From the NCBI GenBank assembly GCA_043822065.1, contig JBDRCC010000002.1:1-49383 (forward strand): a DNA stretch of 49,383 nucleotides, in the 5' to 3' direction. Both the position numbers and the translations under genes were made by a program. This DNA is from an archaeon (lineage in GTDB: Archaea; Undinarchaeota; CAZHTU01; JBDRCC01). Below the pieces are notes generated by a model. The model did not search any database. It was not told where the DNA came from and was given only the letters and a program-made list of their open reading frames with translations. This document shows positions 1 to 49,383 of this stretch, piece after piece (the first letter of the stretch is position 1; the number at the start of each line of letters is the position of its first letter).

Positions 1-154
1 AGATTGGTTAGTAATTTCTAAGTTAAAATTTGATAGAAATATTGGTGGACATTCTGGAGATACCAAATCTAAAAGAGAGGCAGAAATAGAATCCGAAGCT
101 ACAATTAAACTAGCTTTGGAGCTATTTAATAAGTTTGATAAAATCTGCACCTAA
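1..154 (+). CDS. 3' end of an AT-rich ORF cut by the window edge, possible HEPN-type domain
   Basis: Frame from nt 2 reads DWLVISKLKFDRNIGGHSGDTKSKREAEIESEATIKLALELFNKFDKICT* (TAA 152-154). It has an RxxxxH motif (RNIGGH) followed by an amphipathic helix and is visibly more AT-rich than the rest of the window. Confidence 0.55.
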   Translation, partial: DWLVISKLKFDRNIGGHSGDTKSKREAEIESEATIKLALELFNKFDKICT

Positions 155-359
155 CCTCCTTATGCGCCAAAATAGTCTGTTTCGATTACTCTAGATACAA
201 TCGCCCCCATCAGTCGCATGCGACACCGTATTTCCCTATCCTGCCGTCAGCCGCATACGCGACAGAACCCTGTATGCGTATTTTCGTGGTTGTTTCCAGG
301 ATAATCCTGCCCCGGATATTTATTTATACTTGGGAGGAATACGGTTTGCGGGGTTCAAA

Positions 360-3317
360 TTGCACAGGATAGAGGTTACTATAAAGGGCGGCCTGCCCGA
401 CCCGATGGGCGACAAAATCCGCAGGGACCTCGCTGAAGACCTCGGCATAAAACTTGATTCTGTAAGGACGATAGATGTATACTCGACTGACATAGAGCTT
501 TCTTCAGAGGAGCTGGGAGAGGCTGTGCGGACATTTTCTGACCCGGTTGTCCATGAGTGCGCAGTGGACGCCCACCTGGCGAAGGACTTCGATTTCCTCC
601 TTGAAGTAGGGTTCAAGCCAGGGGTGACCGACAACGTCGGCAGGACTGCGCGGGAGGCCGTCGCAGACATAGTCAAGCGGGAATTTGAGGGCTCGGTCTA
701 CACGTCGCGCCAGTACCTTTTCAGGGGGAGCCTCACAAAGCAAATTGTCGAGAGGATAGCGCGGGACCTCGTCGCAAACAGCCTCATAGAGCGGTGGGGC
801 GTCTGGCATAAGGGTGAATGGTTGCCGGAGTCCGGGCTGGACCTGCCTGTTGTGAAAATGGCGCACCTGCCGGAGATTAGGGAAATTGACCTTGACGTTT
901 CTGACGAAGAGCTTATTGAAATCAGCAGGAAGAGCGTGCTTGCGATGGGCATTGAGGAGATGAAAATCTTCAGGGAGTACTTCAAGCGGAAGGAGGTCAT
1001 TGCGCGGAGGAAAAAAGCAGGGCTTTCGGACAAGCCGACGGACGGGGAGCTGGAATGCTTCGCCCAGACCCACTCCGAGCACTGCAAGCACAAGATATTC
1101 AACGCCAATATTAATTATACGGAAGGCAGGAAAAAGGAGCGCATCCAGAGCCTCCTCAAGACCTGCATCCGCGGCTCGACTGAGAGCATAAGGACGCGGC
1201 TCGGCAAAAAGGACTTCTGCAAATCAGTCTTCAAGGACAACGCAGGCATTATCAGGTTCGACGACGGCTGGAACCTCGCCTTCAAGGTAGAAACGCACAA
1301 CGCGCCTTCTGCGCTGGACCCCTACGGCGGGGCGCTGACAGGGATTGTCGGGGTAAACCGCGACGCGATTGGGACCGGGATGGGAAGCAGGCTGATATTC
1401 AACACGGACGTCTTCTGCTTCGGCTCGCCCTTCGCAGATGGAACCGATGTCCCTGAGGGCGTGCTCCACCCAAAGAGGGTATTCAAGGGAGTCCGGCGGG
1501 GCGTCGAAGACGGCGGGAACCAGATTGGGATACCAACAGTCAACGGGACTGTTTATTTTGACGACTGTTTCACTGCAAGGCCGCTTGTCTACTGCGGGAC
1601 CGGCGGGATTATGCCTGCCAAGGTTCGCGGGAAGCCAAGCCAGGATAAGAAGGCCAAACCAGGCGACAAAATAGTGATGGTCGGTGGAAGGATAGGAAAG
1701 GACGGAATCCACGGGGCGACTTTCTCCTCAGTAGAGCTTGATGAAGCCTCCCCTGCGACAGCGGTGCAGATAGGGGCGCCGATTGTCCAGAAGCGGTTCC
1801 AGGACATGATTATAGAAGCTAGGGACATGGGGCTTTACAGCTCAATAACTGACAACGGCGCAGGCGGGCTTAACTCGTCTGTTGGCGAAATGTCAGAGCA
1901 GTCCGGCGGCTGCACCTTCGATGTCAGCCTTGCGCCCCTCAAGTACCAGGGGCTCCAGCCCTGGGAGATACTTGTCAGCGAGGCGCAGGAGAGGATGACG
2001 CTCGCAGTCCCACAGGAGAAGGTTGGCGAATTCCTTGAGCTCTGCAGGAAGCGCGAGGTTGAGGCGGCAGTCCTTGGCGAGTTTAATGATTCCGGGGTGT
2101 ACCATGTCAAGTACGGCGAAAAGACGCTCGTGTATCTTGATATGGAGTTCCTCCACGGCGGGCTCGCAAAAATGGAGCTTGAGGCAGAGTGGAAGGCGCC
2201 GAAGTTCAAGGAGCCGAAGCTTCAGGAGAAAAAGGATTACACCCGCGACCTCAAGGAACTGCTTGCAGACCTGAACATCTGTTCCAAGGAGTGGATAGTG
2301 CGCCAGTACGACCACGAGGTCCAGGGCATGTCAGTCATCAAGCCGCTGATGGGGAAGGACAACGACGGGCCAAGCGACTCGGCTGTGCTTAAGCCGGTCC
2401 CTGGCTCGTTCCGCGGGATTGCCGTCTCGAACGGGATAAACCCGCAGTACGGCATGATTGACACCTACCATATGGCGGCCTGCTGCCTTGACGAGGCGAT
2501 ACGGAACATAATAGCAAGCGGGGGCACGCTCGAGAAGATTGCAGTCCTGGACAACTTCTGCTGGCCAAACCCCATATACGACAAGAAGGGAAACCCTGAC
2601 GGAAAATACAAAACTGCCCAGCTTGTGCGGGCGAACAGGGCGCTGTATGATTATACTATAGAGTACGGGACGCCGCTGATTTCCGGCAAGGACAGCATGT
2701 CAAGCGACAAGACTATTGCCGGGAAGAAATACTCGATAAAGCCGACCCTCCTTGTCTCCGGGCTCGGGATTGTGAAGGACGTGAGGAAGGCAGTCTCGAT
2801 TGACGCGAAGGATGAAGGGGACATCGTGTATGTCCTCGGCGAAACGAAGCCGGAGCTTGGCGGCTCGGCGTATTACAGAAAGAAAGGCTTTGTAGGCAAC
2901 AAAGTCCCGCGGGTTGACGCTAAAAAGGCAAAGCGGCTGTACTTCGCACTTGAAAAGGCGATGGAGAGGGGGCTTGTTGAGTCGTGCCACGACATAAGCG
3001 ACGGCGGGCTGGCGGTTGCCCTTGCGGAAAGCGCATTTGCAGGCGGCTTGGGCATGGAAGTTGATATTGGCAATGTTAAGAATGCTGGAACGATGGCGGC
3101 ATTTGAAGCCCTGTTCTCGGAGTCACAGTCGCGGTTTGTTGCAACCGTGAAGCCGGAGAACAAAAAGGAGTTTGAATCGGTTCTCAAGGGAAATGTGTTT
3201 GCGGAGATAGGGCTGGTTAAGGGCATGGACTTTGTCGTGAGGTCGAAAGGAAAAGCCATAGTAAAAGCGCCTATTGGCGGATTAAAGGAATCCTGGAAGG
3301 GGACCTTGAAATGGTAG
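360..3317 (+). CDS. purL: Phosphoribosylformylglycinamidine synthase, synthetase subunit (long ~985-aa form with N-terminal PurS-like region)
   Basis: Motifs QTHSEHCKHKIFN, FKVETHNAPSALDPYGGALTG, DGIHGATFSS, DNGAGG, SEAQERM, QYDHEV, ISGKDSM, HDISDGG, LFSES. Start placed at TTG 360 (MHRIEV), downstream of TTTATA at 323-328; the ORF track begins at 330. Confidence 0.95.
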   Translation: MHRIEVTIKGGLPDPMGDKIRRDLAEDLGIKLDSVRTIDVYSTDIELSSEELGEAVRTFSDPVVHECAVDAHLAKDFDFLLEVGFKPGVTDNVGRTAREAVADIVKREFEGSVYTSRQYLFRGSLTKQIVERIARDLVANSLIERWGVWHKGEWLPESGLDLPVVKMAHLPEIREIDLDVSDEELIEISRKSVLAMGIEEMKIFREYFKRKEVIARRKKAGLSDKPTDGELECFAQTHSEHCKHKIFNANINYTEGRKKERIQSLLKTCIRGSTESIRTRLGKKDFCKSVFKDNAGIIRFDDGWNLAFKVETHNAPSALDPYGGALTGIVGVNRDAIGTGMGSRLIFNTDVFCFGSPFADGTDVPEGVLHPKRVFKGVRRGVEDGGNQIGIPTVNGTVYFDDCFTARPLVYCGTGGIMPAKVRGKPSQDKKAKPGDKIVMVGGRIGKDGIHGATFSSVELDEASPATAVQIGAPIVQKRFQDMIIEARDMGLYSSITDNGAGGLNSSVGEMSEQSGGCTFDVSLAPLKYQGLQPWEILVSEAQERMTLAVPQEKVGEFLELCRKREVEAAVLGEFNDSGVYHVKYGEKTLVYLDMEFLHGGLAKMELEAEWKAPKFKEPKLQEKKDYTRDLKELLADLNICSKEWIVRQYDHEVQGMSVIKPLMGKDNDGPSDSAVLKPVPGSFRGIAVSNGINPQYGMIDTYHMAACCLDEAIRNIIASGGTLEKIAVLDNFCWPNPIYDKKGNPDGKYKTAQLVRANRALYDYTIEYGTPLISGKDSMSSDKTIAGKKYSIKPTLLVSGLGIVKDVRKAVSIDAKDEGDIVYVLGETKPELGGSAYYRKKGFVGNKVPRVDAKKAKRLYFALEKAMERGLVESCHDISDGGLAVALAESAFAGGLGMEVDIGNVKNAGTMAAFEALFSESQSRFVATVKPENKKEFESVLKGNVFAEIGLVKGMDFVVRSKGKAIVKAPIGGLKESWKGTLKW

Positions 3318-4132
3318 GGAAAATCCGCGTGATGGTGTTGACGGGAGAAGGCATAAACTGCGACTACGAGACGGCAGACGCCTTTATCAGGGCAGGCGGC
3401 ACGGCAGACCGCGTACACGTGAACGACCTGATAGCGGGGGCGAAAAAGCTTGAGGACTACCACATACTTGCAGTGCCTGGCGGTTTCTCCTACGGCGACG
3501 ACCTTGGCGCAGGCAAGGCTTTCGCAAGCAAGATTCTCCATGCGGCGTCAGGCGGCACGAGTCTCTTTGACGAACTCACTGGATTCATCTCTGACGGAAA
3601 GCTTGTCATCGGAATATGCAATGGCTTCCAGATACTCGTGAAGATGGGGCTCCTGCCGGCGATAAAGGGATACGGCGAACAGGAAGTTTCAGTATTCAAA
3701 AACGACTCAGGCAAGTTTGAGGACAGGTGGGTCAGGCTCACGACAAACAGGAAATCAAACTGCGTTTTCACGCGCGGGATTGACAGGGCAGAGTATGTCT
3801 GCAGGCACGGGGAGGGCAAGTTCATCCCAAGGGACGAAACAGTAGCCAGGGAGCTCTGGAAGAGCAACCAGGCGGTCTTCCAGTATGCGGATGCCGGGTT
3901 CAAGCCGACGATGGACTACCCGTCAAACCCAAACGGCTCGGTTGGCTCTATTGCCGGAATCTGCGACAGGACAGGCAGGGTATTCGGGCTGATGCCCCAC
4001 CCTGAGGCGTATTTGGACTTCACAAACCACCCGCATTGGACCAGAAGGAAAAAGGAAATGCCTGCGGACTGCAGGGGCGACGGGCTGAAGATATTCGAGA
4101 ATGCCGTAAATTACGTGCAGGAAAAGCTATAG
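3311..4132 (+). CDS. purQ: FGAM synthase glutaminase subunit
   Basis: GINCDYET, PGGFSYGDDLGAG, catalytic GICNGFQ, HGEGKF, NPNGS, GLMPHPE; overlaps the purL stop. Confidence 0.96.
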   Translation: MVGKIRVMVLTGEGINCDYETADAFIRAGGTADRVHVNDLIAGAKKLEDYHILAVPGGFSYGDDLGAGKAFASKILHAASGGTSLFDELTGFISDGKLVIGICNGFQILVKMGLLPAIKGYGEQEVSVFKNDSGKFEDRWVRLTTNRKSNCVFTRGIDRAEYVCRHGEGKFIPRDETVARELWKSNQAVFQYADAGFKPTMDYPSNPNGSVGSIAGICDRTGRVFGLMPHPEAYLDFTNHPHWTRRKKEMPADCRGDGLKIFENAVNYVQEKL

Positions 4133-5437
4133 CTGCCCGAGAACGTAGTGGTTGAAAAGAATCCTTGCGTTTATCCCCATGCCCATCGGAGTTATCGCAG
4201 AGTCGTCTTCCTTCGGCTTCTTCCATTTTTCAGGCAGGTATTTCCGCATCCCGCGGTTGCGCTCCTTTTCCCTCGTGTGCGCGGCCTTCCTGTCGTGCAC
4301 CTTGACCAATGCAGGGATTCCTTTGAGGGATTCGGGCGTGTTGCCTACGCCGATTGTGTTGCCGACACCGATTAGCAGGACGTTTTTGCCTTTTGGAACC
4401 CGCTCGACCGATTCGCCGATGAGCTCAAGCGCCTTGTTCTGCCCCTCAAGTATTTTGCCCCTGAGAGGCATTATCGCCTCGTCGATTGACATTTTGATTG
4501 CTATTGCGTCGATTGGCACGCCCTGCTTCAGCGCTATTTCCTCTATCTTTGCGCGCTCCGGATTTACTCCGCCGCCCATTGCAACGCCCACGCCCTCCGC
4601 AACCGAGCCAGTGAGCTCTCCCTCGAGCTTCGCTGCAGCGTCGACGGTTACTATTCGGCTTATCTTGTACTTGGTAAGGACCTTCAGGACTGCGTCTCCC
4701 GGCTTGCCAACCCTTCCGCCGGGCCCCTTGGACTTTAGGACGTAGACTTTTCTCTTGTTGAGGGAAGTCTCTGAAAGCATCATGTCTTCTGCGATTTCGA
4801 CCGGCTTCTTTTTTGACAGGGATGCTGCGACATATGGCCCGATTCCGTCGCCTATTGGGAACCGCTTGAGGAACGACTTCGTGCCCTCTAGCTGCCCCTT
4901 CGCCATCCTCTCAAGAAGCGGGAGCTGCATCTGTATTATTAGGGCTATCTGGAAATTCTTCATTTTTTTGGCGGTCTCGACAGCGTGCCTGACTATCTTT
5001 GCGAGCTGGTTGAGCCCGACAACGCCCTTCAGCGCCATTGAGATGTCCGCCTGCCCCTCTGTGTCAGAGCCGGGCAACATGAACCGTGTAGTCTCCTTGA
5101 ACCTGTCTTCAGATGAGTTGAGCAAGTGCTCGACCTTCTGGAGAATGCCGTACGGGTCTGCGTCCAGCGGCGGAACAACGAAGAATTCTGAGAGGGAGTC
5201 AACATACCTCTTTATGTTCTTTTTCTTTCCGCCGCGCTTGACGCAGTCGGCGACGACGCGCGACTTCGCCTCGGTGACCATGTTCTCGAACTTGACTGCG
5301 GCAGTCTCCATCCGCGCGACAAGCTGGTACATCTGGAGGCGGAAAAGGAAATAGAACAGAATAAACATTACTACGAGGTTCATGAGGTTCGCAACCCACC
5401 CACCCTGCTGAGTGTTGCCGAACAGTGACAGTGGCAT
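4127..5437 (-). CDS. DUF1512 family archaeal protein
   Basis: N-terminal TM helix; PIGDGIGP, KGPGGRVGKPG, VDAAAKLEGELTGSVAEGVGVAMG, IGVGNTIGVG. Confidence 0.85.
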   Translation of the reverse strand: MPLSLFGNTQQGGWVANLMNLVVMFILFYFLFRLQMYQLVARMETAAVKFENMVTEAKSRVVADCVKRGGKKKNIKRYVDSLSEFFVVPPLDADPYGILQKVEHLLNSSEDRFKETTRFMLPGSDTEGQADISMALKGVVGLNQLAKIVRHAVETAKKMKNFQIALIIQMQLPLLERMAKGQLEGTKSFLKRFPIGDGIGPYVAASLSKKKPVEIAEDMMLSETSLNKRKVYVLKSKGPGGRVGKPGDAVLKVLTKYKISRIVTVDAAAKLEGELTGSVAEGVGVAMGGGVNPERAKIEEIALKQGVPIDAIAIKMSIDEAIMPLRGKILEGQNKALELIGESVERVPKGKNVLLIGVGNTIGVGNTPESLKGIPALVKVHDRKAAHTREKERNRGMRKYLPEKWKKPKEDDSAITPMGMGINARILFNHYVLGQL

Positions 5438-5464
5438 TTCGAATTAGGATACGCAGGATTACTT

Positions 5465-6157
5465 TTATAGTTTTGGAGAAATTATTTTTTTTCTCGCCTC
5501 TTTGAAAAAACCGATAAGCGTATTAACTTCCCTGCCGGTGAGGACTGCCCTTCCGAAAATCCGCCCGAACATCATTTTCACGGTCGGCTTGTTGCGGATT
5601 CCTATCTCTTTGAGGAGCAAATCGATTTCTGAGGACAGGACTTCCTGCTCGCGAACGGATGCAAGCCTGAACTTTGGGGTCGGCATGTCTGAGAGCTCGT
5701 ATAATAGGACTGCAGCAGAGTGCGAGATGTTCATCACGCTGTACTCCTTTGCAGTAGGTATGTGGACCAGCAGGTCGCACTTGCGCACCTGGGGGTTTGT
5801 CAAGCCGATGTCCTCAGGGCCGAATACAATTGCCACTTTCCCGTTCAGCCTGCTGGCTTTTTTGCGGAGCTGTTCTGGAGTGAGGCTTATGCGGTGGAAG
5901 TGCTCGTCGCTGGCGGTTGGGATGCCTGTCGTGCCGATAAGGAAGTCATAGTTCCGCCTGAGCTCGTCGAAAGAGCCGTAGCGCTTTGCGCCCTTCAGGA
6001 CGTCCTGCGCGTGGACGGCGTATTTCCTTGCTTCGCTGTCGATTTTGATGCCCTTCCCAACAAGGATTAAGCCTGAAAACCCGAAATTCTTCATTGCCCT
6101 GGCTGTGGCGCCAATATTGCCAGAGTACTTTGGGGTGATGAGTGCTACTGAAATCAT
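5465..6157 (-). CDS. trmJ: SPOUT tRNA 2'-O-methyltransferase (TrmJ/TrmH group)
   Basis: PKYSGNIGATARAMKNFG, VFGPEDIGLTN, IPTAKEYSVMNISHSAAVLLYEL. Confidence 0.9.
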   Translation of the reverse strand: MISVALITPKYSGNIGATARAMKNFGFSGLILVGKGIKIDSEARKYAVHAQDVLKGAKRYGSFDELRRNYDFLIGTTGIPTASDEHFHRISLTPEQLRKKASRLNGKVAIVFGPEDIGLTNPQVRKCDLLVHIPTAKEYSVMNISHSAAVLLYELSDMPTPKFRLASVREQEVLSSEIDLLLKEIGIRNKPTVKMMFGRIFGRAVLTGREVNTLIGFFKEARKKIISPKL

Positions 6158-6170
6158 AATATCCAGAACG

Positions 6171-6962
6171 TCAATGGAGTATAAATTCTTCTTGCTTCCG
6201 GATAGAGCGCACCATCTTCATGAAAGGCTCAGTATCTAGGAGGTTCTCAAGCCCTGAGCCGAGAACGGCTATGTGCGAGACTATGCTCAAAAGGTCGCGC
6301 GCCCGTATTTTGCCTTCGACCCATTCTCCGCCAGTGAGCGGAATCACATATAGGTCGCAGTATTCGACATACGACTCCGGATCGGACGTAAGCTGGACAT
6401 AGTCGAAGCCCTTGATTAGCCTATAGCCCCTATGCCTCCAAAAGCTTATCCTTTCGTGAGCATCCATGGTGTCGCATTTTAATTCCTCGTGGGTCATCTT
6501 TTCCGGGTTGTTTATCTCCCCTATGAGCCCGTCAAAGTTTTCGTAGCCAAGCGTCTTCGCATCCTTCTTGAGCACCTTTATCGCATTCTCAGTTAGCTTT
6601 GTGCCTATCCCATGGCATCGGTATTCCGGCCTGACAACAGTCCACCAGACAGTGCCGAAGCATATGTCCTCGTCACACCCCATAAAGTCGAAGACTACAC
6701 CGCCAACGACGCGCTTCTGGTGCATGGCTACAAGCACGTGAAACCGCTTTTTTGCAGGGGCTTCCTCCTCAAGCGGGTGAAAAACGTTCTTTATTACCTT
6801 GATTTTCTTTTCTGGCTCAGACCGCATCTTGAGGTTCTCTATAAAAAACTCGAGGCTCTCCCGCTCATTTTCGTCCGGGAAGGCCGCCACATACACGCTG
6901 TTGAAGAACTCCGTAAGCAAGTCACTGTCCTCATAAATCTCTTTGTAGGATACGCCTATCAT
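6171..6962 (-). CDS. GNAT family N-acetyltransferase
   Basis: AFPDENERES, acetyl-CoA motif VRPEYRCHGIGTKL, RISFWRHRGY, FDYVQ. Confidence 0.8.
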   Translation of the reverse strand: MIGVSYKEIYEDSDLLTEFFNSVYVAAFPDENERESLEFFIENLKMRSEPEKKIKVIKNVFHPLEEEAPAKKRFHVLVAMHQKRVVGGVVFDFMGCDEDICFGTVWWTVVRPEYRCHGIGTKLTENAIKVLKKDAKTLGYENFDGLIGEINNPEKMTHEELKCDTMDAHERISFWRHRGYRLIKGFDYVQLTSDPESYVEYCDLYVIPLTGGEWVEGKIRARDLLSIVSHIAVLGSGLENLLDTEPFMKMVRSIRKQEEFILH

Positions 6963-7037
6963 AATATCAATATTTGACTAAGGGAGTATTTAATGCTTTG
7001 TCTGGAAAATCTTATAACTTAGGGCGCAGTGGATAGT

Positions 7038-7751
7038 ATGGTGCAGTCCAAGAGGGAATCGATGAAAAGGCTTGAGAATGCAGTCAGCGACGGGAAGGTC
7101 GACAGGCAGATGATGCCGGTTATCGGACGGCTGAACGAGCTTGCCGACTACCACACGACATCCTCCTGCGCAGGAAGGATAAACCTGTTCGAGATAAAGT
7201 CATTCGGGGAAAAGGGCACGCTCAACATCCTCGGCAAGTGGCACGAACCTGTCGGCCCGAAGGCTTTCCTTGCGGCCGCGCGCGCACACAAGGCAAATGA
7301 GCTCTGGCTGAAGGCCGAGCCGCCGATACTCCATGTAGTATGCTCAAACTTCGATTCGGCAAGGCGCCTCCTGACTGCGGCATACTCGGCAGGCTTCAAG
7401 AGCTCCTCGATAAAAAGCGGGGGCAAATCATTCATGGTCGAGATAACAAGCACAGAGCACCTGGAGCTGCCCCTTGGGAAGGGCGGCAGGCTGATGGTTG
7501 ACCGGAAGTACCTTGATTTCCTGCTCAGGACTGCAAACAGCAAGCTCAGACGCTCCCAGGAGAAGCTTGAGCGGCTGAAGAAGGAGCTCGCAGGCTTCAC
7601 GCAAAAGAGGCAGGCGCCGACCGAGGAGCAGATAAGCAAGGCGCTTGAGAAGATAAGGAAGCACATGGTCATCGTTCCGTGCGAGCCAGGACAGAAAAAG
7701 AAAGAATGCCGCCAATTGACGAAAAAATTGCAGAAGTCGAAGAAGAAATAA
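7038..7751 (+). CDS. taw3: tRNA(Phe) wyosine-derivative methyltransferase Taw3/TYW3
   Basis: GKVD..M..VI..LN, YHTTSSCAGRI, KWHEP, EPPILHV, AGFKSSSIK, VEITSTE. ATG 7038 preferred over GTG 7029. Confidence 0.9.
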   Translation: MVQSKRESMKRLENAVSDGKVDRQMMPVIGRLNELADYHTTSSCAGRINLFEIKSFGEKGTLNILGKWHEPVGPKAFLAAARAHKANELWLKAEPPILHVVCSNFDSARRLLTAAYSAGFKSSSIKSGGKSFMVEITSTEHLELPLGKGGRLMVDRKYLDFLLRTANSKLRRSQEKLERLKKELAGFTQKRQAPTEEQISKALEKIRKHMVIVPCEPGQKKKECRQLTKKLQKSKKK

Positions 7752-8782
7752 AGAGCACGCCTTACAACAAGGCATCCCAGCACCACATCGGGAAGCTCAA
7801 GGCGAAGCTATCCACGCTCAGGGACCAGCAGCTCTCCATAGGCAAGGGCAGGGGCGCTGGCAAGGGATATGCGGTAAAGAAGACCGGCGACGCAACCGTT
7901 GTTTTAGTAGGGTTCCCCTCTGTCGGCAAGTCAAGCATACTGAACGCACTCACAAATGCGGAGTCCAAAGTTGCGGCTTATGAGTTTACAACGATAGACA
8001 CTGTGCCTGGGGTTATGAAGTACCGCGGCGCGACCATCCAGCTCCTAGACGTCCCCGGGCTGGTGGAGGGCGCCAGCAGGGGCAAGGGCCGCGGGAAGGA
8101 AGTGCTTTCGGTTATCCGGGGCGCGGATGTCGTCCTTATGGTAACGGAGGCGGCAAAGCCAGAGCAGATTGAGAAAATAAAGACTGAAGTCTACGACGGC
8201 GGAATACGCCTCAACAAGAAGCCGCCGGACGTCCAGATTACCCGGAAGGCGTTCGGGGGGATAAGCCTGAGCACTGTCCGAAAGCTCCCGTTTGACCTCG
8301 AAGATGTCAGGAACGTCATGAACGAATATGGCTACCACAACGCGCATGTGCTCATCAGAGGGAGCCTCACATTCGACGAGCTGATAGACGCCGCAGCAGG
8401 CAACCGGTCGTACGTCCCCGGCATATTCGTGATAAACAAGACAGACCTGGCTGGGCACGTCAAAAGGATTCCAGATAGCGTCCTTGTTTCTGCGACGAAG
8501 AAGTCTGGCCTCGACGAGCTCAGGGCAGAGATATTCCGGAAGCTCAACTTCATGCGCGTATACCTGAAGCCGCAGGGCGGCAAGGCGGACTACGACGAGC
8601 CGCTGATAGTAAAGAGGAACGCGGCGGTCGAGGACGTCTGCAGGCTGCTTCACAAGGAATTTGTCAAGAGGTTCAGGTACGCAACCGTAAACGGAAAGTC
8701 TGCGAAGTTCGAGAACCAGAAGGTCGGGATAAGGCACAGGCTCGAGGACGGCGACGTGATTACAGTAATAACCAAAGACTAG
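7706..8782 (+). CDS. drg: DRG/Rbg family GTPase (OBG superfamily) with C-terminal TGS domain
   Basis: TPYNKASQHHIGKLKAK, GFPSVGKS, AYEFTT, LDVPG, NKTD, TGS-like QKVG..HRLEDGDV. Start at ATG 7706. Confidence 0.93.
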   Translation: MPPIDEKIAEVEEEIKSTPYNKASQHHIGKLKAKLSTLRDQQLSIGKGRGAGKGYAVKKTGDATVVLVGFPSVGKSSILNALTNAESKVAAYEFTTIDTVPGVMKYRGATIQLLDVPGLVEGASRGKGRGKEVLSVIRGADVVLMVTEAAKPEQIEKIKTEVYDGGIRLNKKPPDVQITRKAFGGISLSTVRKLPFDLEDVRNVMNEYGYHNAHVLIRGSLTFDELIDAAAGNRSYVPGIFVINKTDLAGHVKRIPDSVLVSATKKSGLDELRAEIFRKLNFMRVYLKPQGGKADYDEPLIVKRNAAVEDVCRLLHKEFVKRFRYATVNGKSAKFENQKVGIRHRLEDGDVITVITKD

Positions 8783-8783
8783 C

Positions 8784-9668
8784 TCACAATTGCATCTTTT
8801 TTATTTTTTTAACGAGCGCCGGGTGCTTCATCTCACCCTTCGAGACAATGACCTGGTGGGGATAGGCGATTTCGATGCCGTGCGCGTCAAACTTCTCCTT
8901 GATTAGAGTAGTAATCTCTGTGATTAGCTTCCTGCGCTCAACCGCGCTCTTTGACTCGACCCACGCCTTCATCTCGAGGTCAACGGAGGACGTGCCAAAC
9001 GCCCGGACAAGCACCTCCGGCTCAGGCTCGGCAATTATTGCCGGGTTTTCTTCAGCAATCTCCTCAAGGAGTTTCACTGCCTTCCTTAAGTCAGAGTCGT
9101 AAGATATCCCGACCGGGATGTCCAGCCTCCTGCGCTTCAGGCGGGAGTAGTTGATGACCATGTCCTGGGTAAGAATCTGGTTCGGGATGGTTATGACCTT
9201 CCCGTCAGGAGTTGAGATTGTCGTGACCCGGAAGCTGATGTCTGTCACGGTCCCCTCGAGCCCGCGGACGGATATCCAGTCGCCTATCTTGAATGGCTTG
9301 TCCACAGTGACGAAAATACCTGAAATTGCGTTCGCGACAACGTCCTTGGCAGCGAAACCCAGGGCGAGACCGATGACCCCAGCGCCAGCGAGAGTTGTGA
9401 CAAGGAGGGACTTCAGGTCGAGTACCGACAAGGCAACCAGGAAAACCACAAAGTAGACTGCGTAGGTTATGGCCCGCTGTATGACGTGGGCTGTGTGGTC
9501 AGGGAAGTCGTATATCTTCTTGTCGAAGTAAACAAAGGATTTCCGCTCAATGCGGAGGAAAATCTTCATTCCGATTATGAGGACGATGAGCTGAAATGTC
9601 TTGTACGCCCAGTAAGTGAGCCAGCCGAAGGGTATTTCGAACGGAATTAGCGAGAGGTATTCTATCAT
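8784..9668 (-). CDS. mscS: Small-conductance mechanosensitive channel
   Basis: GAGVIGLALGFAAKDVVANAISG, KPFKIGDWI, GTVTDISFRVT, TIPN, GISYDSD, GIEIAYP. Confidence 0.93.
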   Translation of the reverse strand: MIEYLSLIPFEIPFGWLTYWAYKTFQLIVLIIGMKIFLRIERKSFVYFDKKIYDFPDHTAHVIQRAITYAVYFVVFLVALSVLDLKSLLVTTLAGAGVIGLALGFAAKDVVANAISGIFVTVDKPFKIGDWISVRGLEGTVTDISFRVTTISTPDGKVITIPNQILTQDMVINYSRLKRRRLDIPVGISYDSDLRKAVKLLEEIAEENPAIIAEPEPEVLVRAFGTSSVDLEMKAWVESKSAVERRKLITEITTLIKEKFDAHGIEIAYPHQVIVSKGEMKHPALVKKIKKMQL

Positions 9669-9704
9669 AAGCTTTTTATCTCAATACTGTTTATTAGGTT
9701 TCGC

Positions 9705-10298
9705 ATGATAAAGATATTGGATGCATGTGTCATAATCCGGCTTGAAGGCATCAATGCGCTTGACAAGGTCCTGGACGCCTACCCAGGCAAGCTTTACGTC
9801 ACGGCTTCAGTCCACAGGGAGGTTTCAAAGGAGCCGGCAAAAAGCAAGCTTCAGGAAGCCATAGACGCAAAAAAGGTCCAGGTCTATACCTGCGACAAGA
9901 AGGATGTTGAGAGGACCTACTTCGAGCTCCACAAGAGGAACATAAAGATTCACTTTGACGACGTCCCAAATGTGGTCGCCGCGAGGCGGCTGGAGGCAGA
10001 GCTGGTGACTGACGATTTTGTCCTCTTCACCGCTGCCCAGATGTGGCACAACGAGCAGAATGTCAGCCTGTTCGTCCTGAACACCCGCGGGCTTCTGTTC
10101 GAGATGTTCCTGTCAAAGAAGATGGAGCTGATAGACTTCATCAAGGGGATACTGCAGATTTTCAGGTTCTCGGAGATACCAAACCTCTCCCATCAGCTTG
10201 AGAAAAGGATTCTGGACGTCAAGGATTTGCAGAGGATGTTTGGCGAGTATGAGAAGTACATGGTAAAGGCGATAGAGATAGCGGAGGGATACAGGTGA
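9705..10298 (+). CDS. PIN-domain protein (DUF3368/VapC-like) with helical C-terminal extension
   Basis: Acidic PIN motifs ILDACVII, VHREV, DDVPNVVAA, LVTDD, then NTRGLL. Confidence 0.75.
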   Translation: MIKILDACVIIRLEGINALDKVLDAYPGKLYVTASVHREVSKEPAKSKLQEAIDAKKVQVYTCDKKDVERTYFELHKRNIKIHFDDVPNVVAARRLEAELVTDDFVLFTAAQMWHNEQNVSLFVLNTRGLLFEMFLSKKMELIDFIKGILQIFRFSEIPNLSHQLEKRILDVKDLQRMFGEYEKYMVKAIEIAEGYR

Positions 10299-10753
10299 GC
10301 AAGACTGGGGGAAAGAAGAAGGACACTGTGGAGCGTTACAAGAAGGGCGAAATAAGCCTGCGGCAGGCAGCTAAGGAGGAGGAAAAGGACCTCCACGAGA
10401 TGATTGCGGTCTTCGAGGCGCGCGGATGCTTCTCAGCACAGGGCTTTGACGACGCGCTTGGCTTCGAGAAGAGGCAGTTTGACTATATAATAGGAAAGAT
10501 AGTGAACGCGATTGCCGAAAGGATAGGTATGGAGCGGCTCAAAAAGGCTGCTGAGGACCTCAAGGCGGACAAGCTGGACCTCAGGCAGGCAGCGGTCGGG
10601 CTTGGGCTCGACATGACAGACCTCGCACTGGTATTTGAGCACAGGGGGCTCATGACTGCCGACGAAATAAAGCACGAGCTGAAGCAGGTCGTGCACAAAA
10701 GGCGCGAGGAATTTTTTGAGCGGAAAAGGCGGCAGGAAAAAGTGGCAGAGTAG
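10295..10753 (+). CDS. UPF0175-like putative antitoxin with two tandem HTH-like units
   Basis: YKKGEISLRQAA...EMIAVFEARG and LKADKLDLRQAA...DLALVFEHRG; GTGA overlap with the PIN gene stop. Confidence 0.7.
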   Translation: MSKTGGKKKDTVERYKKGEISLRQAAKEEEKDLHEMIAVFEARGCFSAQGFDDALGFEKRQFDYIIGKIVNAIAERIGMERLKKAAEDLKADKLDLRQAAVGLGLDMTDLALVFEHRGLMTADEIKHELKQVVHKRREEFFERKRRQEKVAE

Positions 10754-10779
10754 CGGTTTTAATTTTTCCTCGAGAAATT

Positions 10780-10904
10780 TTCCACAGGAAGCAGGGGTTG
10801 ACAGAAAAATTTATAAACCCCGATAATTTTATAAAGAGTGTTCCAGGAACATCCATCCTGCACGGCCGGTTCGTGGTGTTTACCGGCCCCTCTTTCTTGT
10901 TTAG
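10780..10904. promoter_or_regulatory. ORB-like box plus inverted degenerate copy flanking an AT-rich core (candidate origin or promoter region)
   Basis: TTCCACAGGAAGCAGGGG at 10780-10797; minus-strand CTAAACAAGAAAGAGGGG at 10904-10887; two TTTATAAA at 10810-10817 and 10828-10835. Confidence 0.35.
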
Positions 10905-10934
10905 TCTACGCCGTACTATACGTGAAACTTGTAT

Positions 10935-10986
10935 TGCCGCAAATTGTTATTGCTGTAAATTATTGAACTGCCGTAAATTATTGAAG
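10935..10986. repeat. Three imperfect tandem repeats (16-18 bp)
   Basis: TGCCGCAAATTGTTAT / TGCTGTAAATTATTGAAC / TGCCGTAAATTATTGAAG. Confidence 0.8.
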
Positions 10987-10987
10987 C

Positions 10988-12643
10988 TTACAGCCGGTAT
11001 CCTACATAACGCTGGACTGCAGACAGCATAACTTGAGAAAGCGGCAGCCTTGGCATGTCGGCAACAACCCCGCCCCCGCGCGAGTATAGGGCATTGTATC
11101 GGAATCCAAAGTAGACTTCCGCAGTCATCCGTTTCAGAATCTCGTTGTATGTTTCACGCATCTCCTTGCATGGGTCGTCGTCGGAGATTTTCGTGTTGAT
11201 AAGGTCGAGATCCTCGAACATCTCGACTATGATGAATTCATTGGGTGCATTCTGATTAGGGAGGCCGAAAACAGCATCGAGCTCAACGTTGTGCGTTCGC
11301 TTGTATTTCTTTTCAAATTTCTCTAACGCCCCCTTGTACTCTTCGGCGTAATCATTGCAGACTTCTGCCAAGACCTCCGCAACCTGGTTGAGTGACGGGT
11401 ATGATTTCCTGTTGCCTGCGGCAGCCTCGAGGACGTCCTTGATTAGCTGGATTCTAGTAAGCCCAAGGATTGCCTTAAACTCGGTTGAACGATTTTTCAC
11501 GTCCTTCGCGCCAAAGTACCAGTTGAGAAGCCCGCTCGTTTCGAATCTGCCCTGGAGCTCCAAAAACAGGTTGTGGAACGACTCTATCTGGGCAAGGTGC
11601 TGGTCAGTTATGTTTAACAGCGTCATTTCTTTTTTAATGTCCTCTTTTAGCTGCCGGACATACAGCCGCTCTGAGAAGGGGGAGAGGCTCTTGAAGATAT
11701 GCTGCTTAAGCAGCTGTGCAAGCTTGTCCGAAGTCATGCCCTCCAGCTCCTCTTCGATATCAAGCGTTTTAAGGATTTCAATGACTTTGTCCCGGGCTTC
11801 CTTTTTTGTCCGTATCTGCTTCTCGACGTCCTTGAATACCTCTTCTAGTACGCTGAAGAGCTGCTCAAAATCATAGATGTTTATGCCTTTCGCCTTAAGC
11901 TTGAGTATTGATTTCGCAATGTGCTTCTGTATGTCATCCGGAGTATGCCTGTATTTGGCTTCCTCAGTCAGCTGGGAGTGTATAAGGGAACAGAGCTGGG
12001 GCATGGTAAAGTGCTTCAGCTTCGGAAGCTCCTTGATTAAGCCTTCAACAACGGAACCCATCTTGAATATGCCCCTAAACGCAGAGTACACTCCGACGTG
12101 GGGGTCAACAACCTCAAACTCCCGGAACATCCGCCTAACAACGAGCGGGTTGCTGTAGGGCTTGCTGCCAAGGCGCCCAGGTATTGCCTTGTACGCCCGC
12201 TCGACTTTTTCTGGGAGGAATTTTTTCTCGTACTGGTCTGCGAGCTTTTCTGGGTCAGTGTCCTTGTCTGAAAGCCGGACTAAGAGCCGCGCAAAGGAGC
12301 TATAGTCCTCCTGCGTAAGTGGATCCCGGATGCGTATGTCGTCTAAAATTTGATTTTCCAAGTCCCGCCTGTCAAGCTTGCCGCCGAACATTTTATTGGA
12401 TTCCATTGTGTCGTCCGGATAGTCGTCTTGCGTGAACTCGCCAGGTACAATCTGAGCCTTGTATTTGCCAGTAAGGTCGCTGGAGATTGAGTGCTTCGCA
12501 GCAGAGAACATCTTGTCGATTTCGCCCCGGATCTTGGCAACGTCCGCAACCTTCTTCATGTGCTCTACTGGAGGCGCAGCTATTTCGTCAATTTTTGAGC
12601 CGTGCCGCTCGTGGAGCAGGCCGCCAAGGACAGAGCTGCTCAT
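10988..12643 (-). CDS. Hypothetical alpha-helical protein (551 aa)
   Basis: Long ORF with protein-like composition; ATGA overlap with the upstream gene stop; no motif recognised. Confidence 0.85.
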   Translation of the reverse strand: MSSSVLGGLLHERHGSKIDEIAAPPVEHMKKVADVAKIRGEIDKMFSAAKHSISSDLTGKYKAQIVPGEFTQDDYPDDTMESNKMFGGKLDRRDLENQILDDIRIRDPLTQEDYSSFARLLVRLSDKDTDPEKLADQYEKKFLPEKVERAYKAIPGRLGSKPYSNPLVVRRMFREFEVVDPHVGVYSAFRGIFKMGSVVEGLIKELPKLKHFTMPQLCSLIHSQLTEEAKYRHTPDDIQKHIAKSILKLKAKGINIYDFEQLFSVLEEVFKDVEKQIRTKKEARDKVIEILKTLDIEEELEGMTSDKLAQLLKQHIFKSLSPFSERLYVRQLKEDIKKEMTLLNITDQHLAQIESFHNLFLELQGRFETSGLLNWYFGAKDVKNRSTEFKAILGLTRIQLIKDVLEAAAGNRKSYPSLNQVAEVLAEVCNDYAEEYKGALEKFEKKYKRTHNVELDAVFGLPNQNAPNEFIIVEMFEDLDLINTKISDDDPCKEMRETYNEILKRMTAEVYFGFRYNALYSRGGGVVADMPRLPLSQVMLSAVQRYVGYRL

Positions 12644-15600
12644 GCGCCAGCACCCCCTTCGGTGTAGCCACTGCTTTCGAGGAATCCCCAGATGCGGGTA
12701 AACCCAGAATCGATAAGGTCTGACTGTATAATGGCATCCCTGGAGGCAATACCCCCGGCTGTGGCAGAAATGTCGTCCGAGATAGCCTGGGACAGGCCTG
12801 CAAAGGACCCCCCAGTTTTCCCATACGCCCTAGCTGCCATCAGGAGGACTACGGCGTCGGTGTTTGGCCGCTGTATTATGGAGTGGGGCCATATCTCGTC
12901 TTTCTTTGCCTTGGAGTCCTTCGGGACTATTGCGCGGTTAGCCGAGTGTATGAATTCGTGCATGCGCATGGCGCGCTCTATTTCCTCTGGCTCGAATTTG
13001 TGCTTTGCACCATATAACTTGATGTAAAACTGCTGAACATCAACTGCCGTCTTAACAAGGTCATCAGTGCCAGTCCGGGTAACCTCGTGCAGGCGCTGTA
13101 TGCAGTGCGCCCATAGTTCGGAGAGGCGCTTATCGTTGGCATCAGCCATTTCCTCCCGCGCGCCGTTATAGCGCAGGGCAGGGCGCCGCTCCATGACGGA
13201 AAGCAGGCATATTGCGGCTATTATCTCATGCATCTCCTTAGGAGGGATGGATTTTATTTTTTCCTTGTTGTACGCCTCGTATTCCCTGAACATGCTCAAT
13301 GAGAGCTCTGGAACGTTGGATTTTGGGTAGAGGCCGAGATAGCCCATGTGCGGGAACTTGGACTTAGTAGCCCCATTCACCTCGTATGAGACATCGTCGC
13401 TTTCGTAGACAATGAGCGCTAGGTAGAGGGATGGTATCTTGGTCAGCCTTTCGCGGAGGAGCTCGAGCTTCGCAAGTATGGTAAAGCCGGCAACAAGCCG
13501 GGTGTATAGGTCAAGCGCCAATTCGAGGTTGTACCACAGCTCAGGGATATTGTCCTTTATCTCTACTGCGTGGCGCTTGAATTTGCCGTATGCGTGCTTG
13601 TCTGAAAGCTTGTTGTGCGCAGCTATCGTCCAGCCCTGGGTGTCGTACCACAGTATGTCCGGAAGGGACCTGAGCTTAATCCAGTCGCTGACAGACCATT
13701 TGCGGACATCCTTGGCATCAAAGCCGAACAGGTCCTTGAAAACAGACTCGAACAGAGCGGTCCACTGTTTTAGGTTGTCATGCAGCAGGTCGGCTAGGTC
13801 CGCCGCCTTCTCGGCATGCTCCCTGAAGTGCCACATCAGGAGCTTGACAAGCCCATTGGTCTTCTCGTCGGCGCGCTTTATCCCGCGGACGTCGCTTAGT
13901 ATGTAATGGGTGTAGGTTATCCGGCTGAGGTTATGCCAGTTGTAGACCATTTCCTGGTATTTTGAAAAGTCGTCCCCGTCTGACAGCTTTTCAATCTCCT
14001 CGTTGAGGTAGGTCAGGTCTTCGTTCGCCTTCATCAGTATGTCATCTATGGAAGCAGTCTCGCCGATTTTGTACATGTACTGCTCGGTTGAGACATATTT
14101 TTTCAGGGTAAGCTCTACTTCCGCGGACGTCTTCTTCAGCTGCTCCCTGTAGTCCTGCGGGCTGAGAACCTTCCTCCGGTCAGCCTCCATGAGGGTTATC
14201 CCAAGGACGTCCATAAGCCGCTCCGGCACGTCGAGGTCCTCCGCCCCGCGCTTCTCGATTGCCTGCTCGAAGTCGGCAGACATCGCCTTGGCAGTCTTGT
14301 GTATCTGGTGGGCGGCAGTCACCTTCCCCTTTGGAAGCTTGTACCAGATTATTTTGAGCTGGAGCCCCCTGGCCTTGGCCCTGTTCAGAAGGTAAAGCGG
14401 GACGTACCTGTCCTCCAAAAGGTCTTTCCGGTGCAGGTGGAACTCGGTGAGGAACTGCTCAAATTTCGCGCTGCGGTAGACCGTCTCGGTGACCTGCTTG
14501 TTTCCTTCGACGGCGGCGTCACCGTGGATGTCCACTAAGTCGTATACTTTTATTGTGGTCTTTATTTTTCTCTTTGTCCTAGACTTGCCAAGATCAAGCC
14601 CGTATGTTATACAATACTCGGTCAACTCAGCTGCGGCGTTGGAAACAAGCACATACCTGTCTTCCAAGACTATGTTCTCAAGTTTCGCACGGGAGATTAT
14701 GTTTTCAGCCTTGAGCTTTTTGGCGCGAGCTTTCACGTGTGCGGCGTACAGCTCATCGAAAATAATAAAGTCCATGGTTAGCTGCTTGCCCTCTTTCTTT
14801 GCAGCGGATTTATCTTTTGATTTTAATTTGCGCCTCTCAACAAAATTCTTGTTGAAGTATTTTCTCAGCGCTTTGACATCTTTAATGGACTCGTCAGGGC
14901 AGTAGGCTCCAATCGTGGTCTGATCTGCTTCGAGCCACCCCAGATTTTGGAGTATCACTAATTCAGTGTCTTTTCGTTCGCCAGTATCATCGGGAAGCCG
15001 GAGTATGGGATCCTTGTCTCTAAAATCTGAGTTGATGGAAACGCCAAAGTACGCGAGATAATCTGATTCGGTCAGCCAGAATATTTGGTCAAGAAGCTTT
15101 TTTTTAGCGGCTTTCTCGTCCTTCGCCTCTGCCTTCAGCTCCTTTTTTGTTTTATCATTGTACTGGCTAGCCAGCTGCTCAATATCGTATACTGCTGCCT
15201 CTTCTTTGGGGAGCGTGTACTCAGTCTGCTCAAGCACTACGTCCGAGCCGACTTTGTCCTTTAAGTCCTTGGCGTTTGGGCTTGTGGCGCGGAGGTACCT
15301 CTCCTCGAATAGGTCCTTTGCAGTTAGCCCCATGCCAGCGAGCCAGTCGTGATAGCCAGGAGCCTCGATTTTTTGGCTTGTAGTCTCTTCGACGCTTACT
15401 TTCTTCGCCCACGCCTTGTGCATGGCATCCAAGTCGTAAACATTGAACAGCTTCGTGGATTGCTTGCCGTCTTGACCAACCACCTTCCTCCGCTCAATGA
15501 ACTTTTTTATATTTACGCCTTGGTCTTCAACAGGCTTCAATATCGCTTTACGTTCGGCCGTAAGGTATTTCCCCTCAGAAAGCCCATCAACCGCAAGCCC

Positions 15601-16110
15601 AAGCTGGCTCAGGAACTCCGCGAAGTCAGGCCCGGTAGCCCCATAGGACTTCTTTACCTTACTCCACATCTCCATGACGTCGACTACAGGTATCCCTTCA
15701 ACAATGCGCTCAATCTTTCCAATTTCGCCCTCTTTTATCGCGCTAACCTGCTCGGACGCCTCCTTCCAGGAGTCCTTGTTGAAGAAATACTGCCAGTAGC
15801 TTGGCGGCCTGAGAAGGTACCAAAGGAACGCCACGGAGCGTACATTCAAGAGTGCGAGGTGCTGGTTCATGTCGGATATCTTCAGGAAGAAATTCTTGTA
15901 AAGCTTGTCAAGGCCCTTCCTGCCGACTTCCGCTGCGATTATCTTGTCGAGCTCAGTTATGTTGTAGAACAGGCCTATTGCCTTTTTGCGCTTCTCCTCA
16001 AGGTTAGCCTCATCCTTCTTGTCGTCTTTTTGCGCCTGGCTGGCATCTTCGGCTATAGTCGCTCCCTGGTCTTCGGCGCCGGCTATAACTGTGTCGTCCG
16101 CGTCAGCCAT
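12640..16110 (-). CDS. Large hypothetical protein (1156 aa) with degenerate internal repeats and C-terminal HExxH
   Basis: Long ORF; TAATG overlap with the upstream gene; recurrent VYDL..H and DL.E.RY motifs; HEFIH at aa 1051-1055. Confidence 0.88.
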   Translation of the reverse strand: MADADDTVIAGAEDQGATIAEDASQAQKDDKKDEANLEEKRKKAIGLFYNITELDKIIAAEVGRKGLDKLYKNFFLKISDMNQHLALLNVRSVAFLWYLLRPPSYWQYFFNKDSWKEASEQVSAIKEGEIGKIERIVEGIPVVDVMEMWSKVKKSYGATGPDFAEFLSQLGLAVDGLSEGKYLTAERKAILKPVEDQGVNIKKFIERRKVVGQDGKQSTKLFNVYDLDAMHKAWAKKVSVEETTSQKIEAPGYHDWLAGMGLTAKDLFEERYLRATSPNAKDLKDKVGSDVVLEQTEYTLPKEEAAVYDIEQLASQYNDKTKKELKAEAKDEKAAKKKLLDQIFWLTESDYLAYFGVSINSDFRDKDPILRLPDDTGERKDTELVILQNLGWLEADQTTIGAYCPDESIKDVKALRKYFNKNFVERRKLKSKDKSAAKKEGKQLTMDFIIFDELYAAHVKARAKKLKAENIISRAKLENIVLEDRYVLVSNAAAELTEYCITYGLDLGKSRTKRKIKTTIKVYDLVDIHGDAAVEGNKQVTETVYRSAKFEQFLTEFHLHRKDLLEDRYVPLYLLNRAKARGLQLKIIWYKLPKGKVTAAHQIHKTAKAMSADFEQAIEKRGAEDLDVPERLMDVLGITLMEADRRKVLSPQDYREQLKKTSAEVELTLKKYVSTEQYMYKIGETASIDDILMKANEDLTYLNEEIEKLSDGDDFSKYQEMVYNWHNLSRITYTHYILSDVRGIKRADEKTNGLVKLLMWHFREHAEKAADLADLLHDNLKQWTALFESVFKDLFGFDAKDVRKWSVSDWIKLRSLPDILWYDTQGWTIAAHNKLSDKHAYGKFKRHAVEIKDNIPELWYNLELALDLYTRLVAGFTILAKLELLRERLTKIPSLYLALIVYESDDVSYEVNGATKSKFPHMGYLGLYPKSNVPELSLSMFREYEAYNKEKIKSIPPKEMHEIIAAICLLSVMERRPALRYNGAREEMADANDKRLSELWAHCIQRLHEVTRTGTDDLVKTAVDVQQFYIKLYGAKHKFEPEEIERAMRMHEFIHSANRAIVPKDSKAKKDEIWPHSIIQRPNTDAVVLLMAARAYGKTGGSFAGLSQAISDDISATAGGIASRDAIIQSDLIDSGFTRIWGFLESSGYTEGGAGA

Positions 16111-16505
16111 TATTCCGGAACCTCCTCTAGGAACTCCTTTGCAATCGCAGGAAGATCAACTTCAAGATCCTCAGAGACTTTCGTCGCCTCCCTAAGCCCT
16201 TTGGATATCGCCTCAAGCTCGTTAAGGCAGAAGTAGCATGTGCGCAGGATATAGCTCGGGGGGACTTTTTTGCCCCACCACTCTGCAGTTTGTTCAAGCT
16301 TTTTACGAAGCCAGTCGACGGACTTGGCTGCAGTGCCGGTTGCCAGCTCTTTGCCGGATTCTACAAGGAATTCGTATATGTCGTCCGCGCCAGTTCCGTG
16401 GCCGTACCGGCGCACCCCGGTAGAGCGCAAAACGTAAGCAATCGCGATGTAGCCCCCGATGGTAACGACTGTGCCAGTAATGGCATATGCAAGATAGCTA
16501 GCCAT
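16110..16505 (-). CDS. Small N-terminally membrane-anchored hypothetical protein (131 aa)
   Basis: Hydrophobic N-terminus; TTATAAAC ~25 nt upstream of the ATG; stop coupled to the next start. Confidence 0.8.
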   Translation of the reverse strand: MASYLAYAITGTVVTIGGYIAIAYVLRSTGVRRYGHGTGADDIYEFLVESGKELATGTAAKSVDWLRKKLEQTAEWWGKKVPPSYILRTCYFCLNELEAISKGLREATKVSEDLEVDLPAIAKEFLEEVPE

Positions 16506-16556
16506 GGCTATAATATCGGTGGAACTAGTTTATAATGATTATTAACGCGGTTTGGG

Positions 16557-17936
16557 TCATTTTGGAGTGTATTTGGACTTCAGGCGGTCCTTGTGCGCGC
16601 GGATTTTCGCAATCTCGTCAATGAGTGCCACTTCAGCTTTCAGCTCGGCAGCCACAGAAGGCAGCTCTTTCATTGCCTTTTTGTGCTCCCTCGCCGCCTC
16701 ATCGAACTCCATCACCGCCTCCCTGACAACACCCTTGTTCAGGTCGTAGCGCATGCGCCGGAGAATCTTGGTAAGGCTGTCAATCTCGTCGCACTGCGCT
16801 ATGATGTCGTTGAGGAGCGCGACATTGCCCTTGGGGTCGGTTGGCTGGCTTTTAGCAAGTGCGTCCCTGGCTTGGACCAAATTGCCCTTTATGTCGCGGG
16901 CGAGGTATATTATTATGGACATCTCCTCCAGGCAGCAGAGGTGCACCAGCAGGGAGGCGCGCCTGGCTATTTCCTCCTTGGAGACGGCTACCCCCTTGTC
17001 TTTGAGCTGCTCTGCGATTTTCTCAGCCCACACGTGGTAAGCCAGCGCAATTATCTGGACAAAAAGGACAGTGACGAGGTTGTCAAGGTGCTTTGACACG
17101 CTTTCAATGGCGTCTTCCTCAAGTTTTTCAAGCGCAGCTGACTCCTTTGCATGCCTTTCACCGGCTATGAATTCATCAACATTCTTGAATAAGTCGTTGT
17201 CAGTAAGCAAGTTGTCCACCTTGCGGCAGGGCTTGTCCTTTAACATGCTCCGGCCGACCGCCTTACGCTCATCCCTTATTACCACCCTCAAGTTTGGCAG
17301 CTTAATGCCATACGTATCCGAGAGCTTCCTCTGGAGCTTTGGGAGGGCATAGAAAAGGTCAGTGCACACAAGCGCTATTGACTGCTCGATAAACCGCGCC
17401 TCGGCGCCGGTTGTCGATTTGAGGATTGGCTCCCTGCCCTCGATTTTCTCAATGGAGAGAAGGCTCGCGGACGACTCATCTTTTTCGTCCCCGGCCAGCA
17501 CCTCGACCGCATTCTCGATGCGCTTTTCGTTCTCCTCAAAGACGCGCCTTATCCTCTGCCGCAGGCGGCGGCGTATGTGTTCAGTCCGCTCCTCATAGAA
17601 AAGCCGCTCGAGCAGTAGGCTCAGCCGCGACACGAATGCTGCAGAGGACCCGACAAACTCCTCATACTTGCCGTCCTTGTGGTAGCCAAAACAGTTTATC
17701 GCGTCAGATATCAGGCAAGGCAGCATCCAGCCTTCTTCTCTCCGCTTCTGCCTCTGGACAAAGGTGCAGTGGTCACCGCTAAGATTGCTTAGGGCTTTGA
17801 GAGAGTCGCCGGCAAAGCCGCATATCAGCTCCACCCTGCCGCGCTGGTTGTACTTGTCGGAATGGACTGCGCTCTCAATCTTGCTTTTCAGGGCACCGAC
17901 GCCCCTCAGCTTCGCGGTCTGGACTGTTTCAACCAT
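16557..17936 (-). CDS. Hypothetical helical/coiled-coil protein (~459 aa)
   Basis: Long ORF. Start placed at ATG 17936 (MVETVQ), after SD-like GGTGAGG and overlapping the upstream stop; the track begins at 17954. Confidence 0.83.
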   Translation of the reverse strand: MVETVQTAKLRGVGALKSKIESAVHSDKYNQRGRVELICGFAGDSLKALSNLSGDHCTFVQRQKRREEGWMLPCLISDAINCFGYHKDGKYEEFVGSSAAFVSRLSLLLERLFYEERTEHIRRRLRQRIRRVFEENEKRIENAVEVLAGDEKDESSASLLSIEKIEGREPILKSTTGAEARFIEQSIALVCTDLFYALPKLQRKLSDTYGIKLPNLRVVIRDERKAVGRSMLKDKPCRKVDNLLTDNDLFKNVDEFIAGERHAKESAALEKLEEDAIESVSKHLDNLVTVLFVQIIALAYHVWAEKIAEQLKDKGVAVSKEEIARRASLLVHLCCLEEMSIIIYLARDIKGNLVQARDALAKSQPTDPKGNVALLNDIIAQCDEIDSLTKILRRMRYDLNKGVVREAVMEFDEAAREHKKAMKELPSVAAELKAEVALIDEIAKIRAHKDRLKSKYTPK

Positions 17937-19023
17937 TTGCCTCACCACCGGCAAGCGCGCGGTCAGACGCGCCCAGGATACTTACCTCTGACTTGATGAG
18001 CTCGAGCATGTTCAGGAAGGAGTGGTAGTAGAACTTGAGAAAAACGGTGTCCCTCACCAGCCCGTACGCTAGGTTAAGCGCGAGCTTTTTGTCAACGTCG
18101 GAAAACATCCCGGAAAACTCCCTGAATTCGTCAGGCACGTTTTTCTTTTTCTCATATATTGATGCGACAAGCCAGTCGCAGTAGGACTTCTTCATGGATT
18201 GCACGTATTTTATTGAGAGCTCAACGTCGTTATGGAAGTACTGCATAACCTGCGGGTGGACCCTGCCAAAATATTCAGTCAGGTAGCGCTTCAAGGCGCC
18301 TGCGCTCTCCCCTTCTGCAGAGGCGGCGACTGCATGGTTTATCCGCTGAACAGTATCACCCTGCCGCGCCTTCAGCTTCTTGCACTTGTCGGTTAGCGAC
18401 ACCAGGTTGGCGTCTACCTCCTTGAGGAGCTCCCTGTGCATTTTCGCAGTCTCGCCTTTTTCGAACTCGCTCTTTGACGGCATGAGGGAGAACATACTGG
18501 AGGATGTTTTCTTCCTCTCTTCGACCTGGTCTATCAGGCTGCTGATTACGCCCTTGTCGCTGGCGAGGATGTTTATGAAATCAAGGCGCCGGTAGCCGCG
18601 CTCCGAGTCCGACTTGAGGTAGTCGGCTATCTGCTTGTTCTGCTTCATGAGAATGCCAAGCTCATTCTTCCGCCCCACCTTGTCCGCTGGGTTGTCCAGA
18701 AAAACCGGGGCGCCGCGCTGGATTATGTCAACTTCCTTGGTAAGGTCGTCCTTCACCGCCTTCTCGAAGTCGCCCCCTATGGCTTTGTAGACATCCTTGA
18801 GCTCAGTTTCAATCCCAGTAAGCTCCTTCAGGAAAGCAGGGCCGTATTTTTCCGCCTCGTCAGACCGCAGGTTATCCGGGAGGTCCTTTTCCTTTTTGGG
18901 GTCCGGATTAATCCTGTCGCGGCTTGGGCTGTCTCCCTTGATGCGCTCAGCTACGCGGCGGAAGAAACCGATAATCCTCTGGACGAACCCTATTATGGCG
19001 GACACGAAATTCGGAAGTGCCAT
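17929..19023 (-). CDS. Hypothetical helical protein (364 aa) with N-terminal amphipathic helix
   Basis: MALPNFVSAIIGFVQRIIGFFRRVAERIKG; TATA-like TTTAATATA upstream on the minus strand. Confidence 0.85.
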   Translation of the reverse strand: MALPNFVSAIIGFVQRIIGFFRRVAERIKGDSPSRDRINPDPKKEKDLPDNLRSDEAEKYGPAFLKELTGIETELKDVYKAIGGDFEKAVKDDLTKEVDIIQRGAPVFLDNPADKVGRKNELGILMKQNKQIADYLKSDSERGYRRLDFINILASDKGVISSLIDQVEERKKTSSSMFSLMPSKSEFEKGETAKMHRELLKEVDANLVSLTDKCKKLKARQGDTVQRINHAVAASAEGESAGALKRYLTEYFGRVHPQVMQYFHNDVELSIKYVQSMKKSYCDWLVASIYEKKKNVPDEFREFSGMFSDVDKKLALNLAYGLVRDTVFLKFYYHSFLNMLELIKSEVSILGASDRALAGGEANG

Positions 19024-19103
19024 ACTTATTAGTTATTGGGCGATACAGTATATTAAACTTGAGGTAAAAAGGTTTTAATAGTGGAAGGGGGATAATTATA
19101 GCC

Positions 19104-20597
19104 ATGGACCCAATAACCGTCGGGCTATTGATTGCTGTGTTTGGTGGAGTCGCTTACGTAGTAAGCCGGGGCGGCGGAGTGAAGAAAGAGGTCACCCAGA
19201 TAGGCGGCGCGGAGACCGCAAAGGATTTTTTTAATCTTCTCGGAAAGGCAGCGGGCAAAGGGAAGGACCGCGCCTTGAAAGCGGCTGACAAAGTGGGTGA
19301 AAAGCTTTCGCACGGCACGATAAAAGAGTATATCGGCTCCATAACCGAGAGGCTCGGTGACGCGGAGAAGCGGATAGGCGCCTTCGGCAAAGAGCTGAAG
19401 ATGGAGGGGGAAATAACCAAAGAAGAAACAGAGGAAGAGGCTAAAGTAGCTGAAAACGAGCCGGACAAGGCAGAGAAGGAAACAAAAAAGACTGCAAAGA
19501 TTTTTTCATCCCTCCGAGAAAAGAACGAGAAAGAGATATTCAACGTTGTTGAAGATATCGTATTCTTTGCCGCGATAATTGACCCGTTCAGGGTTAAGAA
19601 AGAAAAGGATTTTGATGTGGAGGAATGGTCGACTATATGTACGGACGGGACGCCAGACGACGACATAGAGGCGGTAAGGAACTCCCTGGTAGATATCCTG
19701 TCCCTGCCGCTGGCAAACACGGATGCAGTCATGAATGCGGCAACCGCCGTGCCACTTGAGAAAGGGGCACGGGTGCTGAAGGAGACTGCCACACTAGAGG
19801 AATGGGCTTCCAATGTAGTGGGCACGTTTAAGAGCGAACATGGGGCAACCCCTAACCTGGAGCCGATAGCAAAGGAGATGCACAAGCTCAGGAAGGAATA
19901 CCACGGCTGGCTGAAGGAGATGCGGCACCACGCAAAAGAGGCAGACGGGTGGCTGAAGAAGTGGGAGGGCATATTCCTGAAGTATTTCAAGGAGGAGGCG
20001 GAGAAAAAGGCGGAAGGCCTCGAAAAGGCGCGCCTCGGTAAGAGGGCAGCGCAATGGGGAAGCGTCGCACTCGCGAAGAGGAAGCTTGGCAAGAACCCCT
20101 CTGAACTGGTTGCGATAACCAATGCGGCATGCGAGTCCATGAAGGAGATTATCACGTTTTACAACTCCCTTGGCATGTTCTATGAGGAGCTTAAGGCGAA
20201 TAAGGACCTCATAAACAAGCTGGCTGAAATTGAGATTGAGCTGCTGAGGCGGGAAGGTGAAGAGGAAACCGCAAAGAAAGCGGAAGGGGAGAGCCCGAAA
20301 GAGGCGGAGAAGGACACCAAGAAGGAGCAGAAGGAGGAAGCTGCCGAAACCGTTGAAGAAGAAACCGTTGAGGACCAAGAACAAAAGGAAAGAGATGAGA
20401 TTGCAAGAAGGCAGCAAGAGGCCCAAAACAAGAAAAAGGCGGAAAGACAAATAAGAAAAAAGAGTAGAAAGAAAGCAGGGAAAGGCGGCACATCCAAAAA
20501 GGAAGGGGGCGAAAACGCAATACAGGCGCCGCCGCCCGAAAAAACTGCCCCGGCTGCGGCAAGCACGCCGAGCCCGCCTGCGCCAAGCGGACCATAA
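19104..20597 (+). CDS. Membrane-anchored coiled-coil hypothetical protein (497 aa)
   Basis: N-terminal TM (ITVGLLIAVFGGVAYVV), E/K-rich helices, K-rich and P/A-rich tail; TTTTAATA upstream. Confidence 0.85.
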   Translation: MDPITVGLLIAVFGGVAYVVSRGGGVKKEVTQIGGAETAKDFFNLLGKAAGKGKDRALKAADKVGEKLSHGTIKEYIGSITERLGDAEKRIGAFGKELKMEGEITKEETEEEAKVAENEPDKAEKETKKTAKIFSSLREKNEKEIFNVVEDIVFFAAIIDPFRVKKEKDFDVEEWSTICTDGTPDDDIEAVRNSLVDILSLPLANTDAVMNAATAVPLEKGARVLKETATLEEWASNVVGTFKSEHGATPNLEPIAKEMHKLRKEYHGWLKEMRHHAKEADGWLKKWEGIFLKYFKEEAEKKAEGLEKARLGKRAAQWGSVALAKRKLGKNPSELVAITNAACESMKEIITFYNSLGMFYEELKANKDLINKLAEIEIELLRREGEEETAKKAEGESPKEAEKDTKKEQKEEAAETVEEETVEDQEQKERDEIARRQQEAQNKKKAERQIRKKSRKKAGKGGTSKKEGGENAIQAPPPEKTAPAAASTPSPPAPSGP

Positions 20598-20650
20598 CCT
20601 TAGCCCACCAGAGGATAGCTTTAAATAATTTCTTGCGTTTTAGATTACCC

Positions 20651-21547
20651 ATGCGCAAACAGAGGATTGCTTTTTGCACTATAGTCCTGCTTTTAGCGTT
20701 CAGCATGCCTGCCCTTGCCGCCGCGCAGGAGGTCAAGGTCGGCACTTACATACTCAACATAGGCGAGTACGACATCGAGAAGGGCGCCTACAAGGCGGAC
20801 TTCTACCTGTGGTTCAAATGGGACGGGGAGCTGTCACCGGAGGGCTTCGAGCTGATGAACGGGGACAGGTCAAGCTCCACCAAGATAATTGATGAGCCAG
20901 GCTATCTTTTTTACAGGATACGGGCGAACCTGCACGAAAACCCTGACCTGCACCTCTACCCGAAGGACACCCAGAGCCTCACAATAAAGATAGAGGACAG
21001 CATGTACAACTCAAAACAGCTGGTCTACGTGCCGGATTATGAGGAGATTGGAATGAGCGGCGAAGTCGAAATCAGGAACTGGGACATAGTAGACGCAGAA
21101 GCGCGTGTAAAAGAGAACTACTACCCAAACTGGAAGGAGAACTACAGCAGGTACACTTATGAGGTTAGGATGGGCAGGCCGTCGTCTGCCTACTGGAGGA
21201 TTATACTCCCAATACTCTTCGTCGCAATAACCGCGTGGGCATGCTTCCTTTTGCCGGTCCACAAGATTGAGGCAAAGCTGGCGCTTGGGGGGACAGCCCT
21301 TCTGTCTGCGGTGGTCCTGCACATACTGATAATAGAGTCAATACCGCCGATAGGGTACCTCACCCTTGCAGACAGGTACATAATAGCGCTCTACTCGCTC
21401 CTTGTGTTTTCCCTGGTGTCTATGATAATGGTTGAGAGGCACCTCCTCAAGGAGAGGCACAAGGAAGCCGCAAGGGACAACCTGCGGTTTGCGCTCGGGG
21501 CGCTCGCAGTGCCGGCAGTGATGTTTTTCCTCCTCACCCTCTTATAA
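20651..21547 (+). CDS. Pentameric ligand-gated ion channel (prokaryotic Pro-loop receptor, GLIC/ELIC-like)
   Basis: Signal peptide; VKVGTYILNI..YD...GAYKADFYLWFKW; Pro-loop DLHLYPKDTQSL; WDI; pre-M1 R, M1 RIILP, M2-M3 loop IPPIGYLTLAD; four TM helices. Confidence 0.88.
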   Translation: MRKQRIAFCTIVLLLAFSMPALAAAQEVKVGTYILNIGEYDIEKGAYKADFYLWFKWDGELSPEGFELMNGDRSSSTKIIDEPGYLFYRIRANLHENPDLHLYPKDTQSLTIKIEDSMYNSKQLVYVPDYEEIGMSGEVEIRNWDIVDAEARVKENYYPNWKENYSRYTYEVRMGRPSSAYWRIILPILFVAITAWACFLLPVHKIEAKLALGGTALLSAVVLHILIIESIPPIGYLTLADRYIIALYSLLVFSLVSMIMVERHLLKERHKEAARDNLRFALGALAVPAVMFFLLTLL

Positions 21548-22086
21548 TGAAAAAGGCAGACTTATCTAGATTCCATTATTTTCTCGGACCCAGGGTCACG
21601 GTTATAGTCACGGCTGGCGAGAAGCCGAACTCCATGGTCGCGAGCTGGGTGAGCCCAGTCTCGTTCGACCCGCCGATGGTCGGGGTTGCAATCGGCGAGA
21701 GCCGGTTCACCCACCAAAAGATAGCGGAGTCCGGGCAGTTTACAATTTCTACCGTGACAAAAGACATTGCGAAGGACGCAGACCGCCTTGGGCACAGCCA
21801 CGGGCACAAGTCTGACAAGTATAAAGGGGTAAAGCTCAAGCCGGAGAAAACGCCGGCTGGCTGGATTCTCAAGGGCGCGGCTGTGAACATCGCCTGCAGA
21901 TTGTCTGGGTCATACAAAATTGGCGACCACACCTGGTTCGTAGGCGAAGTGAAGGAGATTCTTGTCGACGAGAAAAAGGACGACGGCGTCGGGATAAAGC
22001 CGACGGAGATTTTGTACTGGCGGCAGTCAAAGGATTTGGAAGACACGTGGACGCTCAAACCGAGGGAAAATTTATCAAAAAACTGA
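21547..22086 (+). CDS. Flavin reductase-like (split-barrel) protein
   Basis: PNSMVASWVSPVSFDPPMVGVAI...RFTH..I..SGQFTI, GDHTWFVGEV. Confidence 0.9.
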   Translation: MKKADLSRFHYFLGPRVTVIVTAGEKPNSMVASWVSPVSFDPPMVGVAIGESRFTHQKIAESGQFTISTVTKDIAKDADRLGHSHGHKSDKYKGVKLKPEKTPAGWILKGAAVNIACRLSGSYKIGDHTWFVGEVKEILVDEKKDDGVGIKPTEILYWRQSKDLEDTWTLKPRENLSKN

Positions 22087-22120
22087 AAGGTTTATAAACA
22101 GCCGGACCCACCGGCAGGTT

Positions 22121-22531
22121 ATGAGGCTTTACTTGGACACAAACATCTATATTGATTACTGGGAAGGCAGGCACGAAGGCATCCGTCCTTTGGGGGAATT
22201 CGCATTCCAGCTTCTTAAGAGGGCGATTAGATGTGAATTTGTTATAGTGTATTCCGACCTCGTAGTTTACGAGATATCTGCCCACTGCGGGATGCCTGAC
22301 GCGGAGGTTTTTGAAACGTTTTTCAGGGAGCTTCAAAAGAAAAACAAGCTTGAGTATGTGAAGGGCTACAACAAATTAGTGGCAACTGAAATTGCAGGGA
22401 GAACCGGAATCCCGCTTCCGGACGCAGTTCATATCGTTCTTTCAAAAAAGGCAAACGCTATCCTCGTGAGCCGCGACCAGCATCTTTTGCACGCAGAGGG
22501 AGTGGGAGCTCGAATGCCCGAGGATTTTTAG
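22121..22531 (+). CDS. PIN-domain VapC-type ribonuclease toxin
   Basis: YLDTNIYID, VVYEI, PDAVHI, LVSRDQHL; TTTATAAA at 22091-22098. Confidence 0.88.
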   Translation: MRLYLDTNIYIDYWEGRHEGIRPLGEFAFQLLKRAIRCEFVIVYSDLVVYEISAHCGMPDAEVFETFFRELQKKNKLEYVKGYNKLVATEIAGRTGIPLPDAVHIVLSKKANAILVSRDQHLLHAEGVGARMPEDF

Positions 22532-22778
22532 CCCGCTCCTTAAGGTATTCCTCAAATATCCTCTGCCGCCCCTCACTGGACAAAGGAGGCAGACCAGGAC
22601 CTTTACCCTTCCGTGACTCCAGGCTCCGAATTAGCCTCTGCGTTTCTATTTCGCCCAGCAGCCGCCGCACCGCATCCCGGATAAAGTCAGTGCGGGAGGC
22701 GTAGCGCCCGTTCTTAGTTTCCTGGTCGATTTCCGCCAACAGTTTTTTTTCCAGCTTCATGGATATCATCTGGGGCAT
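22458..22778 (-). CDS. Ribbon-helix-helix (CopG-like) regulator / putative antitoxin
   Basis: ISMKLEKKLLAEID...GRYASRTDFIRDAVRRLL. Confidence 0.82.
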   Translation of the reverse strand: MPQMISMKLEKKLLAEIDQETKNGRYASRTDFIRDAVRRLLGEIETQRLIRSLESRKGKGPGLPPLSSEGRQRIFEEYLKERAKNPRAFELPLPLRAKDAGRGSRG

Positions 22779-22830
22779 GGTATATACGTTGTATGTAAGG
22801 CTTATATACTTTGCCGCCTACCGGCGGCTT

Positions 22831-24033
22831 ATGCTCTTTGAGGCGCTGCTGTCGGTTCTCGCAGGCATCTGTGTCGGGACGTTCACTGGCTTAGTCCCTG
22901 GCATCCATGTCAATACGGTAGTGGCAGCGCTCCTTGGCGCGAGGCTACGCTATGACCCACTCCTACTTTCGGTTTTCATATTCTCAGTTGCAATAACGCA
23001 CACGTTCCTGGACTTCGTGCCATCCGTCCTGCTAGGGGTCCCTTCGGAGGACACTGCGCTTGCGATACTCCCTGCGCACAGGATGGTCCTCGCAGGCAGG
23101 GCAGCAGAGGCCATCAAGCTAACGCTCATAGGGAGCATTGCCTGCCTTGCGCTTGGGGCAGCGCTCATGCCGCTGTACCTTAAGGCTATACCTGCAGTCT
23201 ACGGCGCAATCGAGCCGCACCTTGGCTACATACTGGTCTCGTGCTCGGTGATATTGATTTTGTCGGAGGGGGGCGACAAGAGGCTGTGGGCGGCGGCAGT
23301 CTTCCTTTGCTCCGGCGCCTTGGGGATGGCGAGCATGCGGATGCTCCAAATCCGCGAGCCCCTTTTGCCCTTGCTGACCGGGCTTTTCGGGTTCAGCCTG
23401 ATACTGTTAAACCTGAGAAACAAAGTGCAGATTCCTGTGCAAGTGGATGCGCGCGTCGATATAGCGAAGGCAAGCCTCGCGCGGGGGATTTTTGGCGGGA
23501 CGCTGGCAGGCTCCATAGTCGGCTTTCTCCCGGGCTTTGGCCCGAGCCAGGCGGCAGTCATGGCAGGGGCGCTTGTAGGCAACAAAAGCGACAGGGAGTT
23601 TCTCGTCACCCTTGGCGGGATAAACACCGCAAACATGCTCTTCACCCTGGTTGCGTTCCTGACCATAGGCAAGACGCGGAGCGGCGCAGTTGCGGGAATA
23701 AGCCGGCTGATAGGCATCGACATGCAGTCAACACTCCTGCTAATTGGTGCCGCGCTGTTGGCCGGAGGAATTTCGCTGGCAGTGGGGATGAAGATGGCTG
23801 TTGTGTTCCCTAAGGCAATACGAAGGATAGACTACACTAAGCTGAATGCGGCTGTCGCTACAGGGGTTTTTCTTATAGTCGCTGCGCTTAGCGGCTTGTT
23901 CGGAATAGCGGTTCTGCTGACGGCAACCGCGCTGGGGCTTGCGGCGCACTTCGCCGGCGTGAGGAAGATGCACCTCATGGGGGCGCTGATTGTCCCGGCT
24001 GCGTTGTGGTTTCTTGGTCCAGCTTCTTTTTGA
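22831..24033 (+). CDS. TctA-family (tripartite tricarboxylate transporter permease-like, archaeal DUF112) membrane protein
   Basis: GTFTGLVPGIHVN, THTFLDFVPSVLLGVP, LPAHRMVLAGR, GFLPGFGPSQAA, GKTRSG; ATG 22831 downstream of TTATATA. Confidence 0.88.
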   Translation: MLFEALLSVLAGICVGTFTGLVPGIHVNTVVAALLGARLRYDPLLLSVFIFSVAITHTFLDFVPSVLLGVPSEDTALAILPAHRMVLAGRAAEAIKLTLIGSIACLALGAALMPLYLKAIPAVYGAIEPHLGYILVSCSVILILSEGGDKRLWAAAVFLCSGALGMASMRMLQIREPLLPLLTGLFGFSLILLNLRNKVQIPVQVDARVDIAKASLARGIFGGTLAGSIVGFLPGFGPSQAAVMAGALVGNKSDREFLVTLGGINTANMLFTLVAFLTIGKTRSGAVAGISRLIGIDMQSTLLLIGAALLAGGISLAVGMKMAVVFPKAIRRIDYTKLNAAVATGVFLIVAALSGLFGIAVLLTATALGLAAHFAGVRKMHLMGALIVPAALWFLGPASF

Positions 24034-24067
24034 AAGAAGGTGGATGGGGGCGCTGATTGTCCCGGCT
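23977..24067 (+). repeat. Exact 24-bp direct repeat duplicating the 3' end of the TctA-family gene
   Basis: ATGGGGGCGCTGATTGTCCCGGCT at 23977-24000 and 24044-24067. Confidence 0.95.
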
Positions 24068-24137
24068 ATATCCTGGTTCATGCAAGCTGGAACTGGTGTG
24101 GGTTAAGTTTAAATTCTATTGGGATATAGCTGTTTCA

Positions 24138-24998
24138 ATGAAAGACAAGATTCTGGAGTATGTCAAATCACACGGGCCATGCACTCCAGTAGAGATAGCT
24201 CAGAAGCTCAGCCTCAACTCAATGATTGCCTCCGCAGTGACTGCAGACCTTATAGGCAAGGGCATATTGAAGAGCCGGAAGAATGTCGGCAGCCAGAACC
24301 TCTATTTCACCCCCTCACAGGCGGACAAGGCGAGGATAAGGATATTCCAGAGCATGGAGGAGCGGGAGCAGCGTTTCCTTAAGGAGCTCCAGAACAAGAA
24401 GGTCATTTTGGAGGGCGATTACCAGAATAGGCTGATTGAGGAGTTCTCAGATTTCCTGGAAGAGTTTGACTTCGGGGACAAGAGGGCATGGAAGTGGTTC
24501 GAGATTAGCTCATCCGAGGCGCTTGATGCGCTAAAGAGGCGGCTTGGGAAATCGGACAAGCCGAAATCCGAGGCAAAGGCGGAAAAGCTGGCGCCTTCGG
24601 CCAGCCTGCCGAAGCCGGTCAAGCTGCCGCTGCCAAAGCCGGCACAGCGGGCAGCCAAGATAATCGGCGGAGAAAGCTATGCTGATATTGTTGTCGAATG
24701 GCTTGAGTCCCAGGGGGCGAAGGTTGGGGAGGTAGAGGAAATAAAGAAGGATAAATACTGGAGGTTCACGGCGTCCGTGCCGACGCCGCTTGGGAGCCAG
24801 AAGTACCTGGTCATCGTGATAAAGGAAACCAAGAGGGAGGCTGGGGCGAAGGACATAAAAGCCGCCTTCGACAGCGCGGTCAAGGACAAGCTCCCGGTCA
24901 TAATGGTGTCGTCAACGGGGTTTGCGAAGTCTGCCGAGAAATCCTGGAGCAAGGACTACAGGAACATGATAAGCCTCGTGGACGCCAGGACCCTCTGA
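24138..24998 (+). CDS. Hypothetical protein: N-terminal winged HTH plus C-terminal Mrr/restriction-endonuclease-like fold
   Basis: KILEYVKSHGPCTPVEIAQKL...VGSQNLYF; C-terminal GAKDI...VIMVSSTGFAKSA. Start at ATG 24138. Confidence 0.7.
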   Translation: MKDKILEYVKSHGPCTPVEIAQKLSLNSMIASAVTADLIGKGILKSRKNVGSQNLYFTPSQADKARIRIFQSMEEREQRFLKELQNKKVILEGDYQNRLIEEFSDFLEEFDFGDKRAWKWFEISSSEALDALKRRLGKSDKPKSEAKAEKLAPSASLPKPVKLPLPKPAQRAAKIIGGESYADIVVEWLESQGAKVGEVEEIKKDKYWRFTASVPTPLGSQKYLVIVIKETKREAGAKDIKAAFDSAVKDKLPVIMVSSTGFAKSAEKSWSKDYRNMISLVDARTL

Positions 24999-25036
24999 AT
25001 AATAAGATATTTAAGCACTCCGCCCTTTGTGTTTTT

Positions 25037-25597
25037 ATGGCAGAGGACAGCTTTGCAAAAAAAATTTATAGCCTCGTTGTAGTAAACACGCTCGACAAAG
25101 CGCACGATAGGTTCGACATCCACGGGCTTGTTGCCGGCACGATAGTAAGCACGTTCGGCTTCCTTATCTGCCTCTTGGCAAGCTATGTGTTCGCGTATAA
25201 TAATTTCCTCCAGGCGTCCGGGCTGGTTGCGGAACTCGGCGTTTTCGCCTACCTGTCCATAGTCCTGCACCACTATTTTGAGTTCAAGCGGGAGCTTTGG
25301 AAAACCCTCAAAAGGCCGGTGAGGAAGGCAGAGAACATTTTGCTCATAGCCGGAACCGCCATGCTGATGGTCATTGTCTACATATTCCTGCTGAACTCCG
25401 CAATCGGCGTTATCCGGTTCTACCGTATTGTCGCAGGTACGGGAAAGCTTTTTGTCTTCATCAGGTCCATGCCTGGCCTGCTCGTGCTCGCGCTTCCGCT
25501 GTTCACCTGGAAGCAGCTGTGCAAGTTCACCCCAGTGGATGAGTTTGTAAAATGGGTGATGGCAGGGTATCGTGGAGGAAAAGATGGCGGGAAATGA
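25037..25597 (+). CDS. Hypothetical multi-pass membrane protein
   Basis: About four hydrophobic segments; TATA-like ATTTAAG upstream. Confidence 0.75.
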   Translation: MAEDSFAKKIYSLVVVNTLDKAHDRFDIHGLVAGTIVSTFGFLICLLASYVFAYNNFLQASGLVAELGVFAYLSIVLHHYFEFKRELWKTLKRPVRKAENILLIAGTAMLMVIVYIFLLNSAIGVIRFYRIVAGTGKLFVFIRSMPGLLVLALPLFTWKQLCKFTPVDEFVKWVMAGYRGGKDGGK

Positions 25598-25865
25598 GAC
25601 CACCACCGAGCCAGGCCCGATATCCGGGGCATTAAACACCATAGACAAGCTGCTTAACGTATTTGACAACATAGTCGCTGCGATAGTATGGGTAAACGCC
25701 CAGTTCGCATCCCTTGGGCTCACGCAGCCGCAGATTTACGCAATACTAGGCATAATCGCGCTTGTGGCATTCCTCTTCTCCCTCAGGTTCTTTGAGATAA
25801 TTTCCAAGGTGCTTATAGTCGGGCTGATACTGTTTGTGGTAGTAAGCATTTTAGGGATAGTCTGA
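25584..25865 (+). CDS. Small membrane protein
   Basis: GGAGG before ATG 25584; hydrophobic C-terminal helices; TGATG coupling to the next gene. Confidence 0.72.
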   Translation: MAGNETTTEPGPISGALNTIDKLLNVFDNIVAAIVWVNAQFASLGLTQPQIYAILGIIALVAFLFSLRFFEIISKVLIVGLILFVVVSILGIV

Positions 25866-26410
25866 TGCCAGTATATCAGCCAAGAGAGGACTCGTTCCTT
25901 ATTTTCAACAGCATGAGGATACCTGCTGGCGCAGATGTCTTGGACATGGGAACCGGCACTGGCCTCCTGGCGATTGAGGCAGCGCGAAGGGCGAGACGGG
26001 TTGTCGCGGCTGACAAGTCGCATGAGGCAGTAGAGTACACCAAGAGCGCCTGCAGGCGGATGAACGCCAGAAATATAGAAGTAATCCAGAGCGACCTCTT
26101 TGAGAAGGTGGCTGGGCAGTTTGACGTCATACTGTTCAACCCGCCGTACTTGCCCGCGGACGCAGACCCGCGGTCCAACGACGCGGCATGGACCGGAGGC
26201 GAGACCGGGCAGGAGGTAATCTGGAGGTTTGCCAGGGATGCGCGGGAGCACCTTAAGGAGAGCGGCGCGATATTCCTGGTCGTCAGCAGCCACACCGGGA
26301 TAGACGAGACCGCCAAGATGCTCAAGGACATGAAGTATGCAGTAAGCGCCGTGGCAGAGGAGCGCTTCAGCTTTGAGAAGCTGGTGCTGCTAGAGCTGCG
26401 GGCAGTATAG
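25865..26410 (+). CDS. mtq2: HemK2/Mtq2-type N5-glutamine methyltransferase
   Basis: VYQPREDSFL, VLDMGTGTG, SDLF, FDVILFNPPYLP, WTGGETG. Confidence 0.88.
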   Translation: MPVYQPREDSFLIFNSMRIPAGADVLDMGTGTGLLAIEAARRARRVVAADKSHEAVEYTKSACRRMNARNIEVIQSDLFEKVAGQFDVILFNPPYLPADADPRSNDAAWTGGETGQEVIWRFARDAREHLKESGAIFLVVSSHTGIDETAKMLKDMKYAVSAVAEERFSFEKLVLLELRAV

Positions 26411-26412
26411 GC

Positions 26413-27561
26413 TTAGGATGGGCACTTTGAGACTTCGACGCTGGTGTATGCTGTCTTTTTCATGCCGTCGTGGGCAACCTCAACTATTGCCCTTGCCGGA
26501 TAGCCGCAGAGGCTTCTCACGCAGGCAGCATCGTAATAGTCGCGGTAGAACTCTAAGTAGTATGTGTTTTTGCCGGTAGTTTTTGAGCGAAGCAGGTTCC
26601 CGACCTTGCACATCTTGGTCGCGTCGCTCTGGATGTAGACTGTCCTGCCGAACTCCACCTTGAACGGCTCGCCAGCGAAGGAGCCGGCGTAGTTTAGCCC
26701 GCTGTACCTGTCCCCGCCGCTCGACGCGGCCTTGGTGTCAAGGCCCTGGTAGAGGCCGAGCTCGAAGGCATTGTCCAGCTGCATGACGGTCTCGTAGTAG
26801 GTCTTGTAGTCGTATATCATCGGGACCTGCTTTGCAACCGTGTAGTTTATGATACTAAGCTGGAAGTCGTCCTCGCTCTCGAAGGCATGAAGCTTTATCT
26901 TGGAGCAGATTGTCCGCGGCTTGCCGTTTGCAAGGTAGGTCAGCTTGCTTTCAATTGGGAATTCCCCTTCCTCGTTTGGGACTAACCGCCATATAAGATA
27001 GACATAGTCAGAGTCATAGACATCGTCGAGGTCCTTTGGGTCTATGACTTGGGAGGAGGTAATCGCATACTTGCTGCTGCTTTTGAGCTCGGCAGATATA
27101 TGCGTGAGCTTGTCCTTGTAGTTCGTCCGCCTTAGGCTGAGGCGCATCTCAAGGGGGCCGCCGACGTTGTACTCGTCATAGAACTCGCCGTAGTTGTACT
27201 GCTTTAGGTCGTACATGTGGATTTCAAAGCCGAGCTTCTCGAGCTCATTGAGGTTTGTAGGCTCGCACCATGTGCCTAAGTCTGCAGGCGGCTCTTCTGG
27301 CACGTCTGCAGGCGGCTCAGATGATGGCACGTCATCCGGAAGCGCATCGTCGGCAACATTAACATCGGTTCCATCGTCCGGCAGCTGGCTGTCCTGGCCA
27401 GTCGAGGGGGGTGAGGGCTCGTCCCGGTCACATATTGAGTTTGAGTTCTGGTCAAGGCAGCAGTCATAGGCTACCCGGATATACGGTGGACTGCATACTG
27501 GCGAGGATATGCAGCCAGCTACAACTACTACAAAAAGCACTGCAAAAAGCGTTATTTTCAT
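26413..27561 (-). CDS. Putative lipoprotein / surface protein with Cys-rich N-terminal motif
   Basis: MKITLFAVLFVVVVAGC lipobox-like; CSPPYI...CCLDQNSNSICDRDE; D/P-rich linker; beta-rich C-terminal domains. Start at ATG 27561. Confidence 0.8.
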   Translation of the reverse strand: MKITLFAVLFVVVVAGCISSPVCSPPYIRVAYDCCLDQNSNSICDRDEPSPPSTGQDSQLPDDGTDVNVADDALPDDVPSSEPPADVPEEPPADLGTWCEPTNLNELEKLGFEIHMYDLKQYNYGEFYDEYNVGGPLEMRLSLRRTNYKDKLTHISAELKSSSKYAITSSQVIDPKDLDDVYDSDYVYLIWRLVPNEEGEFPIESKLTYLANGKPRTICSKIKLHAFESEDDFQLSIINYTVAKQVPMIYDYKTYYETVMQLDNAFELGLYQGLDTKAASSGGDRYSGLNYAGSFAGEPFKVEFGRTVYIQSDATKMCKVGNLLRSKTTGKNTYYLEFYRDYYDAACVRSLCGYPARAIVEVAHDGMKKTAYTSVEVSKCPS

Positions 27562-27647
27562 TGATGCACCCCGGAACACCCGAGATATCTGCGGGCAGAT
27601 TTATATAATTTAGCTATGCCAGTTTTTGGACTCCTGGGTGGGCGGCT

Positions 27648-27660
27648 AAAAATGAAAAAG
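27648..27660 (-). terminator. U-rich terminator after the structured RNA
   Basis: Minus strand CTTTTTCATTTTT right after the closing stem. Confidence 0.6.
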
Positions 27661-27661
27661 T

Positions 27662-27849
27662 GCCGCGTTAATGAGAGGGAATGTACTTGCGACCCGAAGG
27701 CCGTTTTCCACTATTAAACGCACCCCGAAGGATGCGAAACCCAACACCCCATGCAAACCCGAAGATTTGTTAAGCTTGGCCGAAGCCAAACCAACGGGAG
27801 TTTTATGGACCAAAACCCGAAAGCCTTGAGCCATATTACCTAACGCGGC
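27662..27849 (-). ncRNA. Unclassified structured RNA (~190 nt) with five UUCG-capped hairpins and a closing stem
   Basis: 5' GCCGCGUUA pairs with 3' UAACGCGGC; five stem-loops with UUCG loops and G-U pairs that form only on the minus strand; upstream TATA and downstream U-tract. Confidence 0.78.
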
Positions 27850-27871
27850 TTTAACACTAAATAGAATATTG

Positions 27872-27886
27872 TTTATACGTGTTTCG
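27872..27886 (-). promoter_or_regulatory. Putative BRE/TATA promoter of the structured RNA
   Basis: Minus strand CGAAACACGTATAAA; the TATAAA (27877-27872) ends ~23 nt before the first base of the closing stem. Confidence 0.6.
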
Positions 27887-27940
27887 TAGAATTGGCTAAA
27901 AACAGAATTATTTTCAATAGTGAAAAGAATAAAAATGGCC

Positions 27941-28516
27941 CTAAAGGACGTCACAGCGCCGGACTGCAATAATCTTTATGGGGTAGATTTTTGAGGCGCG
28001 CTTTGTTATCTTTGCCTGAATCTTGCCAAAGACTATGTCCTGTATCAGCTGGCCGCCGGAGACCTCTTTCGCAGCCTGCTGCATCTCCTCGTCGATTATC
28101 CTGCTTATCGCCTTCTTCTGCTTTACGTCTATCCGCTTTGAAACTGTCGTAATGACCTTGACCTTCAGCTTCTTGTCGCCGAAAGGGACAGTGGAGAACT
28201 GCATGAACTTGTCGCCCCTGCGCCGTACCATCGAGCGCTCGTAGTCCCGGGTTATCTCATGGCGGACGAAGTCAGTTGAACAGACATCCCCCTTGACTTC
28301 GAGAATCCTGAAAAAGAGCTTGTGCCTCTGCTTCTTGAAGTCGCGCACGTCTCCGCTGAGGTCAGAAAGGGTCGTCTCAATTATCCTGCCGACGAGGAGC
28401 TTCGGGTCAGAAGCGATGGTCTGGCCGATGTACGAGCCGCCAAAGGCATCTGGTGCCTTGACGTCGTACCACTGCTTAAGCTTCCATGGGTCCTTGACGG
28501 TCTTTGCTGTTGCCAT
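27941..28516 (-). CDS. rps3ae: 30S ribosomal protein S3Ae (eS1)
   Basis: KDPWKLKQWYDVKAP..FG, LVGRIIETTLSDLSGD, KLFFRI, DYERSMVRR, KIYPI. Confidence 0.95.
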   Translation of the reverse strand: MATAKTVKDPWKLKQWYDVKAPDAFGGSYIGQTIASDPKLLVGRIIETTLSDLSGDVRDFKKQRHKLFFRILEVKGDVCSTDFVRHEITRDYERSMVRRRGDKFMQFSTVPFGDKKLKVKVITTVSKRIDVKQKKAISRIIDEEMQQAAKEVSGGQLIQDIVFGKIQAKITKRASKIYPIKIIAVRRCDVL

Positions 28517-28989
28517 TATTCGATGAGCAGTTTAGACTTGGACAGGTCGTATTCCCAGCTCTTTGGGAGCCTGCCGGTTGATTTGTAGTATTTTACAATG
28601 CGCCGTATCTTCGATTCAGTAAGCTGAAGGCCCCTGCGGGAGACATTGTCCTTTTTGTTTGTCGAGAGGTGCTGTGAAACAACGGTAGCCCGCCTGATCA
28701 GGTTTACGAGGTCCTCCGGCGTTTCAGGGGAGATGCCCTCTGACTTGAGGACTGCGTGAAGCTTATTCCCGGTCGCCCTCTTGACCGACGGTATCCCGTG
28801 CTTGTCGCGCAGCTCAATCCCGATTTTGCTTGGGCTGTAGCCTTTTTTGTAGAGGTCTGCAGCAGTTTTCTGGATGTCAAGCTTCGCGCCCTCGGAAGCG
28901 AGCGGAGTCTTTTTTGCAGACTTGGCAGTGGGCTTTTTCGCCTTCGCTTCTTTTTTTGCTTCGGTTTTTGCCTCTTTTTTTGCAGCCAT
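28516..28989 (-). CDS. rps15: 30S ribosomal protein S15 (uS15)
   Basis: GYSPSKIGIELRDKHGIPSVK, PEDLVNLIRRA, HL..NKKD..SRRGLQLTESKIRRIVKYYK...LP..W.Y. Confidence 0.95.
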   Translation of the reverse strand: MAAKKEAKTEAKKEAKAKKPTAKSAKKTPLASEGAKLDIQKTAADLYKKGYSPSKIGIELRDKHGIPSVKRATGNKLHAVLKSEGISPETPEDLVNLIRRATVVSQHLSTNKKDNVSRRGLQLTESKIRRIVKYYKSTGRLPKSWEYDLSKSKLLIE

Positions 28990-29522
28990 TAAAGGTGCTC
29001 CTCTAGTTGCTTGAGAGCCAGGTACCGGTGCGATATCTTGTCCTTGGTTTCCAGCTCAGCGAACGTTTTTTTGTACCCCTTCGGGATGAATATGGGGTCG
29101 TATCCAAAGCCACCTGTGCCTCGGGGAGTTTCAGATATAAATCCCTCAACCTCTCCACGAAAAACACGCGGCTCAGAAGCAGGTTCTTGATATGCAACAG
29201 AACTTATAAACTTTGCGCCGCGTTTTTTCTCTCCTGTCAAGAGCTTCAGTATGCCTTCGTACCCTATCCTCTTGAAGGCGAAAGCAGAATAGGTGCCAGG
29301 GAACCCTTTCAGTGCGTCGACAAAAAGCCCGGAGTCCTCAACAAAACAGGGCTTGCCGGTCTTTGAAACAACCTGCCTGACGCCATCGAGCGCAACATCA
29401 TCGGTCGAGTCGCTGCGGATTTCATCATAGCCGACGGGAAGCTGCCTGATTGTGTGCGCAGAGAGTATTGCCTGCGCCTCGCGCAGCTTTCCTGGGTTTG
29501 AAGTTGCAAAAAACAGCTCCAT
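28989..29522 (-). CDS. rdgB: Non-canonical purine NTP pyrophosphatase (RdgB/HAM1)
   Basis: FATSNPGKLRE, VEDSGLFVDALKGFPGTYS, GFGYDPIF, KTFAEL, ISHR. Start at ATG 29522. Confidence 0.94.
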   Translation of the reverse strand: MELFFATSNPGKLREAQAILSAHTIRQLPVGYDEIRSDSTDDVALDGVRQVVSKTGKPCFVEDSGLFVDALKGFPGTYSAFAFKRIGYEGILKLLTGEKKRGAKFISSVAYQEPASEPRVFRGEVEGFISETPRGTGGFGYDPIFIPKGYKKTFAELETKDKISHRYLALKQLEEHL

Positions 29523-29575
29523 GGCGGCTATTATAACACAAATATTTAAATAGGAGGGGATTTGTACTCTTTGAG

Positions 29576-30955
29576 ATGGGGATACTGAACAAGCTAAGGT
29601 GGAAAATAGCCGGCATGAAGGCTGGCTCACACGAGGAGGAGGCAGCTCCAGAAAAGCCGGAGATTAAAGAGCAGGCTCCTGAGGTTCTACAGAAGCAGCC
29701 GTTATCGGCGTATAACATCCCAGAGGAGCGGTTTGAGAGGGAGTTTGACGAGATTGGCAGGCGCCCCGCGCCCCGGTCCCCTGCGGCTCCGCCCATGGCG
29801 CGCGCTGTGCAGGCGAGAGCTGAGCTTGTGGAGCTCAGAAAGAAGCGAAAGGAGCTAAAGAAGTCCATTGAGGCGCTAAGCGCGAGCGTCAGCGGCGAGA
29901 AAAAGAAGATAGACGGCATTTCGGAGGAGATACGCGGGCTCGTGGACACCAAGAGGCAGATTTCTGCAGAAGTAACCGGGCTGTCTAAGAAAAAGAGGGA
30001 GATAGAGGACAGGATACACGTGGAGGTTTCTGAGGAGAAGCGGATAACTGCGGATCTCACGGCATTAAAATCACACAGGACAGCTGCTGAAAGGCAGCTT
30101 GACCGCATTGAGAAGCGGCTTGTCAGCCTCGCAGAGGAAAAGCAGTTCAGGGAAGCAACGCGCGCTTCGGACAAGACGGAGATATCCCGGCTTGAGGCGG
30201 AGAGGAAGAGGATAAAGAAATCCCTCCAGGTAATCCGCCCTAAGCTCGAAAAGGCGGGAGCAGAATACAAGAGGCTCATTTCCTCTGCGGCGTCGAAGAA
30301 AGCTACGGTTGCAGACTACGGCAGAAAAGTGGAGGCGCTTTCCAAGAACAGAAACGCACTTGCCTCGGAAATCGGCACGCTTTCAACAACAATCGACTCG
30401 CTGAACCGCAAGATAGACAGCCTATCCGTAAGGATAGTCAGCGGGCGGCAGGAGGTCAATGAGAAAGAGGCAGAGAAGCAGACCCTTGCCAAGGCGACTG
30501 AGATGCTCAGGATGGAGCGCGAGAGCCTCCAGCAGGAAGTGGCTGAGCTTGAGAGCACCATAAAGGACTTGGAGGCGGTCGCGGGAAAGCTTGCGACAGA
30601 GGTTGTGGAGAAGAAGAGCGTCGAGAAGCAGCTCCTCAAGATGGACGTCGACAGGAGGGGCCTGGCAAAGCAGGTCGAAACCATAAGGTCAAGCTACACC
30701 ATGCTAAAAGAACAGCAGGCTGAGATTGAAGGCAAGATAAACACCGAGAGGGTAATCGAGGAAGAGGTCGAGAGCGAGATTGAGTCCCTTAAGCGGAAGC
30801 GGGAAGTCCTTAGCAAGGACGTTGCCGAGCTGAAGGAGAAGTACGACGACGTCCTCGACGGCATATCGAATGCCCCTGGGCCGGCCGAAACAATCGTGCA
30901 GACGCCTAAAAAGAAGCCGAAAAGGCGCTCAAGCGATATGGTAGTTATACACTAG
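29576..30955 (+). CDS. Long coiled-coil hypothetical protein (459 aa)
   Basis: Continuous heptad-like E/K/L-rich sequence over ~350 aa; no Walker motifs. Confidence 0.82.
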   Translation: MGILNKLRWKIAGMKAGSHEEEAAPEKPEIKEQAPEVLQKQPLSAYNIPEERFEREFDEIGRRPAPRSPAAPPMARAVQARAELVELRKKRKELKKSIEALSASVSGEKKKIDGISEEIRGLVDTKRQISAEVTGLSKKKREIEDRIHVEVSEEKRITADLTALKSHRTAAERQLDRIEKRLVSLAEEKQFREATRASDKTEISRLEAERKRIKKSLQVIRPKLEKAGAEYKRLISSAASKKATVADYGRKVEALSKNRNALASEIGTLSTTIDSLNRKIDSLSVRIVSGRQEVNEKEAEKQTLAKATEMLRMERESLQQEVAELESTIKDLEAVAGKLATEVVEKKSVEKQLLKMDVDRRGLAKQVETIRSSYTMLKEQQAEIEGKINTERVIEEEVESEIESLKRKREVLSKDVAELKEKYDDVLDGISNAPGPAETIVQTPKKKPKRRSSDMVVIH

Positions 30956-31546
30956 TTACTTGTACCTTCCGCGGGATTCTACTTCTTCCATCCGCGTGAG
31001 GACATCCTTTGATTTTTCCCACTTGTACCCGGAGACTACATTCTTGAACGACTCGAAGTGGCGGTAATGCGTCGACCTGAAAACCTCCTTGAGCAGGTGC
31101 AGGTCGGTCGCCATCTTTTCTATTGACGGAGAAACCTCGCCGAGCCCGAAGTCGATGAAATAGAGCTTGCCAGCAGAGTAGAGTATGTTTGACGTTGTCA
31201 GGTCGCCGTGTATTATGTGGGCGGAATGCAGCTTGGCGATGTCCCTGCCGAGCTTTTTTAGGAGCGCCGACCGCCTTGCCGCAGGCATGGCGTCCAGGAC
31301 GTCCTTGAGGCGCTTGCCGTCGATGAACTCCATCTTGATTGCGTACTGCGTTTCTGCAAGAATCTGAGGGGTCAGCACCCCAGCCGCCCTTGCGCGCCGG
31401 AGGAGGCGGGCCTCAGATGCAGTCCTCAGCTTCCTGAGCCTGGCATCTATGGCCTCATGACGGTAGCCCTTCTTTATCCTGTCCTTGACGAGCTTCTTCC
31501 CGTCCCGCCACAGTATGGCTTCCGCGCCCTGGGCAACTTTTTTCAT
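30956..31546 (-). CDS. bud32: KEOPS complex kinase/ATPase Bud32
   Basis: QGAEA, KDRIKKGYRH..ID..LR..RT..EARLL, IIHGDLTTSNI, FIDFGLG, VESRGRY. Confidence 0.94.
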   Translation of the reverse strand: MKKVAQGAEAILWRDGKKLVKDRIKKGYRHEAIDARLRKLRTASEARLLRRARAAGVLTPQILAETQYAIKMEFIDGKRLKDVLDAMPAARRSALLKKLGRDIAKLHSAHIIHGDLTTSNILYSAGKLYFIDFGLGEVSPSIEKMATDLHLLKEVFRSTHYRHFESFKNVVSGYKWEKSKDVLTRMEEVESRGRYK

Positions 31547-31585
31547 AGAGCAAACAATAAGAACAGCAGGTAATTAAACATTTCC

Positions 31586-32254
31586 ATGCAGACGATAATC
31601 CACCTGAGGGCAGAGGAAATAGGGCTGTTCGAGCCGGTGCTTTCAAGGTATCCCCAGAAAGAGTTCAAGGAGAGTTTCATAATAAACAGGGTGGAAATCA
31701 GCGAATGCGTGGTAACCCTTTATTCGTCAGGCAAGCTCCTCATACAGGGCGAGGGCTACCTAAAGGTCTACGACATGCTTACCGCCAGCCTCCCGACGCA
31801 GGAAACCGCAGTGGGCATAGATGAGGCGGGGCGCGGGGAAGACTTCGGAAGCTTGGTGGTCGCGGGCGTCTTAGGCGACAGGAACAAGCTGAGGCGTGTT
31901 AGGGACTCAAAGAAGACAGGGGACATAAGCGCAGCCTACCGGATTGTTATGCAAAATGCACTCGATTCGCATGCCGTTGTCGTGCGCTCGGATGAGATTG
32001 ACCGCCTCCGCACCTCCGGAAAGAACATGGACATGATACAGGCAGAGGCAGTGCGGGAGATAATGCTCCGCATAGGCAAGGGGCGCGAAGTATTCATAGA
32101 CGGGAGGGCGGTGAAGGGAATAGACGCCAACTTCCTTGAGAAAGGCGACGACCTCGACCCGCTGATTTCCGCGGCGTCGATAATCGCAAAGTATACGCGC
32201 GATAATTCTGAAAAGGGGAAACGGGAGACCTGGGGCAAAAAGCTTTCCGGCTAG
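31586..32254 (+). CDS. rnhC: Type 2 ribonuclease H with RNase HIII-like N-terminal domain
   Basis: N-terminal VTLYSSGKLLIQG; catalytic GIDEAGRG..FGSLVVAGV, DSKK, FIDG, KGDD, ISAASIIAK. Confidence 0.75.
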   Translation: MQTIIHLRAEEIGLFEPVLSRYPQKEFKESFIINRVEISECVVTLYSSGKLLIQGEGYLKVYDMLTASLPTQETAVGIDEAGRGEDFGSLVVAGVLGDRNKLRRVRDSKKTGDISAAYRIVMQNALDSHAVVVRSDEIDRLRTSGKNMDMIQAEAVREIMLRIGKGREVFIDGRAVKGIDANFLEKGDDLDPLISAASIIAKYTRDNSEKGKRETWGKKLSG

Positions 32255-34587
32255 GCGTACTTCTTAAGCTTGATATCGTACTTTGGATCTCCTTTCAGGT
32301 GGGAAAGGCATTCCCTAAGGCGCCCAGTTGTGCGGGTCTTGGCTGCAAGGGTGACCGAGAAGTTCAGGAACTCCTCGTAAAGGTCTACGGCAGTGCGGTA
32401 GTCCGTAAGCTCAAACGCCTTGTCTGCGCGCTTTAGGACGTCGCGGTAGTGGTCGTAGAGCTCGTCGCGGAGCTCTATCTTGGAGCCGACTATCTTGCTT
32501 ATGAAATATTCCGGCGAGAGGTATTTCAGGACGGGCAGGTCGAAGCCGTCGAGGAACTGCCCGATGCTCATGCTTGAGCTTAGGGGCACGCCCTTAAGCG
32601 CGATATAGTTGTAGTACATGTAGGCAACCTCGACGGCTGTCGCGGTCTGCATGTCCTGGGCAAGATCGGATATGGCATCCACAATTTCAGAATCCGCGGA
32701 CTGCCGCATTCCGCCCACTGTCGAGGGTATGCGTGAGTAGTCCTCCTTCAGGAAGGAGTAGGCAAGGTAATGGGCGAGAAACTTCTTTGAGGTTATCTTC
32801 TTGTGGGAGATTTTAAGGTACTCTTTCGTAAACTCCTCGATGCTGGAAACCGCAAGCTTCTGCTTCTCAGATTCCCCAAGCTCGCCTGCGACCAGGAACG
32901 CGGCACGGTACAGGTCAAGTATCAGGTCGATTATAAGGAGCCTTGTCTCGGGGAGCGTTATGGACTGAAGGATGCTCAGGTAGTATTCGGTCTGCTCCTC
33001 CATTATTGTGATGAGCTTTTCGACGGAATTTGAGTAGTACGCGCACAGCATTATGGGGAGCGCAGTCTGGCGGATTATGTAGAAGTCGCCGTCCTTTATT
33101 GCATCGCGGAGGAGGTATTCCATCCGCTCCATCTTGTTCGTGAAGTCGTTCTTTATTGCAGCGTCTATCAAAAGCTTGTAGGCTGCAAGGCCGTACCGCT
33201 TCTTCTTGACGAATATTTCATAGACGTCTTCCTTGACGAGTATGTCCTTGTAGAACCTAAGCTCCTGCGGCGTTTTTGCATAGCTTGAGTTTTCGTAGCA
33301 GCTTATGGCGCGCTCAACTTTGCCAAGCTCCTTCCAGTAGATTGCCGCATTTATCCAGTCGCCCTGGTCCTGGGAAACCCTTGCAAACCGCTCCATCGCG
33401 ACGCGCATCTTGTCTATGTCGCCGGCGCTCTCCCAGGCAGCCGCGACCTTGTCCCAGCGCCTGAGGTCCTCCCATTTTTTGGCGGCGGCTGCCCAGTCCC
33501 TTGCCTTCTCTGACATGTAAGCAGACTCCTCCGCCTTGCGCTCCGCTTGGTGCATCCGGTCCAGGTCACCTGCGCGCTCGTATGCCCTATACGCGCGGCT
33601 CCATTCCTCGAGCTTGGAATATGCGTCGCCCGAAGTAATCCACTCCTGGGCACTCTCCCATGCCTTGGCTGCGCCTGACAAGTTCCCGCTTGCCTCCAGG
33701 TGCATTGCTGTTCTTGCCCACTCCTTGGAGGACCATGCGTGGGATGCGCCGTCCATGTCACCAATCTCCAGAAGCTGGCTGGCAGCAATGGCAGGGTATT
33801 TCTCCTTGATTAATTTAGCATCCTCCTTCGCCTTTTTTTCCATTTCGGCTGCGGTTTCCCCGTCGCCTGCCTTGAGATAGGCTGCCCTTGCACGGCCCCA
33901 ATTCATCGCAGATTCCCATGCAGTAGCTGCATACTGCCATAGCGAAAGGCTTTCGAATATTGCCGCGGATTTTGAGAAATGGTTCGCCTTGACCAGGGCT
34001 TCCGCCTCGTCCAGCGCCTTTTGCTTTGCAGTTTCCGCCTTGGAGTCCTCCTTGGCAAGCGCCCAGCATTTGGAGGCCTCCGCAAAGTTTCCGGCAAGCT
34101 CCCAGCAGGAGGCTGCCTTTTCCCATTTTTTTAGCGATTCCCAGTTTCTGGCTGCACGGAACCACTCGTCGATTTTCTCCCAGTACATTGCAGCCCAGAA
34201 GAATTTGCCGTCGCCCTCAAACCGCTCAGCCCGTTCGCGCACCTTCGCGAGCGCTTTTGCAAAATTCTCCCGGTCGCCCAGCTTTCGGTAGGATAGCGCG
34301 GCATTCAGGTAATGCCCTGCGTGTTCCCAGCAGTAGGCTGCCTTTGAATCCTCACCAAGCTGCTCCCAAATCTCGGCTGCGCGCGCCCATTTTTCACGTA
34401 TCTGGTAGAGCCCGGCCTCCTTGCGCGCCTTCAGCTCGACTTCCTTCGCCTTTGCCGCGGAGAGGTTTTTTGCCGCGGCAATGGCGCGGTCCCACTTGTT
34501 GACGTCTTTCCAGAGGGAGAGGGCGTCCTCCCACTTCCCCTTGGACTCAAGCCTGTCCGCAGCTGCAACCTTCCTTGGGTCAATCAT
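32251..34587 (-). CDS. TPR-like / alpha-solenoid repeat protein (778 aa)
   Basis: Many 13-aa W..AA..WE..G units in the N-terminal ~430 aa; helical C-terminal half. Confidence 0.82.
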   Translation of the reverse strand: MIDPRKVAAADRLESKGKWEDALSLWKDVNKWDRAIAAAKNLSAAKAKEVELKARKEAGLYQIREKWARAAEIWEQLGEDSKAAYCWEHAGHYLNAALSYRKLGDRENFAKALAKVRERAERFEGDGKFFWAAMYWEKIDEWFRAARNWESLKKWEKAASCWELAGNFAEASKCWALAKEDSKAETAKQKALDEAEALVKANHFSKSAAIFESLSLWQYAATAWESAMNWGRARAAYLKAGDGETAAEMEKKAKEDAKLIKEKYPAIAASQLLEIGDMDGASHAWSSKEWARTAMHLEASGNLSGAAKAWESAQEWITSGDAYSKLEEWSRAYRAYERAGDLDRMHQAERKAEESAYMSEKARDWAAAAKKWEDLRRWDKVAAAWESAGDIDKMRVAMERFARVSQDQGDWINAAIYWKELGKVERAISCYENSSYAKTPQELRFYKDILVKEDVYEIFVKKKRYGLAAYKLLIDAAIKNDFTNKMERMEYLLRDAIKDGDFYIIRQTALPIMLCAYYSNSVEKLITIMEEQTEYYLSILQSITLPETRLLIIDLILDLYRAAFLVAGELGESEKQKLAVSSIEEFTKEYLKISHKKITSKKFLAHYLAYSFLKEDYSRIPSTVGGMRQSADSEIVDAISDLAQDMQTATAVEVAYMYYNYIALKGVPLSSSMSIGQFLDGFDLPVLKYLSPEYFISKIVGSKIELRDELYDHYRDVLKRADKAFELTDYRTAVDLYEEFLNFSVTLAAKTRTTGRLRECLSHLKGDPKYDIKLKKYA

Positions 34588-34618
34588 GGTTAGCCTAAAT
34601 AGGAGGTAGGATATAAAA

Positions 34619-35758
34619 TTAAGCAGTCGTGCAGGATTCGAGGGAAGCGCGGACGACGCGTATTGCCTTGTCTACGTCGGCCTCTTCGACGGTATTGCTA
34701 AGCCGCATTCTGGCGGACGCCTTGGACAGGCGGATTATCCCCTCCACAAAGCGGGGGGTTATCTCCACGAAGTACTTCTTCTCGCGCTTTTTTACCTCGT
34801 AGAGGAACTTCTCAATCTGCTCCTCAAACGCAGTGGAGAATGACGGCAGGCAGGACTTTGAGAATTTTATGTAGTCCATTAAAAAGCCGTAATCCTGGTT
34901 CGCTGCGCGCCTGCCCTCGATGACCTTCTTGCTGATTTTCATGAAGTCTTCAACGGAGTACTGGCGCAGGACGAAAACAAGGTGAAATCGGGTCAGCAGG
35001 GCCGGGTCAAATGGTATCTGCTTCCGCATATTTTTTCCAAATTTGTCGCCAATGGGGTTTGCGGCGGCGAGAATGGAGCACCGGGCAGGGAACTGGAAGT
35101 GCGAGCCGCCCTTGTCGTATGAGACATAGCCCTTGCTCATGCTGGAGTAGAGCCCGGCCCGGTCCTGCGGCTTCATCAGGTTCAGCTCGTCGATGCACGC
35201 TATTCCGCCGTTTGCCATTGGCAGGATGCCAGGCATGACCTCCCTTCCCCGCTGGGTTACAGTGAGCCCGGCAGAAGACGTCCCGGAGCCGAGCCCGAAA
35301 GAGGAAATTGGCGAGATCTCTGACGCTGCGTGCAGTATGTCGCTCTTTCCGGTCCCTGGGTCGCCGATTAGCAGTATGTGGAGCTGGTCTGGGCAGAACA
35401 GCTGGAGGGAGACTGCCTCCTTAATTGTGTCAAGGCCGAACAGCTCGGAGGAGAGGATTTTCTGGACGTTGTCCTTGGCAACCGCAGAGAAATTTGAATA
35501 CATCCTTTTGTTTATTTTTGCGTCAAGCCCGGCGTTGTTCAGGTAGAGGAGCTTTTCCCAATCAGAAACGTGCCCGGAATAAGGGTTGCCCTTCTGCATG
35601 ATTTCGCCGCGGAGGGCAAGGAACCGGACAAACTCAGAGTATTCATTTGGAAACCGCGACTTCAGCTTTTCCAGCTTTTCGCGCTCCGCCTTAATGCCGG
35701 AGTAGCCCTTCCGAAGGTGCCTTAGCAGATACAGCGAGGAATAGATTGGCTCAAGCAT
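34619..35758 (-). CDS. MCM-family AAA+ ATPase lacking the canonical N-terminal Zn/OB tier
   Basis: HILLIGDPGTGKS, GSGTSSAGLT, PGILPMANGGIACIDEL, ILAAANP, ALLTRF, ITPR..EGIIRLSKASARMRL. Confidence 0.88.
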   Translation of the reverse strand: MLEPIYSSLYLLRHLRKGYSGIKAEREKLEKLKSRFPNEYSEFVRFLALRGEIMQKGNPYSGHVSDWEKLLYLNNAGLDAKINKRMYSNFSAVAKDNVQKILSSELFGLDTIKEAVSLQLFCPDQLHILLIGDPGTGKSDILHAASEISPISSFGLGSGTSSAGLTVTQRGREVMPGILPMANGGIACIDELNLMKPQDRAGLYSSMSKGYVSYDKGGSHFQFPARCSILAAANPIGDKFGKNMRKQIPFDPALLTRFHLVFVLRQYSVEDFMKISKKVIEGRRAANQDYGFLMDYIKFSKSCLPSFSTAFEEQIEKFLYEVKKREKKYFVEITPRFVEGIIRLSKASARMRLSNTVEEADVDKAIRVVRASLESCTTA

Positions 35759-35811
35759 GGGTGCGCACTATAGTGACCATAAGAAGCAGAAGCTAAAGTT
35801 GTATTAATAGG

Positions 35812-36441
35812 TTAATGCCGGAAGCCGTACTCGCCCAGAAGCGGGACAAAAATGCACCCGCCGTAGTATGTCTTCTCAAGCGCTCCCGCGCTGACTTTTT
35901 CCGCAACGACAAGGGTCTGGAAGCCTGCGCCAATAGGTATCGCCAATTTGCCGCCTATCTTCAGCTGCTCCACAAGGGGCGGAGGTATGTCTGGGGATGC
36001 TGCGGTGACCATTATTCTGTCGTAAGGGACTGCACTTGGGCAGCCTATTGTGCCATCGCCCACAATGACTTCAACGTCATAGCCTGCGCTCCGGAGGTTT
36101 TCTCCGGCAGATTCCGCCAGTTCAGGTATGCGCTCGACGGTTAAGACTGATCCCTTGGGACCAACTAGCTCCTTAAGTACCGCTGCCTGGTAGCCAGAGC
36201 CGGCGCCGACCTCAAGCACCTTTTGCCCTTTGCGGACGTCAAGCTTTTCGGTCATCTCCGCCACCATCAGCGGCTGGGAAATCGTCTGCCCATGCCCTAT
36301 GGGGAGCGGGATGTTGTCCCAAGCAGAGCGCTTGAGGTTTTTGGGCACGAAAAGCGCGCGGTCCACTTTCGACATCGCAAAGAGTATATTTTTTGAAAAG
36401 CCTTCGGCGCGAAGCTCCTGGATTAGCTGGTGCTTATCCAT
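35812..36441 (-). CDS. pcm: Protein-L-isoaspartate O-methyltransferase
   Basis: VDRALFVP, PLPIGHGQTISQP, VLEVGAGSGYQAA, GDGTIG, PYDRIMVTAA, FVPLLG. Start at ATG 36441. Confidence 0.95.
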   Translation of the reverse strand: MDKHQLIQELRAEGFSKNILFAMSKVDRALFVPKNLKRSAWDNIPLPIGHGQTISQPLMVAEMTEKLDVRKGQKVLEVGAGSGYQAAVLKELVGPKGSVLTVERIPELAESAGENLRSAGYDVEVIVGDGTIGCPSAVPYDRIMVTAASPDIPPPLVEQLKIGGKLAIPIGAGFQTLVVAEKVSAGALEKTYYGGCIFVPLLGEYGFRH

Positions 36442-38290
36442 TTTGGTATGCAACAAGGCCCTCTTTGTACAGGAGAACATACGAGCCGCTTAGGTGCTGA
36501 TATGCCGTCAGGGATACCCAAGCGTTTACTTCAGGAGAGTAGTCCATTATTATAAATGCAGTCGGGACGCCATCATAAGAGGTTTCAGTGAATATGTAAT
36601 ACGTGCCCTGCACGTCGCGAACCCATGTTTCAGAGGCGGCATGCCCTTCAGACACGCGCCAATGGGATGATGCTCCCTGCTGGGCCCAGCTGTCCTCCAG
36701 CAGCAGGGGCTTGCCGTCAAGGCTCATGGCGTTAAGGTGCCCGACAAACTTGGAGGAGGGGCGCAGGTCGCCAGGAAGCGACTGGCGCGTCGCAGCCGCG
36801 CGCTCAGTTCTGAATTTTGTGTTTAGCGCGCCCTCGGTTTTAGAATACGACGCGATGTACTCAACAGAGTAGAGCGCGGGGTTTTCATTAGGATTGAAAT
36901 AGACCCCATCCTGCTGAGGCCCCCAAGCGATAATAAGCTCTGCAGTGGACGGGCGGTAGAGGACAGCTGCCGGCGAGTAATTCGAGAGGAGGAAGTCCCT
37001 AAGGCTTGACTGCCTCCAGAAAAAGTCGCTGCTAACCCCGCGGTCGGCAGAGTATCTGGCATCGAAAATATATTTTGGCTTTGATTCGCGCACGCGCGAT
37101 GCGACCTCTTCTGGGTCAATAAGGGCGGCGGCATAAGCTCGTGGGGAAACATCGACAAGGTTGTCCGCAATTTCCGCCCCAGACAGCAGCGCTAAATGTG
37201 CGGCGATTGAGGCGCTTGTGTCATAAAGAGTATCCTCTGGCTGGACGGAGAGGATTTGGTAGAAAGGGGTGAATGTATCTGTGTCCTTATAGCCAACGAT
37301 GCTGCGCATTGGGTAAGCAAGGCTGATGCATATGATGAGAAGGATAAGTACGGTTGCCTCGCGCTTGCGGCTTTTCAGCCCGCCGACCATGGAGAAAATT
37401 GCGTAGCCAGAAAGGAGTGCGAAAAATGGCAGCGAGTAGGATATGTACCAGGACAGCACCTCGGTAGGGAGCAGAAGCCATAGGAATGCGCTAAGCGCAG
37501 CAAAGCATACAAGGTCCATCCTCTCGTTCCGTTTTCCGCTGCGCAAGTAAAGCGCCCCTGCAAACAGCCCAAACAGCACCAACGCAGGCTGGCCAGCCAG
37601 TATTGTATAAAACCCGGACAGCCCAACGCCAAGTGGGCTGCCCTGCTTGCTGAAATGGTAGAGCACGGTGTCCCGCAGGAAGTTTGGGGTGAGCAGGAGC
37701 ATCGCTACAAGGGGGGACGCCAGAATTGCGCCCTTGAAGAAGCCGGCGCGCCGCTTGTAGAGGTTGTGAACAAGCAGGAGAATCATCGCGGGGAAGGACG
37801 TGTACCTTGCAATGCCTGCCAGCACAAGGCTGAATCCGGACGCTGCAAATTTTTTCTCAATCGTCAGGTAGAACGCGAGGACAAGGAGGAATGTGTTCAG
37901 GGAAGCGCCGCCAAACCAGTGGGTTGTCTCCTGGAAGGCAGGGGAGCAGAATAGCAAAACTGCCGCGGCTATCCCAAGATGCTTCTTCATTTTCTCCCCT
38001 ATGAGGTAGGTGAGGAGCAGTGTGCCGGCGCCTGCCAGAACGGGAATGATGAGGGCAACGGGGTAGGAGGCGCCAAAAACCGCGAAAAGCCCCGCGGCAA
38101 GGTAGAGCATCAGCGGCGGGCTGGCGAAAACAAAATCCCGGTACGGGGCTTCGCCCTCGGAAACGAGCCGCGCCATGTAGGCGTAGAGGTTTGCGTCGTC
38201 CTCCACGTTGTGGGCATACGGGATTACTGCAACCTTAAAAATAAGAAAGAGCGCAATAAGCGCGATTATGGCAGCATGGCGCCTTGGCAT
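36434..38290 (-). CDS. GT-C fold (ArnT/PMT-like, GT39/83-type) membrane glycosyltransferase with C-terminal soluble domain
   Basis: First-loop EDDANLY..MARLV..G..PYRDF...PP; many TM helices; soluble tail. Confidence 0.8.
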   Translation of the reverse strand: MPRRHAAIIALIALFLIFKVAVIPYAHNVEDDANLYAYMARLVSEGEAPYRDFVFASPPLMLYLAAGLFAVFGASYPVALIIPVLAGAGTLLLTYLIGEKMKKHLGIAAAVLLFCSPAFQETTHWFGGASLNTFLLVLAFYLTIEKKFAASGFSLVLAGIARYTSFPAMILLLVHNLYKRRAGFFKGAILASPLVAMLLLTPNFLRDTVLYHFSKQGSPLGVGLSGFYTILAGQPALVLFGLFAGALYLRSGKRNERMDLVCFAALSAFLWLLLPTEVLSWYISYSLPFFALLSGYAIFSMVGGLKSRKREATVLILLIICISLAYPMRSIVGYKDTDTFTPFYQILSVQPEDTLYDTSASIAAHLALLSGAEIADNLVDVSPRAYAAALIDPEEVASRVRESKPKYIFDARYSADRGVSSDFFWRQSSLRDFLLSNYSPAAVLYRPSTAELIIAWGPQQDGVYFNPNENPALYSVEYIASYSKTEGALNTKFRTERAAATRQSLPGDLRPSSKFVGHLNAMSLDGKPLLLEDSWAQQGASSHWRVSEGHAASETWVRDVQGTYYIFTETSYDGVPTAFIIMDYSPEVNAWVSLTAYQHLSGSYVLLYKEGLVAYQNG

Positions 38291-38321
38291 GCGCTAAGGA
38301 TAGAAGTTTTCTATAAATAGT

Positions 38322-40121
38322 TTACTTCAGCAGCTCCCGGTATGCCTTGTCCACCGGGACGTCCTTGGCAACTGGGCCGGAGTCGAAAACCTTGCCGTTC
38401 TTTTTTATGTACTCATAAAGGTGGGCTATGTTGGGGAGCTCCCTCTCGTTTGCTATGTCCTTGGAGCCGATGACGATGAGCTTTGACTCCGCCCGGCTTA
38501 TCGCGACGTTCAGCAGGTTGGGCTTGAATATCTTGAACCTGTCCCGGGTCCGGAAGAAGGCGCGGTCAAGGACGGGGTTGTAGATGACCACCTTGTTCTG
38601 CCTGCCCTGGAAGGAATGGACCGTCTTTGAGTTTATGAATTCTATGGAGTCGAACGAGCCTACCCCGAACATCTCGCGGAGGGTTTCCTTTATCAGCTCG
38701 GTCTGGAGGCGGTAGGGCGCAATGACTGCCATGTCCTCCGGCTTGTACTTAAGCGCGCTGACAAAGTGGTAGTAGACCGCCGCGCAAACCGCCGCGTCGT
38801 GCGGGTTGCAGTAGGAGTAGTTTGTCCCGTACTTCCGCCAGTTTCCTGACGATTCCCCTGCAGTGTCAACCCAGACGATTGGCTCGTCCGGCGAGGTAAC
38901 GGCTCCGAGGTCGCTGTTGTCTGTGTGCGACAGCTTTCTGTCCGCCACAGAGGGGTGCGTTTTTATCTTCCCTTCATAGAACTCGCTGGAGATAAAGTCC
39001 GCAATCCTCTTGTTCGACCTGAACTGGGTGTCGAGGAGGACGCTGTTCGCCTTCCTTGACATGAGCATTTCGAAAAGCGATTTTTTCGCGAATTGGTTGA
39101 GCCTGGCATTGAACGGCGCGCTGTCCCGCGCGGAGAGGAGTATGGGCTCGAGCTGCTTGTGGTCGCCGACCAGGACTGCGCGCCTGGCGTTGAGCAAACC
39201 TAAGAGGCTCAGGGGAAATGATGCCATGCTTGCCTCGTCTATGATTGCAAGGTCAAAGAACGGCACTTCCCAGTCAAGAAGCCCCGCAAGGTACATGTGC
39301 CCAAGCTTTGAGAGCGTGGCGCCCATTACCTTGCACTGCTTTAGCTCGCGCCCCACCACTTCAGAATAATTCTTGTCGTCCTCCTGCTCAGGCATCAGGT
39401 CGTGGACCTTTGCGCTTGTCTTGAGGGTGCTCCCGAGCCGCAGAACGCCAGCCCTCTGGTGTATCTTTTCCATTGCGTTGTCTATCGCGACGTTGGTGTG
39501 GGAAGTGAGGAGCACCCGCCAGCCCTTGGTGTTCCGCAGGATTTCGGCTATTGTCGTTGTCTTCCCTGTCCCGGGCGGCCCGTGTATGAGGCAGAACTGG
39601 TTTTCTTCCATCCCAAGGACCATCCCGACTGCGGAAGCCTGCGCAGGCGTCAGGCTGCAGTCCACCGCCTTTGGCTTTATCGGCGCGGCCCGCTTGCCGT
39701 GGAAGAGCGCCTCGCCGAGGCTGTACATGCTGTCTGCGTAGCCCTCGCAGAAAAAGTCGACAGCCATCTTCTGTATGCCTATTGTCGAGTCCTCCGGCAT
39801 TTCAAGGCATATCTTCTCCCCTGGCTTGAAAATCCCGGCGCGCCTGTCCTCGGTAATCAGCTGGACCTCGCGGTCGCCGGTGCGGCTGACGTAAAAGAAC
39901 GGGACGACCATGTTGTACTTCCTCGCATTCAGGGGCTCGAGGTACTTGAATACCGGCTTCCGCGTCAGGCGGACGGTGAAGACCTGGTAGGTAATCTTCC
40001 GGCGGACCTCCTGGTCGATAGACTTGATTGTGGCTTTGTAGTCCCCCCGACCCTTGTACTTTGAGGCGGCCTCGAGCTCCATCTCTAGCAGGGTGTCAAA
40101 GTCTGACTTTAGTAAATCCAT
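38322..40121 (-). CDS. Superfamily 1 helicase, DNA2/NAM7 (Upf1-like)
   Basis: IHGPPGTGKT, SHTNVAIDN, IIDEASM, LVGDHKQLEP, QFRS, IAPYRLQ, TVHSFQGRQ, LNVAISRA. Confidence 0.92.
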   Translation of the reverse strand: MDLLKSDFDTLLEMELEAASKYKGRGDYKATIKSIDQEVRRKITYQVFTVRLTRKPVFKYLEPLNARKYNMVVPFFYVSRTGDREVQLITEDRRAGIFKPGEKICLEMPEDSTIGIQKMAVDFFCEGYADSMYSLGEALFHGKRAAPIKPKAVDCSLTPAQASAVGMVLGMEENQFCLIHGPPGTGKTTTIAEILRNTKGWRVLLTSHTNVAIDNAMEKIHQRAGVLRLGSTLKTSAKVHDLMPEQEDDKNYSEVVGRELKQCKVMGATLSKLGHMYLAGLLDWEVPFFDLAIIDEASMASFPLSLLGLLNARRAVLVGDHKQLEPILLSARDSAPFNARLNQFAKKSLFEMLMSRKANSVLLDTQFRSNKRIADFISSEFYEGKIKTHPSVADRKLSHTDNSDLGAVTSPDEPIVWVDTAGESSGNWRKYGTNYSYCNPHDAAVCAAVYYHFVSALKYKPEDMAVIAPYRLQTELIKETLREMFGVGSFDSIEFINSKTVHSFQGRQNKVVIYNPVLDRAFFRTRDRFKIFKPNLLNVAISRAESKLIVIGSKDIANERELPNIAHLYEYIKKNGKVFDSGPVAKDVPVDKAYRELLK

Positions 40122-40179
40122 CCCTCAGTAGGAAGGGAAAGGATGTATTTAATTAATTCTCTGCTGCGTAAAAGCGCAG

Positions 40180-40911
40180 TTATCTCTTCTTGGACTGGAG
40201 CCTTGCGATTTCGCCGTGGACCTTGGCTTTCCGCGCCTCGTGGCTGGTCCGCATGTGCCTGTATTCCTCGTCGCCTATTGTCTTGTGCTTGTAGTACTTC
40301 TCGTCGATTGCTGAGATTAGATTGTCAAGCTCCTTGGATTCCTCAGAGAGTGATTTAAGCCGGAAATTAACGTATTTTCCATGAAGCGGCTTGTAGCTTA
40401 TTATGGCAATGAGCGCCAGAACTGCAAAGAACGCAGTAACCTGCTTCCAGTTTGTCCTCAAAAAGGCAGATAGCCTTGCCCGCACCGGCTGGTGCTGGAT
40501 GGAAACTGCCTCCTGGGCGAGCCGCATCGCCTCGGTGTAATCCGCGCTTGAGAATGCGCGGTCGGCCAGTGCAAGGACAGTATTGGAGTCGGTAACATCA
40601 AGCCCTTTTTTGGAGTCCTCATAAACCTTGTTTTTTGCCTCGTTTATCACGTCAAAAGCCTCGAACGCAGCCTTTTTTGTCGAGCTGACCTGGTTGCAAA
40701 GCTGGACGACCTGGCCGTAGTAGCCGCGGTCATTTGCAGTAAGCGCCTGGAAGTAGGTGTCGTTGACGATTTTTACATTGAAGCCGGCTTTTGACATCAC
40801 GCTTATGTCCTGCCCGGCGGCAGCTATCGCGGCCTGGGCGTCTTCCGCAGTCTGCGCCATGGCAATGGCTGACAGAAGGAGAACCGCTGCAAATGCGTAT
40901 TTTACCCTCAT
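40180..40911 (-). CDS. Exported single-pass membrane protein, paralog of the C-terminal anchor module of the giant surface protein
   Basis: Signal peptide, helical ectodomain, TM, cytoplasmic coiled coil; ATGA overlap with the giant gene stop. Confidence 0.85.
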   Translation of the reverse strand: MRVKYAFAAVLLLSAIAMAQTAEDAQAAIAAAGQDISVMSKAGFNVKIVNDTYFQALTANDRGYYGQVVQLCNQVSSTKKAAFEAFDVINEAKNKVYEDSKKGLDVTDSNTVLALADRAFSSADYTEAMRLAQEAVSIQHQPVRARLSAFLRTNWKQVTAFFAVLALIAIISYKPLHGKYVNFRLKSLSEESKELDNLISAIDEKYYKHKTIGDEEYRHMRTSHEARKAKVHGEIARLQSKKR

Positions 40912-43900
40912 TTCTCGTCCTCGCCTTTGGCGGTGCGCTTTAGGCGGTCGTGCGAATGCCTGTGGCGGGCTATTGCGTCGGAAAGCTCGCCAAGGTGCAC
41001 CTTGGGAAGGTGAATGTGCGTGTCTTTTTTAATGATTTTGGCTGGCGCCGGGCGCTGAACGGGTATCCGCTCGGGCGGAAGGCTCCGGTGGAGGTGATGC
41101 AGCTCCATCCTCCTAACCTTCGGCTCCTTATAAAGCGCAGGGGCTGGCGGCTTGGGCGCCGGAGCCTGCTGGGCTGCGGCATGGCGCCTTGCGAGCTCAA
41201 GCTCTATCTCCCGCTTTGGAGGTGCGGGAGCTGGCGCGGGTGCCTTCGCCGGCAGCAGCCGCTTCTTCAGCGGAATGTACTCCATCTCCGGCTTCTGCGG
41301 CTTTTTCTTCTTCTCCGTGAGGGCTTTCATCGCCCGCTCTGCAGCCTCAATCTCCTTTCTGAGCTTTTCAGCCTCTGCCTCCTTTTTCGCGATTTCGCGG
41401 CGGTTTGCCTCTATGTCCTTCTTGATTTTTCTCTCTGCCTCCTTTTTCTCCTTCAGGGACGCTATCTCCTTCCTTATCCTGTCAATCTCTTTCCTGCCCT
41501 CGGCAACCTTCTTCTGGAGCTTCGAGCGCATTGCCGCCTCTTCCTGCTTGACCGCGCTGGTCTGCTCCTCGTATTTTGTCCTCAGCTCCACGTACTCCCT
41601 GCTGCCGAGGCTCTTCTCCACATAGTACTCCTTGTCGGTCTTGTCTATCAGCTTCTCAAGCTCCTTCTCCTCGCGCTCGAGCGACTTGACGCGGCGGGTT
41701 ATTATCGCAATTGATGTGTGCTTGTATCCGCCGACCACCAGCATCAGGGTGAGCAGGAACACCAGCGAGAACATCCTGCAGTTCGCAAGCACTGTGTCGA
41801 TTATCGTCCTTGACGGCGCCGCAACCATCGCAGAAACCCGGAACTGCATCAGGAGGGTCTCCATGGCAAGCTTCTCTGCGGTGGCATAATCCTCATTCTG
41901 GAAGGCGGCTATCGCCTGGTCCAGCACCTTCTTTGCGAGGGATACGTCGGCGCCGCCAGCCTCGGACTCGGTCAGCCGCGCCTTCGCCTCGTTTATCATG
42001 CTGTTCACCTCAATCGCCTTCTCGCGCCTCTGCTGTATCTCGCCGGCCAGTTCGGCAGCCTTGCCATAGTCGCCTTCTGCAAGCGCGTCAAGCGCCTGCT
42101 GGTAGAGGTCCTCCGCAAGCATGGTTCCGAAGCCTGCGCTCTGCATGACGAGTATGTCCTCGTTTGCAGACTTGATTTCCTCTTCGGCAACGTCTTTTCC
42201 AACCTTAAAGACAACTAGCTGGGTCCTGAAAGTCTGCGATGATTTTTCAGAGGAGACTTTCATCTTTAGCGGGTAGCTGCCTTCGTCAAAGTAGTACGGT
42301 ACTGAGATCTCAATTGTGAAGTAGGCGCTCGCCCCAGACTTGAGTGAGCGGGGCGCAGTTATTGTGCGCACATACTGGGCAACAGAGCCTTCAAAGGACA
42401 CTGAAACTGAGCTGTAGTCTGACGCGCCCGTGTTCCGGACAAGCACGCGCATGGTCTTTTTTACCCCGCGCGTGGCGTCAATTTGGTCTGGCAGATCAGA
42501 AGAGAATGGCCCAGCAGAAACCGCGACCACACCTCCGCCGCCTGCGCCAGGAGAGACGCCGCCACCTGTGTCTATTATAGTCTCCCCGCCGCCAGTGCTT
42601 GGCCTGAATTCAACAGACGAAACCAAGAGCGCACCCCTTCCGACGGAGTTGTTCGCGTATGCAGTGAAATTCCTTGTGCCGAGCGAGGCGCTGCTGCTGA
42701 CATCAACGAGTATCGAGTGGTCGTAGTACTGGTTCGGAAGCAGGCTTCCATATGTCCGGTTTAGGCTGTAGCCGGACACAAGTGACATCCCGCTTGGGAG
42801 GGCCAGGTTTGAGTATGTGGACGCCGATGTCTCGTTGCCGATGTTCCGTATCCTCGCAGTGTAATTGACGTTTGTATCCCCTTGGGTGACTGAGGAGTCA
42901 AAGACTGGGAGGATTATGTCAAGGAACGGACCGCCTGCAAATACCTCAACCGTTGCGTTGGTCTCAAGTATCTGCGGGGTGGCTTCGGCGTCGCTGCTTG
43001 TTATGTTTATCAGTATGGTGTGTGTGCTGGTCACTGTCGGGGCAGTAAGATTGAGCATTAAGTCTTCACCCTCTCCGGCTGCAAGGCTTACGGAGGCAGG
43101 TATCGTTATGCTTGCGAACGCAGGGAACTCGGAATAGGCTATCGTAAAAGTGGCTGCAAAATCGCCAGTGTTGTTTATCGTCAGGTTGCCGAAGTTTATT
43201 GCCTGCGAATAGACCGCGCCGGCAGTGTACATGTTTGCCGGGCTCCGCTCCCAGGTGTGCTCGTACGCAACGTCGAGTGTGGCATTCGCCGTGAAGTTCT
43301 GGTTGCCGCTCGTGTCGTTTGCAAACAGGTAGAACGACCAGTTCCCGGCATAGGACGGCGTGAAGTTAGCATAGTACCTGTTTCCGGAAACGCGAGCGAA
43401 CGAAGCCTCGGACCAAGAGGTCGTGTTCAATTCCCTGTACCTGAGCAGGGTATAGTTAAGCCCGCCGTAGTCGTACATATCAACCAGCACTCCGACGGTG
43501 ACATTCGGGTCAAGCCCTGCCGTCGTGTTCGGCGAGTAGGTCAGGTTCTGGACGACGGGCTGGCTGGTGTCCCGGACTGTGAAATTGTATATGGGTGTGG
43601 TATTCCCATTGCCAAGGGTGTCATTCTTGAAGAATGTAAAGTTGTACCCTCCGAGCACAGACGGGTAGAATGTGTAATTGTACCTGCCCGCGCCTGCCGT
43701 CACCATCGAGCTGTTTGTGCCGTTGACGTAGACAAGGACAGTATCCACAGATGAAACCCCGTCCACCACCGTGGCCCAGATTGTCTGGAGGCTGCCTGCC
43801 TCAAGCGGGTCTGTCGAGGAGACCAAGGAGTGCCGCGGCGGCTCAGTGTCGACGAAGAAGGTGACCGAACTTGAGCCGACGAAGCCTGCGCTGTCGTTTG

Positions 43901-46900
43901 CGTAGACGAGGAGGGTCGTTCTGCCGTCAGGCACTGTGAGGTATTCCTGGTATTGGTACTTGTCATAAACGGCAAACAGCAGGTCGTGCGAGCTGTCGCC
44001 GTATATCTGGCCGCCGGAATAGGTGTCCGAAGACGCCTCCCAAGAGAAGTAGTTGCCAGAATAACCTGGCGTCAGGTACAGCCAGTAGCGGGTGTTGTTC
44101 CCAAGGCTTGCCGTCTGGTTAGGCACGAGCGACAGCCAAGAGAAGCTAGCGGACAGCAGGCTCTGGTTTATTGGAATGCTTGCAAGGACGGTCCCGGACG
44201 GCGCCCCGCTTGAGTCGGTCCGTATCTGCAGGCTTGCGTTCGTGAGCGACCCTCCAGAGAGCTTTAAGCGCACCGTGATGTTGGACACGTTCATTGCGTG
44301 GTCCGTGGTGAAGGACTGCGCCAAGGCAGAGCCCGCATTGTCCAGCTCGGTTGTTCCGGCAGGGGTGTTGTAGACTTTATAGAGGGTGCCTGCAAGCGAG
44401 CTGTTTCCCGTGTAGTTCAGGTCGTAGTAGAGCCATGCCAGGCCGAAGTCCTCGTACATGGTATAATTAAGGGAAATGTTTTGGCTTGTGTAGTACGTGC
44501 CGTTTTGCAGTGAAGTGATTGTAATGTTTGGCACCTGCGAATCAACGCTGAATGAGACCAGCGATGAGCCGCCCATGTTGCCGACAGTGTCGTTTGCGTA
44601 GAGGACTATTGTCCTGGAGCCGTCAGGCACGGTGATTGAGGTGTTCTGGCAGCCGGAAATTGTGATGTTTGCCGCGCCGTTCAGGCTGTACCCGCACCAG
44701 ACTGCGGCTTCTGAAACCGTAAAGTTGAGCGGGATTGCCTGGGAGGAATAAAGCCTTGCCTGCGGCGAGTGGACAGATATCTGCGGCGCAGTAAGGTCAA
44801 CTCTGAAGGTCGTGTTCGCGCTGGCACCCATGTGCCCTCCTGTGTCGTTCACATAAACCACCACCCAATTGGTGCCTTCTGCGACTCCAACGCCCGGGCC
44901 CAATGTTGAGTTCTGGCAGCCGCTTAGGGTGTGGTTGGTAAAATTATTGAGGTTGTACCAGCATTTGTCGAGGTTTGCGTCCACTGCGGTGAAGTTGAGC
45001 CCAACGGAGAGGGACGAATAATTGCCCCCTGCGGCTGGTGACTGCACCGTGACGTTTGGATTCGTAAGGTCCACCTTAAATGTCCTGGTGAGGGACTCAG
45101 AGGATATATCCAGGGTGTTGTTGCAGTAGAACTTGATAGTGTGCGAATTTGGGGTTTCCGCAAGAGCGGAGAGGGTTGAGTAGTAGTTAGTAAAAGTGGC
45201 GCGGGTCATGTTTATGTGGGTGCCATTGCTGTCGTAGATGTAGGTGCAGCTCGAGGTGTTCTGGTCTGTTGAAACGTTTGCGGTTATGGTGTCAGTGATA
45301 TAGGTAATGCTCTCTGGCGTCAGGACCGTAATCGTAGACCCCTTGGTGTTGACGACGAAGTTCTGGACCTCAGAAGAATTCATATTCCCAAGTGTGTCAT
45401 TGCAATGGAATGTGACGTTGTGGTTCTCGTTTTCAAGGCCGGAGATGTTATAGTGCCAGTAGAGCCCGGCGCTGCTCATGGAGATGTTTGTCCCATTCGT
45501 ATCCATTTCATACCCGCACCAGTCTGCTTCCGTGTCCACTGAGATGTTAGCCCAGACAGACCTCACGGGGTAGGTCTGGTCCACAGGGGAGAGTATTGTA
45601 ATGGCAGGCGGGGTGGTGTCAACTGTAAAGTTTATCGCGCCGCTGGTTGCGTTCCCCTGGGTGTCCTGGCATACCACGAGCGCCTGGTAGGTGTTGTCAG
45701 CCAGCCCGGACAGCACGACAGCCTGGTTTGAGTTGTTGGTTACTGTGCCGTTGAACGTGACTGTGCCGCTGACGTTGTACCAGCAGAGGAGCTGGGGCGC
45801 CAAATTGTCATAGACGGTGTAGTTCAGGTAGACGGTTGACGAGGATATGTTTGAGTGGTTTGCCGGGGCAGTTATGTTCACGACCGGGCGGGTGTTGTCT
45901 ATGGTCATGTTCCGGACGGATGAGTTGGACAGTCCAAAGAGGTCTGACGCAGAAATGTTGAGGGCGACAAGCCCGTCCTGCAGAGAGGTCGTGTCCCAAT
46001 TGAAGGTGCATCCGTATCCGCTGGCTATTGCCGAACAGTGCGCCGCCCAGTCAAAGCCGCTGAGCAGGGAAGTCATGTTCGTCAGGTTAAGGGTCGACTG
46101 CACAACACCGCTGCCGGCATCCGTGAAGTTGAAGTACAGCTGGGTGGTGCCGCTGACGTTCTTGTACTGGAGCCCGCTTACCCAGGAGGGGGCGGGAGGT
46201 ATGGTGTCAACCGTGAAGGAAACATTCGAGGAGTTCGCCCTGCTGCCAAGGGTGTCGTTCGCGAAGACCATGGCCCAGTTTGAGCCTTCGCTGGCAGTCA
46301 TTGTTATGTTCTGGCAGGCGGAGAGATTCCGTTCGGTAGCGTTGTTGAGCTGGTACCAGCAGTGCGACAGACCGACGCCGCTGTCGACAACGGTGTAGTT
46401 CAGACTCACGGACGTGCTTGTGAAATTTTGGTTGGCGCCAGGGCGCTGTATGCTTACTGCCGGCGGAGTAGTGTCTATGGTGAACGAGACGTTTACAGAA
46501 GTGTTGACGAAGCCGACTGTGTCATTTGCGTAGAGGGTGAGCCAGTTTCTGCCTTCAATTGTGCCGTTTGAGGGAGTAAGCGTGAAGTTCCCGCAGCCGG
46601 CGAGGGTGTAGTTAGTAAAGCTGTTCAGGTTGTACCAGCAGCTGCCGAGATTTGTGTCGGTTACTGTATAATTGACGGATATCGTGTTTGACGAGTGGTT
46701 GGAATTGTGGGCTGGCGACTCTATAGTGAGGACTGGAGTGAGGGTGTCGACAGTGAATGAGATGTTCTGCGAGCGGTTGAGGTTTCCTGCAGTGTCGTTC
46801 GCGAAGACCATGGCCCAGTTTGAGCCTTCGTCTGCGGTCATTGTTATGTTCTGGCAGGCGGAGAGGTTCCGCTCGGTAGCGTTGTTCAGCTGGTACCAGC

Positions 46901-49383
46901 AGCGGTCAAGCCTGGCGTCATACACGGTGTAGTTTAGGCTGACACCGGACGACGCATAGAACGCCGCGTTGGTGGGGTTCTGGACAGTGAGGGCTGGAAC
47001 GCCGGTGTCGACCGTGAAGGAGATGTTTGCGGAGCTGTTCAGGTTGCCAGCCGGGTCCAGTATGTGCAGTACAAGCCAGTTGGCGCCCTCGGCAATCCCC
47101 TCACCTGTCCCAAGAGTAATGTTGGCGCATCCTGGAACCGTGGTGTTCGTAAACCCGTTGAGCTGGTAGAAGCAGCCAGCCAGCCCGGTGCCGCTGTCGT
47201 ATGCGGTGTAGTTCAGGTATATTGAGGCGCTGGAGTAGTTCTTCCCGTAAGCCGGCCCGTATACCGTGAGCTCGGGCTTTATTGTGTCTATCGTGTAGCT
47301 GATGTTTGCCGACTGGTTGACCCAGCCTGCGCTGTCGTTTGCGTATACTATTACCCAGTTGGCGCCCTCCTGGGTGCCGTTTAGCGACGTTAGCGTCACG
47401 TTGCCGCACCCAGGCATGCCATAGCTAATCTGGCTGTTTGCGTTGTACCAGCAGGTGTCGAGGTTCGCGTCGGATACTGTGTAATTAAGGCTGATGCTGA
47501 GCGAGGAATAATTCACATTCAGGGCAGGGCTCTGTATTGTGAGCTCCGGCCGGAGGGTGTCCACAAGGAAGTAGGCAGTAAGGGATGAGTTTGAGTTGCC
47601 CGCAATGTCAGTCGCATACGCAGTCATGTTGTTCCAGCCGTCGGAGGGGGAGATTGTTGCGGTGAAATTGTACCTGTCGTATACCCTGAACAGCAGGTCT
47701 CGCGAGCTGTCGCCGGAATACTGGCCGCCGGAGTAGAGGTCGCTGCTGTCGTCCCACCTGTAGAAGCCGGATGCCGTGCCGTTTTCCATTGTCAGCCAGT
47801 ATGCCGTGCCTGCGGTGAGATGGACTGTTGAGTTCAGCGTCAGGTTAACCCATGGGTATCCTGCCCCAGGCACCGCGCCCGAGTCTATCATAGCATATGC
47901 AAGGACTGTGCCAGAAACCTGCCCGGCGGAGTCCGCCCGTATCTGCAGCTGGGTGTCTGCCGGGGCCCCGCTCTTGACTATCGGGATGGCGATGCGGTAG
48001 ACGTATAGGTCTTCAGCAGGCGTGAAGGACTGGTTGAGCTGCTTGTCCAAGCAGTTGATGTCGCTGGTCTGCGAGGTCTCATGCACTGCCTTCAGCCGGT
48101 TTGAGTCTCCAAGGGCAACGGCGGGGCCGCCGTTCAGGTCGTAGCTGACCGAGCCAAGCAGGGACGCGTCAACCACTGTAAGGTTCAGGCTTAAGGGCGC
48201 AGAAGTGATGATGGAGGCGTTCTGCGGGTGGCTTATGCTGAGTGCCGGCGCGGTTGTGTCTATTGTGAAGGTCGTGTTTACGCTCTGCCCTTCGTTGCCG
48301 ACGGTGTCGTTTGCATAGACGACAAGCCAGTTCAGGCCCTCCTGCGTGCCGTTGCCCTGCGCAACCGTAAAGTTGCTGCAGCCGCCTATCAGGTAGCCGG
48401 TCTCGTTGTTGAGCCTGAACCAGCAGTTCTCCACTTCAGTCAGGGCGTCGGATGCTGTAAAGTTGACGCCTATTGTGGGGCTGGGGATTGTGCTGTTCCC
48501 TACTGGCTGCTGTATGGTAACCACTGGGGTGGTGGTGTCTACTGTAAACAGCGATGTATTTGAGTGCCCCGTCTGCCCAAGCTGGTCGGCACAGGAGGCA
48601 TTCCAGTAGTAATGCGAGTCGGACAGCCCAGTGAGGTTGAAACCAGTTACGGCGCCGCCCGCAACGGTATCATTCGTCTGGTTGAGCACGCCGTTCAGGT
48701 ATATGGAGCAGTTCAGGATGGAGTCCACGGCGTCGACCGCAGTTACGTTCAGGACGAGTGAGGTCTCAGTAGTGTTGAGGCTATACGGCGAATGCTCGAG
48801 GGATACGTTCGGCGGGAGCGAGTTGACTGTAAAGCGCCAAGTGCCTGAAACGCCGATGTTTGAGGATGAGTCGTTGCAGGTCACGTTCCAGTAGTGCGCC
48901 CCTTCCGGGATCCCGGACGCCAGGTAAGCCGTGTTCGTGTTGTTCAGGACTGTGCTGTTGGAGTAGTACAGCAGGCTGTCGATGTACAGGGAGCAGTTGA
49001 GCTGGGTGTCGTAGTTGTCGGTGTAGTTGAAGGTCAGGTTTAGGCTTGAAAGGGTCGAGTTGTAGTAGTCGGCTGGCGCTGCGAGCGAGACGACGGGCGC
49101 AGTGGTGTCGTTTATCTGGAACCAGCCAGTGGCGGTGCTGTTCTCATGGCCGAGGGTGTCGTTCGCGAAGATTGTTATGTTGTACCTGCCGACCGCTGAT
49201 GTGGAGGTGAACGAGCTGTTGTAGGTTGCTGCAGTCCCATTTCTCACAAGTGCCAGGAACTCCGAGCCGGCAGGCCATGTGATGTTTGCCCGGACGGAGG
49301 ACACTGCGAGCCCGTCGGTCACGTTTGCATAGACCATGACTGGCGAGCCGAGGGCGTAGTGGACGCCCTGCGGGAGGGCGCCG
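40908..49383 (-). CDS. Giant Ig-like repeat surface glycoprotein (>2800 aa; 5' end beyond the window)
   Basis: Frame stays open to the window edge (GALPQGVHYALGSPVMVYAN...). Tandem ~90-aa DT..P...CWY.LN...C.N...ANDT.G repeats, abundant N-x-S/T sequons, C-terminal helical bundle, TM and cytoplasmic tail. Confidence 0.92.
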   Translation of the reverse strand, partial: GALPQGVHYALGSPVMVYANVTDGLAVSSVRANITWPAGSEFLALVRNGTAATYNSSFTSTSAVGRYNITIFANDTLGHENSTATGWFQINDTTAPVVSLAAPADYYNSTLSSLNLTFNYTDNYDTQLNCSLYIDSLLYYSNSTVLNNTNTAYLASGIPEGAHYWNVTCNDSSSNIGVSGTWRFTVNSLPPNVSLEHSPYSLNTTETSLVLNVTAVDAVDSILNCSIYLNGVLNQTNDTVAGGAVTGFNLTGLSDSHYYWNASCADQLGQTGHSNTSLFTVDTTTPVVTIQQPVGNSTIPSPTIGVNFTASDALTEVENCWFRLNNETGYLIGGCSNFTVAQGNGTQEGLNWLVVYANDTVGNEGQSVNTTFTIDTTAPALSISHPQNASIITSAPLSLNLTVVDASLLGSVSYDLNGGPAVALGDSNRLKAVHETSQTSDINCLDKQLNQSFTPAEDLYVYRIAIPIVKSGAPADTQLQIRADSAGQVSGTVLAYAMIDSGAVPGAGYPWVNLTLNSTVHLTAGTAYWLTMENGTASGFYRWDDSSDLYSGGQYSGDSSRDLLFRVYDRYNFTATISPSDGWNNMTAYATDIAGNSNSSLTAYFLVDTLRPELTIQSPALNVNYSSLSISLNYTVSDANLDTCWYNANSQISYGMPGCGNVTLTSLNGTQEGANWVIVYANDSAGWVNQSANISYTIDTIKPELTVYGPAYGKNYSSASIYLNYTAYDSGTGLAGCFYQLNGFTNTTVPGCANITLGTGEGIAEGANWLVLHILDPAGNLNSSANISFTVDTGVPALTVQNPTNAAFYASSGVSLNYTVYDARLDRCWYQLNNATERNLSACQNITMTADEGSNWAMVFANDTAGNLNRSQNISFTVDTLTPVLTIESPAHNSNHSSNTISVNYTVTDTNLGSCWYNLNSFTNYTLAGCGNFTLTPSNGTIEGRNWLTLYANDTVGFVNTSVNVSFTIDTTPPAVSIQRPGANQNFTSTSVSLNYTVVDSGVGLSHCWYQLNNATERNLSACQNITMTASEGSNWAMVFANDTLGSRANSSNVSFTVDTIPPAPSWVSGLQYKNVSGTTQLYFNFTDAGSGVVQSTLNLTNMTSLLSGFDWAAHCSAIASGYGCTFNWDTTSLQDGLVALNISASDLFGLSNSSVRNMTIDNTRPVVNITAPANHSNISSSTVYLNYTVYDNLAPQLLCWYNVSGTVTFNGTVTNNSNQAVVLSGLADNTYQALVVCQDTQGNATSGAINFTVDTTPPAITILSPVDQTYPVRSVWANISVDTEADWCGYEMDTNGTNISMSSAGLYWHYNISGLENENHNVTFHCNDTLGNMNSSEVQNFVVNTKGSTITVLTPESITYITDTITANVSTDQNTSSCTYIYDSNGTHINMTRATFTNYYSTLSALAETPNSHTIKFYCNNTLDISSESLTRTFKVDLTNPNVTVQSPAAGGNYSSLSVGLNFTAVDANLDKCWYNLNNFTNHTLSGCQNSTLGPGVGVAEGTNWVVVYVNDTGGHMGASANTTFRVDLTAPQISVHSPQARLYSSQAIPLNFTVSEAAVWCGYSLNGAANITISGCQNTSITVPDGSRTIVLYANDTVGNMGGSSLVSFSVDSQVPNITITSLQNGTYYTSQNISLNYTMYEDFGLAWLYYDLNYTGNSSLAGTLYKVYNTPAGTTELDNAGSALAQSFTTDHAMNVSNITVRLKLSGGSLTNASLQIRTDSSGAPSGTVLASIPINQSLLSASFSWLSLVPNQTASLGNNTRYWLYLTPGYSGNYFSWEASSDTYSGGQIYGDSSHDLLFAVYDKYQYQEYLTVPDGRTTLLVYANDSAGFVGSSSVTFFVDTEPPRHSLVSSTDPLEAGSLQTIWATVVDGVSSVDTVLVYVNGTNSSMVTAGAGRYNYTFYPSVLGGYNFTFFKNDTLGNGNTTPIYNFTVRDTSQPVVQNLTYSPNTTAGLDPNVTVGVLVDMYDYGGLNYTLLRYRELNTTSWSEASFARVSGNRYYANFTPSYAGNWSFYLFANDTSGNQNFTANATLDVAYEHTWERSPANMYTAGAVYSQAINFGNLTINNTGDFAATFTIAYSEFPAFASITIPASVSLAAGEGEDLMLNLTAPTVTSTHTILINITSSDAEATPQILETNATVEVFAGGPFLDIILPVFDSSVTQGDTNVNYTARIRNIGNETSASTYSNLALPSGMSLVSGYSLNRTYGSLLPNQYYDHSILVDVSSSASLGTRNFTAYANNSVGRGALLVSSVEFRPSTGGGETIIDTGGGVSPGAGGGGVVAVSAGPFSSDLPDQIDATRGVKKTMRVLVRNTGASDYSSVSVSFEGSVAQYVRTITAPRSLKSGASAYFTIEISVPYYFDEGSYPLKMKVSSEKSSQTFRTQLVVFKVGKDVAEEEIKSANEDILVMQSAGFGTMLAEDLYQQALDALAEGDYGKAAELAGEIQQRREKAIEVNSMINEAKARLTESEAGGADVSLAKKVLDQAIAAFQNEDYATAEKLAMETLLMQFRVSAMVAAPSRTIIDTVLANCRMFSLVFLLTLMLVVGGYKHTSIAIITRRVKSLEREEKELEKLIDKTDKEYYVEKSLGSREYVELRTKYEEQTSAVKQEEAAMRSKLQKKVAEGRKEIDRIRKEIASLKEKKEAERKIKKDIEANRREIAKKEAEAEKLRKEIEAAERAMKALTEKKKKPQKPEMEYIPLKKRLLPAKAPAPAPAPPKREIELELARRHAAAQQAPAPKPPAPALYKEPKVRRMELHHLHRSLPPERIPVQRPAPAKIIKKDTHIHLPKVHLGELSDAIARHRHSHDRLKRTAKGEDEK
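46252..46902. repeat. Near-identical 111-bp intragenic repeat, copies 540 bp apart
   Basis: 46252-46362 vs 46792-46902, 7 mismatches by manual count; encodes CWYQLNNATERNLSACQNITMTA(S/D)EGSNWAMVFANDT. Confidence 0.92.

Follow-up and report, generated by a model that had tools for sequence, protein, structure and literature searches.

Six adjacent orphan genes of an undinarchaeal genome and their possible association at the cytoplasmic membrane face

Six neighboring open reading frames (ORFs) of an archaeal genome, which together encode 3164 amino acids in 9.6 kb of DNA, form an orphan block that is distant from every known family, and the six proteins are known from one genome. We analyzed them within a window, the whole stretch of DNA under study, of 49,383 nucleotides (contig JBDRCC010000002.1 of assembly GCA_043822065.1). 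Our preferred explanation, to which we assign a probability of roughly 0.35, is that these are native genes, found in one genome only and arranged in three units, whose products would form one or several assemblies at the cytoplasmic face of the membrane. Should they indeed come together there, they would represent an archaeal membrane scaffold of a new type, which cryo-tomography and proteomics could address as a concrete target. The novelty resides in the distance from known families and not in a demonstrated new mechanism.

Organization of the block

The genes and the regions discussed with them are the following (positions are those of the window).

10988-12643, minus strand: g551, orphan ORF of 551 aa, last in unit 2
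12640-16110, minus strand: g1156, orphan ORF of 1156 aa, middle of unit 2
16110-16505, minus strand: g131, orphan ORF of 131 aa, first in unit 2
16502..16514, minus strand: second copy of the 13-mer ATTATAGCCATGG, spanning the g131 start codon
16506..16556, minus strand: spacer of 51 nt between g465 and g131, with the A/T-rich TATA-like stretch TTAATAATCATTATAAA
16557-17954, minus strand: g465, 465 aa from a TTG start, 459 aa from the ATG at 17936
17929-19023, minus strand: g364, orphan ORF of 364 aa, first in unit 1
19024..19103, no strand assigned: divergent intergenic region of 80 nt between g364 and g497, with TATA-like A/T-rich stretches in both directions
19095..19107, plus strand: 13-mer ATTATAGCCATGG, spanning the g497 start codon
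19104-20597, plus strand: g497, orphan ORF of 497 aa, divergent single-gene unit 3

These genes fall apparently into three transcription units, g364-g465, g131-g1156-g551 and the divergent g497. An earlier note on this DNA, made from the sequence alone, had reported the six ORFs with their couplings, and both were confirmed directly in the sequence: the end of g364 overlaps the start of g465 by 8 nt (ATGGTTGA), TAATG couples g131 to g1156, and the junction between g1156 and g551 is an ATGA overlap of 4 nt. Every internal gene is preceded, 6 to 14 nt upstream, by a Shine-Dalgarno-like motif (GGTGAGG for g465, GGAGG for g1156 and GGGGGTG for g551), in place of which the first genes of all three units have A/T-rich, TATA-like upstream regions. 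The 51-nt spacer is in this respect a possible internal promoter for unit 2, and the 80-nt region between g364 and g497 a putative divergent promoter region. A scan for sigma-70 promoters and terminators, which is uninformative for an archaeon, gave counts near those of shuffled sequences. The form of g465 present in the protein collection is the one of 459 aa, starting from the ATG at 17936.

The 13-mer ATTATAGCCATGG occurs exactly twice in the 1.03-Mb genome, both strands being searched, at the starts of g131 and g497 only, and its two carriers are precisely the genes with a transmembrane (TM) anchor. No alignable similarity was found between the sequences that flank the two copies. This element may co-regulate g131 and g497.

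Codon usage and origin of the genes

The codon log-odds in frame range from 0.16 to 0.28 for the six genes (genome mean 0.228 +/- 0.091), well above those of their other five frames (-0.98 to +0.03), and GC3 and synonymous usage lie at genome percentiles 10 to 70. The earlier note had suggested a codon-usage comparison; run here against the genome, it finds the six genes native. Because this usage is native and frame-specific, the six ORFs are real genes and no recent imports. That they could be chance ORFs or pseudogenes, a view to which the lack of detectable relatives would lend itself, is scarcely credible: the coding frame alone carries the native usage, frames remain open over 364-1156 codons in a genome of 52% GC, Shine-Dalgarno motifs accompany overlapping starts and stops, and g465 has a diverged, full-length paralogue.

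Membrane segments and anchor proteins

Among the six proteins, hydrophobicity of TM grade is restricted to the N-termini of g131 and g497, where basic residues follow it. The Kyte-Doolittle maximum over 19 residues reaches 1.78 for g131 (about residues 5-26) and 2.02 for g497 (about residues 1-24), which corresponds to one N-terminal TM helix in each. In g131 the helix is followed by Arg-rich residues, and the remaining C-terminal 100 or so amino acids are therefore predicted to be cytoplasmic according to the positive-inside rule; g497 further contains a highly charged K/E-rich region and a tail rich in Pro, Ala, Ser and Thr. The bulk of both proteins would thus lie on the cytoplasmic side. 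The g364 protein has no peak of TM grade and presents instead an N-terminal amphipathic helix at about residues 3-28, where the hydrophobic moment peaks for the entire protein (0.70, residues 10-27); beyond this helix the sequence is charged and poor in Pro and Gly. No hydrophobic segment exists in g551.

Hydropathy and hydrophobic moment together bear out, at the sequence level, the two claims of the earlier note that each unit opens with a membrane segment (an amphipathic helix in g364, TM helices in g131 and g497) and that the proteins are membrane-tethered, in the form of two single-pass N-terminal anchors and one amphipathic helix. Its description of the proteins as helical holds weakly, through a composition low in Pro and Gly and high in Glu and Lys and through a low-confidence model of g1156, and does not extend to the g1156 repeats, which are predicted to be alpha/beta. 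Its suggestions of host contact, effector delivery or defense found no support, the search for defense systems in PADLOC being empty, secretion signals being absent and the bulk of the proteins being predicted cytoplasmic. Paralogy among the three anchors g131, g497 and g364 was considered and rejected (Z of 0.5, 0.7 and 2.3 with the TM segments removed).

Searches for relatives

Neither Pfam nor NCBIfam gave anything at the curated cut-off for the six proteins, PHROGs gave nothing significant, PDB sequences contained no match, and in PADLOC-DB 2.0 the best values were E 0.024 (12.4 bits) and E 0.2, without any defense-system match; the earlier statement that no family could be recognized thus stands for Pfam, NCBIfam, PADLOC and PHROGs alike. 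The best Pfam row for g364 was ATG17_like (PF04108; 20.3 bits, E 4.4e-4, residues 160-315), below the cut-off of 43, and neither Snf7 nor PspA_IM30 appeared for this protein in Pfam at E<=1.

Searches of far larger collections agree with the qualification of these proteins as undescribed. Searched against libraries that range in size from 1.8 to 5.8 billion proteins, g1156, g465, g364 and g551 recovered solely themselves (g1156 and g364 among 5.8 billion proteins, g551 by full phmmer among 1.84 billion representatives), and the narrower searches made for g131 and g497 gave no relatives. Specifically, g1156 had no match in 40 relatives, metagenome contigs, viral contigs (IMG/VR) or PDB, g131 had none in 20 relatives or genome contigs, and g497 yielded one match of 13.5 bits (E 0.009) in 20 relatives and none in metagenome contigs. 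The ESM Atlas feature search returned nothing beyond the query.

The sole gene of the block with a paralogue is g465. This paralogue, a protein of 481 aa, is encoded on another contig of the same genome (G000, C19:27968-29413, minus strand) and is related to g465 with a phmmer E of 4e-13, a BLASTP identity of 23% over 387 aa (E 2e-16) and a Smith-Waterman Z of 25.9. It adjoins a different orphan, of 500 aa, which has no similarity to g364 or to the other block proteins, so the pair formed by g364-type and g465-type genes is not fixed even within this genome. A two-sequence profile of g465 and its paralogue found nothing in genome contigs, 40 relatives, viral contigs (IMG/VR) or PDB. When the six proteins and the two C19 proteins were compared in all 28 pairs, the paralogue pair apart, Z did not exceed 3.4, and similarity among the six is not significant. 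A single complex prediction of g364 with g465, run without controls, gave a score of 0.00 that speaks neither for nor against binding, and the ESM Atlas model of g551 (pLDDT 0.37) gave a best TM-score of 0.28 by query and 0.34 by row.

The tandem repeats of g1156

The largest protein of the block consists of an acidic N-terminus, five tandem repeats and a C-terminal region of about 540 aa, which a low-confidence model suggests to be helical. Two features of it are located as follows.

14275..15639, minus strand: g1156 repeat region, residues 158-612, degenerate tandem units R1-R5 of 68-136 aa
12946..12960, minus strand: HEFIH (HExxH), g1156 residues 1051-1055

The motifs F..FL...GL...L.E.RY and VYD[LI]..[LM] recur in the repeats, and fragment BLAST aligns residues 202-246 with residues 421-474 at 43% identity (E 4e-6). 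Shuffle tests gave a Z of 8.2 for R1-R3, 5.6 for R4-R5, 5.1 for R2-R3 and 3.8 for R2-R5, against at most 1.08 for controls. A sixth unit was also tried and is unsupported (Z <=1.1). The repeat unit, modeled from a six-row internal alignment, is predicted to fold as alpha-beta-beta-alpha-beta-beta-alpha (pLDDT 61.9), and full-length g1156 was modeled by AF2 without alignment at a mean pLDDT of 34.3. Of the combination of AlphaFold and Foldseek suggested in the earlier note, structure prediction was applied to the whole protein and to the repeat unit, and fold searches with the unit model gave no significant match: Foldseek found 0 matches at E<=0.001 in PDB or BFVD, and the best Z of a VIA-wide scan was 3.7, which is not significant, with no winged helix-turn-helix (wHTH) near the top.

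The HEFIH sequence lies within a helix (residues 1041-1060) predicted in the low-confidence model at pLDDT 34, and we estimate at about 10% the chance of one HExxH somewhere in the six proteins. Membership of the zincins was taken to mean an HExxH in a helix together with a third zinc ligand and a match to a peptidase fold or family; no peptidase family was found for g1156 in Pfam or NCBIfam, nor when its C-terminal 546 aa were scanned alone.

In a special case of the membrane assembly, nucleic acid or the nucleoid would be tethered: the five repeats would be small DNA-binding modules, alpha/beta or winged-helix-like, and the anchors would hold the chromosome, a plasmid or incoming DNA. We regard it as very unlikely. 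Its appeal comes from the top fold rows, where small DNA-binding domains are over-represented, no row being significant (the wHTH of TcpK bound to oriT, MarR/AbfR, TFIIE and SarA in PDB; Bro-N, antirepressor and HTH proteins in BFVD), and from the F..FL...GL...L.E.RY motif, which by eye resembles a helix-turn-helix. TcpK of plasmid pCW3 (PDB 5vfx) is the best Foldseek row and spans nearly all of the repeat-unit model, but at 10% identity, E 0.11 and TM 0.44 the match is not significant, and the VIA scan did not confirm it. The model (pLDDT 62) moreover puts strands where the helices of an HTH are expected, and no HTH family emerged, not even in scans of the individual units; these strands and this lack of an HTH family also led us to reject a MerR/excisionase-type reading of the repeats.

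The repeats also bring in a viral explanation, according to which the block is the fully ameliorated remnant of an integrated archaeal virus or plasmid, with genes lacking relatives as is typical of archaeal viruses and a g1156 repeat distantly akin to a virion protein of Acidianus two-tailed virus (ATV). Against ATV ORF273 (residues 98-182), unit R1 gives an alignment of 86 aa that contains one gap and 26% identical residues (E 9e-5 for this single comparison; Smith-Waterman Z of 7.5, a score reached by 0/2000 shuffles), and ORF273 is the top scorer for R1 among 68 ATV ORFs. The alignment, which covers residues 162-247 of g1156, includes both signature motifs of the repeats, DF.EFL and N[VI]YD[LI]D, and both proteins are orphans of archaeal origin. 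The corresponding family, PF20828 (PDB 4art/4ats), matches R1 with 12.3 bits (E 0.12) over profile positions 75-154 of 246, and in the structure scan, which covered 48,161 chains, 4art comes at rank 38 with a Z of 2.7. This signal is nevertheless below the Pfam cut-off of 27 bits, was chosen post hoc among 24,736 families and is found in one of the five units (PF20828 scores nothing in the other four; against ORF273, R2 has a Z of 2.8 and R3, R4 and R5 at most 0.4); hhalign gave the repeat profile a probability of 0.06 against ORF273, and the genome-wide search for the family was empty. As described in PMC3466262, ORF273 is a single domain of about 250 ordered residues, so that a 90-aa unit would match a mere fragment of its fold. 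Unlike the repeat array of g1156, it is one compact tetramer-forming domain, and it has no assigned function from which a mechanism could be transferred.

The genomic context of the block speaks for a remnant on one point, since synteny with a related genome breaks beside a pair resembling a PIN-like toxin and a two-HTH antitoxin, kept in that genome. Against this, the block has no integrase, capsid, terminase or replication gene and no flanking att-like repeat beyond chance-sized matches, the window has no tRNA, codon usage and GC3 are native, PHROGs is empty, and so is IMG/VR for g1156 and for the g465 profile. Altogether we consider a viral or plasmid origin unlikely.

A possible assembly at the membrane

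Under the preferred reading of a membrane assembly, the single-pass anchors g131 and g497 and the amphipathic helix of g364 would hold at the membrane soluble partners that are large, charged and mostly helical. With its five tandem modules of about 70-135 aa, g1156 could act as a multivalent scaffold or hub. The gene overlaps would favor co-translation and a stoichiometric pairing of the products, which may then physically associate, and the function could be membrane shaping, the organization of contact sites or the tethering of nucleic acid. A bolder version, which we hold to be decidedly unlikely, takes the block for an undescribed machine, known so far from a single DPANN lineage, in which three tethers on the cytoplasmic membrane face would recruit the 1156-aa hub and the five modules of the hub would attach to some repeated ligand, be it DNA, a filament or a component from the host. 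Such a machine would organize a cell-contact or division site of the episymbiont, with the 13-mer as a dedicated regulatory element.

DPANN archaea have tiny genomes, and the commitment of 9.6 kb, about 1% of the present one, to six large proteins without detectable relatives suggests a function important to the lineage. Among known systems, ESCRT-III/Snf7 and PspA/Vipp1 proteins have helical bodies and bind membranes through an amphipathic helix at the N-terminus, and Atg17-like proteins are coiled-coil scaffolds. Like ESCRT-III and PspA/Vipp1, g364 combines an amphipathic N-terminal helix with a long, charged and probably helical body, a likeness of architecture alone; unlike in ESCRT-III, the block contains no Vps4/CdvC-type ATPase and g364 has no Snf7 match. 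In DPANN genomes more generally, Meheust et al. 2022 (PMC9258230) indicate that hypothetical proteins predominate and that lineage-specific hypothetical families often have signal peptides or TM helices, which points to roles at the membrane or outside the cell. With the membrane-associated side of this pattern the block agrees. It differs from the families described there, which are near-ubiquitous in each lineage, in that its proteins come from a single genome and are predicted to be cytoplasmic for their bulk.

Genomic neighborhood

A Pfam match at E<=1e-3 exists for 26/32 flanking ORFs and lies above the curated cut-off for 22/32, so the impression that almost all flanking genes are identifiable is only roughly right. 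On contig C7 of the genome, where we surveyed the first 150 of 164 ORFs (at least 100 aa, about 137 kb), 54/150 had no Pfam match (E<=1e-5), a proportion of 4/29 for ORFs of at least 350 aa. The longest run without Pfam match there comprises 5 ORFs (1522 aa, about 4.9 kb), and 3/54 of the ORFs concerned reach at least 400 aa. Five of the six block proteins have at least 364 aa, and the block is the largest orphan run within the approximately 186 kb surveyed (the window and about 137 kb of C7).

Synteny was followed into G001, the closest same-order genome compared. It retains four genes upstream of the block (DRG at 57% identity, MscS at 47%, h197 at 55% and h152 at 37%), with different genes beyond, and lacks the block, whose start coincides exactly with the end of synteny; the synteny comparison proposed in the earlier note, made with this genome, thus recovered the neighbors and not the block.

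These data bear on another explanation, almost as probable as the preferred one, that of a passive island in which six lineage-specific genes without kinship, either evolving fast or of recent origin, have accumulated at a plastic chromosomal spot without common function, some of the products being perhaps membrane-associated independently. The exact coincidence with the synteny end agrees with it, as do the ORFs without Pfam match on C7, which already cluster in runs of 3-5, and the lack of significant similarity among the six proteins. Three other genes of the window without Pfam match, taken as controls, likewise gave no genuine match when 16 phylum relatives were searched (3/3); orphans are thus common here and their adjacency could be passive. 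What unrelated genes would not be expected to display is the tight translational coupling inside two units and the presence of the genome-unique 13-mer at starts in two different units. The proteins, moreover, have a length uncommon among this genome's orphans.

Judged by eye, the pair of genes that adjoins the block and is kept in G001 resembles a PIN-like toxin with a two-HTH antitoxin.

Gene layout and coding signal

ORF calling places six genes at exactly the coordinates proposed in the earlier note, between 10988 and 20597 of the window. Named here by protein length, they form the units g364-g465 and g131-g1156-g551 (all on the minus strand) and the divergent g497 (plus strand). The couplings claimed between neighboring genes can be read directly at the three junctions:

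g364/g465, 8-nt overlap ATGGTTGA, with GGTGAGG upstream of the ATG at 17936
g131/g1156, TAATG, with GGAGG upstream
g1156/g551, ATGA, with GGGGGTG upstream

SD motifs are confined to these internal genes, and the regions upstream of the first genes g364, g131 and g497 are A/T-rich and TATA-like, which fits three archaeal transcription units; the five minus-strand genes could be read as one transcript as well. Two of the three units are directly linked by a single element, the 13-mer ATTATAGCCATGG, which has exactly two copies in the 1.03-Mb genome (both strands), at 19095-19107 (plus) and 16502-16514 (minus). Both copies span start codons of first genes with a transmembrane (TM) anchor, those of g497 and g131, and the DNA around them has no alignable similarity. 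We read the 13-mer as a possible common element for initiation or regulation.

The codon log-odds of the block genes are 0.16-0.28 in frame, within the genome distribution (0.228 ± 0.091), and far lower in the five alternative frames (−0.98 to +0.03); their synonymous-codon score, GC3 and GC fall at genome percentiles 10-70. This native, frame-specific usage and composition indicates that the genes are real and compositionally native, so that non-coding frames are a very improbable explanation of the block and recent import is unlikely.

Membrane features

The proposal that the products are membrane-tethered is upheld, at the level of sequence, by N-terminal TM helices in g131 and g497 and by an amphipathic helix in g364. 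Hydrophobicity of TM grade (Kyte-Doolittle) is found in two places only, at the start of g131 (about residues 5-26) and of g497 (about residues 1-24). Both helices have no basic residues before them and Arg/Lys clusters after them, and under the positive-inside rule the bulk of each protein should be cytoplasmic. The N-terminus of g364, MALPNFVSAIIGFVQRIIGFFRRVAERIKG, reaches a hydrophobic moment of 0.70 at residues 10-27 (18-residue window), the maximum across the protein, a profile as expected for a putative surface-binding amphipathic helix. Two internal helices of g465 are moderately hydrophobic (Kyte-Doolittle 1.7); their counterparts in a g465 paralogue on C19, another contig of the genome, bear charges, and we therefore read them as buried rather than TM.

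Repeats of g1156 and the proposed assembly

Residues 158-612 of g1156 consist of five degenerate tandem repeats (R1-R5) carrying the motifs F..FL...GL...L.E.RY and VYD[LI]. Residues 202-246 and 421-474 are 43% identical, and unit pairs score Z of 8.2, 5.6, 5.1, 3.8 and 2.7, while controls do not exceed 1.08. A sixth unit was also proposed and found no support in this test. Further along lies an HExxH motif (HEFIH, residues 1051-1055); g1156 matches no peptidase family, and one such motif could be chance.

Our best reading, tentative at a probability of about one in three, is that the block proteins come together at the cytoplasmic side of the membrane, in one assembly or in several. The two TM anchors and the amphipathic helix of g364 would tether large charged partners, and g1156 would serve as modular hub. 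Layout, couplings, anchors, shared 13-mer and repeats are the directly observed part of this reading; orientation, pairing and assembly are what we infer. Nothing supports a role in defence, secretion or effector delivery. According to a cryo-tomography study of a DPANN co-culture (PMC11329633), how attachment and cytoplasmic bridging work at the molecular level is still poorly understood.

The AF2 model of g1156 alone is not usable (mean pLDDT 34.3) and the Atlas model of g551 fares no better (pLDDT 0.37). With the six-row internal alignment of the repeats supplied as input, one repeat unit was modeled as alpha-beta-beta-alpha-beta-beta-alpha (pLDDT 61.9, pTM 0.48). Foldseek found no match to it in the PDB at E ≤ 0.001, the best row being the winged-helix oriT-binding TcpK (E 0.11, TM 0.44) with MarR, TFIIE and SarA below; a Foldseek-independent VIA scan reached a top Z of 3.7, and in BFVD the lowest E was 0.077, Bro-N and antirepressor names being frequent among the lower rows. 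These rows, none of them significant, are at most a hint of a small DNA-binding alpha/beta module. A nucleic-acid tether, which would be a sub-case of the membrane assembly, is quite unlikely.

The closest sequence lead for the repeat, which does not amount to family membership, is ORF273 of ATV. R1 scanned alone gives Pfam PF20828 (ATV_ORF273) 12.3 bits (E 0.12), short of the 27-bit cut-off. Aligned with ORF273 of the ATV record, it is 26% identical across 86 residues, with a single gap (Smith-Waterman Z 7.5, a score not reached in any of 2000 shuffles; ORF273 scores best among the 68 ATV ORFs); the E of 9e-5 is that of a single comparison, for a pair chosen from about 25,000 families. The likeness is confined to R1 (Z 2.8 for R2, at most 0.4 for R3-R5), hhalign of the repeat profile against ORF273 gives a probability of 0.06, and a PF20828 search across the genome found nothing. 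The ORF273 structure (PDB 4art) stands at rank 38 among 48,161 chains in the VIA scan (Z 2.7), and structural and sequence alignments cover shifted chain ranges. The structural report (PMC3466262) presents ORF273 as a single compact domain in which about 250 residues are ordered; its fold was new and its function unknown. Kinship, even if true, would be uninformative on mechanism.

Relatives and orphan status

A single relative of a block protein was found, elsewhere in the same genome:

C19:27968-29413, minus strand, g465 paralogue, 481 aa
C19:27968-30927 (L005:9969-12928), minus strand, orphan pair that includes the paralogue, flanked by genes for fructose-1,6-bisphosphatase and a fused primase

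The paralogue matches g465 with a phmmer E of 4e-13, 23% BLASTP identity over 387 aa (E 2e-16) and a Smith-Waterman Z of 25.9. Its partner, 11 nt upstream, is a 500-aa orphan with no Pfam match and no similarity to g364 or to the rest of the block proteins; the other 27 pairs among these eight proteins reach Z of at most 3.4, none significant. Both C19 proteins end in Pro/Ala/Ser/Thr-rich tails, as g497 does.

The block had been called undescribed, and in the searches run it does lie far from every known family. Its proteins match nothing at curated cut-off or significance in Pfam, NCBIfam, PADLOC, PHROGs or PDB sequences. Among 5.8 billion clustered proteins g1156, g465 and g364 find only themselves, as does g551 among 1.84 billion representatives scanned with phmmer in filter-only mode. 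Related genomes hold no real match to g1156 or a profile of g465 and its paralogue (40 genomes), nor to g497 and g131 (20 genomes), the sole exception being one 13.5-bit row for g497 (E 0.009). Pattern-seeded scans of metagenome, genome and viral contigs with block queries returned nothing; beyond the family databases, the orphan status of g131 and g497 is based on the related-genome searches and on one such scan each (genome contigs for g131, metagenome contigs for g497). No paper on the block proteins was found in the library searched, as expected for sequences without relatives.

Orphans are common in the source genome, as judged from control genes, a survey of another contig (C7) and thin sampling of the lineage. 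Three other window genes without a Pfam match (388, 778 and 255 aa) were searched in the 16 genomes of the phylum and gave no real match, the sole row scoring 19.6 bits (E 1.9e-4). Among the first 150 of 164 called ORFs of C7 (at least 100 aa), 54 lack a Pfam match at E ≤ 1e-5, and these already group in runs of 3-5. The genome collection searched includes no other genome of the source's family and only two of its order. Meheust et al. (PMC9258230) report that hypothetical proteins predominate in DPANN genomes and that their lineage-specific hypothetical families often have TM helices or signal peptides. The block is seen in one genome only, within a lineage where orphans are common.

What sets it apart from the other orphans of the genome is size and concentration: it encodes 3164 aa in 9.6 kb, and five of its six proteins have 364 aa or more. 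On C7, 4 of 29 ORFs of at least 350 aa lack a Pfam match, 3 of the 54 no-Pfam ORFs are 400 aa or longer, and the longest such run among surveyed ORFs totals 1522 aa in about 4.9 kb. The alternative that unrelated orphans gathered passively at a plastic locus fits the C7 runs and the dissimilarity of the block proteins, is at odds with the shared 13-mer and the couplings, and is only slightly less probable than the membrane assembly.

Other orphans were noted in passing:

Window 24956-27579 and 32251-34587, both minus strand, ORFs of 255, 185 and 388 aa without Pfam match and a 778-aa ORF with a sub-threshold Pfam row only; the 185-aa ORF has one tblastn match (35% identity) in a locus of genome G011
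C7 ~120,944-125,794, five no-Pfam ORFs (195, 121, 388, 654 and 164 aa), the second-largest orphan run seen
C7 ~28,074-31,516 (L016:13074-16516), five small no-Pfam ORFs, then a PF18894 'putative phage metallopeptidase' match (E 7e-20), which may be a provirus or mobile remnant

Genomic setting

The source bin has 1,026,769 bp in 22 contigs (82% complete, 0.05% contaminated), and the window is the entire contig C2 (49,383 bp). The block is flanked by ordinary archaeal genes (PurL/PurQ, TYW3, DRG GTPase, MscS, ribosomal proteins S3Ae and S15, RIO kinase, MCM-like ATPase, giant Ig-repeat protein). No tRNA occurs in the window, Rfam gave no matches, and no att-like repeat was found around the block. 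An ameliorated virus or plasmid remnant, to which the ORF273 lead would point, is improbable in view of these results, the native codon usage and the empty searches of PHROGs and, with g1156 and the g465 profile, of viral contigs.

A genome of the same order (G001) keeps DRG, MscS and the block-edge genes h197 and h152 in order (57, 47, 55 and 37% identity). After h152 its gene order differs: two small membrane ORFs come first, then an ORF of 183 aa, and then three pilin-like genes in tandem, these last at the position of the block. The block therefore begins at a synteny break. The following features adjoin the block, occupy its position or share its contig:

Window 9705-10753, plus strand, h197 and h152, coupled, without Pfam match; by eye, h197 is PIN-like and h152 has two HTH-like repeats, and they may be a toxin-antitoxin pair
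L008 (G001 contig C37) 139-1802, the three tandem genes, paralogous to one another; by eye, their signal sequences are of the archaeal class III (pilin-like) type
Window 10951-10985, near-perfect tandem 17-mer TGCTGTAAATTATTGAA / TGCCGTAAATTATTGAA directly downstream of the g551 stop, followed by a GC-rich hairpin (GGCCGGT...ACCGGCC) in the convergent intergenic region
Window 20633-21547, plus strand, 304-aa protein matching both halves of the pentameric ligand-gated ion channel family, uncommon in archaea, slightly over the Pfam cut-offs (32.2 and 27.3 bits)
Window 40908-49383, minus strand, giant ORF of at least 2809 aa running past the contig end, with Big_13, Big_3_3 (bacterial Ig-like) and NEW3 domains, probably a surface adhesin

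Follow-up and report, generated by a model that had tools for sequence, protein, structure and literature searches.

What is encoded in the short interval that follows the ribosomal protein genes rps15 and rps3ae in this genome of Undinarchaeota, and what could its product do? The genomes of DPANN archaea are very small, and the non-coding RNA that they encode has hardly been explored. The original prediction, made on a window of 49,383 nucleotides (the whole stretch of DNA that was analysed), had placed in this interval an unclassified RNA with five UUCG-capped hairpins and with its own promoter and terminator, and had proposed that it represents a new class of archaeal non-coding RNA. That a structured RNA is present at this place, on the minus strand, is confirmed. 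As for its nature, the analysis leans towards an independently transcribed gene for a stable and abundant RNA of ~189 nt, which would belong to an unclassified family and act as a scaffold or decoy.

Position and fold of the RNA

The source genome, referred to here as G000 (1,026,769 bp, 82% complete), carries the following features at the locus:

28989–28516, minus strand: rps15 (Pfam Ribosomal_S15, 3.9e-15)
28516–27941, minus strand: rps3ae (Pfam Ribosomal_S3Ae, 3.1e-51)
27872–27886, minus strand: promoter read from the sequence, TATAAA (box 27877–27872) with a purine-rich, BRE-like stretch CGAAACACG before the box
27849–27661, minus strand: structured RNA of ~189 nt (5' GCCGCGUUA ... UAACGCGGCA 3'), read from the sequence and folded
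27849–27841, minus strand: closing stem P1, 5' strand GCCGCGUUA (pairing probability 0.92–1.0)
27835–27804, minus strand: hairpin 1, UAUGG-C-UCAAGGCU(UUCG)GGUUUUGG-U-CCAUA (fold, pairing probabilities)
27798–27748, minus strand: three-way junction domain P3, which holds hairpins 2 and 3 (fold)
27792–27773, minus strand: hairpin 2, UUCG loop, inside P3 (fold)
27769–27754, minus strand: hairpin 3, UUCG loop, inside P3 (fold)
27736–27719, minus strand: hairpin 4, CGCAUCC(UUCG)GGGUGCG (pairing probability 0.94)
27712–27680, minus strand: hairpin 5 domain, with lower stem AGUG/CAUU, internal loop GAAAA/CAAGUA and apical hairpin (fold)
27703–27690, minus strand: apical hairpin 5, CGGCC(UUCG)GGUCG (pairing probability 0.95; 0.2–0.34 for the lower stem)
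27679–27671, minus strand: 3' linker CCCUCUCAU, of different sequence in the sister genome
27670–27662, minus strand: closing stem P1, 3' strand UAACGCGGC, with the unpaired A27661 next to it on the 3' side (ViennaRNA fold, pairing probabilities)
27648–27660, minus strand: terminator region read from the sequence, C, UUUUU, CA, UUUUU (T-runs 27659–27655 and 27652–27648)

The full span (27648–27886) comprises the RNA together with its promoter and terminator, while the RNA itself occupies only 27849–27661. The two Pfam-supported ribosomal protein genes lie upstream on the same strand, and 92 nt separate the rps3ae stop codon from the RNA, in agreement with the predicted position just downstream of rps15-rps3ae.

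Every structural element that had been described on the minus strand was found as stated: a 9-bp closing stem encloses five different hairpins, and all of their loops (5/5) are UUCG. ViennaRNA recovered the closing stem and the five hairpins with a minimum free energy of -70.3 kcal/mol and z = -3.76 (0/200 shuffles as good), against z = -1.46 (20/200 shuffles as good) for the opposite strand, and 11 of the 57 pairs in the model are G-U pairs, which become A-C mismatches on the other strand. In the closing stem and the five hairpins, bases pair with a probability of 0.7–1.0; in the helices that organise the 3' half the values are lower, at 0.2–0.5. The linker CAAGUACAUUCCCUCUCAU follows hairpin 5 and precedes the T-runs; a CCC in the linker may pair with the GGG at 27742–27740 (model probability ~0.49) and would then close a second three-way junction. 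The internal loop of hairpin 5, GAAAA/CAAGUA, may correspond to a loop-E-like AGUA/GAA motif, the consensus of which it fits.

Across both strands of the genome (1,026,769 bp) there are 166 UUCG hairpins with a stem of at least 4 bp, and the sole run of three or more of them at a spacing of at most 120 nt is the RNA locus, which has five; simple arithmetic from the 166 hairpins and the genome size gives ~1e-7 clusters of five expected by chance. The RNA occurs as a single copy in G000 and hence is not a MITE, the mobile-element alternative that had been raised for it.

Gene boundaries, strain variants and the sister genome

The TATAAA box lies at -28 to -23 relative to the first G of the closing stem, and this spacing puts the probable 5' end of the RNA at G27849. 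The same layout, gaaa(g/c)(g/c) plus a TATA-like box ~22–30 nt upstream, is common to the 5S, SRP RNA and RNase P RNA genes of G000 and to the counterpart in the sister genome, and the tRNA genes of G000 have promoters of similar look. It is well known that oligo-T is an archaeal termination signal, and a T-run stands 3' of the RNA. The attribution of an own promoter and terminator is supported.

The 3' end is A27661, where the library adapter abuts in contigs from two RNA runs of one study. A groundwater metatranscriptome contig lies on 27661–27744 with 0 differences at a word depth of 1271, and a contig of the second run lies on 27661–27777 with 3 differences at a depth of 28.6; contigs of RNA libraries alone do not show transcription, and these cover the 3' part of the RNA, so that the 5' 70–100 nt and the flanks, being outside their cover, carry no evidence, whether on the position of the 5' end or on rps3ae being silent. 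That a separate gene for a highly structured RNA has been kept, together with the high word depth of one contig, suggests a function relevant to the cell that annotation has missed.

Six strain substitutions fall within the RNA, three in pairs, one in a loop and two in linkers, and no pair is broken (0/6). The paired changes convert G-U to G-C twice and C-G to U-G once: U>C at 27773 (P3, hairpin 2) turns a G-U pair into G-C, and the changes at 27692 and 27699 (hairpin 5) keep both pairs. In one strain the loop is CUCG in place of UUCG.

The sister genome of the same order (G001) contains the following counterpart:

L008:675–324, minus strand: G001 counterpart, 352 nt, recognised by its termini, promoter spacing, T-run and context

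The two RNAs have identical first 8 nt (GCCGCGUU) and last 8 nt (ACGCGGCA), and in both genomes TTTTTCAT comes directly after the 3' end. The G001 promoter has a TATA-like box at -29 to -22, and the RNA, with seven C/UUUCGG loops and z = -3.33, lies on the strand of rps3ae and ~820 nt downstream of that gene, from which an opposite-strand gene separates it. The number of hairpins differs (five in G000 and approximately nine in G001), as do the linkers, the junction nucleotides and the number of helices. Where hairpins can be compared, the 8-bp apical stem of hairpin 1 and a G001 hairpin of equal length differ by two pairs changed on both sides and two on one side, with none broken, and hairpin 3 and CCAAUC(UUCG)GAUUGG of G001 differ by one pair changed on both sides and one on one side. 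These hairpins correspond to local matches of a covariance model at L008:492–511 (hairpin 1) and L008:427–443 (hairpin 3), which are the two best of that locus and collinear; the model, built from a single sequence, gave only local matches in G001, at E ~0.5. Neither RNA retrieves the other by BLAST, and a MAFFT alignment of the two was unusable for a joint model. The homology of the G000 and G001 RNAs is suggested by their termini, context and architecture; the search tools give it no statistical support. A helix GGAAU/AUUCC that was proposed from G001 is unsupported in G000 (probability 0.004, ~4 kcal/mol worse); since it closes a junction in G001, the core architectures of the two RNAs may differ.

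The position of the G000 RNA, 92 nt past the rps3ae stop codon and on the same strand, would also suit an element that acts in cis at the 3' end of the rps15-rps3ae transcript, as a stabiliser, terminator or insulator, with no gene of its own. This is very unlikely: the RNA has its own TATA box, spaced as in other stable-RNA genes, the G001 RNA has a TATA-like box of its own and is parted from rps3ae by the opposite-strand gene, and five extra-stable hairpins within a closing stem far exceed the needs of a terminator.

An equally direct question is whether the locus encodes a small protein, given that an open frame exists in both genomes with GCC GCG TT in the same frame. Stop-free codons run to 63/63 in G000 and 113/117 in G001, values that shuffles equalled in 290/5000 and 112/5000 cases, respectively. 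However, BLASTP did not align the two products with each other at any E up to 100, the G000 frame has no Pfam match, the UUCG loops fall in all three frames, none of the six strain substitutions is at a third codon position, the library contigs stop at 27661, short of the stop codon (27648–27646), and the antisense strand in G001 is nearly as open (109 codons). A coding gene is accordingly regarded as the most far-fetched of the explanations considered.

The comparison of the two genomes also bears on catalysis, the ribozyme being one of the roles originally suggested. The multi-way junctions would form an active site, possibly one that cuts its own strand after A27661, and the compact multi-junction fold, the conserved terminal stem and the contigs of the two runs (one study) that stop at A27661 with the adapter abutting are all compatible with this. 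Nevertheless, the would-be core, namely the nucleotides of junctions and linkers and the number of helices, is precisely what differs between G000 and G001, no self-cleaving family of Rfam matches, and trimming accounts for the end more simply, which makes a ribozyme highly improbable.

Known RNA families and distribution

None of the 4227 models of Rfam 15 reaches its gathering score anywhere in the window, so that the proposed check against known families returned no significant match. At E up to 10, the segment 27500–28000 gives three matches, all at or below 16.1 bits and far under their cut-offs; the highest score belongs to a snoRNA family that is unrelated and whose cut-off is 70. For the G001 counterpart, the same threshold yields one noise match of 10.3 bits and none to HgcC, SRP RNA, RNase P RNA or 5S. 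ARAGORN finds no tRNA or tmRNA in the window and 34 tRNAs elsewhere in G000, and no T-loop, D-arm pairing or 7-nt anticodon loop was seen on reading the RNA.

The housekeeping RNAs of G000 lie elsewhere: archaeal SRP RNA (RF01857) at C21:58240–58507 (105.7 bits), RNase P RNA (RF00373) at C6:45304–45609 (131.1 bits) and 5S at C7:31571–31692 (97.4 bits), with no SRP or RNase P match on the element. The 23S of G000 spans model positions 1–2987 over 2952 nt and the 16S positions 1–1478 over 1472 nt, and the 5S, SSU and LSU models have no match on the element at E up to 10. With 5S, 16S and 23S all encoded elsewhere, the rRNAs of G000 leave no gap for a detached fragment at this locus. Guide RNAs of the C/D type carry a C box (RUGAUGA) and a D box (CUGA), and those of the H/ACA type an ACA box 3' of each hairpin; in this RNA all loops are UUCG, no C/D box, ACA box or K-turn is rightly placed on reading the sequence, and no Rfam model matches at its cut-off. 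Taken together, these tests sustain the earlier statement that no tRNA, 5S, SRP, RNase P, C/D or H/ACA signature is present.

The element could be a strongly diverged member of a known family, i.e. a paralogue of SRP RNA, RNase P RNA or 5S, an HgcC-like orphan guide RNA of TnpB, or the RNA of a retron. A helix that joins the two ends is seen in the known stable RNAs of archaea as well, and G003 has, right after rps3ae, a weak match to HgcC (33.4 bits, where 50 is the cut-off), in an RNA that has the 11-nt string CCUCUCAUUAA in common with a linker of the G000 RNA. HgcC is a TnpB-associated RNA whose place is the 3' end of a tnpB element or of a palindrome-derived remnant (PMC4615843). In the present case, HgcC (RF00062) has no match on the element at E up to 10, SRP RNA, RNase P RNA and 5S likewise give none in G000 or G001 while all three stand above their cut-offs elsewhere in G000, and the 11-nt string is at the 5' end of the RNA in G003 but at the 3' end in G000. 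Pfam searches of the nine neighbouring ORFs found no transposase or reverse transcriptase, and RVT_1 has no match in G000 (82% complete), so the resemblance to a retron that had been remarked upon was not upheld. It is thus very doubtful that the RNA is a diverged form of any of these families. Searches of the literature on the non-coding RNA of archaea, DPANN and Undinarchaeota and on HgcC yielded no such RNA.

With regard to distribution, a BLAST search of 40 relatives with the RNA gave no match, and in the 17 genomes of the phylum the G001 RNA recovered nothing but short matches with E values of 0.1 or above. The single-sequence covariance model (R1) matched only G000 itself among the 17 phylum genomes; run with filters off on 14 rps3ae loci, it gave weak matches, of which the best (E 0.026, L020) pointed to tandem arrays of hairpin units and not to a homologue. 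No third homologue was found in the 15 other Undinarchaeota genomes searched, and the RNA, found in 2/17, is not universal in the phylum. A scan of the phylum for three consecutive UUCG loops returned G000, G001 and the tandem arrays, the remaining matches looking unrelated, and no UUCG cluster was found at the rps3ae loci of other archaea (0/80). A pattern scan of metagenomes (CCTTCGGGT...ATTCC...ACGCGGCA) returned 15 stretches and no homologue; none of the 15 has the 5' GCCGCG partner plus a UUCG cluster, and they are therefore taken as chance. The 3'-end pattern, searched in G002 and G003, gave no homologue either. The unclassified family is recognisable, then, in only one genome besides G000, from the same order of this DPANN lineage, and consists of two genomes plus strain variants. 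The proposal of a new class of archaeal non-coding RNA stands as regards the lack of a known family, the counterpart in G001 and the library contigs, and falls short in that its members are confined to those two genomes and strain variants and the covariation is thin. 'New' is to be understood here as fitting no described family and not as a new mechanism; many lineage-specific orphan RNAs exist.

The same spot in sister lineages is occupied by other small RNA genes, namely C/D-box-like copies in G011 and a 5S gene in G002. Small guide RNAs are often encoded near ribosomal genes, and this neighbourhood, together with the adjoining ribosomal protein genes, would suit a trans-acting antisense guide or chaperone for the maturation of rRNA or tRNA, which would pair with a target through linker or internal-loop segments. 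With 16S, 23S, 5S, SRP RNA and RNase P RNA, nonetheless, Watson-Crick complementarity extends over no more than 9 nt, and at least 9 nt were reached in 186/200 shuffles; when each of the three long linkers was set against the whole pre-rRNA region, the duplex energies were ordinary (3/40, 28/40 and 8/40 shuffles as good). The complementarity check put forward for the guide option thus yielded nothing beyond shuffles. In addition, C, D and ACA boxes and the K-turn are missing and the linkers differ between G000 and G001, all of which renders a guide decidedly unlikely.

Proposed role and comparison with known systems

The preferred reading, that of an independent gene for a scaffold or decoy RNA, suggests the following course of events. 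Transcription would end in the T-run, and the 3' tail would then be trimmed back to the stem, with a single A left. The RNA would owe resistance to nucleases to its extra-stable tetraloops and to a closing stem that is blunt and rich in G+C, and several similar UUCG-capped helices would be displayed from multi-way junctions, so that the RNA could serve as a protein-binding scaffold or decoy. This mechanism was chosen because the terminal stem, the loops and the loop-closing pairs are conserved, while the number of hairpins, the sequences of the stems and the linkers vary. Judged from sequence comparison, such a pattern would be more readily expected of a multivalent RNA that binds protein than of a ribozyme core or an antisense guide, and the action as a protein-binding scaffold or decoy is the best guess. 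UUCG loops can, on the other hand, be maintained simply because they are stable, and in one strain the loop is CUCG; that the loops are conserved is for these reasons no proof that a protein reads them. A search of the neighbouring genes found no candidate partner protein encoded beside the RNA in both G000 and G001, and the two neighbourhoods have no conserved gene in common.

The ends of the RNA invite another explanation, in which the closing stem and the single A imitate the acceptor stem and discriminator of a tRNA, the ends are cut by RNase P and tRNase Z, and the product might engage tRNA-binding enzymes. The 3' end in the library contigs lies exactly one base (A) past the 9-bp G+C-rich stem, and the 5' strand reads GCCGCGU-UA, to be compared with U8 and A9, which are common in tRNAs. 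Moreover, four other Undinarchaeota have, in the same neighbourhood, arrays of stem-closed units that end in ...CCACU and lie directly upstream of a nucleotidyltransferase gene like that of the CCA-adding enzyme. Set against this are the absence of a tRNA or tmRNA by ARAGORN and of the T-loop, D-arm pairing and anticodon loop mentioned above, and the fact that, in the contigs, the adapter joins the RNA end with no CCA in between. Trimming by an exonuclease against a stable stem would equally leave an overhang of one base; the 5S gene of G000 also ends ...stem-A|CUU, and the cca-like gene of G000 lies on a different contig, where no RNA of this kind adjoins it. Mimicry of tRNA processing is consequently considered unlikely.

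A broader and similarly unlikely version would make the element one form of a phylum-wide class of fast-evolving, abundant small RNAs at the rps3ae locus, which, by way of an acceptor-like stem plus A, would interact with the machinery of tRNA end processing or CCA addition as decoy, regulator or scaffold. Its forms would be the closed multi-hairpin RNA of G000 and G001 and, in two other families, the stem-closed arrays of units by the cca-like gene. Such a class, if it exists, would give DPANN archaea an RNP of a new kind. For the RNA as such, the discovery of a protein partner or an activity would provide archaeal biology with a new RNP and with a natural example of an RNA built almost wholly of UUCG-capped helices.

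Several known systems share part of these properties. SRP RNA, RNase P RNA and 5S resemble the element in the promoter layout found in G000, the helix that joins the 5' and 3' ends, the trimmed 3' end and the high word depth (1271) of the one contig without differences, and differ from it in that the element matches no model and is limited to 2/17 of the Undinarchaeota genomes searched. Y RNA and vault RNA are likewise of ~100–200 nt, with a terminal stem, a variable interior and a presumed scaffold role; unlike them, the element has no Y or vault match in Rfam, and the Ro protein (TROVE, PF05731) has no match in G000 (82% complete). To our knowledge, neither the Y RNA nor the vault RNA family has been established in archaea. 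The msr/msd RNA of retrons has terminal inverted repeats, to which the 9-bp stem (a feature that is not specific to retrons) can be compared, and a G soon after the 5' arm, but the element has no reverse transcriptase in its neighbours or in the assembly and no long msd hairpin, and occupies a conserved chromosomal site beside ribosomal protein genes.

The tandem arrays of hairpin units in other Undinarchaeota (G005, G012, G016 and G011) share with the RNA the neighbourhood downstream of rps3ae. Their units have a ~9-bp terminal stem followed by A-C-U, UUCG-capped hairpins and purine-rich internal loops, with no Rfam match. In contrast to the RNA, the arrays are divided into three to five units, every one of which is closed by a stem of its own and carries a conserved GGUGGGAGA...GAAC motif, absent from G000, and they always stand directly upstream of the cca-like gene. 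Homology between the RNA and the arrays was not demonstrable, and 13 of the 17 array units aligned too poorly for a model.

In architecture the element also recalls the bacterial CsrB and RsmZ RNAs, which sequester proteins, though UUCG is a stability motif that is rarely a protein site, we know of no CsrA-like partner in archaea, the loop is UUCG and not GGA, and a terminal stem closes the whole RNA. In CsrB and RsmZ, too, the same short loop motif is carried by many hairpins, the number of which varies between species, stems and linkers drift while the loops stay, and an abundant RNA comes from a stand-alone gene with its own promoter and terminator. The features by which a multi-hairpin sequestering small RNA, a grouping by mode of action and not by sequence, is recognised, i.e. 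a repeated loop motif, a variable number of hairpins and non-conserved stems and linkers, are all found in the present RNA, and its stems differ by compensated changes.

The RNA gene and its promoter

Undinarchaeota are a DPANN lineage, and the source genome (G000) is an assembly of 1.03 Mb in 22 contigs that is 82% complete. The element on the minus strand is very probably a real, independently expressed and unclassified RNA gene; this core of the original prediction holds, and as far as known the gene's distribution is very narrow. By Pfam, the genes preceding it on this strand are a member of the Ham1 family, rps15 and rps3ae, with 92 nt between the rps3ae stop codon and the RNA, and downstream there is a 388-aa ORF without a Pfam match and with its own TATA-like box. 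The description of the individual parts proposed at the outset was accurate in each detail checked, and they are arranged as follows.

Layout of the RNA gene, as read from the sequence
27877-27872, minus strand: TATAAA, followed by 22 nt to the predicted RNA start
27849-27841, minus strand: closing stem, 5' strand, GCCGCGUUA, followed by the linker GGUAA
27835-27804, minus strand: hairpin 1
27798-27748, minus strand: three-way domain with hairpins 2 and 3 inside
27736-27719, minus strand: hairpin 4
27712-27680, minus strand: hairpin 5, its internal loop rich in purines
Between hairpin 5 and the closing-stem 3' strand, minus strand: 3' linker CCCUCUCAU
27670-27662, minus strand: closing stem, 3' strand, UAACGCGGC, followed by a single A at 27661
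Directly after A27661, minus strand: CUUUUUCAUUUUU

UUCG is the loop of each of the five hairpins, and the closing pair is C-G in four and U-G in one. The promoter comprises a purine-rich stretch and then TATAAA at -28 to -23, a layout also found at the 5S, SRP RNA, RNase P RNA and several tRNA genes of G000. The TATAAA spacing had been taken to place the start at the closing stem, and this layout, common to the stable-RNA genes of the genome, supports a predicted start at the first G of that stem or adjacent to it. At 25865-26410, 1.2 kb downstream, the opposite (plus) strand carries a gene for a small RsmC/RsmD/PrmA-like methyltransferase (MTS domain, 4.4e-22).

In a ViennaRNA fold of the minus strand, the five hairpins all form, as does the closing stem, at -70.3 kcal/mol (z = -3.76), a result matched by 0/200 shuffles, while the plus strand gave z = -1.46, with 20/200 shuffles folding equally well. 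Since 11 of the 57 pairs in the model are G-U, the structure exists on the minus strand only. Pairing probability is 0.7-1.0 for the 9-bp closing stem and the five hairpins; the helices positioning hairpins 4 and 5 reach 0.2-0.5, so that this arrangement is tentative. The genome contains 166 UUCG hairpins (stems of at least 4 bp, both strands, 1.03 Mb), and in a genome-wide scan the element, with five, was the sole site having at least three of them no more than 120 nt apart.

The proposal that the RNA belongs to no known family agrees with Rfam 15, which gave no match at gathering score over the whole window and just three, all noise, at E up to 10 on 27500-28000, and with ARAGORN, which found neither tRNA nor tmRNA there. 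The housekeeping RNAs of G000 are all encoded elsewhere (SRP RNA on contig C21, RNase P RNA on C6, 5S on C7, complete 23S and 16S on C8), and therefore the element is neither a diverged stand-in for SRP, RNase P or 5S RNA nor a detached piece of rRNA. A MITE, the mobile-element reading raised in the original prediction, is rejected because the element is single copy in G000. No reverse transcriptase, as had been supposed, and no Ro protein was found in the 82%-complete assembly, and none of the neighbouring ORFs is a reverse transcriptase or transposase by Pfam. Separately, ARAGORN called 34 tRNA genes in G000, several of them intron-bearing. Val and Ile-GAU tRNAs are missing from the calls, and the sole candidate for Phe is a doubtful one with an intron and the anticodon AAA; incomplete assembly (82%) or unusual intron-bearing genes may be the cause.

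Library contigs and strain variation

Four public sequencing runs, all from groundwater, were found by search. One RNA-library contig covers 27661-27744 with no differences (word depth 1271), another, from a second run of the same study, covers 27661-27777 with three differences (depth 28.6), and a DNA-run contig covers 27554-27811 with 16. In both RNA contigs the Illumina adapter abuts 27661, the A between the closing stem and the T-run, and CCA is absent from that end; our reading is that the mature RNA is trimmed to one base beyond the stem and that many library fragments share this 3' end. By themselves these contigs do not prove transcription, and the uncovered flanks and 5' part carry no weight.

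Six substitutions between strains fall inside the RNA: three in predicted pairs, two in linkers and one in a loop (UUCG to CUCG). Pairing is kept at all three paired sites (G-U to G-C at 27692 and 27773, C-G to U-G at 27699); thus no pair is broken, and double compensatory changes are absent within the species.

Counterparts and other RNAs near rps3ae

Genome G001 belongs to the same order, and its Rps3ae is just 46% identical. At its rps3ae locus (L008), a comparable RNA follows rps3ae in the same orientation after ~820 nt, a stretch that includes an ORF on the other strand; similar loci of four other Undinarchaeota genomes carry tandem arrays.

RNAs at rps3ae loci of relatives, from sequence reading in the case of G001
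L008:675-324, minus strand: counterpart RNA, 352 nt (G001)
L018:2823-3191, plus strand: hairpin-unit array (G005)
L020:803-434, minus strand: hairpin-unit array (G012)
L024:359-655, plus strand: hairpin-unit array (G016)
L012:2910-3164, plus strand: hairpin-unit array (G011)

The G001 RNA has a TATA-like box at -29 to -22, begins with GCCGCGUU, ends with ACGCGGCA followed by UUUUUCAU, contains seven C/UUUCGG loops, folds with z = -3.33 and has no Rfam match. Hairpins 1, 3 and 5 of G000 each have an equivalent in it. As the two sequences read, the apical stem of hairpin 1 is of equal length (8 bp): two of its pairs differ in both bases, two differ in one base and none is broken. In hairpin 3 (6 bp), both bases differ in one pair and a single base in another. 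The two best local matches of a single-sequence covariance model in L008 lie exactly at the equivalents of hairpins 1 and 3, in the same order. BLAST did not link the two RNAs, and the covariance model fell short of significance; the G001 RNA has an extra 5' domain of ~150 nt absent from G000, and folding of the G000 RNA does not favour the helix that closes the G001 junction. The statistical link is weak, yet homology is probable when the matching location and architecture are taken together with the identical termini and the layout of promoter and terminator.

A small protein-coding gene is an unlikely reading of the region, even though the G000 element is stop-free over 63/63 codons, an openness reached by 290/5000 shuffles. 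BLASTP shows no similarity between this frame and that of the G001 counterpart, the UUCG loops are spread over all three reading frames, 0/6 strain substitutions fall at third codon positions, and the RNA-library contigs stop upstream of the stop codon. The open frames extend over 27646-27969 (minus strand, 107 codons) and L008:334-681 (minus strand, 115 codons), and gene callers may annotate both RNAs as hypothetical proteins.

The homologue search suggested originally yielded one probable relative, in G001; no further member was found in the other 15 Undinarchaeota genomes or in the rps3ae-flanking regions of 80 other archaea. In a metagenome collection, the pattern conserved between G000 and G001 gave 15 matches, all judged to be chance, and no member. 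No UUCG-rich counterpart was found in G002 (same order, 72% complete), where a 5S rRNA gene (92.7 bits; L009:236-357, minus strand) lies ~1.1 kb downstream of rps3ae.

The arrays hold 3-5 stem-closed units each, of 59-115 nt (17 in total), built as UUGGA..GGUGGGAGA..UUCG hairpins..GAAC..UCCACU. In 4/4 genomes they stand downstream of rps3ae and directly upstream of an NTP_transf_2 gene resembling CCA-adding enzymes, and they have no Rfam match. Such units are absent from G000, where the cca-like gene is on a different contig and no RNA of this kind adjoins it. What the element and the units have in common is UUCG caps, location at rps3ae and a ~9-bp terminal stem with A-C-U after it; the alignment of the units is too poor for a model, and homology is not demonstrated. 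Were they related, a single family would span the phylum and might be linked to the processing of tRNA ends, which we regard as improbable.

Other RNA-like features occur in these genomes. In the G003 genome, ~160 nt beyond rps3ae and preceded by a TATA-like box, there is a weak match to the HgcC family (33.4 bits against a cut-off of 50; L015:1253-1342, minus strand), and the region contains CCUCUCAUUAA, an 11-mer identical to part of the element's 3' linker. Box C/D-like repeated copies (CUGA ... GAUGAUGA ... CUGA) lie between rps3ae and the array in G011 (L012:2170-2560, plus strand), with one copy in G016 (L024:180-245, plus strand). On contig C10 of G011 (L029:1330-1690, plus strand), the ~280 nt after a tRNA gene have a high G+C content, many UUCG loops and repeated GGGCCCACCAA, and look like a structured RNA.

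Possible function

The G000 and G001 RNAs share the terminal stem, the tetraloops and the loop-closing pairs, and differ in hairpin number, stem sequences and linkers. An antisense guide, one of the roles first envisaged, is argued against by the variable linkers, which show no unusual complementarity to rRNA, pre-rRNA, 5S, SRP RNA or RNase P RNA, and by the absence of guide-RNA boxes. A ribozyme core is likewise argued against, since junction nucleotides are not kept between the two RNAs. What is kept and what varies would fit a scaffold or decoy, a nuclease-resistant RNA offering several similar helices to a protein; this specific mechanism is tentative and rather doubtful, for UUCG loops would also be expected from selection for stability alone. 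In hairpin 5, the internal loop sets GAAAA against CAAGUA between flanking G-C, U-A, G-U and A-U pairs; it presumably fits the AGUA/GAA pattern of loop E or sarcin-ricin motifs and could be a candidate protein site. The element is a clean, probably abundant new RNA from a poorly known archaeal lineage, known from two genomes, and its multi-hairpin design is comparable with the architecture of CsrB/RsmZ-type RNAs.
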